From an uncultured Actinomycetes bacterium (GTDB taxonomy: Bacteria; Actinomycetota; Actinomycetes; S36-B12; CAIYMF01): a DNA stretch of 32,000 bases. The notes beneath the pieces were generated by a model that searched no databases, had not been told where the DNA came from, and saw only the letters and a program-made list of their open reading frames with translations. Position 1 is the stretch's first letter. Every line of letters starts with the position of its first letter. Positions 1-32,000 of this stretch are shown here, one piece after another. The stretch is taken from the NCBI GenBank assembly GCA_963843975.1, contig CAWJMG010000003.1, positions 1,500,001 to 1,532,000 on the forward strand, given 5' to 3'. The translations under genes were made by a program, and so were the position numbers.

Positions 1-1
1 C

Positions 2-766
2 ATGTTCGTGCTCTCCCCCGCGGCCGACGTCGACCGGCCGCGGCCCACGCTGCTGTCGGGCTACGGCGGCTTCGGCATCTCGATGCAGCCGACGTACTCC
101 GCCACGGCGCTCGCGTTCGTCGAGGCCGGCGGGGTGTACGCCGTGGCGTGCATCCGCGGCGGCGGCGACGAGGGCGAGGAGTGGCACCGCGACGGCATGC
201 TCGCCAACAAGCAGAACGTGTTCGACGACTTCGCGGCGGCGCAGGAGCACCTGATCGCTGCAGGGTGGACCACGCCCGAGCAGCTCGCGATCATCGGCGG
301 CTCCAACGGCGGCCTGCTCATGGGCGCCGCACTGACCCAGCGCCCCGACCTCGCGCGCACGGTCGTGTGCCAGGCCCCGCTGCTCGACATGATCCGCTAC
401 GTCGAGGTGCCGCCCGAGACGAGCTACCTCGGCCCCACGTGGACCGTCGAGTACGGCGACCCCGCGGTGCCGGAGCAGCTCGACTGGCTGCTGTCGTACT
501 CGCCGTACCACAACGTGCCCGAGGGCACAGACTTCCCGGCACTGATGATGATGGTGTTCGACAACGACAGCCGCACCGACCCGATGCACGGCCGCAAGTT
601 CGTGGCCGCCGTGCAGCACGCGTCCGTCGGCGAGCGGCCGATCGTGCTCCGCACCGAGGCCAACGTCGGGCACGGGGCGCGGTCTGTGTCCAAGTCGGTC
701 GACGAGATCGCCGAGACGCTCGCGTTCGTCGCGCACTGGACGGGGCTCGAGCCCTCCGCCGGTTAG
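2..766 (+). CDS. S9 family (prolyl oligopeptidase-type) serine peptidase, C-terminal catalytic domain; 5' end lies outside the window
   Basis: The ORF is open from the window edge. It carries the GGSNGG nucleophile elbow (GxSxGG), then DNDSRTD and GHGA motifs in alpha/beta-hydrolase order. Stop TAG at 764-766. Confidence 0.85.
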   Translation: MFVLSPAADVDRPRPTLLSGYGGFGISMQPTYSATALAFVEAGGVYAVACIRGGGDEGEEWHRDGMLANKQNVFDDFAAAQEHLIAAGWTTPEQLAIIGGSNGGLLMGAALTQRPDLARTVVCQAPLLDMIRYVEVPPETSYLGPTWTVEYGDPAVPEQLDWLLSYSPYHNVPEGTDFPALMMMVFDNDSRTDPMHGRKFVAAVQHASVGERPIVLRTEANVGHGARSVSKSVDEIAETLAFVAHWTGLEPSAG

Positions 767-776
767 GCTCGACGGC

Positions 777-1754
777 GTGGACAGCATCGTGACCGGCACG
801 TCCCTGCTCGCCGCGGAGTCGACGAAGGACGATCCGTGGTGGGCGTCGGCCATCGCCTGGGTGACGACGTACACGCTCGCGATCGTGCTCACGATCGTCG
901 TCTCGGTCGTGCTGTGGTGGATCATCATCCGGCTCATCCGCCGTGTCACCGACAAGGCCAAGCAGCGGCTGCGCCAGGACCGCCCCGGTGCCGCGCGCAA
1001 CAGCGAGCACACCGCCGAGCTGACCTCGGTGCTGATGACCGCGCGCCGCGAGCAGCGCGCGGAGGCGCTCGGCCAGCTCCTGCGCAGCGTCACGACCTTC
1101 ACGATCGTGAGCCTCGCTCTGCTCGTCCTGCTGTCGCAGATGGGCGTCAACCTCGCACCGCTGCTGGCGTCGGCCGGCGTCGTCGGCGTCGCGCTCGGCT
1201 TCGGCGCGCAGACGCTCGTGAAGGACTTCCTGTCCGGCATCTTCCTCGTGCTCGAGGACCAGTTCGGCGTCGGCGACGTCGTCGACCTCGGTCCGGCCAT
1301 CGGCACGGTCGAGGAGGTGACGCTGCGGATCACGCGCGTGCGCGACCTCTCCGGAGTCGTCTGGTACGTCCGCAACGGCGAGATCCTGCGCGTCGGCAAC
1401 CGCTCGCAGGGATGGACGACCGCCGTCGTCGACGTGCCCGTCGCGTTCAACGAGGACCTCGAGCGCGTGCGACGCATCGTCGACAAGGTCGGCACGATGA
1501 TGGACGGCGACCCGGCGTACGACGGCATCCTGTTCGGCACGCCGATGTACGCCGGCGTCGAGAGCGTGAGCGGCGACGCCGTCTTCGTCCGGGTGACGGC
1601 CAAGGCCGCACCCGACCAGCAGATGGCCGCGGCCCGCGCGATCCGCGAGCAGATCAAGCTCGGCTTCGACGAGGCCGGCATCCGCGTGCCCGTGCTCGTG
1701 CGCAACAACCTCCCCGGCACCCAGCCCCCGCCCGCCGCCGCTCCCCCTGCCTGA
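777..1754 (+). CDS. Mechanosensitive ion channel family protein (MscS-like)
   Basis: GTG start at 777. N-terminal TM helices precede the conserved MscS core GFGAQTLVKDFLSGIFLVLEDQFGVGDVVD and a beta-domain. The C-terminal tail is Pro/Ala-rich. Confidence 0.9.
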   Translation: MDSIVTGTSLLAAESTKDDPWWASAIAWVTTYTLAIVLTIVVSVVLWWIIIRLIRRVTDKAKQRLRQDRPGAARNSEHTAELTSVLMTARREQRAEALGQLLRSVTTFTIVSLALLVLLSQMGVNLAPLLASAGVVGVALGFGAQTLVKDFLSGIFLVLEDQFGVGDVVDLGPAIGTVEEVTLRITRVRDLSGVVWYVRNGEILRVGNRSQGWTTAVVDVPVAFNEDLERVRRIVDKVGTMMDGDPAYDGILFGTPMYAGVESVSGDAVFVRVTAKAAPDQQMAAARAIREQIKLGFDEAGIRVPVLVRNNLPGTQPPPAAAPPA

Positions 1755-1758
1755 CCTG

Positions 1759-1808
1759 GATTCGGTAGTGCCAGGGCGCGCAGTACGCCGCCCTAGCACT
1801 ACCGAATC
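1759..1808 (+). terminator. Long imperfect stem-loop downstream of the MscS-like gene (terminator-like, no clear U-tract)
   Basis: The 13-nt arm GATTCGGTAGTGC (1759-1771) pairs with GCACTACCGAATC (1796-1808). After one mismatch the stem continues with AGGGCG (1773-1778) pairing with CGCCCT (1789-1794). The loop is about 10 nt. It lies 5 nt after the stop at 1754. Confidence 0.45.
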
Positions 1809-1863
1809 GTCGTGACGGACGGCTCGCGGTGCGGTGCGCGGGCTTCCTCGACACACTGGGCAC

Positions 1864-3375
1864 ATGCTGTGCCTCGTCACCGGTGCGACCGGATACATCG
1901 GCGGACGGCTCGTGCCCGAGCTGCTCGCCGCCGGGCACGAGGTGCGCGTCCTCGCCCGCCATCCCGAGCGCCTCGTCGACCGCACCTGGGTCAACGACGT
2001 GCAGGTCGTGAGCGGCGACGCGGGCGACCCGGACGCGGTCCGCGCCGCACTGAAGGGCGTCGACGTCGCCTACTACCTGATGCACTCGCTCATGGCGGGC
2101 GACGGCTTCCACGACGTCGAGGTGCTGCTCGCGCGGATCTTCGGCACGACGGCCCGCGACGAGAAGGTGAAGCGCATCGTCTACCTCGGCGGCCTGCACC
2201 CGGAGAACGCACCGGGCAACCTGTCCGACCACATGACGAGCCGCCGCCAGGTCGGAGAGATCCTGCGCGCGTCGGGAGTGCCCACGTGCGAGTACCGCGC
2301 CGCGGTCATCATCGGCAGCGGCAGCGCCAGCTTCGAGATGATCCGCTACCTCACCGAGCGCCTGCCGTTCATGATCACGCCGAAGTGGCTGCGGATGCCG
2401 ACGCAGCCGATCGCCGTCCGCGACGTCCTCTACTACCTCGTGCAGGCAGCCGCGCTGCCGCCGGAGGTCAACCGCACGTTCGACATCGGCGGCCCCGAGG
2501 CCACGACGTACGAGGGCATGATCCAGGGCTACGCGAAGGTCGCCGGGCTCCGCAAGCGCGTGATCGTGGGCGCCCCGATCCTCACGCCGCGGCTGTCGAG
2601 CCGCTGGGTCGGCCTCATGACCCCGGTGCCGAGCACGATGGCGCGCCCGCTCGTCGAGAGCCTGTCGGCACCGTCGGTCTGCAGCGAGCACGACATCGTG
2701 CGCTACATCCCTGACCCGGTCGACGGCCTCGTGCCGTACGAGCGCGCGGTCGAGCTCGCCCTCGTGAAGGTCAACTACGCCGACGTCCGCACGTCCTGGT
2801 CGAGCTCGAGCCTGCCGGGCGCACCCAGCGACCCGCTGCCCAGCGACCCCGACTGGGCGGGCGGCGCGCTGTACGCCGACGCACGCGAGACCGTCGTGCA
2901 GGCGTCCCCGGCCTCGCTCTGGCGGGTCATCGAGGGACTCGGCGGAGACCGCGGGTACTACTCGTTCCCGCTCGCGTGGGAGGTGCGCGGCTGGCTCGAC
3001 CGGGCGGTCGGCGGCGTCGGGCTGGCGCGCGGACGCCGTAACCCCGAGACGCTGCGGGTCGGCGACCCGCTCGACTTCTGGCGGGTCGAGGAGCGTGTGC
3101 CGCTGAAGCAGCTGCGCCTGCGCGGGGAGTTCCGCATGCCCGGGCTCGCCTGGCTCGAGCTCGGGATCCGCGAGGACCACGACGCGAACGGGCACCCGAT
3201 CACGGTCTACACGCAGAAGGCGAGCTTCCACCCCAAGGGGATGCCGGGTGAGGCGTACTGGAAGGCGATGCTCCCCTTCCACGGCATCATCTTCGGCTCG
3301 ATGCTGAAGAACATCCGCGAGAACGCCGAGACCCTCGAGCGCACGGGCACCCTGCCGAGCATCGAAGCCGCCTGA
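1864..3375 (+). CDS. NAD(P)-binding SDR-family protein with a DUF2867-like C-terminal domain
   Basis: The ATG at 1864 gives MLCLVTGATGYIGGRL, a Rossmann TGxxGxxG motif. The listed ORF start at 1834 only adds 10 unlikely residues. The C-terminal half (FWRVEE...LAWLEL) resembles DUF2867. Confidence 0.8.
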   Translation: MLCLVTGATGYIGGRLVPELLAAGHEVRVLARHPERLVDRTWVNDVQVVSGDAGDPDAVRAALKGVDVAYYLMHSLMAGDGFHDVEVLLARIFGTTARDEKVKRIVYLGGLHPENAPGNLSDHMTSRRQVGEILRASGVPTCEYRAAVIIGSGSASFEMIRYLTERLPFMITPKWLRMPTQPIAVRDVLYYLVQAAALPPEVNRTFDIGGPEATTYEGMIQGYAKVAGLRKRVIVGAPILTPRLSSRWVGLMTPVPSTMARPLVESLSAPSVCSEHDIVRYIPDPVDGLVPYERAVELALVKVNYADVRTSWSSSSLPGAPSDPLPSDPDWAGGALYADARETVVQASPASLWRVIEGLGGDRGYYSFPLAWEVRGWLDRAVGGVGLARGRRNPETLRVGDPLDFWRVEERVPLKQLRLRGEFRMPGLAWLELGIREDHDANGHPITVYTQKASFHPKGMPGEAYWKAMLPFHGIIFGSMLKNIRENAETLERTGTLPSIEAA

Positions 3376-3438
3376 CGCGTCGGCGCCGCACGACACCGCA
3401 GTGCCGGATCACTGGGTGCCACGGGGCATGATGGGCGC

Positions 3439-3891
3439 GTGACGCAAGGACCTCCCCCGACCCCGTACGACGCGATGGGCGGAGAGCCCTTCTTCACGGC
3501 GCTCGTTCACCGCTTCTACGAGGGCGTGGCCACCGATCCGCTGCTCCGGCCGATGTACCCGCCGGGCGACCTCGCACCGGCCGAGCGCCGGCTGCGGATG
3601 TTCCTCGAGCAGTACTGGGGCGGCCCGGGCACGTACTCGGAGGAGCGCGGGCACCCGCGGCTGCGGATGCGCCACCACCCCTACGTGATCGACGACGCCG
3701 CCCGCGACGCGTGGCTCACGCACATGCGCGCGGCCCTCGACCTCACCATGGACGAGCTCGGCCTGGACCCCTCGTGGGAGCAGGAGCTCTGGCGCTACCT
3801 CGTGGGCGCCGCGATCGCCATGGTCAACCACGTGCCCGACGAGCAGCCGGGCATCCCGGTCGCCGACGACGTCCAGGAGAAGCCCCGATGA
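3439..3891 (+). CDS. glbO: Group II truncated haemoglobin (trHbO)
   Basis: About 150 aa. The segments PFFTALVHRFYEGVATDPLLRPMYP...AERRLRMFLEQYWGGPGTYSEERGHPRLRMRH are characteristic of 2-on-2 group II globins. The stop TGA at 3889-3891 overlaps the next gene's ATG. Confidence 0.88.
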   Translation: MTQGPPPTPYDAMGGEPFFTALVHRFYEGVATDPLLRPMYPPGDLAPAERRLRMFLEQYWGGPGTYSEERGHPRLRMRHHPYVIDDAARDAWLTHMRAALDLTMDELGLDPSWEQELWRYLVGAAIAMVNHVPDEQPGIPVADDVQEKPR

Positions 3892-5561
3892 CCCACACCG
3901 ACCTGCCCGAGCGCGAGGGCAACGCCGGCCTCCCGTCCCGCCTCGAGCGCCCGTGGTGGCGCGACGCCGTCGTCTACCAGATCTACCCGCGCTCGTACGC
4001 CGACAGCGACGGCGACGGCCTCGGCGACATCCCCGGCATCCGCGCGCACCTGCAGCACGTCGTCGACCTCGGTGTCGACGCCATCTGGCTGTCGCCGTTC
4101 TACCCGTCGCCGCTGCTCGACGGCGGCTACGACGTCGCCGACCCGCGCAGCGTCGACCCGCGCCTCGGCACGGTCGAGGACCTGCGCGGCCTGGTGCAGG
4201 ACTGCCACGCCAACGGCCTCAAGATCTTCGTCGACGTCGTGCCCAACCACTTCTCGTGGGAGCACCGCTGGTTCGAGGAGACCAAGGGCGCACCGATCGA
4301 CTCGCCGCAGTGGGCCCGCTTCCACGCGGTGCGCGGCCGAGGCGACGACGGCGAGCTCGAGCCCAACGACTGGAGGAGCGCGTTCGGCGGCCCCGCCTGG
4401 ACGCCCATCGAGGGCCAGCCAGGCTGGTGGTACCTCCACCTGTTCGACGCCTCTCAGCCGGACGTGAACTGGGAGAACCCCGAGGTCCACGCGGACTTCG
4501 CCGAGACGCTGCGCTTCTGGTTCGACATGGGCGTCGACGGCTTCCGCATCGACGTCGCGCACGGCCTCGTGAAGGCTCCGGGCTACCCGGACGAGGGCAA
4601 GCCCGAGGACGGCCACGCGCAGGTGCTCGCCGGTGCGATCCCGGACTCGCCGCACTGGGACCAGCCCGGCGTGCACGACATCTGGCGCGAGTGGCGCCGG
4701 GTCTCGGACACCTATTCCCCCGACCGCGCCTTCGTCGGCGAGGCCTGGGTCGCGACCCCTGAGGCGCAGGCGGCGTACACCCGCCCCGACGAGCTGCACA
4801 CCACCTTCAACTTCCACTTCCTCAAGACCTGGTGGGGGGCCGAGAAGATCCGCGACGTGATCGGCCTCTCGCTGCTGTCGTCGGCCGCGGTCGGCGCCCC
4901 GTGCACCTGGGTGCTCTCGAACCACGACGTGTGGCGCCCGGTCACCCGGCTCGCGCCGTGGCTGGACGCCGAGACGATCGACCTCGAGGCGGGCAGGCGC
5001 CGCGCGCTCGCGCTCTCGCTCATCTCGCTCGCGCTGCCGGGTTCGGCGTACCTCTACCAGGGCGAGGAGCTCGGCCTGCCGGAGGTGCTCGACATCCCGG
5101 ACGCCGACCGGCAGGACCCGACGTTCTTCCGCACCCACGGCGAGGTGAAGGGTCGCGACGGCTGCCGCGTGCCGCTGCCGTGGTCGGGCGAGGAGCCGCC
5201 GTACGGCTTCAGCACCGGCACGCCGCACCTGCCGCAGCCCGAGGGGTGGGGTCCGCTGTCGGCAGCGGCGCAGAAGGCTGACCCGACGTCGTCGTTCTCG
5301 CTGTACAAGCGGGCGCTTGCCGTGCGCAAGGGCCTCGAGAGCCTCGGCGACGGCGAGATGCGCTGGCTCGACGCCGGCCACGCCGACGTCCTCGCGTTCG
5401 AGCGCCCGGGCGACCGCCCGGTGACCGTGCTGCTCGCGACGGGCGACAAGGACCGGATCGTTGCGTTCGACGGCGAGATCCTGGTGGAGACCGGGGGCGT
5501 GACGCGGCAGGCTGACGGGATGCTCCTGCTCCCCGCCGCCTCCGCCGTCTGGCTCGGCTAG
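3888..5561 (+). CDS. GH13 alpha-glucosidase / oligo-1,6-glucosidase-like glycoside hydrolase
   Basis: ATG at 3888 (MTHTDL...). The listed start at 3711 is an Arg/Pro-rich extension lying over glbO. All four GH13 conserved regions are present: DVVPNHFS, GVDGFRIDVAHG, FVGEAW and LSNHD. The N-terminus reads WWRDAVVYQIYPRSYADSDGDGLGD. Confidence 0.9.
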   Translation: MTHTDLPEREGNAGLPSRLERPWWRDAVVYQIYPRSYADSDGDGLGDIPGIRAHLQHVVDLGVDAIWLSPFYPSPLLDGGYDVADPRSVDPRLGTVEDLRGLVQDCHANGLKIFVDVVPNHFSWEHRWFEETKGAPIDSPQWARFHAVRGRGDDGELEPNDWRSAFGGPAWTPIEGQPGWWYLHLFDASQPDVNWENPEVHADFAETLRFWFDMGVDGFRIDVAHGLVKAPGYPDEGKPEDGHAQVLAGAIPDSPHWDQPGVHDIWREWRRVSDTYSPDRAFVGEAWVATPEAQAAYTRPDELHTTFNFHFLKTWWGAEKIRDVIGLSLLSSAAVGAPCTWVLSNHDVWRPVTRLAPWLDAETIDLEAGRRRALALSLISLALPGSAYLYQGEELGLPEVLDIPDADRQDPTFFRTHGEVKGRDGCRVPLPWSGEEPPYGFSTGTPHLPQPEGWGPLSAAAQKADPTSSFSLYKRALAVRKGLESLGDGEMRWLDAGHADVLAFERPGDRPVTVLLATGDKDRIVAFDGEILVETGGVTRQADGMLLLPAASAVWLG

Positions 5562-5565
5562 CCAC

Positions 5566-6873
5566 GTGGGCCAGGCGGCAGCGCTCGGCTGGAGGCATCG
5601 CGCCTGGGCCGTAGCCGGCGTCACCTTCGTCGCGCTCGTCGCGTCAGCGGCGTTCCGGTCGAGCACGGGCGTGCTCATCCAGCCCGTGTCGGACGAGTTC
5701 GGCTGGTCCCTCGCGACCGTCTCCGTCGCAGTCACGATCAACCTGATGCTCTACGGGCTCGTGGCACCGTTCGCCGCGGCCCTCATGGAGAAGTGGGGCA
5801 TCCGTCGCGTGGTCGCGGCCGCGCTGCTCATGCTCGCGGCCGGCATGTCGCTCTCGACCCTTGTCACGGCACCGTGGCAGCTGATGCTCACGTGGGGCCT
5901 CCTCATGGGCGTCGGCGCCGGCTCCATGGCGCTGGTCTTCGGAGCAGTCGTCGCGCAGCGTTGGTTCGTCGCCCGACGCGGCCTCGTCACCGGCGTCTTC
6001 TCGGCCGCCTCGGCCACCGGCCAGCTGCTGTTCCTCCCCACGATCGCCTCGCTGTCGACCAACCAGGGCTGGCGCGCGGCGTCGTACCTGCTCGCCGTGA
6101 TCGCGCTGCTCGCCATCCCCTTCGTGCTGCTCGTGCTGCGCGACCGGCCCGCCGACGTCGGCGCGCTCCCGTACGGCGCACCTGCCGGTTGGACGGAGGA
6201 GGTCGTCGACAACGGCGGGCGCGGGGCGGCCGCCATCGCGATGCTGCGGCTGCGCGAGGCGTCGCGCACACGGGCCTTCTGGCTGCTGGCGTTCGCCTTC
6301 TTCGTGTGCGGCTGGTCGACCAACGGCCTCGTCGGCACGCACTTCGTCCCGGCTGCGCACGACCACGGGATGCCGGCGACGACCGCGGCGGGGCTTCTCG
6401 CGCTCATCGGCGTCTTCGACCTGTTCGGCACGATCGGCTCGGGCTGGCTCACCGACCGCTACGACCCGCGCAAGCTGTTGTTCGTCTACTACGGCGGACG
6501 CGGCCTGTCGCTGCTGATCGTCCACCTGTTCTGGGCGCCGACGGTGCAGCCGCCGATGTTCTTCTTCGTCGTCCTCTACGGGCTCGACTGGGTGGCGACG
6601 GTGCCCCCCACCGTGGCGCTGTGCCGCGAGTGCTTCGGCGGTGCCCGGGCGGGAGTCGTGTTCGGCTGGGTCTTCGCCTCGCACATGATCGGCGCCGGCG
6701 TCTCCGCTGTGGTGTCGGGCGTGATCCGGGAGTCGACCGGCTCGTACGACTGGGCCTGGTGGTCGGCGGGCGCGCTGTGCCTCGCGGCCGCCGTCGCGTC
6801 CTGGATCGTGCCGAAGGGCGACGTCGTCACGACGCCTGAGCCCGAACCGGCTCCGCAGCTCACCTCGAGCTGA
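5566..6873 (+). CDS. MFS transporter
   Basis: The 435-aa product is hydrophobic with about 12 predicted TM segments in a 6+6 layout around a central loop (RDRPADVGALPYG...). The GTG start lies 5 nt after the GH13 stop. Confidence 0.8.
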   Translation: MGQAAALGWRHRAWAVAGVTFVALVASAAFRSSTGVLIQPVSDEFGWSLATVSVAVTINLMLYGLVAPFAAALMEKWGIRRVVAAALLMLAAGMSLSTLVTAPWQLMLTWGLLMGVGAGSMALVFGAVVAQRWFVARRGLVTGVFSAASATGQLLFLPTIASLSTNQGWRAASYLLAVIALLAIPFVLLVLRDRPADVGALPYGAPAGWTEEVVDNGGRGAAAIAMLRLREASRTRAFWLLAFAFFVCGWSTNGLVGTHFVPAAHDHGMPATTAAGLLALIGVFDLFGTIGSGWLTDRYDPRKLLFVYYGGRGLSLLIVHLFWAPTVQPPMFFFVVLYGLDWVATVPPTVALCRECFGGARAGVVFGWVFASHMIGAGVSAVVSGVIRESTGSYDWAWWSAGALCLAAAVASWIVPKGDVVTTPEPEPAPQLTSS

Positions 6874-6903
6874 CCCGCTCCGGCCGCCCAGCGGGCGTCC
6901 GGG

Positions 6904-7554
6904 TCAGGCCTCCGCGCCGACGAGCTCGCGGACGAGGGCCGGCTGCGGCTGCTGGACTGCTGCCGCTCGACGACGGGCCATCTCGACGCCGGTGATCACG
7001 ATGTTCGTGCTCAGGGTCATGATCGCGGCGACCAGGACCGGCATGTCCAGCGTGAGGACGGCGAAGGCGAGCCAGCACAGCTGGGACACGACCTTGAGGC
7101 CCTGCGAGGTGAGCGAGATCGCCGACGGCCCCATGCCGCGGCGGAGCCACACCGTCTCGAACACCTGCGGCCACATGCCGGTGAGGCCGATGCCGAGGGC
7201 GAAGAAGCCGGCCGCCTCCGGGCTGAGGCGCAGCGAGAGCGCCACCATCGCGGCGGTCGCGACGACGAGGCCGAGCGCGCGGACGCCGCGGCCCCAGGCC
7301 GCCGGCACGAGCAGCACGATCGCGATGGCGCCGCTCACCAGGAGGATGTTGCCGGGCACCTGCGGCATCGAGCCCGTGCGGACGCCGTACGCGATCCAGG
7401 TCGTGCACGAGACGACCGTGATCGCCCATGTCCACGGGGAGACGCCGCCCATGGTCGGGTTGCGCACGATCCGGAGGATCTGCGGGATCACCATGGCGAC
7501 GCCGATGGCCGAACCGAGGTAGGCGAGGGCGGTGCCGAGGACTGCGTGGCTCAC
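6904..7554 (-). CDS. Seven-TM membrane protein with two PQ-loop motifs (SWEET/PQ-loop-like, 3+1+3 topology)
   Basis: GTG at 7554 is preceded by AGGAAG 7 nt upstream. Each half carries a PQ motif on its first helix (VIPQILRIV and MWPQVFETV), with three hydrophobic helices per half joined by a central helix (ALGLVVATAAMVALSL). Confidence 0.65.
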   Translation of the reverse strand: MSHAVLGTALAYLGSAIGVAMVIPQILRIVRNPTMGGVSPWTWAITVVSCTTWIAYGVRTGSMPQVPGNILLVSGAIAIVLLVPAAWGRGVRALGLVVATAAMVALSLRLSPEAAGFFALGIGLTGMWPQVFETVWLRRGMGPSAISLTSQGLKVVSQLCWLAFAVLTLDMPVLVAAIMTLSTNIVITGVEMARRRAAAVQQPQPALVRELVGAEA

Positions 7555-7571
7555 GGGCTGACTTCCTGCTT

Positions 7572-7585
7572 CTGTATGGATACAG
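7572..7585. promoter_or_regulatory. Candidate LacI-type operator (inverted repeat CTGTAT-GG-ATACAG) with an extra ATACAG half-site at 7595-7600
   Basis: Perfect 6-bp inverted arms sit in an AT-richer patch of the 101-bp divergent region between the PQ-loop gene and the LacI gene. The repeat lies next to the PQ-loop gene's ribosome-binding site. Confidence 0.4.
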
Positions 7586-7655
7586 TCTGGAACGATACAG
7601 CACGAACACCAGCAGGGGCGAACGCTATTCCCCGGCCGGAGCAGCAGGAGGACCC

Positions 7656-8705
7656 GTGGGCACCGAGCGGCCGACGCTGGACACCGTGGCCAAGGCCGCG
7701 GGCGTCTCGCGCATGACCGTGTCGAACGCGTACAACCGCCCCGACCAGCTCTCCGCGACCACGCGTGAGCGCGTCCTCGCCGTCGCTGCCGAGCTCGGGT
7801 ACGGCGGTCCCGACCCCGCCGGCCGCTCGCTGCGCCGCGGCAGCACCGGCACGATCGGCGTCGTCCTGACCGAGAGCCTGTCCTACGCGTTCACCGACCC
7901 GGGGCTCGTGTCGTTCCTGCGCGGCATCGCAGACGTCCTGTCCCCCGCCGGCCGCGCGATGCTGCTCGTGCCCACCCACGCGGGCGGCGCGGAGGACCTC
8001 GTCCGGTCGGCGCTGGTGGACGCGTTCATCGTGTGCTCCCTCGGCGAGGACGACCCCGTCGTCGCCGCCGTGCGCAGCCGCGGCCTGCCGCTGGTCACCA
8101 TGGGATCTCCGCGGCTCAAGGGTCACCCGTTCCTCGGGATCGACAACGCGGCCGCCGCAGGGCTGGCCGCCGACCACCTCGTCGGCCTGGGACACAAGCG
8201 GCTGGCCGTCGTCGGCGTGCCCACGACGATGACGCTCGACCCGGACGGACCGGTCGTGCCCTCCCGCGGCGGCTTCCGGCGCCGCGTCGAGGGCTTCGTG
8301 GCTGCGGCCTCGCGCCGAGGTGTCGACCCGACGAGCATCACGGTGGTCGAGGCGTGGAACAACTCGACCGACGCCGGCCGCGAGGCGGCGGCCCCGCTCA
8401 TGACGGGGCGGCGCCGCCCTACCGGGATCTTCGCCGTCAGCGACGCCCTGGCCCTCGGCGTCCTCGGGGCCGCCGCCGACGCCGATCTGCACGTGCCGGG
8501 CGACGTGTCCGTCGTGGGGTTCGACGGGATCGACGAGAGCGGCTACAGCCGCCCGCCTCTCACCACGGTCGCGCAGGGCCTCCGCGACCAGGGACGCACG
8601 GCCGGCACGGCGACGCTGTCGCTGCTCGAGGGGAAGCAGCCGCGACTGCCGAAGGTCACGCCCGAGCTCGTCGTCCGGGCGAGCACCGCTCCCCCGCGGC
8701 GCTGA
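7656..8705 (+). CDS. LacI family transcriptional regulator
   Basis: GTG at 7656 is preceded by GGAGGA. The N-terminal HTH reads PTLDTVAKAAGVSRMTVSNAYNRPDQLSATTRERVLAVAAELGY, followed by a periplasmic-binding-protein-like sugar-binding core. The listed start at 7428 adds 76 Arg-rich residues across the divergent promoter. Confidence 0.9.
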   Translation: MGTERPTLDTVAKAAGVSRMTVSNAYNRPDQLSATTRERVLAVAAELGYGGPDPAGRSLRRGSTGTIGVVLTESLSYAFTDPGLVSFLRGIADVLSPAGRAMLLVPTHAGGAEDLVRSALVDAFIVCSLGEDDPVVAAVRSRGLPLVTMGSPRLKGHPFLGIDNAAAAGLAADHLVGLGHKRLAVVGVPTTMTLDPDGPVVPSRGGFRRRVEGFVAAASRRGVDPTSITVVEAWNNSTDAGREAAAPLMTGRRRPTGIFAVSDALALGVLGAAADADLHVPGDVSVVGFDGIDESGYSRPPLTTVAQGLRDQGRTAGTATLSLLEGKQPRLPKVTPELVVRASTAPPRR

Positions 8706-9362
8706 TCAGCGTGCGGTCGGGACGACCGAGAGGCGCACCGGGCCGGCGCTGTTGCGCACGAAGACCTGCCCGGCAGGAGTGACGAGCCGCTTCCAGCCGC
8801 TCGTCGTGCCCGTCTCGATGCGCGCACCGGGATGGGTCAGGAAGCCCAGCAGCCGCGCGGCGTGCAGCGCGCGCATGGGCACGCCGCCCCAGCCCGCGGC
8901 GTCCCAGGCCGCCTCGGCCACGAGCTCGGCGTGGAACGACCCGGAGCTCGGGACGGCGGCCCGGAACGCTGCCACCGCGGCGTCGACCCTCGGGGTCACG
9001 TCGCCGGCGAGGCCGCGCTCCCCCGGGCTCCACGGCGAGCGGGGAGGCAGCACGGCCAGCGAGGCAGCGCCCATGATCGCGTCGGGCAGGACGACGTCGG
9101 TCTCGGGTGCGAGCCGGGCGACGTCGCCGATGACGTCGCGCAGGCGGCCGGCCGAGACCGTCGTGTCGAGGGGCTCCTCGACCGGGGTCGCCAGGGGCAC
9201 GGCGACGAGCACCAGCACATCCATCGGACTGGGCGCGTAGACGCCGACGACGCTTCCGCGGGCCTGGACGCGGACGGCGGACCGCTCGTCCCAGGCCGCG
9301 ACGCGAGCGAGATAGGCGGCGAGGTACGCGACCTCGTCCTTGGCCAGCCTCAGCGTCGTCAC
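8706..9362 (-). CDS. Hypothetical protein (218 aa), family not recognised
   Basis: Coding-like composition runs from GTG 9362 (VTTLRLAKDEVAYLAAYLARV...). The upstream part of the 394-aa ORF is Ser/Arg/Ala-rich shadow sequence overlapping the plus-strand neighbour. Its stop abuts the LacI stop (TGA|TCA at 8703-8708). Confidence 0.5.
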   Translation of the reverse strand: MTTLRLAKDEVAYLAAYLARVAAWDERSAVRVQARGSVVGVYAPSPMDVLVLVAVPLATPVEEPLDTTVSAGRLRDVIGDVARLAPETDVVLPDAIMGAASLAVLPPRSPWSPGERGLAGDVTPRVDAAVAAFRAAVPSSGSFHAELVAEAAWDAAGWGGVPMRALHAARLLGFLTHPGARIETGTTSGWKRLVTPAGQVFVRNSAGPVRLSVVPTAR

Positions 9363-9400
9363 GGGGGCAACCTTGTCAGGAAGCCGAACCGTCCGCGAAC

Positions 9401-9419
9401 TGTGCGAGGTACTCGCACA
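9401..9419. promoter_or_regulatory. 19-bp palindrome TGTGCGAG-GTA-CTCGCACA in a divergent intergenic region
   Basis: Perfect 8-bp arms with a 3-nt centre lie about 40 bp upstream of the minus-strand gene start, inside the 208-bp region shared with the plus-strand gene. Confidence 0.3.
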
Positions 9420-9570
9420 ACGAGTCGTCCCGCTCTCGCAAGCGTCCAGGAGAGTCCCCCGGGTGGCGCGTGCGGCCCAGCCCGCACTACGAGGGCCCAC
9501 GCCGGGGTCGGCATGTCTCGCGACAACGGACACGTATCCAGCGGACGAATCGGATCGCGCGACGAAGGGG

Positions 9571-10680
9571 GTGGATCTAGCGTGGGTGCATGCTGGTGAA
9601 CCGTTGAGCGGCCCGGATGAGGATGGGCGGCTGGACCTCGATGAGCTCGGTCGTGTGGCAGAGGAGGGGCGCCGGCAGCGCGCTGTCGACCTCGGCGCTT
9701 CGGCATCCGACGACCACGTCGCCACAGAGGTGCAGCGGTGGGTCGACGACCTGGCCGCGCCGTGGATTCGGAGCCACCGGTTGGCCCTAGCCCTGGCCGG
9801 AGCGCTCGTTCTCGCGACCGCCATCGGAGCGACCGCGGCGGCCGACAAGGCCTCCGCCGCCCCCGTGACGCTGTCCGTCGAGATCCGCAATGCACCGCTG
9901 CCGGGCCGCGCGGCCTCGGGCCCTGTGGTGTCGGAGGACGGACTGCTGTCGGTCGCCTACTTGGCCCGGGCGACACGGCCCGGGGAACGGGTCCAGCTGC
10001 TGCGCATCGAAGGACCCGGTCTCGGCGCGTCGGAGGCGGCAGGAGTCGTCGACGACGAGTCCTTGTCACTGCTGACGGTGAGCGCCCCTGTCGACTGCTC
10101 TGACCCGTCGCTGTCCGATGCCACACCGACCTCGTACGACCTGATCGCCAGGTCCGTTGACGCCAGCGGCGCGGCCGTCATCGGGACCGTGCCGCTCGTG
10201 ATGCCGCTGGAGGCCCCGGCCGCTGGTGCGGGACGGCGACCGGTGACCCGTCTCAACCAGGCCGTCGAGCTCTGGTGCCTGGCCTTCGTGGCGCCGACCG
10301 CGGTGCAGGCCTCTGTCGTCGCCCTTACACCCGTCGCCGGGACGTCGGAAGCAGAGCTGACTCTGGACCTGCGCAACGCGTCGGTGCTCGCACTGGCGCT
10401 CCGCGCCGAGGACGTGGCAGTCGGGGGGTTTCACGCCGAGCTGTCTCCTGCGGTGGCGCTCGAACCGGGATCGACCGCTCGAGTGACGGCGCACGTGGCC
10501 TGGACGGGCTGCGATGGACAAGCGAACCTCCCGGCGCTGCGCACTCTCGAGAACCCGCAGCCTGCGGACGCCCGAGGTCCCGGCGTCGCGCTGCGCTTAA
10601 CCCTGGGCGATCGGAGCATCGTCGCGTCCTACCCGCTGCTCGGCGTCGAGCGACTCGTCATGGCAGACACCTGCTCCTGA
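9571..10680 (+). CDS. Hypothetical single-pass membrane-anchored protein with an internally duplicated extracytoplasmic domain; start uncertain
   Basis: An acidic N-terminal segment precedes a TM helix (LALALAGALVLATAIGATAAA). Two similar modules follow, each opening with (V/L)TL(S/D)(V/L)(E/D)(I/-)RNA and closing with a Cys-containing strand (LLTVSAPVDCSD and ARVTAHVAWTGCDG). Alternative in-frame GTG starts are at 9586 and 9730. Rare codons (cta, tta, ttg, aca, caa) are more frequent than in neighbouring genes. Confidence 0.5.
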   Translation: MDLAWVHAGEPLSGPDEDGRLDLDELGRVAEEGRRQRAVDLGASASDDHVATEVQRWVDDLAAPWIRSHRLALALAGALVLATAIGATAAADKASAAPVTLSVEIRNAPLPGRAASGPVVSEDGLLSVAYLARATRPGERVQLLRIEGPGLGASEAAGVVDDESLSLLTVSAPVDCSDPSLSDATPTSYDLIARSVDASGAAVIGTVPLVMPLEAPAAGAGRRPVTRLNQAVELWCLAFVAPTAVQASVVALTPVAGTSEAELTLDLRNASVLALALRAEDVAVGGFHAELSPAVALEPGSTARVTAHVAWTGCDGQANLPALRTLENPQPADARGPGVALRLTLGDRSIVASYPLLGVERLVMADTCS

Positions 10681-10704
10681 CGCCGGTCGACCGACCCGCG
10701 CGGG

Positions 10705-11205
10705 TCAGCTGTCGCCCTGCGCCAGCTCTCGGAACCGCTGGGTCGCCACGTCACGGAGCTCCTGGAAGCTGTACTGCTTCTGGCCCAGGTCGTGGGCCGG
10801 CCCGCCGTCGAGGTTCACGACGATCGCCTCCTGAGTGCTGCGGGCGACGATCATCTCCACGGCGCGGTCCGAATGGCAGTTCTCCTCGTAGTGGATGACG
10901 TTGGGGGGGATGAAGACGAAGTCACCAGGGCCGGCCTCCTTGGCCTCGTCGAGGGCATCGCCGACCCACCATCGTCCCCGGCCTCTAAGCACGAACAGCG
11001 CGGTCTCCGAGTCGCCGTGGTGGTGCACACCCGTCACCAGCCCGGGCTGGAGCAGCGAATACCCCATCCAGATCCACTGCGACCCAGCGCTCTGCGCGGA
11101 GATGGCCTCGAGCCGCAGCAGACCCGGTGTCTGCCCGGCGGCACCGTCGAGGTCGTCGGGGCGGACGACGACCACCTCACGCGCGTCGGACGTCATATGA
11201 CTCAC
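10705..11205 (-). CDS. Cupin domain protein
   Basis: Both cupin motifs are present: GVHHHGDSETALFVLRG and GDFVFIPPNVIHYEEN. GTG at 11205 is preceded by a GAGGATGAGGA ribosome-binding site. Confidence 0.8.
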   Translation of the reverse strand: MSHMTSDAREVVVVRPDDLDGAAGQTPGLLRLEAISAQSAGSQWIWMGYSLLQPGLVTGVHHHGDSETALFVLRGRGRWWVGDALDEAKEAGPGDFVFIPPNVIHYEENCHSDRAVEMIVARSTQEAIVVNLDGGPAHDLGQKQYSFQELRDVATQRFRELAQGDS

Positions 11206-11222
11206 TCATCCTCATCCTCACG

Positions 11223-12230
11223 TTAGAACTGCAGGTGGACCTTGACGTTGTCCGGGTCATCGGTCGCCTTCATGGCGGCAGCCGCCTCCTCGAACGGAAG
11301 GGTGGCCGTGATCGCGGGCCGGAGGTCGATGCTGTTGCGCTGCAGGAAGCGGAGCGCCGCCGGCCACACGCCGCTGCTGCCCGTCGTCCCCCGCACCGTC
11401 AGGTCCTTCGCCTGGATCAGCCCCCATCCACCCGCGACCTCGCCGTGGGCGCAGATCCCGATGTTCGTGATGCGCCCTGCGTGCCGGGCGAGGGTCAGGG
11501 TCGAGGCCAGGCCAGCGGGGTGCCCGGAGGCCTCGATCACGAGGTCTGCGCCGTCCACACCCACGGTGTCGCGGAGGATGTGGGAGGCGTCCTCGGTCGT
11601 GGGATCCACGACGACGTCGGCGCCGAGTGCGACAGCCAGCGCCCGGCGCACGGGGTTCGGCTCGATGACCATCGTCAGGGCGGACGAGCCGCGTGCCACC
11701 GCGAGCGCGCATTGGCCGATCATGCCGCCACCGACGATCGCCACCACGTCGGACGCGTCGATCCCACCGCTCACACGGACTGCGTTGTACGCGATCGTGA
11801 ACGGTTCGACGAGCGCGCCGCTGCTGAAGTCGACGCCTTCCGGCAGCCGGTGGAGCAGGGCGGCAGGGGTGCGGAAGAGCTCGGACGCGGCACCGTGGTA
11901 GGTGAAGCCGAACCAGTGGTTCGGGGCGATCACGCACTCGCCCACCACAGGGTCGCCCACGGAGACGTTGGTGACGTCGCGGCCGACCTCGACGACCTGG
12001 CCCGACCACTCATGCCCGGGCACCACGGGATACGGGACCGCGAGCTGGGCGTCGAGATGGCCCTCGAGCAGCTCGTTGTCCGAGCGGCAGAGACCCACTG
12101 CCTTCGCAGCCACCAGGACGTCGGTGGGCCCGATCGGATCCACCTCGACCTCGCGCACGACCACGCGGCGCGGGTCCCTCTCGAAGACGACCGCGCGAGC
12201 AGTCCTGATGTCCACCATGAGGTTCTCCAT
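11223..12230 (-). CDS. Zinc-dependent alcohol dehydrogenase (MDR superfamily; sorbitol/threonine dehydrogenase-like)
   Basis: GLCRSD and PGHEWSGQVVEVG zinc-ligand motifs and a VAIVGGGMIGQCA Rossmann motif. An alternative start at ATG 12218 (MVDIRT) has a GGAGAA ribosome-binding site. Confidence 0.88.
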   Translation of the reverse strand: MENLMVDIRTARAVVFERDPRRVVVREVEVDPIGPTDVLVAAKAVGLCRSDNELLEGHLDAQLAVPYPVVPGHEWSGQVVEVGRDVTNVSVGDPVVGECVIAPNHWFGFTYHGAASELFRTPAALLHRLPEGVDFSSGALVEPFTIAYNAVRVSGGIDASDVVAIVGGGMIGQCALAVARGSSALTMVIEPNPVRRALAVALGADVVVDPTTEDASHILRDTVGVDGADLVIEASGHPAGLASTLTLARHAGRITNIGICAHGEVAGGWGLIQAKDLTVRGTTGSSGVWPAALRFLQRNSIDLRPAITATLPFEEAAAAMKATDDPDNVKVHLQF

Positions 12231-12284
12231 CGGATGCGTCGGAGGAGGGGGCCTCCGGGGTCAGGGTGTGGGCGGGCCGGCGCC

Positions 12285-12788
12285 CTAGGGCGAACCGAAG
12301 GTCAGGATGCGGACCGGCTCTACGCGGTACAGCACCCGCACCTCGCCACCCCGCGGATCGCGCATGGGATACGGCCGCTCGCCGAGGTAGAGGCCCGCCA
12401 GGTCGTCGATGCTCTCCGTGGCCAGGTGCCCCTGCTCGGGATCGTCCTCGTCGATGATCTCCACCACGCGGCCATCCACCGACATCCAGTGGTACGGGTT
12501 CGCCGGATTCATGAACAGGAGGGCTACCACGCCGTTGTCGCGGAGGTTGCGATCCTTGAGCCTCCCCCGCTTGGTGTTCAGCAGGATGTGCTCGCCTTCG
12601 ACGCCGACCCAGACGGGCGACACCTGCAGCGCGCCCGCGGCACTGACCGTGGTCAAGGACGCGGTCACCGCGGCCGTGAGCAACTCCAGGTAGCGAGGAG
12701 CGAGATCGGCCAGGCCCCCGGTGCGCGTGCTCTCAGACGTGAAGGCGTCGTCGTTCCCTGGTGCGATCAGATCACCGATGCTGGCCAT
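12285..12788 (-). CDS. PPOX-class (pyridoxamine 5'-phosphate oxidase-like, possibly F420/FMN-dependent) split-barrel protein
   Basis: About 167 aa from ATG 12788, with a GGAG upstream. The pattern LTTVSAAGALQVSPVWV...ILLNTKRGRLKDRNLRDNGVVALLF is typical of the PPOX/general stress protein 26 fold. Confidence 0.7.
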   Translation of the reverse strand: MASIGDLIAPGNDDAFTSESTRTGGLADLAPRYLELLTAAVTASLTTVSAAGALQVSPVWVGVEGEHILLNTKRGRLKDRNLRDNGVVALLFMNPANPYHWMSVDGRVVEIIDEDDPEQGHLATESIDDLAGLYLGERPYPMRDPRGGEVRVLYRVEPVRILTFGSP

Positions 12789-12855
12789 GCTGCTCCGACT
12801 CCTCATGCGTGACTACGAGCGGACCTCGACGTCGTTGCGTTGTGCTCGTGGGTCG

Positions 12856-14332
12856 TCACGACGTTAGGCCCGAGCCGCGCGTCGACGGCTCCTCGCTGAT
12901 GGCAGCTTCCTTGCCCGCTCGCGCAGCGCGGAGATGCTCGGGCGGCTCGGAGGCCGCTGGCGGAGCGGACGCGAGCAACTCCGCGCCGAGGATCGTCGCG
13001 AGAAGCTCGAGCCGACGCAGGGACGGTCGCGTCTCACCCGTCTCCCACCGATGGACGGTGGCTCCTGATACACCGATGCAGCGACCCAGGCCTGCACCGG
13101 TCAGGCCCTCGCGCTGGCGGAGGGCACGGATCCTGTCCTGGAGCGGCACTGCACCCCACTCGATCCCGCAGAGGAGCGGAGGGCAGGTGCACAGCGCCTG
13201 CGGCGGCACTCCCAGGGCAGATCCGAGCAGACTGAGGCGCGCGTGCCCCGGGCACCGCCCTGTGCGCTCCCAGGAGCTGACGAGAGCGGGCGGCACGCCC
13301 GTGCGCCGACCCAGCTCGGCCAGGCTGAGACCTCGACGTGCACGTGCCTCGGCGAGAGTGCCAACGGTCGAGGGGACCTTCTTCGGCGACAGCCGGCGCA
13401 AGGATGCCGACGGCCGGTGGAGGTCGATGCCGAGAAGCTGCTCGAGCAGGACCACCGTCTGCGCCGGGATCGCTCGCCGGCCCACGACCCAGTGGCGCAG
13501 GACACGCTCCTCGACACCTAGCGCGACTGCGAGGTCCTCGGTCCGGATGTCGTGGTGCTCCAAGTAGTCGCGCAGGCCGGGGAGCTTGCCGATGCCGGAA
13601 CGTGAGGTCTCCGGGTACCCGCTGAACCAGGTGTGGACGTCGTCGAGCTCGCAGGAGAAGACCTCGGCGAGGGACGGGAAGAGGTCGAGCGGGGGCCGCC
13701 TCTCCCCGCCCTCCCATCGGGAGTACGTGGACACGGCGACCGAGAGTCGCACGGCGACTTCGGGCTGGGACCAGCCGCGCTCGAGGCGCCTGCGGCCCAA
13801 CATCGTAAGGTTCTCCGGCTGCGACCAGGCAGCGCGACGGACCTGGTCCCTTCCAGCGGCGCGTCGGACCGCCTCTACTGGCGCTCCCAGCCACTCCGCC
13901 AGAAGGGGCAGCCGTCGGGGGTCCGGGACCCGCCCTGCCTCCCATGTGGCGACCACGGTGGAGCACACGTCGAGCCTCCCGCGCGACGGCGCGCTGCGAC
14001 AGGGCCAGACGTCTGCGGTTCTGCTCGAGCAGCGCTCCCAGTTCGCCCGCACGCCAGCCCCGGTGTGGAGGCAGGCGATGGTCCGGCAGCCCGCACCGAC
14101 GGCGGAGCCGCCCGAGGTCGGCGCCTGTCTCACGGCAGAGACGGACGACGATCCGGTCCGGCGGGAACGCGTCCCCGGCCTCCCACGTGGCGAGCTCGGA
14201 CAACTCGACGTCAAGCCGACGGGCGAACACGGCGAGCGAGACGCCGCACTCGGCGCGCCATCGGCGGATCTCGAGGAACGGCGACTCCGCGGACGGCAGC
14301 AGGCGCTCCGGCGCGCACGCCAGCGCGGTCAT
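12856..14332 (-). pseudogene. Protein made of six tandem XRE-type helix-turn-helix modules, interrupted by an apparent 1-nt insertion near 13975
   Basis: The N-terminal 1.4 modules read in the frame of ORF 13034..14386, from ATG 14332. The remainder reads in the frame of ORF 12856..14214. Past the junction each frame turns into Arg/Pro/Gly-rich sequence. Module 2 is split: ...LALSQRAVARE | LDVCSTVVATWEAG. The modules lie at about 14281-14105, 14047-13867, 13812-13636, 13584-13420, 13368-13192 and 13143-12976. Each carries a W(E)xG signature (ATWEAG, ATWEAG, SRWEGG, RHWVVG, SSWERTG, HRWETG). Confidence 0.7.
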
Positions 14333-14419
14333 GAGGCGAGGGCGAGCGGGTGCCGCACCCCGCCCGATCCGGACTCTGCACGGCACTCGACGAGGACCGC
14401 GGTGCGCCGTCCCACTCGG

Positions 14420-14755
14420 TCACCGGCAGGCAACGGTGATCTCCTGGACGAAGGCGACGCCGGCAAGCTCGGGGTTCGCCCCCGTGGCGGTGAGAGGCCG
14501 CACGAAGGTCTCGAGGACGACCTTCGGATCCTTCTCCCACGCTGTGCAAAGGTCGCCCAGCTTTGCGGGCGCCATCTCGGAGAGCATCGTGCGGATGCCG
14601 TCCTTGACCAGGGCCAGCTGCTGCTGCGCGCTCAGGCTCGACCGTGGTGTCGGGGTCGAGGTGCTCACGCCTCCGGAATCGCCGGCGCGACCGCACGCCG
14701 CGAGGCTTAGCACCGTCATGGCAACGGCGACCGACGACAGTCGTGCCCCCCTCAT
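14420..14755 (-). CDS. Small putative lipoprotein (111 aa)
   Basis: ATG 14755 has GGAGG 6 nt upstream. The signal peptide MRGARLSSVAVAMTVLSLAAC ends in a lipobox (LAAC). The start overlaps the upstream gene's stop (ATGA at 14752-14755). Confidence 0.6.
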   Translation of the reverse strand: MRGARLSSVAVAMTVLSLAACGRAGDSGGVSTSTPTPRSSLSAQQQLALVKDGIRTMLSEMAPAKLGDLCTAWEKDPKVVLETFVRPLTATGANPELAGVAFVQEITVACR

Positions 14756-15711
14756 CCAGCGCCTCCGCCCGCAGCGGACGTGCTGGCCTGTCGGGACGCG
14801 GCATGCTCTCCGAGGATGAGTTGACGGACCTCCGGCCCGATCTGATTGACGGCTCCGAGCCGGGCGATCTGGGCCGCCATCTGCGGGGTTCGAAGGCCGG
14901 CCGTGGTGATCACGCCGTGGTTGTAGACGGTGAAAGTGCGCAGCACCTGCTGCACGTGCACCGTCCTGGACAGCGAGGCCAGGAGGGACGCGACCTGGGT
15001 CCACGACGGGCTCCGGGCGAACGCCTGGCGGGCGACGGCGTCCCCGAACATCACCTCGACGCAGGCCTGGTACTGGCGGTCCGCGTCCTCCCAGTTGGAG
15101 ACGTTGGGGGCCAGCAGGGTCACGGCCTCGTTGTCGTATGGCTCAGGGAGACGCACCCTCACCTTCACGATCTCCGGAGCCGCCGCCAGGAGAGGGGCAA
15201 CTTCCTGAAGCACTGCCGCGCTGAAGTCCTCGGCCGTGACCTCGGGGCTCCTGCGGAGGTAGAGCATGAACTTCTGATGAGGAGCGAGATCCCCGTTGGG
15301 AGAGTCGTCCTGGCTCTCGTCGAGGAGCGTGACGCTGCCGTCGGCCGGAGCCTGATAGGAGATCGTCTTGCGGAACACATTCTGCTCATCGTCCATGAGC
15401 GGGTGCAGGGCTGCTGCGAAGCGGCCAAGTTGTTCCGCCGAGACAAAGGTGATCTCGGCGTCGCCGTAGAAGCGCTCGTCCGGGGTGAAGACCTGATTCG
15501 TCCCCTCGATGGGCGGCAGCAGCCCACCGCCCCGGGGGTCGAGCTGGTGCTGGAAGTACTGGTGGATGCCGGGCAGCCGCGAGGAGATCTGCGTGTGCGC
15601 CCCGACCCAGTAGTCGTAGAAGTCCTGCACCTCGAGGCCGACACGCGGCCAGAGCAGGTTCATCATGGCGACGTGCACGATCTCCGAGCGCGATTCGGTC
15701 AAGCCGGTCAC
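14752..15711 (-). CDS. EthD-domain protein (at least two EthD-like dimeric alpha/beta-barrel repeats)
   Basis: GTG 15711 has GAGGAG 6 nt upstream. The first repeat reads MMNLLWPRVGLEVQDFYDYWVGAHTQISSRLPGIHQYFQH and the second KFMLYLRRSPEVTAEDFSAAVLQEVAPLL. The upstream part of the 428-aa ORF is Arg-rich shadow sequence over the YciI gene. Confidence 0.65.
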   Translation of the reverse strand: MTGLTESRSEIVHVAMMNLLWPRVGLEVQDFYDYWVGAHTQISSRLPGIHQYFQHQLDPRGGGLLPPIEGTNQVFTPDERFYGDAEITFVSAEQLGRFAAALHPLMDDEQNVFRKTISYQAPADGSVTLLDESQDDSPNGDLAPHQKFMLYLRRSPEVTAEDFSAAVLQEVAPLLAAAPEIVKVRVRLPEPYDNEAVTLLAPNVSNWEDADRQYQACVEVMFGDAVARQAFARSPSWTQVASLLASLSRTVHVQQVLRTFTVYNHGVITTAGLRTPQMAAQIARLGAVNQIGPEVRQLILGEHAASRQASTSAAGGGAG

Positions 15712-15749
15712 GGGGCTCTCCTCGTCCTGTGAGCAGTGGACGCCTGGAT

Positions 15750-16031
15750 TCAGGCGAGGTCGAGCCCGTCGGCGACCCGTGCGGGCTCGAACTCGACGAC
15801 CTCGTAGTCGGCGACTCCGTGCTGGACGAACGGGTCCTGCGCGAGCAGCGCCTCCGCACCGGCCGCGTCCAGCCCCCGGGCGAGGATCACGGCGCCGACC
15901 CCACCGTCGCGGAGCCCCGAGGCCACGAAGATGCCGGATTCGTACCCCTTGTCGACCCACTCGAGATGGGCATCGAGGTGGGAGCCCAGGATCTCGGCGT
16001 CGACCTTGTACGTGGACTTCAGGATGATCAC
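15750..16031 (-). CDS. YciI family protein
   Basis: 93 aa. GTG 16031 has GGAGGAG 6 nt upstream. The pattern HLDAHLEWVDKGYESGIFVASG...ILARGLDAAGAEALLAQDPFVQHGVADYEVVEF matches the YCII-related domain. Confidence 0.78.
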   Translation of the reverse strand: MIILKSTYKVDAEILGSHLDAHLEWVDKGYESGIFVASGLRDGGVGAVILARGLDAAGAEALLAQDPFVQHGVADYEVVEFEPARVADGLDLA

Positions 16032-16140
16032 GGGTCACTCCTCCGTTGGGGCCGTCTGGGGTCGGCGTCCCGGACGAGGAGACGCGAGAAGGCTCGGGAT
16101 GTCGTCTCGGCGCGGCCGTCGCCGGCCGCTCGAGCGGGCG

Positions 16141-16530
16141 TCAGTAGACGATGAACTCGATGACGTTGCCGTCGGGGTCGAGGATGAAGGTCTGCCGATC
16201 GGCTGCCGGAGAGTTGGGCAGTTCGTAGACGGGCACGCCATGGGCGCGCAGGCCGTCGAGGTAGGCGTCGAGATCCCCCATGAACCGGATGGCGAAGTGC
16301 GGGTCGTTGGCCCGGAGAGGCGCATCGTGACCGCGCATAGTGCCGCCGGTCGTCAGGTGCACGGGGTTGCCTGAGATGCTCAGCCATGCACCGGGGAAAC
16401 CGAAGTCGGGGCGAGGGATCTGCTCGAGGCCGAGCAGGTCGCAGTAGAACTTCACGGACGCGTCGATGTCGGACACGCTGATGCTGACGTGGTCGAACCT
16501 GAAGGACGCGTCGGGGTCGAGTGCGTTCAT
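16141..16530 (-). CDS. VOC (glyoxalase/bleomycin-resistance/dioxygenase) family protein
   Basis: 129 aa from ATG 16530. FRFDHVSISVSDIDASVKFYCDLLGLE and HFAIRF...LRAHGVPV...ILDPDGNVIEF are the paired beta-alpha-beta-beta-beta module signatures. The longer listed ORF (to 16752) runs across the terminator palindrome. Confidence 0.8.
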   Translation of the reverse strand: MNALDPDASFRFDHVSISVSDIDASVKFYCDLLGLEQIPRPDFGFPGAWLSISGNPVHLTTGGTMRGHDAPLRANDPHFAIRFMGDLDAYLDGLRAHGVPVYELPNSPAADRQTFILDPDGNVIEFIVY

Positions 16531-16627
16531 GCGGCAAGCCTCATCCGACGGTGGCGGGCTGTCTTCGTTGGTCATCACAAGGACGCGCGCGTTTGTTGTG
16601 GGCAGCCCGCGCCAGGGAGGACGAGAC

Positions 16628-16667
16628 GGGTGTGGCCCCGGTGCCGATCGGCACCGGGGCCACACCC
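16628..16667 (-). terminator. Perfect 40-bp palindrome (18-bp GC-rich stem around GATC) downstream of the ABC substrate-binding protein gene
   Basis: GGGTGTGGCCCCGGTGCC-GATC-GGCACCGGGGCCACACCC lies 22 nt after the stop at 16689. It has no strong U-tract and is symmetric, so it could act in either direction. Confidence 0.6.
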
Positions 16668-16688
16668 GTTCTGGCAGCGCTGGGACTG

Positions 16689-18041
16689 TCAGCCCTTGAC
16701 GCAGCCGTCCACGTTCTCGGGCAGCTTGCCCTGCGACCAACCGTCCGGGCACGCCGCGCGGGTGATGTAGCGACGCGACGCATCCTGCTCGAAACCGGCC
16801 AGGTACTCAGCCGTGTACGGTGTTGCGACGTCCTTGGCGTTCGGCTCACCGCTCTTGGCGGCCGACAGTGAAGCCTCGGGGAGCATCACGTTGAAGATGT
16901 CCGCGGTCTCCTCGTCCCCGACCTTGCCGTCGGGGAAGACGTTGCAGCCGTCGACCTGGTAGTCGCCTTCGCACACCTTCACGTTGTCCTTCGTCACGAC
17001 GGTGTAGGGCACCTCGATGTCCTTCGGGATGCCGTCCGTGCCCGTGAGCAGCAGCGCGAGCATCACCTTCATGGCAATGCCTCCCTGAGCCGGGGGCGAC
17101 CCGATGCTGATCCCCGGCCAGCCGTTGAGCAACTGGGTCCGGAAGTAGTTCGAGGTCTCACCGCTGACGGGGATGGTCTTGCCCTCGGCCTTCAGCGCCT
17201 TCACGCAACCGGACTCGCCGTAGCCGCAGAAGATGCCGGACACGTTCGGGAAGGAGCTCAGCGCCTTTGCCGTCTCCTTCTGCTGCTGCGCACTGTCCCA
17301 CTTGCCCTCGTACTCGGTGAGGATCTTCGTGCTCGGGGCGATGTTCTGCAGCGCCGCGAGCGCCGAGCCGTAGTGCACGATGTCGGTTGAGGTTCCGACA
17401 ACGCCGTGCGACACGAAGATGTCGCCCTGCTTGTTCATCAGCTCGAGCAGACCGGCCATGGCGTTGTAGCCCATGAAGGGGTGCTCTGCCGGCTGGCCGT
17501 TGGGCAGCGTCGGCACGCTCGTGATGTAGGAGACGTTGTAGATGCACGGCTCGGTGGCCGTGGCGTCGTAGACGATGACCGTGACCCCCTGGTCGCAAGC
17601 CTCCTTGTACGCCGAGTTGATGGCCGTCGGGGAGAGCGCGTAGCTGAGGATGCCGTCGGCTCCGGCTGCCACCATGGACTGCACCTGTGAGATCTGAGCC
17701 TGCGGGTCGGGCTCGGTGAGCTCCTTACGGACCTCGACGCAGCCGTTGTACGGTGCCATCTTCGCCACGGCGAGTCCGAGGTTCTCGGCCTCCTCCTGCC
17801 AGGAGTTGCCGATGTTGAGCGCGGTCATGTAGACGATGTACTTGTCGCCACCGGCACGCGGAGGAGCTGGATGCTCGGCAGCGCACGGGTCGGACGCGGC
17901 AGCGGCGCCACCGGTCGAGCTCTGACTGGTGCCGGGTGCTGCGGTCGAGGAGGTGTCTGACGTCGTAGCGCTCCCGCAGGCGCTCAGCATCAGTGCACCG
18001 GCGGCGGCCATGACAGCCAGCGCCTTCCAGTTGTTCTTCAT
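16689..18041 (-). CDS. ABC transporter substrate-binding lipoprotein (type I periplasmic-binding fold, CUT2 sugar-type), unusually long
   Basis: ATG 18041 has GAAGGGA 5 nt upstream. The signal peptide carries a lipobox (MLSAC) and is followed by a Ser/Thr-rich linker. The PBP core includes YIVYMTALNIGNSWQ, GADGILSYAL and GVTVIVYD. A C-terminal extension of about 110 aa carries extra Cys pairs. Confidence 0.82.
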   Translation of the reverse strand: MKNNWKALAVMAAAGALMLSACGSATTSDTSSTAAPGTSQSSTGGAAAASDPCAAEHPAPPRAGGDKYIVYMTALNIGNSWQEEAENLGLAVAKMAPYNGCVEVRKELTEPDPQAQISQVQSMVAAGADGILSYALSPTAINSAYKEACDQGVTVIVYDATATEPCIYNVSYITSVPTLPNGQPAEHPFMGYNAMAGLLELMNKQGDIFVSHGVVGTSTDIVHYGSALAALQNIAPSTKILTEYEGKWDSAQQQKETAKALSSFPNVSGIFCGYGESGCVKALKAEGKTIPVSGETSNYFRTQLLNGWPGISIGSPPAQGGIAMKVMLALLLTGTDGIPKDIEVPYTVVTKDNVKVCEGDYQVDGCNVFPDGKVGDEETADIFNVMLPEASLSAAKSGEPNAKDVATPYTAEYLAGFEQDASRRYITRAACPDGWSQGKLPENVDGCVKG

Positions 18042-18101
18042 TCGGATCCCTTCGATGCGGTGACGAGTCCCCTTGGAGTCCACTGGGGAACTCCCTCTAC
18101 T

Positions 18102-19076
18102 TCACTTCCTGCGGCTGAATCCACCGGCGCGTGTGGTGAGGAGGGCCACGAGAACGACTACGCCGTACAGGACTGACTTCCAGCCTTCGGAGAACCCTGT
18201 GGCACCAATCACCACAGTGATCGCTGTCAGCAGAACCGTGGCGGCCACGGTGCTCTGCCAGACGCCTCGCCCGCTCCCGATCATCGTGCCGCCCACGAGG
18301 ACTGCCGAGATGGCGGGCATGAGCCATTCGTCGCCGAGGCTCAGCTGTGCATTGCCGGAGAAACCGAGAAGCATCACTCCGGCGATGCCCGCACCGAGAC
18401 CGCACAAGGCGTAGATCCCGATGAGGATTCGATCGGTCGGGCGACCAGCGATCCGGGACGCCTCCGCCGAGCTTCCGACGAGATAGGCGTTGCGGCCGAA
18501 CCGCCCCTTCATCTGGAGTCCATATCCAAAGAGCGACACCAGGATGAAGAAGAAGACAGGGATCCCGATCCCAAACCACTCGCCCGCGCCGCTGAACAGC
18601 GTGACCACAAGGTCAGGCGCCGCGGGCGCCTTGCGGCCGAACGTCCAGCCGATGGTGAGGCCGACCAGGATCCCGTTGACGGCGAGCGTCACGATGAACG
18701 CCGGGATGTCAAACTTCGCGACGAGATAGCCGTTGAAGTTGCCGACGACGAACGACGCGGCAAGTGCCAGGGCGACGGCGACTACCACGTTGAGGCCGTA
18801 GACGCTCGTGCCCAGCGCAGTGATCGTCGCGGACAGGGCGACCACTCCGGGGACTGACAGATCAAGGCCGCCCGTGAGCATCACGAGGCCCTGCCCCAGC
18901 GCAATCACGGCGATGAAGAGGCTGAAGGTGAGGATGCTCTCGACAGCGCGCCAGGAGGGAAGCGACTCGCTGACGAGGCGTCCGGCCACCAGAACCACGA
19001 CCGCGAGACCGGCAATGATCAGCGGACGCCAGAAGCCTTGTGAGGTGAATCGACGGGGCACGACCACGGTGGACAT
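18102..19076 (-). CDS. ABC transporter permease (CUT2/ribose-type)
   Basis: 324 aa and polytopic. It resembles RbsC/branched-type permeases (LTGGLDLSVPGVVAL..., GGTMIGSGRG). Its ATG shares one nt with the upstream permease stop (TGATG at 19074-19078). Confidence 0.88.
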   Translation of the reverse strand: MSTVVVPRRFTSQGFWRPLIIAGLAVVVLVAGRLVSESLPSWRAVESILTFSLFIAVIALGQGLVMLTGGLDLSVPGVVALSATITALGTSVYGLNVVVAVALALAASFVVGNFNGYLVAKFDIPAFIVTLAVNGILVGLTIGWTFGRKAPAAPDLVVTLFSGAGEWFGIGIPVFFFILVSLFGYGLQMKGRFGRNAYLVGSSAEASRIAGRPTDRILIGIYALCGLGAGIAGVMLLGFSGNAQLSLGDEWLMPAISAVLVGGTMIGSGRGVWQSTVAATVLLTAITVVIGATGFSEGWKSVLYGVVVLVALLTTRAGGFSRRK

Positions 19077-20086
19077 CAGACCGCTCCCTCAGTGGCAACA
19101 GGCGCCTCGAGCGGCATGGGTCGAAGCGAGAGGAACTGCCGCGTCAGCTGGCGCCGGGCTGCAATCGCGCCCACAAGGACGGCGAGGATGATGATCACGC
19201 CGGTCACGACCTGTGCCATCCAGTTGCTCACCTGGAGCACGAAGAGAAGCTTCGGCATGGCCACGAGGATCAAGGCCCCGAATAGCGTGCCCACGCCCGA
19301 GCCGCTGCCGCCGATGAACGCGGTGCCGCCGATCGCGACAGCCGCGAAGGTCGAGAGCAGGAATGAGTTGCCGATCGTCGCGTCACCCGTCTCGGTGCTG
19401 ATCGAGAGCAGGATCCCGGCAAGCGCATAGAGCCCGCCGGCTGCCGCGAAAAGGGTGATACGGACCGGCTTGATCGCGACTCCTGACAGGTGCAGCGCCT
19501 CTTCATCCTCGCCGAGGGCGAACATGTAGAGGCCGAGCCGCATGCGGCGGAAGACCATCCACGCGAGCCCGATGATGACAATGATGATCAGGGCCCTCGG
19601 GATGAACAGGTGCCCCTTGACCGCGTTGACGAGTTCCTTGGGGACCGTCCCTCCGGGTTGCGGCAGCAGCACGAGAGACAGGCCCTGAAGGATGATGAGC
19701 GTCGCCAGGGTCACTGCGATGGCAGGCAACCTGCCGTAGACGACGAGCAGCCCGTTCACAGCGCCGATCCCCGCACCGATCAGGAGCAGGAGCACGGCCA
19801 TGAGCCACGGGTTCATGCCCTTGAACGTGGTGACCACCAGGACATCCACCAGCGTGACAACGCCCGCGGCCGACAGGTCGAACTGGCCCATGATGATCAC
19901 CAGCGTCACGCCGATCGCCGCGACGATGAGCGGTAGAGCGAGGATCAGATACCCCTCGATCAGGCGGGAGCTGAGTCCGCCCAGCTGGAACCGCGACCAG
20001 AGGATGACGATCAGTGCGAGGAAGATCGCGGCACGAGCGGTACCGCTCGCTCCGACGCGTCGGAGCGAGCTCCCGATGGCGCTCAC
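19076..20086 (-). CDS. ABC transporter permease (CUT2/ribose-type), paralogue of the downstream permease
   Basis: 336 aa and polytopic (GQFDLSAAGVVTL..., IGGTAFIGGSGSG). Its GTG start overlaps the ATPase stop (GTGA at 20083-20086). Confidence 0.88.
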   Translation of the reverse strand: MSAIGSSLRRVGASGTARAAIFLALIVILWSRFQLGGLSSRLIEGYLILALPLIVAAIGVTLVIIMGQFDLSAAGVVTLVDVLVVTTFKGMNPWLMAVLLLLIGAGIGAVNGLLVVYGRLPAIAVTLATLIILQGLSLVLLPQPGGTVPKELVNAVKGHLFIPRALIIIVIIGLAWMVFRRMRLGLYMFALGEDEEALHLSGVAIKPVRITLFAAAGGLYALAGILLSISTETGDATIGNSFLLSTFAAVAIGGTAFIGGSGSGVGTLFGALILVAMPKLLFVLQVSNWMAQVVTGVIIILAVLVGAIAARRQLTRQFLSLRPMPLEAPVATEGAV

Positions 20087-21609
20087 GCGATCAGCTCCCC
20101 GCCGTTGTGAGTGCCGGCGACGTGGCCCACGGCGGCAGACATGATGTTTCCCTCTCGGATGTCAGCACCGCTGAACTCGGCCGCCACCTTGCCCGCGTAC
20201 AGGACGATCACTCGATCGCAGAGGCCCACCAGCTCAGGGATCTCCGTGGAGTACAAGAGGATCGCCCCACCGGCCTCTGCTGCCCGTCGGAGCGTCCCGT
20301 AGACCTCCAGCTTCGCCGACGGGTCGATGCCTCTGGTCGGGTCGAACATCAGAAGCACCTGCGACGACGTCAGCGCGGTTCGTCCGAGGATGGACTTCTG
20401 CTGGTTCCCACCAGACAGCTGGCCCACCTCGCGGAGGAGGTATTCGGCCGGCAGTTTCGCGTCATCGCCGGTCTCCTGTGCGAGCTTGAGCTCTTTCTTG
20501 CTGCTGATGAAGCCGAAGCGACTGATCCGACCGAGGGCGGTCGACGTGATGTTCTGGGACGTCGGAAGGTCCGAGAACAGCCCTTCCCGCTTGCGCTCCT
20601 CCGGAACCAGTGCGATGCCGCTGCCTCCTTGCATTGCCGAGCGCGGAGAACGGAGATCGACCGGCTCGCCGTTGATGGTCGCGTCCCCCGCCGTCAGCCG
20701 GACCGCGCCTGCGAGGCCGTAGAAGAGCTCCCGCTGCCCCTGCCCCTCGAGCCCCGCTACACCGACGATCTCGCCCTCACGGATGTCGAGGTCGACGTGC
20801 CGGACTCGGCTCCCCACAGTGATGTCGTGAGCCGACAGGACCACCGGCTCATCGCCCGTGAGCGGTTCGGCCCGAGGCGGGAAGGCGAGGTCGATCGACC
20901 TGCCGATCATCTGGGAGATGAGGACGTTGGGGTCGAAGTCGGGGTCGTCGAAGCTACCGACGATGAGGCCGTTGCGCATGATCGTCCCGCGGTGGCACAG
21001 CTGCTGGATCTCGCGAAGCTTGTGCGAGATGTAGACGACGGTCGTGCCTTCCTCCACCAGCGCACGGACGTGTCCGAAGAGCCACTCCGTCTCGGGCAGC
21101 GCTGCCGTCGGCTCGTCGAGGATGAGGATCGGCGGTCGGAGGTACATGGCGCGCACGAGCTCAAGACGCTGCTTGGCGCTCAGCGGGAGAGTGCTCACAG
21201 GTGCGTCCGCCGGCAGGTCGTCCACACCCCACTCGTCGAGGATCTCCTGCGCCTTGCGGGTGACCAGCCGTCGCGTGACGACACCAAATGTCTTCGGCAG
21301 GTCGGAGATCAGGAGGTTCTCGGCGACGGTCAGGTTGTTCAGGAGAGAGAGCTCCTGAAACGAGGTGCTGATGCCGGCATGCCGCGATGACGCCGGGTGC
21401 CCGAACACCAGTTCCTTGCCGTCGACGGTGACGGATCCGGCATCCGGCGTCACCATGCCAGAGAGGCACTTCACCAGCGTCGACTTCCCGGCCCCGTTCT
21501 CGCCGACGATCGCGTGGATCTCGCCTTGCTGCAGTGTGAGTGAAGCGTCCTTGAGCGCGATCGCGTCGCCGTACGCCTTCGACAGGCCGACGACCTCGAG
21601 AGCATTCAC
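20083..21609 (-). CDS. ABC transporter ATP-binding protein with duplicated ATPase domains (RbsA/MglA/XylG-like)
   Basis: GTG 21609 has AAGGAGAA 7 nt upstream. Domain 1 has Walker A GENGAGKST and Walker B ILILDEPTAAL. Domain 2 has a degenerate Walker A (GLEGQGQRE), the signature LSGGNQQK and Walker B LLMFDPTRGID. Confidence 0.9.
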   Translation of the reverse strand: MNALEVVGLSKAYGDAIALKDASLTLQQGEIHAIVGENGAGKSTLVKCLSGMVTPDAGSVTVDGKELVFGHPASSRHAGISTSFQELSLLNNLTVAENLLISDLPKTFGVVTRRLVTRKAQEILDEWGVDDLPADAPVSTLPLSAKQRLELVRAMYLRPPILILDEPTAALPETEWLFGHVRALVEEGTTVVYISHKLREIQQLCHRGTIMRNGLIVGSFDDPDFDPNVLISQMIGRSIDLAFPPRAEPLTGDEPVVLSAHDITVGSRVRHVDLDIREGEIVGVAGLEGQGQRELFYGLAGAVRLTAGDATINGEPVDLRSPRSAMQGGSGIALVPEERKREGLFSDLPTSQNITSTALGRISRFGFISSKKELKLAQETGDDAKLPAEYLLREVGQLSGGNQQKSILGRTALTSSQVLLMFDPTRGIDPSAKLEVYGTLRRAAEAGGAILLYSTEIPELVGLCDRVIVLYAGKVAAEFSGADIREGNIMSAAVGHVAGTHNGGELIA

Positions 21610-21664
21610 GCGCGACTTCTCCTTACCACTGGGGTGGTGACTAGTGGTACGCACACCGGAGCCG

Positions 21665-21678
21665 CTTCGCTAGCGAAG
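21665..21678. promoter_or_regulatory. 14-bp perfect palindrome CTTCGCTAGCGAAG in the AT-richer leader upstream of the ABC operon
   Basis: It lies about 55-70 nt upstream of the ATPase start in the 200-nt gap between the ligase stop (21811) and the ATPase start (21609). A second inverted repeat, ACCACT-N12-AGTGGT (21625-21648), abuts the ribosome-binding site. Confidence 0.25.
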
Positions 21679-21810
21679 GGACGGATTCGTTACCTGGGTT
21701 GCCGAACCGTGATGTACAGCGTCGGTAGTGGTCGTGTGGCACCGAAAGGTATCCCCGACCTAGCCGCGAATCTCTGTGGCGCAGCACAAGATGCCCGGAC
21801 GTCGTTGGTG

Positions 21811-23134
21811 TCAGCCCACGACGCGCTCTATCAGCCTTTCCTTCTGCGCACCCGGCCGCTCGATCGACCCCTCGGGTACGAGCGAGACGTTCGTGCGCAC
21901 CGTGAGCGCATCCCGCACGGCGTCCTCGATCTGTCGCGCCAGCTCGCCGTGCGCGTGCACGTCCGAGCCGGCGACCTCCACCCGCGCCGAGAGTGCCTGG
22001 TACGTGCTGTGGCCCACGAAGTCGATGTCGAGCTTCAGATATCCCGTGGTCCGCGGCCGGAAGCCCATGACGACCTCCTTGATCGCGGCCGGGAAGACGT
22101 TGACGCCTCGAACGATGAGCATGTCGTCGGCCCTGCCGTGGGCCTTGATGCGATACCCCGTGCGCCCGCACCGGCATGCGGTCGAGGTGACGGTGACGAC
22201 GTCGCCCATCCGGTAGCGCATGAGAGGTGTCGCCCTGCGCCGCAGGGTCGTATAGACGAGCTCGCCCGACACGCCCTCCTCGACTGGAAGCGGTTCCAGG
22301 GTGTCGGGATCGATGATCTCGACGTGCAACGCGGCCTGCGAGCAGAGGTGCATGCCATCCTTCTCGTCGCACTCGGCCCAGTACGTCGATCCGAAATCGG
22401 CGCCGCCCATCATGTCCCGCACGTCGGCGTTCCAGAGGGACTCCATCTGCTGTCGGATCGCCGGCTCGCCTGCGCCGGGCTCGCCCCCGACCGAGATCTT
22501 GCGTACCGAGAAGCTCCGTCGCGTCCTTTCCGAGCACGTCCCGGGCCGCCGCGCCCAGGTGCGCAACCATGGACGGTGTCGCGCACATCGCCACGGGCTT
22601 CAGGTGGTCTATGGCGCGCAGCAGACGCTCCGTGCCCGACTCCGCTCCGAGCGGGATCACGGCACAGCCGAGGTGCTGCAGGTGCTCGACGTTGACGAGC
22701 CCCCCGACGAATCCTCGACCCATCGCGTACGCGTGCATCACCCAGTCGCGAGGGCGGAACCCGTTTGCGTAGAAGACCCGGGCCCCCATCGCGTTCCAGG
22801 TCTCGAGATCCTCCGAGGTGGCCGCGACGAATGTCGGCGTGCCCGTCGTCCCGGAGGAGGACTGGATCTGCACGATCTCGTCGAGTGCGGCCGCGACGTG
22901 CAGCCCTAGCGGCGGACGGGTGACGAGGCTCTGTCGCACCTCGTCCTTCGTCGTGAACGGCATCTCCGCCAGATCCCGAAGCGAGCCGATCCTGGGACGA
23001 ACCTCGGCGAGCTTCTGCTGGTAGAACTCGGACCTCGCCATCACGTAGTCCATCTGCTCCTGGAACAGACGCTCGTGCACCGCCTCGACCTCGGCCCATG
23101 GCTGGGCCTCGATCGGATCGAAGACGTCGGCCAC
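21811..23134 (-). pseudogene. Phenylacetate-CoA ligase / coenzyme F390 synthetase family (PaaK-like) adenylate-forming enzyme, interrupted by an apparent 1-nt insertion near 22510-22513
   Basis: The N-terminal about 207 aa read in the frame of ORF 21641..23821, from GTG 23134 (AAGGTGG upstream; includes the SSSGTTGTPT AMP motif). The C-terminal about 233 aa read in the frame of ORF 21811..22566 (KISVGGEPG..., LMRYRMGD, MLIVRGVNVFP). The junction reads ...GKDATEL | SVRKISVGGEP. Removing one base gives a continuous 440-aa product. Confidence 0.8.
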
Positions 23135-23138
23135 AGCG

Positions 23139-24161
23139 TCACACCACCTTGCGGATCTCGTCGGGAAGGCCGTACATGCGGAACTCCGGGACGACGCCCT
23201 GGCCGAAGAGCTGGATCGCCTTGGCGGTCTGGCCCGCGTGCATCGTGTGGTACGCGAGACGCGCCACCAGGTAGTTGACGCCGAGCTCCGCCTGGTAGCG
23301 GTACAGCTGCTCGATGCATGTGTCGGGGTCGCCGATGACGAACCTGTCGGCCGCGTAGTCCTCGAAGGTCGTGAACTCCTGGACCTCGCCCGACGCGGCG
23401 AACTGCCGGTAGAGGGAGTCGAGCGCAGGCCGTGCGTGCTCGAGCGCCTCTGCCGTCGTGGGTGCCACGAACACCTCGCGTGCGAGGGGAACGATCTCGC
23501 CGGCGCGGGGAGTGCGTCCGACGTAGAGCGGGCGGAGCTCCTCGAGCGACAGGTGCGCGGAGCCGAAGTGCGGAAGGCCTTCCGCCGCGGCCGCACGGGC
23601 CGCAGTGTCCCCTCCCGCCAGCCACATCGGCATCTCCAGCTGAGCAGGCTTGGGCTGCACCGATATCGAGTGGAGGCCGGCCGCCACGGTGTGCGCCTCC
23701 AACTCTCCGGGGATCGTGTGGAACTCGCTGTGATGGTTGAAGGGGTTGGGCCCCCAAGACTTGCGGAGGACGGCGATGTCGTCGCGGATCCGCTCGACGC
23801 TGTTCTGGCCGCGCCAGCCACGGGCCACCTCGTCGGAGGCCACCTGGCCCGCGACGATCACGCGGCCGTTGGAGATGTTGTCGATGCAGGCGACCTCCTC
23901 GGCGACGTAGATCGCGTTGACGAGCCCGAGGATGGGCATCATCCCGATGCGCAGGTGGGTCGTCCGGTGGGCCAGCGCAGCGGCCACGACGGACGACGAC
24001 GCATTGAACGACGACGCCGTGAAGTTGCGCTCGTCGACCCATACGGAGTCGAACCCCCACCACTCGGCGATCACTGCCTGCTCGAGGGCCTCCTCGTACA
24101 CGTCGACGTGGTTCTTCCCAGCCGCCGCCTCGATGGTGAGCGGACCCAGTCCGAAACGCAT
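23139..24161 (-). CDS. Luciferase-like monooxygenase (LLM) family flavin/F420-dependent oxidoreductase, 'B-type' subunit, copy 1
   Basis: 340 aa. ATG 24161 has a GAGGAG ribosome-binding site. MRFGLGP...WGFDSVWVDER...RIGMMPILGL...YVAEE are TIM-barrel LLM signatures. It is a paralogue of 30488..31531. Confidence 0.88.
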   Translation of the reverse strand: MRFGLGPLTIEAAAGKNHVDVYEEALEQAVIAEWWGFDSVWVDERNFTASSFNASSSVVAAALAHRTTHLRIGMMPILGLVNAIYVAEEVACIDNISNGRVIVAGQVASDEVARGWRGQNSVERIRDDIAVLRKSWGPNPFNHHSEFHTIPGELEAHTVAAGLHSISVQPKPAQLEMPMWLAGGDTAARAAAAEGLPHFGSAHLSLEELRPLYVGRTPRAGEIVPLAREVFVAPTTAEALEHARPALDSLYRQFAASGEVQEFTTFEDYAADRFVIGDPDTCIEQLYRYQAELGVNYLVARLAYHTMHAGQTAKAIQLFGQGVVPEFRMYGLPDEIRKVV

Positions 24162-24189
24162 GGTGTCTCCTCAGTCGCTGTGTCAGGCG

Positions 24190-25236
24190 TCAGACGTACG
24201 GGATGACTTCGGTGGCCAGCAGTTCGAGCGACCGCAGGTACTTCTTCCGCGGGAGCGAGTCGAACCTCGTGCCGAAGATGATGTGGTCGACGCCGGTGGC
24301 AGCGATCTCACGGACACCGCGCAGCACGCGCTCGGGTCGCCCGATCGTGCGCTCGTGGACGGAGACGAGCTTCGCCGCCGCGGCGTCGAGCTCGCGCGGC
24401 CGGTCGAAGCCGACGGGCTCGCCTTCGTCGTCGACGAGGTAGCGCCAGCCGCCGAGCTGCTCACGGAGCAGGAACCGCAACGACGGGAGTGCCTCGCGGT
24501 ACGCCTCCTCGTCCGTCTCCGCGACCCATCCGCGCCGCAGCACCGCGATCTTGGCGCCGGAGTCGGACGTGCCGAACTCCTCCTGCGAGGTCCGGTAGAG
24601 CTCGATGTGGTGGCGCATCTGCTCGAGGGTGAGAGCGTCGGACAGGATGATCGAGGCCCCGAGGCGCGCCGCGCGCTTCACCGGGTTGGTGCCCACGGCG
24701 GCGATCCAGATCGGGATCTCGCGCTGGATCGGCTTGGGGGTCACCGACACGTCGGGGACCTGGAACTGCTGGCCCTCGAAGCTCACCGGGGAGTCGCCCC
24801 AGGCGCGCTTGAGGACCTCCACCCCCTCCTCGAACCGGGGACGGCGGGTCCGGCGGTCGATGTTGAAGCCGTCGAACTCGTTGTCGCGGTAACCCAGGCC
24901 GAGGCCGAGATCGAGACGGCCTCCCGACAGCTGGTCCACGACGGCCGCCTGGTGCGCGACCCGCAGGGCCTCGTGCTCGCTGAACAGGAGCGTCGACTGC
25001 CCGATCCGGATGTGCTTGGTGGCGGCGGCGATGCCACCGGCGACGGTAAGGAGCGAGGGGCAGTAGCCGTCGTACCAGAAGTGGTGCTCGGTCTGCCAGA
25101 TCGTATGGATCGTGCGCAGCTCGTCGACGAACTGCGCGTCCTCCATCAGCTCGTTGTAGAGGTAGGAGAAGTGACGCGGCCCCGCCTTCGTGGACTGGAG
25201 GCTCCAGATGCCGACCCCGATCTCAACCTTCCCCAT
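24190..25236 (-). CDS. Luciferase-like monooxygenase (LLM) family oxidoreductase, 'A-type' subunit, copy 1
   Basis: 348 aa. ATG 25236 has GAAGGAG 6 nt upstream. It contains IGVGIWS...WQTEHHF...RIGQSTLL...QLSGGRLDLGLGLGY. It is a paralogue of the partial gene at 31533..32000. Confidence 0.88.
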   Translation of the reverse strand: MGKVEIGVGIWSLQSTKAGPRHFSYLYNELMEDAQFVDELRTIHTIWQTEHHFWYDGYCPSLLTVAGGIAAATKHIRIGQSTLLFSEHEALRVAHQAAVVDQLSGGRLDLGLGLGYRDNEFDGFNIDRRTRRPRFEEGVEVLKRAWGDSPVSFEGQQFQVPDVSVTPKPIQREIPIWIAAVGTNPVKRAARLGASIILSDALTLEQMRHHIELYRTSQEEFGTSDSGAKIAVLRRGWVAETDEEAYREALPSLRFLLREQLGGWRYLVDDEGEPVGFDRPRELDAAAAKLVSVHERTIGRPERVLRGVREIAATGVDHIIFGTRFDSLPRKKYLRSLELLATEVIPYV

Positions 25237-25287
25237 GAGGGACTCCTTCGGTGCGTGCCGCGGGCGCTGCAGACGGACGGATGTGTT

Positions 25288-25303
25288 TACTACCCTCGTA
25301 GTA
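25288..25303. promoter_or_regulatory. Inverted repeat TACTAC-CCTC-GTAGTA in an AT-richer patch upstream of LLM-A1 (candidate operator or internal promoter)
   Basis: It lies 52-67 nt upstream of the LLM-A1 start, inside the 105-nt gap after the 3-hydroxyacyl-CoA dehydrogenase gene. A direct GTAGGG repeat sits nearby (25301-25306 and 25312-25317). Confidence 0.3.
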
Positions 25304-25341
25304 GGGCGACTGTAGGGACGGCCCCACCGCGGGGCAATGCG

Positions 25342-26193
25342 TCAGGGCCATGGGTAGAACCCCTGCCCGGACTTCTTGCCGAGGTGGCCCTCGGCGACCA
25401 TGCGCCGGAGCAGCACCGGCGGCTCGAAGCGGTCGCCGTAGGTGCGGAAAAGGTTCTCGGCGATCGCCAGTCGCACGTCGAGACCGACGAGGTCCGTCAA
25501 ACGCAACGGCCCCATGGGATGTCGGTAGCCCAGTTCCATCGCCCGGTCGACATCCTCCACGCAGGCGACCCCTTCCTCGACCATGCGGATCGCCTCGAGC
25601 CCGAGCAGGACTCCGAGTCGCGACGACGCGAACCCGGGCCGGTCGCGGACGACGACCGCTTCCTTGCCCATGCGGTCGACGAGACGACGTGCGCCCGCGA
25701 CCGCGGCCTCCTCGGTCCTGTCGCCGACCACGATCTCCACGAGCGGGTTGGACCAGACGGGGTTGAAGAAGTGCATGCCCACGAGCTCGTCCGGGCGACT
25801 GAGGCCGTGAGCGATCTCGTCGATCGCGATGCTGCTGGTGTTGGTGGCGAGCAGGGCGGGGCGCAGGTCCTGAGCGGCCGACAGCACGTGCTGCTTGAGC
25901 TCCAGCGACTCGGGGACGGCCTCGACGAGCACGTGCGGCTCCCGAGCCACGACGTCGAGGCCCCCGACGACCAGCACACCGGCGTCGAGGGTCGACGCCT
26001 GCGCGGGGTCGAGGAGGCCGCGCTCCAGCGCGCCGTCGCGCAACTGCACCATCCTGGCGCGTGCCGTGGCGTGCCGGGTTTCGTCGACCTCCACGACCCA
26101 GACCCTGTAGCCGGCGGCCCAGAGCACGTATGCGATGCCCACGCCCATCGTGCCGCCTCCGACCACGACGGCCTGCTCCGTCCTCACGGTCAT
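25342..26193 (-). CDS. 3-hydroxyacyl-CoA (3-hydroxybutyryl-CoA) dehydrogenase
   Basis: 283 aa from ATG 26193. It has the Rossmann motif VVVGGGTMGVGIA plus ATNTSS, HFFNPV and MGPLRLTDLVGLD motifs. Its ATG overlaps the crotonase stop (ATGA at 26190-26193). The listed 611-aa ORF is an out-of-frame upstream extension. Confidence 0.9.
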   Translation of the reverse strand: MTVRTEQAVVVGGGTMGVGIAYVLWAAGYRVWVVEVDETRHATARARMVQLRDGALERGLLDPAQASTLDAGVLVVGGLDVVAREPHVLVEAVPESLELKQHVLSAAQDLRPALLATNTSSIAIDEIAHGLSRPDELVGMHFFNPVWSNPLVEIVVGDRTEEAAVAGARRLVDRMGKEAVVVRDRPGFASSRLGVLLGLEAIRMVEEGVACVEDVDRAMELGYRHPMGPLRLTDLVGLDVRLAIAENLFRTYGDRFEPPVLLRRMVAEGHLGKKSGQGFYPWP

Positions 26194-26984
26194 CGGAAGC
26201 GGGTGAAGTCGGGAGCGACCTTGTTGTTGAAGGCAGTCACGCCCTCGTTGGCCTCGTCGGACTTGACGAAGATGCCGAGGCCGTCGAAGGCCATGGCGGA
26301 GATCCCAGCTATGGACTCGGAGTCCGCATTGAAGGAGTGCTTGACCACCTTCAGCGCGGTCGGGCTGAGCGCGAGCATCTCGTCGGCCCAGCGGCGCACC
26401 TCGGCGTGCAGCTGCTCGAACGGGACGACGGCGTTGACTAGGCCCCAGTCCATCATCGTTCTCGCGTCGTACCGCCGGCACAGGTACCAGATCTCCCTTG
26501 CTCGTCGCGTTCCGACCAGACGAGCCAGGTACGCCGTGCCGAAGCCGGCGTCGTACGAGCCGACGCGCGGCCCGGCCTGGCCGAAGACTGCGTGCTCGGC
26601 CGCGATGCTCAGGTCGCAGACGACATGGAGTACCTGTCCGCCTCCGATGGCGTACCCGTTCACCGCGGCGATCACCGGCTTCGGGATGTCGCGGATGAGC
26701 CGCTGGAGGTACTCGTCCTGGAAGATGCCGTACTCGCTGGGGCCGTAGTCGCCGCTCTCCATCCGCTGCTTCTGGTCGCCGCCCACGCAGAAGGCACGCT
26801 CGCCGGCACCGGTGAGCGCGACGACCCCGACGGAAGGGTCGCCCCACGCCGTCTTGAAACAGTGGATCAGCTCGTCGATCGTCTGCGAGCGGAAGGCGTT
26901 GAGCCGGTCGGGGCGATTGATGGTGATCCAGGCGAGGCCTCGGTCGACCTTGTAGAGGACGTCCTCGAGAACGCGATCGCTCAT
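26190..26984 (-). CDS. Crotonase-superfamily enzyme of the MenB/BadI type (naphthoate synthase / 2-ketocyclohexanecarboxyl-CoA hydrolase-like)
   Basis: 264 aa from ATG 26984, with GAAGGAG 9 nt upstream. RPDRLNAF, FCVGGDQK, NGYAIGGG, GPRVGSYDAGFGTAYLARLVG, REIWYLCRRYDA and EGVTAFNNKVAPDF closely follow the MenB-family pattern. Confidence 0.85.
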   Translation of the reverse strand: MSDRVLEDVLYKVDRGLAWITINRPDRLNAFRSQTIDELIHCFKTAWGDPSVGVVALTGAGERAFCVGGDQKQRMESGDYGPSEYGIFQDEYLQRLIRDIPKPVIAAVNGYAIGGGQVLHVVCDLSIAAEHAVFGQAGPRVGSYDAGFGTAYLARLVGTRRAREIWYLCRRYDARTMMDWGLVNAVVPFEQLHAEVRRWADEMLALSPTALKVVKHSFNADSESIAGISAMAFDGLGIFVKSDEANEGVTAFNNKVAPDFTRFR

Positions 26985-27114
26985 GGCGGCTGGCTCCTTC
27001 ATCACGGGCGGGGATCGTTGACCGTCGCGCGTGCGCACGCCGGGGGCAGCAGGGTGCGGTCGGTGTGAGCCCACGCGGTCTTCCGCCATGGCGCCTCGGC
27101 AGGTCTCGCTCCGA

Positions 27115-27120
27115 TAACAT
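27115..27120 (+). promoter_or_regulatory. Candidate -10 hexamer TAACAT positioned for a leaderless transcript of the TrmB regulator
   Basis: This TANNNT-type hexamer ends 7 nt before GTG 27128. There is no Shine-Dalgarno sequence upstream of that start and no convincing -35 element. Confidence 0.3.
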
Positions 27121-27127
27121 CCCCGTC

Positions 27128-28006
27128 GTGGAACCGGACGCCGTCGCGATCGACACCCTCACCGCGCTCGGCCTCACGCAGTACGAGGCGCGGACCTACG
27201 TCGGGCTGGTCGGCCGCTACGGCCAGACCGCGTACGCGCTGTCCAAGGTGACGCGAGTGCCCCAGCCGAAGATCTACGAGGCCTTGCGCAAGCTGATCGA
27301 CCGCGGTGCGGTGGCGCTGGTGGGAACCGACCCGCAGCGCTTCGCCGCAGTCCCGCCGGAGACGCTCCTCGGGCGCCTGCGCTCCGAGTTCGCCGAGCGC
27401 GCGGACGCCGCGGAGCGCGAGCTCGCGCGGAGCATGCAGTCCTCGACGGGGGCCGACGTGTGGCCCTCCGTGCAGCTCGGGCTCACGGGACGCGATGCGC
27501 TCCTGGTCTCGGCACGCCAGATGCTCGCCGGAGCAGGCTCGAAGGTGTACCTGTCGGCATGGGGGGCGGAGCTGACCGACCTCATGCCGGCTCTCGTCGC
27601 TGCCGAGGAGCGCGGGGCCACCATCGTCCTGCTCGTCTTCGGACGGCAGAAGGTGTCCCTGCGGGACGCCCACGTCTTCCGCCACGGGACGACGTCGAAG
27701 ATGGTCTACCCCAACCACCAGAACCGGCACCTCGCCCTGGTGTGCGACGGGGCGGACTCCCTCTGGGGCCTGTACTCCCCCGAAGAGGCCTGGAGCGGGC
27801 TCGTCTCGCAGGATCGGCGCATGGTCAGCCTCGTCCGCGGGTTCATCCGGCACGACATCTACGTGCAGAAGACCTACGAGCAGTTCGGCCCCGAGATGGA
27901 AGGGGTCTTCGGCTCGGGCATGGAGCTGCTCGCAGACGTGCTCACCGACCAGGTGCGTTCGAACGCGGCGGCGCGCGGCCGGGCAGTGCGCAGCAGCGCA
28001 CGCTGA
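27128..28006 (+). CDS. TrmB family transcriptional regulator
   Basis: The N-terminal winged HTH LTALGLTQYEARTYVGLVGRYGQTAYALSKVTRVPQPKIYEALRKLIDRGAV is typical of TrmB, followed by a C-terminal effector-like domain. It is the only plus-strand gene in the island. The start is uncertain (the listed GTG 27065 is in frame). Confidence 0.78.
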   Translation: MEPDAVAIDTLTALGLTQYEARTYVGLVGRYGQTAYALSKVTRVPQPKIYEALRKLIDRGAVALVGTDPQRFAAVPPETLLGRLRSEFAERADAAERELARSMQSSTGADVWPSVQLGLTGRDALLVSARQMLAGAGSKVYLSAWGAELTDLMPALVAAEERGATIVLLVFGRQKVSLRDAHVFRHGTTSKMVYPNHQNRHLALVCDGADSLWGLYSPEEAWSGLVSQDRRMVSLVRGFIRHDIYVQKTYEQFGPEMEGVFGSGMELLADVLTDQVRSNAAARGRAVRSSAR

Positions 28007-28029
28007 GGTCCCCGAGCCCGCACGGCGCC

Positions 28030-29223
28030 TCATGTCGCCGACCTCGAGGCGAGGCGGTCCGCGTCGACGGGGCCGCATCCCAGCTCGAGGAGAACCTCAC
28101 GGGTGTGCTGTCCCAGCACAGGCGGAGGGGTGCGGGACGTCGTCTTGCCGCCGTCGACCCAGAAGGGCGACCCCTGCAGCCGGACGGTACCGGCGACCGG
28201 GTGCTGCAGAGTCTGGATCATCTCGTTGTGCTGGATCTGGGGATCGTCGACGACCTGCTGGTAGTCGAGGACCTGCCCCGCCGGGATGGCTGCCCGCTCG
28301 AACGTCGCGAGCCAGTGCGCGGTGCTCTTCTGCCCGAGGGCCACGTCGACGCGGCTCCGCAGCTCGGCTGCGTGGCGCACTCTGGACTCGTTGTCCGCGT
28401 AACGGGGATCGTCCAGGAGGTCGTCGAGGCCTAGCGTCCGGCAGAAGATCTCCCAGTGCTTGCCGTTCACGACCGCCAGGACGATCGTGCCGTCGGCCGT
28501 CTCGAACACGTCCGTCGGGGCCGTGAACGGTGACGCCGAGCCGAGCCGTCCGGGCTGCTCCCCGGTGGCGAGGAAGCTCGTGAACCAGCAGGCCTGCAGG
28601 GCGAGGAACGCGTCGCGGAGCGACACGTCGATCCGGCGTCCACGGCCCGACACCGATCGCCCGACGAGGGCGGCGTTGATGCACGCGGCCGCGGTCGTGG
28701 CGGCGTACACGTCCGCGGCGTTGGTGCCCACCTTCGCCGCGGGCCCGTCCGGCGATCCGGTGATCGCCATAATCCCGGACTCGGCCTGGAACAGCAGGTC
28801 GATGCCGGGTCGTCGCGCCATCGGGCCGGTGGGGCCGAACCCCGAGATCGCGCAGTAGACAAGACCTGGACTGCTGTCCGCGAGGTCGTCGTAGCCCAGC
28901 CCCAGTCGCTCGACCACGCCGGTACGGAAGTTGTGCACGAGAACGTCGGAGCGCAAGGCCAGGGCACGGACCCACGAGCGCGCCTCAGGGTCCTTGAGGT
29001 CGACCCGGACGCTGCGTTTCCCACGGTTCACCGACAGGAAGAACGCGCTCTCGCCACCGTCGACGAAGGGTGCGAACTGCCTGGCCATATCCCCTTCGGG
29101 CGGCTCGACCTTGACCACGTCGGCGCCGAGGTCGGCCAGGAGCATCCCGCAGTAGGGCGCGGCCACGAGCGCCCCCAGCTCCAGCACCCGGATCCCCTCG
29201 AGCGGGCGCGGCGACGTGGTCAC
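28030..29223 (-). CDS. Family III CoA-transferase (CaiB/BaiF family)
   Basis: 397 aa from GTG 29223. GIRVLELGALVAAPYCGMLLADLGADVVKVEPPEGD is the family N-terminal signature, with VLVHNFR and YCAISGFG downstream. Its start overlaps the thiolase stop (GTGA at 29220-29223). Confidence 0.88.
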   Translation of the reverse strand: MTTSPRPLEGIRVLELGALVAAPYCGMLLADLGADVVKVEPPEGDMARQFAPFVDGGESAFFLSVNRGKRSVRVDLKDPEARSWVRALALRSDVLVHNFRTGVVERLGLGYDDLADSSPGLVYCAISGFGPTGPMARRPGIDLLFQAESGIMAITGSPDGPAAKVGTNAADVYAATTAAACINAALVGRSVSGRGRRIDVSLRDAFLALQACWFTSFLATGEQPGRLGSASPFTAPTDVFETADGTIVLAVVNGKHWEIFCRTLGLDDLLDDPRYADNESRVRHAAELRSRVDVALGQKSTAHWLATFERAAIPAGQVLDYQQVVDDPQIQHNEMIQTLQHPVAGTVRLQGSPFWVDGGKTTSRTPPPVLGQHTREVLLELGCGPVDADRLASRSAT

Positions 29224-30411
29224 GGGCGCTCCAGCATCAGGGAGACGCCCTGGCCGACTCCTACGCACAGCGTGGCCATGCCGCGACGCGCTCCGGATGC
29301 CTCGAGCCGTCGGGCCAGCGTGATGGCGAGGCGCGCCCCCGAGCAGCCCAGAGGGTGCCCGACTGCGATGGCGCCGCCCCACGCATTCACCCGCCCGGGG
29401 TCGATCCCGAGGCGGGTGGTGCAGGCCAGGACCTGGGGCGCGAAGGCCTCGTTGATCTCGACCACGTCCACGTCGTCGATCGACAGGTCGAGTCGCTGGA
29501 GCAGCCGCTCGGTGGCGGGCACCGGACCGAGGCCCATGAGCGACGGCGGGACACCTGCGCTAGCGGCTCCGACGACGCGCGCCAGCGGCGTGAGGCCGTG
29601 CCGCCGGACTGCCTCGTCCGACGCGAGGAGCACGACCGCAGCACCATCGGAGAGCGGGGACGACGAGCCCGCCGTCACGATGCCGTCGGCCAGGAACGAG
29701 GGTCGGAGCGTCGCGAGCTTCTCCAGCGAGGAGTCGCGGCGGGGGCCCTCGTCGATCGCGACGGCGCCGTCCATCGTCGTCACCTCGAGGATGTCCGGCG
29801 CGAGGAGCCCGGCGTCGATGGCGGCGATGGCCCGCCGGTGGGACTCGACGGCGAGCGCGTCGGACTGCTCGCGCGTGATGCCGTCCAGCCGGGCCACGCG
29901 CTCCGCCGTCTCGCCGAGGGAGATCGTGGCGCTGCCGCCGTCGAGATCACGCATGCGGGGGTTGACGAACCGCCAGCCGAGCGCGCTGTCATGGGTCTCG
30001 GTGGGCCTGGACCAGGCAGTGCTGGGGCGGGCGGTGACCCAGGGCGCACGGGTCATCGACTCGACGCCGCCGGCGATCACGATGCCGGCCTCGCCCGCGC
30101 GGATCTGCTGGGCCGCCGAGGCCACCGCCGTGAGGCCCGAGGCGCACAGCCGGTTCACCGTGTAGCCGGGCACCTCCGCCGGGAGGCCCGCGAGGAGCGA
30201 CGCCATGCGGGCGACGTTCCGGTTGTCCTCGCCCGCCTGGTTTGCGCAGCCCAGCACGACCTCGTCGACGGCATCCGGTCCGATCCCGGCCCGGGCGACG
30301 AGCCTCCGCGATGACCAGGGCGGCGAGATCGTCGGGACGAACACCGGCGAGCCCTCCGCCCAGCCGTCCGATCGGCGTCCGCACACCGAGGACGAGATGG
30401 ACCTCGGTCAT
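29220..30411 (-). pseudogene. Thiolase (acetyl-CoA C-acyltransferase, PaaJ/PcaF/FadA-like), interrupted by an apparent 1-nt insertion at about 30303
   Basis: The first 36 codons read in the frame of ORF 29989..30411 (MTEVHLVLGVRTPIGRLGGGLAGVRPDDLAALVIAE). The rest reads in the frame of ORF 29220..30386 (LVARAGIGPDAVDEVVLGCANQAGEDNRNVARMA..., NRLCASGL, GVESM, NEAFA, GHPLGCSGARL, CVGVGQG). Removing one base gives a continuous 396-aa thiolase. Confidence 0.82.
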
Positions 30412-30487
30412 GACGCGGCACCCGCGAGGAGGGGCTCGACGATGGGCCCACCTGCGGGCCCCTCGTGATCGACCGCTCCCCCAGGTG

Positions 30488-31531
30488 TCACACGCCCACC
30501 CGGATCTGGCGCGGCAGGTCCGGCATGCGGAACTCCGGGATCACCTCACTGCTGAAGAGCTTCATCGAGGCCAACAGCTGGTGCAGCGGCATGCCCGGGA
30601 AGTGCATGCGGCAGACGAGGTGATCGAGACCGAAAGCGTCGTCGAGGTCACGGATCTCCGCGATCACCTGCTCGGGGCTGCCGATGATGAAACGGCCCGC
30701 GGCGAGGGAGGCGAAGTCCGAGGCTTCCCCCTGCCACAGGCCCCAGTCGGCGTAGCGCTGGAACTGACGCGCCAGCATCGGAGCCACCTCTGCGGCGGCG
30801 TCGGCGCTGTGCGAGACGTAGACGTCCCGGATGAGCACGCGCGGCGTGCGACGGCCCTGCCGGGGCGCCGCCGCGTCGTAGGCGGCCCAGTGCGCGCCCA
30901 GTGCGCTGTTCTCCGAGACCGCCCCCAGGACCATGGGGAGTCCGAGCTCCGCAGCGATGTCGCGCCCGGGCTGCCAGAACCCGCCGATCCACAGTGGGAG
31001 CTCGAACTGGGCGGGCTTCGGCGTGACCGTCACGGTCCCCGACACGTTCTCGACGTGCCCCTCGAGCTGGGCCGGGATCGTCCAGTGGCTGCCGTGGAAG
31101 GAGAAGGGGCGGGAGGCCCACGCCCGGGTGAGCACGTCGAGGGACTCGACGTAGCGCTCGTGGTACTCCTGCTCGCCCAGGCCGTGGGCTGCCAGCTCGT
31201 GGGCGACGGCGTTCACCGGCGCGATGATCGCCCGGCCTCCCGACAGGTTGTCGAGGACCGCCGCGTCCTCCGCGACGTAGAGGGGGTGGGTCAGGCCGAG
31301 CACGGGCAGCACGCCGATCCTGATGGAGTCGGTCTTCGCTGCGAGATTGGCCGCCGCGATGAACGACGACGGGCAGTAGCCGTCGTCGGTGAAGCCGCGC
31401 TCGGCCACCCAGGCGGACTCGAAGCCCCAGCTCTCCGCAGCTCTGACGGCCTCCCCCATGAGCTCGTAGGCCTCGGTCCAGCCGATGCCCTCGTGCTTCT
31501 CGGCCGCGAAGGGGCCCAGTCCGAACCGCAT
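30488..31531 (-). CDS. Luciferase-like monooxygenase (LLM) family oxidoreductase, 'B-type' subunit, copy 2
   Basis: 347 aa. ATG 31531 lies 1 nt after the upstream stop, with AGGAAGG upstream. It aligns along its length with 23139..24161: MRFGLGP, WGFES/DS.WV.ER.FT, RIG..P.LGL, YVAE, TIP..LE.H, V.PKPAQ.E.P.W, VIPEFRM..LP..IR. Confidence 0.88.
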   Translation of the reverse strand: MRFGLGPFAAEKHEGIGWTEAYELMGEAVRAAESWGFESAWVAERGFTDDGYCPSSFIAAANLAAKTDSIRIGVLPVLGLTHPLYVAEDAAVLDNLSGGRAIIAPVNAVAHELAAHGLGEQEYHERYVESLDVLTRAWASRPFSFHGSHWTIPAQLEGHVENVSGTVTVTPKPAQFELPLWIGGFWQPGRDIAAELGLPMVLGAVSENSALGAHWAAYDAAAPRQGRRTPRVLIRDVYVSHSADAAAEVAPMLARQFQRYADWGLWQGEASDFASLAAGRFIIGSPEQVIAEIRDLDDAFGLDHLVCRMHFPGMPLHQLLASMKLFSSEVIPEFRMPDLPRQIRVGV

Positions 31532-31532
31532 G

Positions 31533-32000
31533 TCACGCCTTCCTGGGAGTGGTGGACAGTGCCGGCATCACTTCGGTCGCCAGGAGCTCCATGGCCCTGT
31601 GCAGCTGCGGCTGGGTCTGCGAGATCAGGTGGCTCCGGGCGATCACGAAGTCCACCCCGACCGACTCGAGGTCCTTCAGCCGACGGATGACCGTCTCCGG
31701 CGTCCCGACGGCGGCGTTGTTGCGCACGACGCCCTCCGCGGCGCGGCGCAGCGCGTCAGGCTGCTCGAACCCCAGCGAGTTCCCGTTCTCGTCGGAGAGG
31801 TAGCGCCAGCCGCCGAGCTGCTCCATGAGGAACGACTTCAGCCGTGGCATGACCACGGTCTCGGCAGCGGCCGCCGACTCGTCGACCCAGACATAGCGCA
31901 GGATGCCGATACGGGCCTTGCTGTCGTCGACCCCGTGCTCGGCCGCAGTGCTGCGGTACAGCTCGACGAGCTGGCCTGCGCGACGGTCGTCGTGGGCGTC
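31533..32000 (-). CDS. Luciferase-like monooxygenase (LLM) family oxidoreductase, 'A-type' subunit, copy 2; 5' end lies outside the window
   Basis: The reading frame stays open to position 32000. The listed ORF starts at an internal Met (31856). The C-terminal region ...ELYRSTAAEHG...RLKSFLMEQLGGWRYLSDENGNSLGFEQP...LELLATEV.P parallels LLM-A1 (...ELYRTSQEEFG...LRFLLREQLGGWRYLVDDEGEPVGFDRP...LELLATEVIP). Confidence 0.85.
   Translation of the reverse strand, partial: DAHDDRRAGQLVELYRSTAAEHGVDDSKARIGILRYVWVDESAAAAETVVMPRLKSFLMEQLGGWRYLSDENGNSLGFEQPDALRRAAEGVVRNNAAVGTPETVIRRLKDLESVGVDFVIARSHLISQTQPQLHRAMELLATEVMPALSTTPRKA

Follow-up and report, generated by a model that had tools for sequence, protein, structure and literature searches.

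A gene on the minus strand of the window (the whole stretch of 32,000 nucleotides analysed here, from an uncultured Actinomycetes bacterium, about 70% G+C) encodes a protein of 491 amino acids composed of six tandem helix-turn-helix (HTH) modules of the XRE type. We put at about 0.7 the probability that this is one intact gene whose frame break in the deposited sequence is most likely an assembly error, that it belongs to an old family, and that its product acts as a single-chain reader of a multipartite operator. XRE-type HTH domains are among the commonest DNA-binding modules of bacteria; in the textbook arrangement there is one domain per chain, and specificity is obtained through dimerisation. 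What is new here is the architecture: ordinary XRE domains are found in an unusual, conserved and unstudied multi-domain arrangement.

Six HTH modules in a single product

12856..14332, minus strand: six-HTH protein gene, 491 aa if base 13975 is left out; stop codon 12858-12856
13975..13976, minus strand: frameshift site, GAGGCTC in the window versus GAGCTC in an independent contig; one of the two G is extra

Two overlapping long frames with HTH-like sequence cover positions 12856-14386 of the minus strand. Module 2 is divided between them: its first half, together with module 1, lies in the frame read from 14332, and its remainder, with modules 3-6, in the other; in the joined product, residues 1-119 come from 14332-13976 and residues 120-491 from 13974-12859. 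The tryptophan of the W(E)xG turn was located at residues 50, 130, 206, 281, 354 and 429, corresponding to a module spacing of 80, 76, 75, 73 and 75 aa (219-240 nt), and the turns of modules 1 to 6 read ATWEAG, ATWEAG, SRWEGG, RHWVVG, SSWERTG and HRWETG. A first-pass annotation of this DNA had proposed six tandem XRE HTH modules at 12856-14332, these same turns and a product of about 491 aa. The modules were confirmed, on the minus strand and with a measured spacing of 73-80 aa, as were all six turns; the length matches that of P0001, an intact 491-aa protein encoded on the independent contig L015 (see below).

Profile searches were performed with the window frames and with P0001. Of the two window frames, the long downstream one contained four HTH_3 stretches according to Pfam, and the upstream one a single stretch. 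P0001 matched HTH_3 (PF01381) in six stretches (E 2.3e-47) and HTH_31 (PF13560) in five (E 6.7e-43), exceeding the gathering score and belonging on this basis to the Cro/C1 (XRE) HTH superfamily. When modules 1-6 were scanned singly, each of them exceeded the gathering score of HTH_31 or HTH_3. The profiles thus count six domains, not one or two, and six significant matches at regular spacing cannot be chance.

No domain other than HTH, and no dimerisation domain, was detected in P0001 by the Pfam and NCBIfam scans; the NCBIfam matches (RstR, MqsA, DicA and others) covered the HTH domain part only. This is in line with the earlier claim that the protein has no other recognisable domain, and the structural model likewise consists of six bundles and a short tail.

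Among themselves the modules of P0001 are 16-33% identical, and likeness at the DNA level was confined to one 44-nt stretch over which modules 1 and 2 are 73% identical. Because identity between modules is so low, the repeat is one of protein domains rather than of DNA, the 44-nt stretch excepted. The calculated pI of P0001 is 9.85 and its mass 53.9 kDa. The best explanation is a cytoplasmic, basic protein of about 54 kDa, with linkers of about 15-20 residues and nothing else but a short tail.

The possibility that the modules belong to separate adjacent genes was rejected: no stops or starts occur between them, and the homologues are single open frames. The homologue search recovered relatives with six modules in one open frame, and since homologues keep their modules in this way, the window sequence represents one gene and not several.

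The frame break at 13975 and the intact copy

The first-pass annotation had already called for a frameshift correction, and the cause was traced to one extra G at 13975/13976. L015, a Logan contig of 7336 nt (run ERR12037365), is identical to window positions 9319-16655 except for one G, and encodes P0001 without interruption; the window sequence without base 13975 translates to P0001 letter for letter. On the 2.76-Mb source contig, the gene called is P0002, a protein of 315 aa with four modules, starting at an ATG at 13802. When the joined sequence served as query in a word search of the protein collection, both P0001 and P0002 were among the matches listed. Third-codon-position GC switches between the two frames near 14000; upstream of the shift, GC-rich third codon positions, a mark of coding sequence, are retained and the HTH modules are intact.

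Comparable frame changes were found in other genes. The paralogue in the same genome (G000:C1:704386-705698) differs by a 1-nt indel from the orthologue in the sister genome G020, and its intact form, P0010, is on record. A third split gene, phenylacetate-CoA-ligase-like, lies in two frames near 22506-22520 of the window. All three frame-change sites contain AGCT, which occurs about once per 250 nt here. A second short-read contig, L138, matches the window without gaps and ends exactly at the frame change of the second split gene in the window. The source genome (4.19 Mb, 3 contigs) has an estimated completeness of 92.9%; several sister genomes have very few contigs yet a completeness of 49-82%.

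The extra G is most likely a one-base insertion due to long-read consensus error, a rare variant being less likely; we read it as an assembly error because three indels lie at AGCT sites, completeness is low for 3 contigs, and an otherwise identical contig carries the gene intact. Programmed frameshifting was rejected, as the independent contig L015 simply lacks the base. The deposited genome evidently contains single-base indels that split genes, and its annotation (315 aa, four HTH) understates the protein.

If the frameshift were real, the six-module gene would be a pseudogene or a remodelled gene, and only the 315-aa four-module protein from the ATG at 13802 would be made, perhaps along with a separate N-terminal fragment. 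Such a protein could work, as is shown by relatives that naturally consist of modules 3-6 (P0012, P0016 and those of Saccharothrix and Nocardioides taihuensis), and both the extra G in the window sequence itself and the P0002 call of the source assembly speak for it. We consider it unlikely, since an independent assembly, identical over 7.3 kb, is without the base, and since the coding signature and the HTH modules are intact upstream of the shift. The own-genome paralogue is frameshifted too, which could be counted in favour of a real change, but the three indels at AGCT sites, taken with the low completeness for 3 contigs, better fit a systematic consensus error.

A family with four to six modules in fixed order

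HMMER was run exhaustively against 1.84 billion representative proteins; 2318 of them matched with E<=1e-3, 187 at 1e-10 and 16 at 1e-30. The top matches align with P0001 in one stretch, end to end; P0003 (474 aa), for instance, does so with an E value of 9e-95 and 44% identity, residues 17-446 against 30-461. Six modules are present in P0003, P0004, P0007, P0008 and P0010, which match in a single stretch over about residues 17-450. Five-module relatives, without module 1, are P0005, P0009, P0011, P0013 and P0014; four modules (3-6) are found in P0012 and P0016 and in the relatives from Saccharothrix and Nocardioides taihuensis.

The relatives, at 31-44% identity, are collinear module for module and have linker motifs in common. 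In alignment A1, by which the family is defined, the W-E...P positions of modules 3, 5 and 6 are invariant, and linker motifs are conserved behind module 2 (AAGPDRVRRP), in the 3-4 linker (YP..R..VGRLPGL) and in the 4-5 linker (LRRR). The window protein shares with the family both the fixed collinear order and the linker motifs, which are partly degenerate in it (AAGRDQVRRA, YPETSRSGIGKLPGL and LRRL).

The G020 orthologue of the own-genome paralogue is 34% identical to P0001 and has nearly the same turn spacing; for four of the six modules of P0001 (2, 3, 4 and 6) the closest counterpart is the same-numbered module of this homologue. Collinearity and likeness by module number indicate, therefore, that the array is ancient and did not arise by recent tandem duplication. 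The fixed order (modules 1-6, 2-6 or 3-6), together with the conserved linkers, likewise identifies the array as old and selected as a unit.

Members of the family were found in Geodermatophilaceae, Nocardioides, Saccharothrix, a Mycobacteriales MAG, other Actinomycetota MAGs and the genus of the window. Named carriers are Trujillonella humicola, Geodermatophilus sabuli, Nocardioides taihuensis, Saccharothrix hoggarensis and S. deserti. Culture-collection strains are among the carriers (Geodermatophilus sabuli DSM 46844 and Nocardioides taihuensis CGMCC 4.7318).

Occurrence is patchy: the family is carried by 8 of 41 genomes of Geodermatophilaceae, by a single one of 41 genomes of Nocardioidaceae, the family of N. 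taihuensis, and, in the genus of the window, by 2 of 28 genomes (the window's own genome, G000, and G020). A phylum-wide draw of 400 genomes yielded no member, at low sensitivity, 4 candidates per genome being scored. A degenerate DNA pattern for modules 5-6 retrieved at least about 10 true members among the 119 stretches listed, the others being different HTH genes; stricter patterns matched in the window's genus only. The matches listed in a metagenome scan included three short, weak loci. The family is rare, has no curated model and is unstudied; a literature search for bacterial chains of at least three tandem XRE HTH domains found no description of one.

Predicted structure and features of the modules

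14096..14281, minus strand: HTH module 1, residues 18-79, turn ATWEAG; HTH_31 34.0 bits versus cutoff 27; five helices in the model
13855..14041, minus strand: HTH module 2, residues 98-159, turn ATWEAG; HTH_31 31.2 bits versus cutoff 27; holds the frameshift site
13627..13803, minus strand: HTH module 3, residues 177-235, turn SRWEGG; HTH_31 43.0 bits, HTH_3 41.9 bits
13432..13575, minus strand: HTH module 4, residues 253-300, turn RHWVVG; HTH_3 26.1 bits versus cutoff 23
13192..13368, minus strand: HTH module 5, residues 322-380, turn SSWERTG; HTH_3 38.0 bits
12973..13143, minus strand: HTH module 6, residues 397-453, turn HRWETG; HTH_31 47.4 bits; like P22 c2 repressor in sequence and fold
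12859..12972, minus strand: C-terminal tail, 38 residues, one predicted helix; not conserved in relatives

Structure prediction on the frame-corrected product, a check suggested in the first-pass annotation, gave six helical bundles. The AlphaFold2 model of P0001, built on a shallow alignment of 10 sequences, had a mean pLDDT of 74.6 and a pTM of 0.32 and consisted of six bundles of four or five helices and a tail helix. Linkers of low confidence were seen at residues 163-172, 240-246, 315-323 and 383-389. In a separate model of modules 5-6 (pLDDT 82.4, pTM 0.54), the linker was again of low confidence. The models lend support, weak given the shallow alignment, to a chain arranged as beads on a string and not as a fixed superstructure.

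Foldseek against the PDB returned single-domain matches only. The best was the N-terminal domain of the P22 c2 repressor (TM 0.83-0.85, rmsd 1.8 A), and others were C.AhdI, C.BclI and the 434 repressor; overall, TM ranged from 0.7 to 0.85 and rmsd from 1.3 to 2.0 A. The five-helix bundle typical of the Cro/C1 (XRE) fold, in which helices 2 and 3 make up the HTH, is thus present in the predicted structure. The PDB sequence search gave P22 c2 only, matching module 6. The fold matches also include the N-terminal domains of HppE and HEPD.

Conservation of the recognition helix across the family was highest for module 6 (0.80), followed by module 3 with 0.71, and module 4 was the least conserved (0.43). 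Modules 3, 5 and 6 have canonical, conserved HTH and recognition helices. In modules 1 and 4 the recognition helices are acidic or poorly conserved; judged by their sequence, these two modules may make no contact with DNA and may serve as spacers or protein-contact modules.

Genomic context of the family members

12285..12806, minus strand: F420-dependent PPOX-class oxidoreductase gene, next downstream; TIGR03618 87.8 bits versus cutoff 79.05, Pfam PNPOx_N
14420..14755, minus strand: probable lipoprotein gene, 111 aa, next upstream; gene call on L015, 87 nt from the start of the HTH gene

The location of the gene inside a gene string, as given in the first-pass annotation, was upheld: it has genes on either side in a co-directional run of glyoxalase/VOC, YCII, EthD-like, small lipoprotein, six-HTH, F420 PPOX oxidoreductase, Zn-dependent dehydrogenase and cupin genes. 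A sugar-type ABC importer is encoded upstream of this run, on the same strand and 2.4 kb from the six-HTH gene. The 111-aa upstream product had no Pfam or NCBIfam match and is a probable lipoprotein, judging from the lipobox-like sequence LSLAAC. A mobile element, prophage or toxin-antitoxin context found no support in the neighbourhood within the window.

Redox-cofactor genes were found next to other family members as well. The genes fgd and npdG code for F420-dependent glucose-6-phosphate dehydrogenase and NADPH-dependent F420 reductase, respectively. In both the own-genome paralogue and its G020 orthologue, a TTG start overlaps the stop of fgd (436 bits, cutoff 420), and in Trujillonella and Geodermatophilus the family gene begins within the last part of npdG (232 bits). 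The copy of Nocardioides taihuensis is located between fbiC/cofGH (1489 bits) and cofD (371 bits), and that of the Mycobacteriales MAG between a TetR gene and a downstream MftD-like gene (443 bits though cut by the contig end). Overlap of the start codon with the stop of an upstream metabolic gene was observed in three lineages.

Other surroundings were also seen: seven Geodermatophilaceae loci adjoin a TetR gene, five of the seven also having thiolase or thioesterase genes nearby, and the Saccharothrix copies and the copy of another MAG adjoin sugar ABC transporter clusters. No neighbour gene conserved throughout the family was found among the family loci examined. For the reverse search, 19 other fgd loci were sampled across the class, and a family gene adjoined none of them.

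Adjacency to redox-cofactor genes recurs in separate lineages and is not universal. Three independent F420 adjacencies among about 14 kinds of locus are unlikely by chance: the probability is about 1e-5 in a back-of-envelope estimate, not a formal test, which assumes roughly 6 core F420 genes per genome of about 4500 genes.

Proposed mode of action

Homology to DNA-binding domains and the pI of 9.85 suggest that the six-HTH protein binds DNA. The chain would do so as a single polypeptide, in which several HTH modules, most confidently 3 and 6, would each read one major-groove subsite, and the subsites together would form a long multipartite operator. Covalent linkage would stand in for the homodimerisation that single-domain XRE repressors need, and the regulated genes would be the neighbouring metabolic genes. 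Less firmly, because family genes repeatedly adjoin redox-cofactor genes, at least some members probably target genes of redox metabolism linked to coenzyme F420 or mycofactocin. A long composite DNA target and a nucleoid or scaffold role had both been put forward as possibilities in the first-pass annotation.

No repeated or palindromic operator-like motif was found upstream of the gene or in the intergenic regions named in the first-pass annotation (window positions 21610-21810, 25237-25341 and 26985-27127), and promoter and terminator scans found nothing. A literature search for a link between tandem-XRE proteins and F420 also found none. To our knowledge, transcriptional control of the F420 cofactor system is largely unknown.

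In a more far-reaching form of the proposal, the protein is a 'polydactyl' HTH reader whose operator extends over several helical turns (roughly) and which has been repeatedly recruited to F420 synthesis and recycling (fbiC/cofD, fgd, npdG), to F420-dependent enzymes and to mycofactocin. This extended form is doubtful and is offered as speculation; if true, it would define a previously unrecognised class of regulator for the F420 cofactor system. With family genes repeatedly located next to genes for F420 and mycofactocin, there is a testable entry into the actinobacterial control of these cofactors.

An architectural or nucleoid-associated protein, coating repeated DNA or bridging distant sites genome-wide, would also carry many DNA-binding modules in one chain with flexible linkers such as those predicted here, and Sulfolobales Cbp1, which coats CRISPR repeats, offers a precedent for HTH domains aligned along a repeat (PMC10883916). 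The varied neighbourhoods across the family would suit such a role, but the start/stop overlaps with metabolic genes in three lineages suggest co-expression with specific operons, no candidate repeat array was found near the gene, and a core chromatin protein would not be expected to be so rare and so patchy in occurrence; we regard this role as quite improbable. It is more improbable still that most modules have lost DNA binding and that the chain acts through protein-protein or RNA contacts, as a scaffold or with an antitoxin-like partner: XRE-fold domains with non-DNA roles exist, such as the N-terminal domains of HppE and HEPD, and in modules 1 and 4 the recognition helix is acidic or weakly conserved, but the protein is strongly basic overall, HTH and recognition helices remain canonical and conserved in modules 3, 5 and 6, and no toxin-like partner gene is conserved beside the family members. 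A single-chain reader of a multipartite operator is the interpretation retained below.

Relation to characterised DNA-binding proteins

The window protein resembles P22 c2, the 434 repressor, C.AhdI and C.BclI in matching HTH_3/HTH_31 and, in the model, in the five-helix bundle of each module. These proteins have one HTH and act as homodimers on palindromic operators, whereas here six different HTH are fused and there is no separate dimerisation domain.

Wmk, the WO male-killing protein of Wolbachia, has two tandem XRE HTH (PMC12504857), is prophage-borne and acts in a eukaryotic host. It is the only characterised bacterial tandem-XRE HTH protein that we found in the literature, and the window protein has six domains. 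Membership of the Wmk family (NCBIfam NF047948) was rejected, the score being 27.2 bits versus a cutoff of 300. The score for the RstR family (NCBIfam NF041951), 80.7 bits versus a cutoff of 80, is summed over repeated HTH stretches and does not amount to membership; the best stretch on the window protein covers profile positions 3-54 of 108 only. The MqsA-type antitoxin model (TIGR03830) was matched in its HTH part only (positions 67-115 of 127), its N-terminal CxxCG zinc ribbon remaining unmatched.

Other poly-XRE chains exist, among them P0006 (1002 aa, low-GC, at least 10 HTH_3 stretches) and P0017 (792 aa). Chains of this type, from other phyla, give multiple short local matches that are not collinear with the family, and they lack the linker motifs.

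Cbp1 of the Sulfolobales has three HTH domains of duplication origin, joined by short linkers and aligned along the CRISPR repeat with a subsite for each domain (PMC10883916). It serves as a working model for the window protein by analogy: Cbp1 is archaeal, has three domains and binds CRISPR repeats, and no sequence relationship between the two was seen.

In Myb R1R2R3 repeats and in polydactyl zinc fingers, one polypeptide reads adjacent DNA subsites by means of repeated small domains. The six-HTH chain would follow the same principle, as an analogy only, the folds and the lineage being unrelated. A chain of four to six HTH domains that differ from one another but keep their order and their conserved linkers would represent a different route to specificity, nearer to that of zinc-finger and Myb arrays, and, if a long composite site is read by the monomer, the family would provide a natural modular scaffold for the recognition of long DNA.

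Frame breaks and AGCT sites in the assembly

Besides the six-HTH gene, the window contained a second gene that could not be read in a single frame, lying next to a pair of monooxygenase genes:

21811-23130, minus strand: phenylacetate-CoA-ligase-like gene, frame change near 22506-22520
23139-25341, minus strand: luciferase-like monooxygenase genes, two side by side

The ligase-like gene switched frame at ACGGAGCTTCTCGG, and a short-read contig (L138) terminated at window 22514, precisely where the frame shifts. This break is probably a second one-base indel in the window. The identity of the gene was scored for the C-terminal part only (AMP-binding_C_2), the N-terminal part being judged by eye. 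With TIGR03619, the model for F420-dependent LLM proteins, the second luciferase-like monooxygenase gene reached 147 bits, below the cutoff of 166.9, so that its product may be F420-dependent.

A further break was found outside the window, in a second six-HTH paralogue of the same genome:

G000:C1:704386-705698 (loci L012/L013): six-HTH paralogue, 33-37% identity to the window protein

The start of this paralogue overlaps the stop of a second fgd copy. A one-base indel was detected (CAGC-CGGG vs CAGCTCGGG in the sister genome G020), and an intact version is recorded as P0010 (495 aa).

All three frame breaks seen in the genome (window 13975, the paralogue and window ~22510) were located at AGCT-containing sites: this suggests motif-linked consensus errors of a long-read assembly, possibly linked to methylation.

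DNA repeats in the window

Two repeats were identified at the DNA level:

13933-13976 and 14174-14217: 44-nt direct repeat, 73% identity, spaced 241 nt apart
16600-16695: inverted repeat with 48-nt arms, 75% complementary, no spacer

The direct repeat spans the parts of modules 1 and 2 coding for the recognition helix and turn, and is the sole DNA-level similarity remaining among the six HTH modules. The extra G of the six-HTH gene falls at its edge. The inverted repeat, inside which the short-read contig L015 terminates, occupies the stretch from the end of the gene for the ABC substrate-binding protein to the glyoxalase gene.

Family copies in other actinobacteria and longer HTH chains

Family members were also found in other actinobacteria:

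G447:C20:40445-41413 and 49467-50387: four-HTH paralogues L149 and L147, Saccharothrix hoggarensis
G448:C53:39890-40978: five-HTH member L145/L183, Mycobacteriales MAG

The two Saccharothrix paralogues are 8 kb apart on the same contig, on either side of genes for a sugar ABC transporter and genes of oxidoreductase/isomerase type, the latter two types named from translations only; the matching second copy is present in S. deserti. The five-HTH gene is flanked on one side by a divergent TetR-type gene, with weak similarity to MftR, and on the other by a gene for an MftD-like pre-mycofactocin synthase. Upstream are ORFs whose translations, the sole basis for naming them, resemble a ROK regulator and a transporter of the sugar ABC type. 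Two Geodermatophilaceae copies, L148 (Trujillonella humicola, G445:C144) and L160 (G506:C43), each showed a single in-frame TGA within the match, which may reflect a pseudogene, a split gene or an error of sequencing.

Far longer chains of XRE HTH domains occur in other organisms, low-GC or unknown: P0006 (1002 aa, with at least 10 HTH_3 stretches), P0015 (703 aa) and P0017 (792 aa). These proteins lack collinearity with the actinobacterial family of four to six HTH modules.

Follow-up and report, generated by a model that had tools for sequence, protein, structure and literature searches.

A conserved gene island of aquatic Actinomycetota with a sugar-type importer, two LLM pairs, and a MenB/BadI-subfamily crotonase

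The island analyzed here can be compared with the bad/ali-type clusters for alicyclic acids. The bad/ali route employs an acyl-CoA dehydrogenase and a hydratase. In Rhodococcus, the chcpca cluster is induced 70–800-fold on cyclohexane- and cyclopentane-carboxylate (PMC5906575). The island's crotonase belongs to an actinobacterial clade whose distant members sit in such bad/ali-like (chcpca-type) alicyclic-acid clusters. Indeed, genes for an AliA-like ligase, an acyl-CoA dehydrogenase, and a BadH-like SDR adjoin its distant relatives or sister clades, a neighborhood that matches the make-up of chcpca (PMC5906575). A first-pass annotation of this DNA had suggested the comparison with bad/ali operons, which is borne out by these distant relatives. 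It had also recognized no described pathway in the gene combination, and our literature comparison likewise found no published pathway with it.

Extent, layout, and conservation of the island

In the window, i.e., the whole 32,000-nucleotide stretch analyzed, all island genes lie on the minus strand except that of a TrmB-family regulator on the plus strand. Pfam and NCBIfam assignments agree with the gene families named in the first-pass annotation. Its ten co-directional genes around TrmB are actually nine. Two of the overlaps it reported are true start/stop overlaps, namely ATGA at 26190–26193, where the dehydrogenase gene overlaps the crotonase stop codon, and GTGA at 29220–29223, but the one at 31531–33 is not, since one spacer base separates the LLM_D stop codon (TGA, 31533–31535) from the LLM_C ATG at 31531. 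The cluster was also said to continue past 32000. Judging by synteny, only the remainder of the LLM_D gene and a divergent regulator/oxidoreductase module would follow there, and the main extension lies downstream instead, to approximately 14752, where a CUT2 (sugar-type) ABC importer and an EthD-like gene are encoded on the same strand and co-conserved.

The importer consists of a substrate-binding protein (16689–18083; Pfam Peripla_BP_4), two permeases (18102–19076 and 19076–20086; both BPD_transp_2 and co-conserved with the island), and a fused double ABC ATPase (20083–21654; ABC_tran in two stretches), whose start is probably 21609 because residue 1 of its orthologue aligns there. The binding protein is 59–79% identical in syntenic loci, and among solved structures it comes closest to monosaccharide and AI-2 binding proteins. 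The EthD-like protein (14752–15702, ~300 aa; Pfam EthD), a conserved accessory of the island, is 55–70% identical to the product of the gene after the binding-protein gene in L088, L092, L096, L101, L102, and L104. It has a tandem ferredoxin-like α+β barrel fold (AlphaFold model, pLDDT 92), and its Foldseek matches are weak (TM 0.39–0.47): a bacterial chalcone isomerase, an anthrone oxidase-like protein, sulfur oxygenase reductase, and methylmuconolactone isomerase. Two further minus-strand genes are possibly associated with the island, one for a Zn-dependent alcohol dehydrogenase (11223–12230; 50–55% identity to island-adjoining genes in L101 and L107) and one for an F420-dependent PPOX-class oxidoreductase (12285–12806; TIGR03618, 87.8 bits, cut-off 79). 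The TrmB regulator (27065–28006; Pfam TrmB HTH, 64 bits) is transcribed divergently from the crotonase operon, and at least 10 loci have an orthologue in the corresponding place; its start is possibly nearer 27128, the orthologue alignment beginning at 27149.

The island is strongly conserved in aquatic actinobacteria and larger than the cluster first noted. The recurring order is LLM_D, LLM_C, an optional thiolase or CofC gene, CoA-transferase, TrmB, crotonase, dehydrogenase, LLM_B, LLM_A, ligase, ABC ATPase, two permeases, binding protein, and EthD. Co-conservation of the genes was confirmed, as this order is kept in at least 13 independent contigs of 40–68% GC and in a Nanopelagicales MAG, so the arrangement is more than chance; Microcella alkalica carries the island in a permuted order. 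The thiolase, which the first-pass annotation made part of the pathway, is present here but missing from roughly half of the loci, and is thus an optional component. In L006, L090, and L096, an SDR substitutes for the 3-hydroxyacyl-CoA dehydrogenase, and some variant loci carry an additional lactonase or an additional class B Baeyer–Villiger-like flavoprotein, which would be in keeping with conversion of a ketone to a lactone. A conserved flavin reductase is missing from the island.

The crotonase and the other CoA-thioester enzymes

The crotonase (26190–26984) is a product of 264 aa, compared with the 299-aa ORF of the first listing. It scores 338 bits against the MenB model (cut-off 380) and 327 bits against the BadI model (cut-off 468), far above its scores of at most 155 bits against every hydratase model, and it lacks both catalytic glutamates of ordinary hydratases. 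Its sequence thus clearly places it in the MenB/BadI subfamily, apart from the ordinary hydratases with which the first-pass annotation had weighed a grouping. The earlier MenB/BadI-like label therefore stands at the level of the subfamily, but both model cut-offs are failed and a catalytic residue is missing. In E. coli MenB numbering, the enzyme retains Tyr97, Gly156, Ser161, and Asp163 and has Val in place of Tyr258; this Tyr, conserved in MenB and proteobacterial BadI-type enzymes, has given way to Val, Thr, or Gly throughout the actinobacterial clade. Because of this replacement and the failed cut-offs, the chemistry of the enzyme, a presumed ring-opening hydrolase, may differ.

In the PaaK-like acyl-CoA ligase (21811–23134), the C-terminal half matches PaaK models and AMP-binding_C_2, and the N-terminal half matches AMP-binding. 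An intact orthologue matches PaaK (4r1l, E 6e-58) and 2-hydroxyisobutyryl-CoA synthetase (6hdw). The 3-hydroxyacyl-CoA dehydrogenase (25342–26193; Pfam 3HCDH_N and 3HCDH) is below all NCBIfam equivalog cut-offs. The family III CoA-transferase (28030–29223; Pfam CoA_transf_3, 417 bits) is similar to succinyl-CoA-dependent transferases, its best NCBIfam models being the succinate–glutarate and succinyl-CoA:mesaconate transferases, both below cut-off. The thiolase (29220–30411) passes TIGR01930 (409 bits, cut-off 241) and is similar to 3-oxoadipyl-CoA thiolase, with 449 bits against pcaF (cut-off 597).

Two LuxAB-like LLM pairs

The first pair comprises LLM_A (23139–24161; Pfam Bac_luciferase, 104 bits) and LLM_B (24190–25236; 187 bits), and the second LLM_C (30488–31531; 134 bits) and LLM_D (31533–32000, running on beyond), whose C-terminal 155 aa lie in the window and match the C-terminal part of Bac_luciferase. 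LLM_B and LLM_D share 42–44% identity and LLM_A and LLM_C 30–38%, compared with 24–30% between A/C and B/D; LLM_C itself shares 34–38% with LLM_A and 26–30% with LLM_B. LLM_B and LLM_D are also more conserved between loci than A/C, and the His motif is found only in these two. In LLM_B, the invariant WQTEHHF lines up with His44/His45 of LuxA, and full-length LLM_D orthologues, 72–75% identical to the LLM_D of the window, carry EHRF. The His-His motif of LLM_A is lost or variable (ERNF, EANF, EKNF), with a three-residue deletion in the DQxSxGR segment and a C-terminal extension, and an LLM_A orthologue gave no NCBIfam match at 1e-25. LLM_C has ERGF, ERYF, or ERQF, without the histidine. The identities, the conservation of B and D, and the His motif together point to duplication of a two-gene unit and to a catalytic-plus-degenerate pairing that parallels LuxA/LuxB. 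By sequence, each pair is a conserved LuxA-like subunit (EHHF/EHRF) with a degenerate partner, and LLM_B is probably the catalytic subunit of the first pair; its nearest solved structure is a homodimeric LuxA (8cbb). The first-pass annotation had likened the LLMs to Baeyer–Villiger-type oxygenases such as the diketocamphane monooxygenases, but none of the latter occurs among their PDB matches at E ≤ 1e-5, and a Baeyer–Villiger role is not supported.

Proposed function and alternative explanations

We tentatively propose, from gene content and homology, that the island serves the catabolism of a hydrophilic cyclic carboxylic acid, either alicyclic or partly reduced. The compound would be taken up by the CUT2 transporter and converted to its CoA thioester by the ATP-dependent ligase and/or the CoA-transferase, the latter probably with succinyl-CoA as CoA donor. 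The two LLM heteromers, each a catalytic B/D-type and a degenerate A/C-type subunit, would then act on the thioester, with a flavin or a deazaflavin as cofactor, in oxygenation or redox reactions, replacing the acyl-CoA dehydrogenase and hydratase of bad/ali or preparing a substituted ring. The dehydrogenase, or the SDR in some variants, may yield a 2-oxo-cycloalkane-carboxyl-CoA, whose ring the crotonase would open by retro-Claisen hydrolysis to a dicarboxyl-CoA. The thiolase, where present, and the CoA-transferase would trim this product toward acetyl-CoA and succinyl-CoA, with expression presumably controlled by TrmB and a neighboring GAF-PucR regulator. The observation behind the first-pass annotation is thus partly confirmed and its reading of a ring-opening CoA catabolism partly supported; the terpenoid-type substrate it entertained is disfavored, since the sugar-type importer and TrmB point to a hydrophilic substrate rather than a terpenoid or hydrocarbon-like acid. 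As a counterpoint, one would not usually expect such an importer and a TrmB regulator with a carboxylic acid. The neighboring hydroxylase reaches 270 bits against 2,6-dihydroxypyridine hydroxylase, a hint that the ring may be heteroaromatic or enolic and not simply alicyclic.

Alternatively, the LLMs might not be oxygenases but redox enzymes dependent on F420. In such a route, the pairs would act as F420H2-dependent hydride transferases that dearomatize the aroyl-CoA of a hydroxylated aromatic or heteroaromatic acid, e.g., a dihydroxypyridine-carboxylate or resorcylate, and the dehydrogenase and BadI-like hydrolase would open the reduced ring, in analogy to the anaerobic benzoyl-CoA pathway, though in an aerobic host. 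Picrate degradation involves F420-dependent hydride transferases that are related to methylene-tetrahydromethanopterin reductase and hence fall within the LLM superfamily. The nearby PPOX-class enzyme, the lack of a conserved flavin reductase, the hydroxylase likeness, the PucR type of the neighboring regulator, and a genuine CofC/FbiD gene in the thiolase slot of L086 and L087 (TIGR03552, 124 bits, cut-off 105) agree with this route. However, that slot is so occupied only in these two loci, the CofC match of L096 being weak (35%) and located elsewhere, and F420_Rv2161c, although the top NCBIfam model for B/D, gives 129–148 bits (148 for LLM_B), below its cut-off of 167. The nearest solved structures of B/D are FMN enzymes (LuxA 8cbb, 112 bits; 7bip; PuwE), whereas the F420 enzymes Mer, Fgd, and Adf reach 32–55 bits. 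Together with the LuxA-like EHHF motif and the sugar-type importer, this makes the F420 route unlikely. A biosynthetic island, in which the MenB-like enzyme cyclizes (Dieckmann) and MupA-like LLMs modify an intermediate held as a thioester, yielding a small aromatic or quinone-like product, draws on the match of B/D to the MupA/Atu3671 natural-product LLM family (107–125 bits) and to PuwE, on weak matches of the ligase to the biosynthetic PaaK-like FlxY and BagE/FevW, and on MenB itself being a cyclase. It is nevertheless very unlikely, as the island bears hallmarks of catabolism (an importer with binding protein, a 3-hydroxyacyl-CoA dehydrogenase, and a thiolase of the degradative type), PKS, NRPS, carrier protein, and exporter genes are absent, and the crotonase relatives are located in degradative clusters.

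The importer would be uninformative on the substrate of the CoA enzymes if the island were two unrelated adjoining units, a module for taking up and oxidizing a sugar or cyclitol (ABC transporter, EthD, Zn-dehydrogenase, FAD hydroxylase, and PucR regulator) and a separate CoA-thioester module. Indeed, Arthrobacter sp. 1088 has an importer/EthD/dehydrogenase/hydroxylase module (binding protein 74% and dehydrogenase 78% identical) with no CoA module within 10 kb, joined there by a ThDP enzyme, an old yellow enzyme homologue, and an LLM with a flavin reductase, so the importer and CoA modules could be separable. In addition, 156–200 nt lie between the ligase and ATPase genes in the window, and L003 retains the crotonase and ligase only. 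Yet the adjacency outlasts three rearrangements (Microcella alkalica, L096, and L107) and a range of 40% to 68% GC, which is hard to account for without functional coupling and renders two units improbable. A different doubt concerns this copy, in which two of the nine genes are frameshifted, neither within a long homopolymer. A +1 frameshift near 22510 places the two halves of the ligase in different frames, across which five orthologues, single ORFs of 440–450 aa, align; if it is real, this copy lacks the ligase. In the thiolase, an extra G (1-nt insertion) near 30303 puts the first 38 codons in another frame. The independent contig L128 ends at 22514, right at the ligase site, which would fit read heterogeneity there. 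These points would favor a decaying island with real mutations and a non-functional pathway. Such decay is quite improbable, and both frameshifts are most likely assembly errors: the independent contig L001, 99.94% identical with one gap, lacks the extra G and has an intact thiolase ORF. A neighboring multi-HTH gene has a possible third frameshift, which suggests a general indel error rate of the assembly. The remaining island genes are intact, with GC3 high throughout (0.82–0.92), and codon bias is therefore not eroded.

Gene content and reading frames of the island

Since the window has a GC content of ~70%, ORFs were picked by third-position GC; the catalytic and regulatory genes were assigned with Pfam/NCBIfam models. 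On the reverse strand, the island runs from LLM_D (beyond 32000 to 31533) and LLM_C (31531–30488) through a thiolase (30411–29220), a family III CoA-transferase (29223–28030), a MenB/BadI-like crotonase (26984–26190), a 3-hydroxyacyl-CoA dehydrogenase (HADH, 26193–25342), LLM_B (25236–24190), and LLM_A (24161–23139) to a PaaK-like ligase (23134–21811), where LLM_A to LLM_D are four luciferase-like (LLM) genes. One TrmB-family regulator lies on the forward strand (27065–28006). The ten co-directional genes of the first-pass annotation are thus nine plus TrmB, and two of its overlaps are genuine (ATGA at 26190–26193 and GTGA at 29220–29223), whereas LLM_D and LLM_C are one base apart. The unit is also larger than the 21811–32000 proposed there. 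Downstream on the same strand are genes for a fused ABC ATPase, two BPD_transp_2 permeases and a Peripla_BP_4 binding protein (21654–16689), assigned from their sequences to a sugar-type (CUT2) importer, and these are followed by an EthD-like gene (15702–14752). Promoter and terminator scans gave nothing above background. LLM_C and the start of the thiolase gene are 76 nt apart, and this gap contains an inverted repeat (30429–30464) whose 18-nt arms are 78% complementary.

Two of these genes are frameshifted in the window. The PaaK-like ligase is split near 22510, and five orthologues (440–450 aa) align across the two window frames. In the thiolase, an extra G near 30303 places the first 38 codons in another frame. 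Contig L001, obtained independently from run ERR12037365, matches the window at 99.94% identity over 1788 nt; it differs only in lacking that G, so that its thiolase is intact. Because L001 lacks the extra G, the thiolase frameshift is regarded as an assembly error, and the same probably applies to the ligase. A second independent Logan contig (L128) is 100% identical and ends at 22514, four bases before the ligase site, where the reads could disagree. The rival explanation is that both frameshifts are real and this copy of the island is decaying; the presence of two interrupted genes in one copy is what it would account for, and the intact thiolase of L001 stands against it. Further along, an ORF at 12856–14386 on the reverse strand carries four tandem HTH_3 (XRE-type) domains, with a fifth HTH just upstream in another frame, either through a further frameshift or as a separate small gene.

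Window positions 1–10680 hold unrelated genes (S9 peptidase, MscS channel, NmrA/DUF2867, bacterial globin, alpha-amylase-family enzyme, MFS transporter, and LacI regulator). The GC content of this segment is ~72%, versus 65–69% across the transporter part of the island. Next to it on the reverse strand are a single-domain cupin (10705–11205) and a second Zn-dependent dehydrogenase (11223–12230). Since this dehydrogenase is 50–55% identical to genes beside the island in two other loci (L101 and L107), the island may extend to 10705–12230. Between the binding-protein and EthD genes, the window has an insert of ~1 kb (15750–16752, reverse strand) that is absent from syntenic loci and holds a YCII-like ORF of 93 aa (15750–16031) and an unannotated high-GC3 ORF (about 16141–16680).

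Conservation and variation among loci

Related loci were collected by scanning genomes with the crotonase and metagenomes with LLM_B, supplemented by contig look-ups. The arrangement was recovered in at least 13 metagenomic contigs with GC contents from 40% to 68%, in a Nanopelagicales MAG and, in permuted order, in Microcella alkalica DSM 19663. The common order is LLM_D, LLM_C, an optional thiolase or CofC, CoA-transferase, TrmB on the opposite strand, crotonase, dehydrogenase, LLM_B, LLM_A, and ligase, followed by the ATPase, two permeases, binding protein, and EthD. Upstream of LLM_D, the syntenic loci have a divergent GAF-PucR regulator, a group A FAD monooxygenase, and a Zn-dependent dehydrogenase. 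The cluster had been said to continue past 32000; by analogy with these loci, only the remainder of LLM_D and the divergent regulator/oxidoreductase module would be expected there. Plasmid searches with the EthD-like protein and LLM_B returned just distant homologues (~30–35% identity) without synteny.

Several positions vary. The thiolase is found in about half of the loci; in L086 and L087, its slot is occupied by a genuine CofC, an F420 biosynthesis gene scoring above its cut-off. HADH is swapped for an SDR in some loci. In M. alkalica (L002/L006, 447–5638), five genes are inserted between the binding-protein and EthD genes, encoding an AttM/AiiA-type lactonase, an ApbA-like reductase, an SDR, a two-domain rhodanese, and a metallo-beta-lactamase–rhodanese fusion resembling persulfide dioxygenase. 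One locus adds a class B flavoprotein monooxygenase (L096) and another two PRISE-type enone reductases (L107). The additional lactonase, reductases, SDRs, and monooxygenase fit cyclic ketone, enone, or lactone chemistry. An organosulfur substrate was considered and rejected, the rhodanese and persulfide dioxygenase-like genes being confined to the M. alkalica island and missing from all other loci.

In a 2.9-Mb genome (L003, 8634–13249), nothing of the island is left but the crotonase (84% identical) and the PaaK-like ligase, so that this locus represents the island in minimal or remnant form. A Zn-dependent dehydrogenase and an FAA-hydrolase-family gene border the pair, next to FtsEX, and the left flank is the same in two further loci (L090 and L105). 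In two unrelated genomes (L002, 16263–20514, and L007, 75–2310), genes for LamB/YcsF, CT_C_D, CT_A_B, a biotin carrier protein, and a biotin carboxylase adjoin the island. By sequence, this set resembles a split urea-carboxylase-like enzyme. It was not found in the metagenomic contigs that carry the island, and its position beside the island was treated as coincidence or left aside.

Enzymes of the CoA-thioester and LLM modules

The crotonase scores 338 bits against the MenB model PRK07396 (cut-off 380) and 309 against TIGR01929 (cut-off 343), below both, while Bacillus MenB reaches 510 and 442 bits in the same scan. Against the BadI model TIGR03210, it scores 327 bits (cut-off 467.6), compared with 453–466 bits for proteobacterial BadI-type sequences. 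All other models listed, including those of hydratase type, give at most 155 bits. The MenB active site (Tyr97, Ser161, Asp163, and Tyr258 in E. coli numbering) is only partly preserved. In an alignment with E. coli MenB, Tyr97, Gly156, Ser161, and Asp163 are conserved, but the second catalytic tyrosine, Tyr258, is replaced by Val. Across the whole actinobacterial superclade, this position is Val, Thr, Gly, or Leu, whereas Bacillales MenB and proteobacterial BadI-type sequences have Tyr there. Ordinary enoyl-CoA hydratases rely on the pair Glu144 and Glu164 (rat enzyme); the corresponding positions in the crotonase read GGGQ and GQAGP, as in MenB. The earlier separation of this enzyme from ordinary hydratases is thus upheld, both catalytic glutamates being absent and the MenB score far above the hydratase scores. 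Its assignment to the BadI/MenB type held in part: the scores are MenB/BadI-like, but the protein belongs to a distinct clade lacking the catalytic tyrosine.

In a neighbor-joining tree of 80 relatives, the crotonase falls in a tight clade in which every member is adjacent to a PaaK-like ligase. The sister clades are actinobacterial and adjoin BadH-like SDRs, AliA-like ligases, and acyl-CoA dehydrogenases. In the window, the HADH gene overlaps the crotonase stop codon, and variant loci have an SDR instead. The genomic association of BadI-type enzymes, i.e., a 2-hydroxyacyl-CoA dehydrogenase together with alicyclic-acid genes, was found. Judged by its sequence, the crotonase is neither a hydratase, nor MenB, nor a canonical BadI. 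Its genomic context supports a BadI-like role, in which it would open a ring hydrolytically.

The remaining CoA-thioester enzymes were placed mostly at family level. The C-terminal half of the ligase scores 116–129 bits, below the PaaK equivalog cut-offs of 646–700; an intact orthologue matches PaaK structures with an E-value of 6e-58 and 2-hydroxyisobutyryl-CoA ligase with 1.5e-43. No paaABCDE genes accompany it, and it is classified only as a member of the PaaK-like superfamily. The CoA-transferase covers PF02515 completely (417 bits, model positions 1–366 of 366), reaches no equivalog cut-off, and is nearest to succinyl-CoA-dependent family III enzymes. The thiolase passes TIGR01930 (409 bits, cut-off 241) and does not reach the pcaF equivalog (449 versus 597); its nearest relative is 3-oxoadipyl-CoA thiolase. 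The EthD-like protein was modeled as a tandem ferredoxin-like barrel (pLDDT 92). Its structural matches (a bacterial chalcone isomerase, an anthrone oxidase-like protein, and muconolactone isomerases) are at fold level only, with TM values of 0.39–0.47, and no function was drawn from them.

The LLM genes are adjacent as B/A and D/C at every locus. LLM_B and LLM_D are 42–44% identical and LLM_A and LLM_C 30–38%, while any A/C-type protein shares 24–30% with any B/D-type protein. Across loci, B and D (78–84% and about 72–75%) are more conserved than A and C (60–75% and 63–72%). The motif WQTEHHF, aligned with His44/His45 of LuxA, is invariant in B, and D has EHRF. At this motif, A and C show variable residues and no conserved histidine, followed by a deletion in the next DQxSxGR segment and by a C-terminal extension; neither has an NCBIfam match at 1e-25. 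The set has the pattern of a duplicated two-gene unit, in which a putative catalytic subunit is accompanied by a degenerate partner, as in LuxAB. Pristinamycin IIA synthase SnaAB is likewise a heteromeric LLM enzyme. With LuxAB and SnaAB, the island pairs have in common adjacent paralogous genes, the catalytic type first, and a His-His motif in one subunit only, and we infer that they may form heteromers. Similarity to LuxA itself is limited: LLM_B gives 67–112 bits against LuxA structures, and B and D give about 78–98 against the LuxA model (cut-off 600). Unlike LuxAB, the island lacks luxCDE and has two LLM pairs in one operon with CoA-thioester enzymes. The LLM_B family is rare, with 136 clusters at E ≤ 1e-30 among 5.8 billion.

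Proposed pathway and relation to known systems

The island is a real, conserved, and uncharacterized gene set and would represent a variant of CoA-dependent ring-opening catabolism. The best-supported reading is that it serves the catabolism of a hydrophilic cyclic carboxylic acid, and the importer type, by analogy, suggests the hydrophilic character. The acid would be imported by the sugar-type transporter and activated to its CoA thioester. LLM-dependent modification and oxidation to a 2-oxo-acyl-CoA would follow, after which the BadI-like crotonase would open the ring hydrolytically and the product would be trimmed thiolytically. The pathway of the first-pass annotation was close overall, but the importer and accessory genes belong to the unit and the thiolase is optional. 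The Baeyer–Villiger-type role it gave to the LLM enzymes is one possibility only.

One rival to this reading is an F420-dependent dearomatizing route. On its side, the top NCBIfam family for LLM_B and LLM_D is the F420-linked Rv2161c family (TIGR03619), although at 129–148 bits they stay under its cut-off of 166.9; CofC occurs in a variant operon; and the window encodes a PNPOx-fold protein above the TIGR03618 cut-off (12285–12806, reverse strand; Rv1155-type F420-dependent PPOX-class oxidoreductase), a hint that coenzyme F420 is in use in the source organism. On the other side, the nearest solved structures of LLM_B are FMN enzymes, namely the homodimeric LuxA of Enhygromyxa salina (8cbb), then 7bip and PuwE, and F420 enzymes score far lower. 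By sequence, the cofactor may be either FMN or F420, and the enzymes correspondingly oxygenases or dehydrogenases/reductases. A bolder reading, which we consider improbable, makes the LLM pairs a new heteromeric flavin- or F420-dependent class that acts directly on the cyclic acyl-CoA, replacing acyl-CoA dehydrogenase and hydratase or dearomatizing an aroyl-CoA. In that case, abundant freshwater Actinomycetota (Luna-type Microbacteriaceae and Nanopelagicales) would use the island to consume an alicyclic acid, hydroxylated and hydrophilic, from natural dissolved organic matter. Another rival holds that two independent modules merely neighbor each other. In Arthrobacter sp. 1088 (L126), the importer, EthD, PucR, dehydrogenase, and hydroxylase genes occur with no CoA module nearby, the binding protein being 74% identical to that of the window; set against this is the recurrence of both modules in the common order. 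A biosynthetic island is the remaining rival; the importer, the HADH, and the degradative-type thiolase speak for catabolism instead.

For that catabolic reading, the closest known systems come from Rhodopseudomonas palustris (bad/ali) and Rhodococcus aetherivorans BCP1 (the aerobic chcpca cluster). In BCP1, the 'naphthoate synthase' (badI), badH, aliA, and aliB are induced 70–800-fold on cyclohexane- and cyclopentane-carboxylate (PMC5906575). Both systems share with the island CoA activation of a cyclic acid, onward beta-oxidation, and a 2-hydroxyacyl-CoA dehydrogenase beside a MenB/BadI-type crotonase. The island crotonase is 60–69% identical to crotonases of chcpca-like gene sets, and the gene set of the sister clades matches the BCP1 cluster, the likeness being one of gene content (PMC5906575). 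Yet bad/ali has an AliA-type ligase, where the island has a PaaK-type ligase and a family III CoA-transferase; it has no LLM genes, where the island has four; and its dehydrogenase is the BadH SDR, that of most island loci being HADH-type. Unlike bad/ali, the island lacks acyl-CoA dehydrogenase and a BadK-type hydratase; indeed, neither the window nor the syntenic loci contain an acyl-CoA dehydrogenase, a second crotonase, or an ANL-type ligase. Regulation and uptake also differ, with TrmB and PucR regulators and a sugar-type ABC importer in the island and TetR or BadR in bad/ali/chcpca. Taken as a whole, only the BadI-like and dehydrogenase functions of these pathways are present.

The phenylacetate (paa) pathway has in common with the island a PaaK-family ligase, a PaaH-like HADH, a PaaJ/PcaF-like thiolase, and a crotonase-fold ring-processing enzyme. 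The PaaABCDE epoxidase and PaaZ of paa are both missing from the island, its ligase is far under the PaaK equivalog cut-offs, and its crotonase scores 142 bits against PaaG versus 338 against MenB. The camphor pathway, which runs through LLM-type diketocamphane monooxygenases and then a CoA ligase, shares LLM-family enzymes and CoA activation of a cyclic acid, and the lactonase or class B Baeyer–Villiger-like flavoprotein of some variants adds to the likeness; the camphor route, however, has no BadI-like step, and the importer of the island points to a hydrophilic substrate. Solved diketocamphane monooxygenase structures exist in the PDB, and the PDB matches of LLM_B at E ≤ 1e-5 (25 sequences) and of LLM_A (six) include none of them, so the camphor pathway was rejected. 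Steroid ipd/ech was likewise rejected (EchA19, 139 bits versus a cut-off of 400; steroid thiolase, 239 versus 515). The FAD monooxygenase divergent from the island in syntenic loci gives a full-length match of 270 bits to 2,6-dihydroxypyridine 3-hydroxylase (2vou), an enzyme of nicotine catabolism; this gene is outside the window, expected beyond 32000 from synteny only, and no other nicotine-pathway genes are present. With none of bad/ali, paa, camphor, and steroid ipd/ech matching, the gene combination remains as unrecognized as first described. The literature searched contained no paper describing it, and a prior description elsewhere is possible.

If the model is right, a CoA-dependent ring-opening pathway is built from parts combined as not described before, namely a ligase of PaaK type, a pair of LuxAB-like LLM heteromers, a crotonase from a MenB/BadI clade without the catalytic tyrosine, and a sugar-type importer. 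The LLM family would gain a reaction type on or near CoA thioesters, and a function would be assigned to an actinobacterial crotonase clade now annotated 'naphthoate synthase'. The carriers are planktonic actinobacteria important in freshwater carbon turnover. The lead is testable because the island occurs in a cultured strain, M. alkalica DSM 19663, and the uptake module in Arthrobacter sp. 1088. Beside that module (L126, 14088–15411), a ThDP-dependent enzyme is annotated as three ORFs (N, M, and C domains) and is probably a pseudogene or a sequencing artifact; close by are a homologue of old yellow enzyme and a group of genes for LLM, SnoaL, and flavin reductase proteins.
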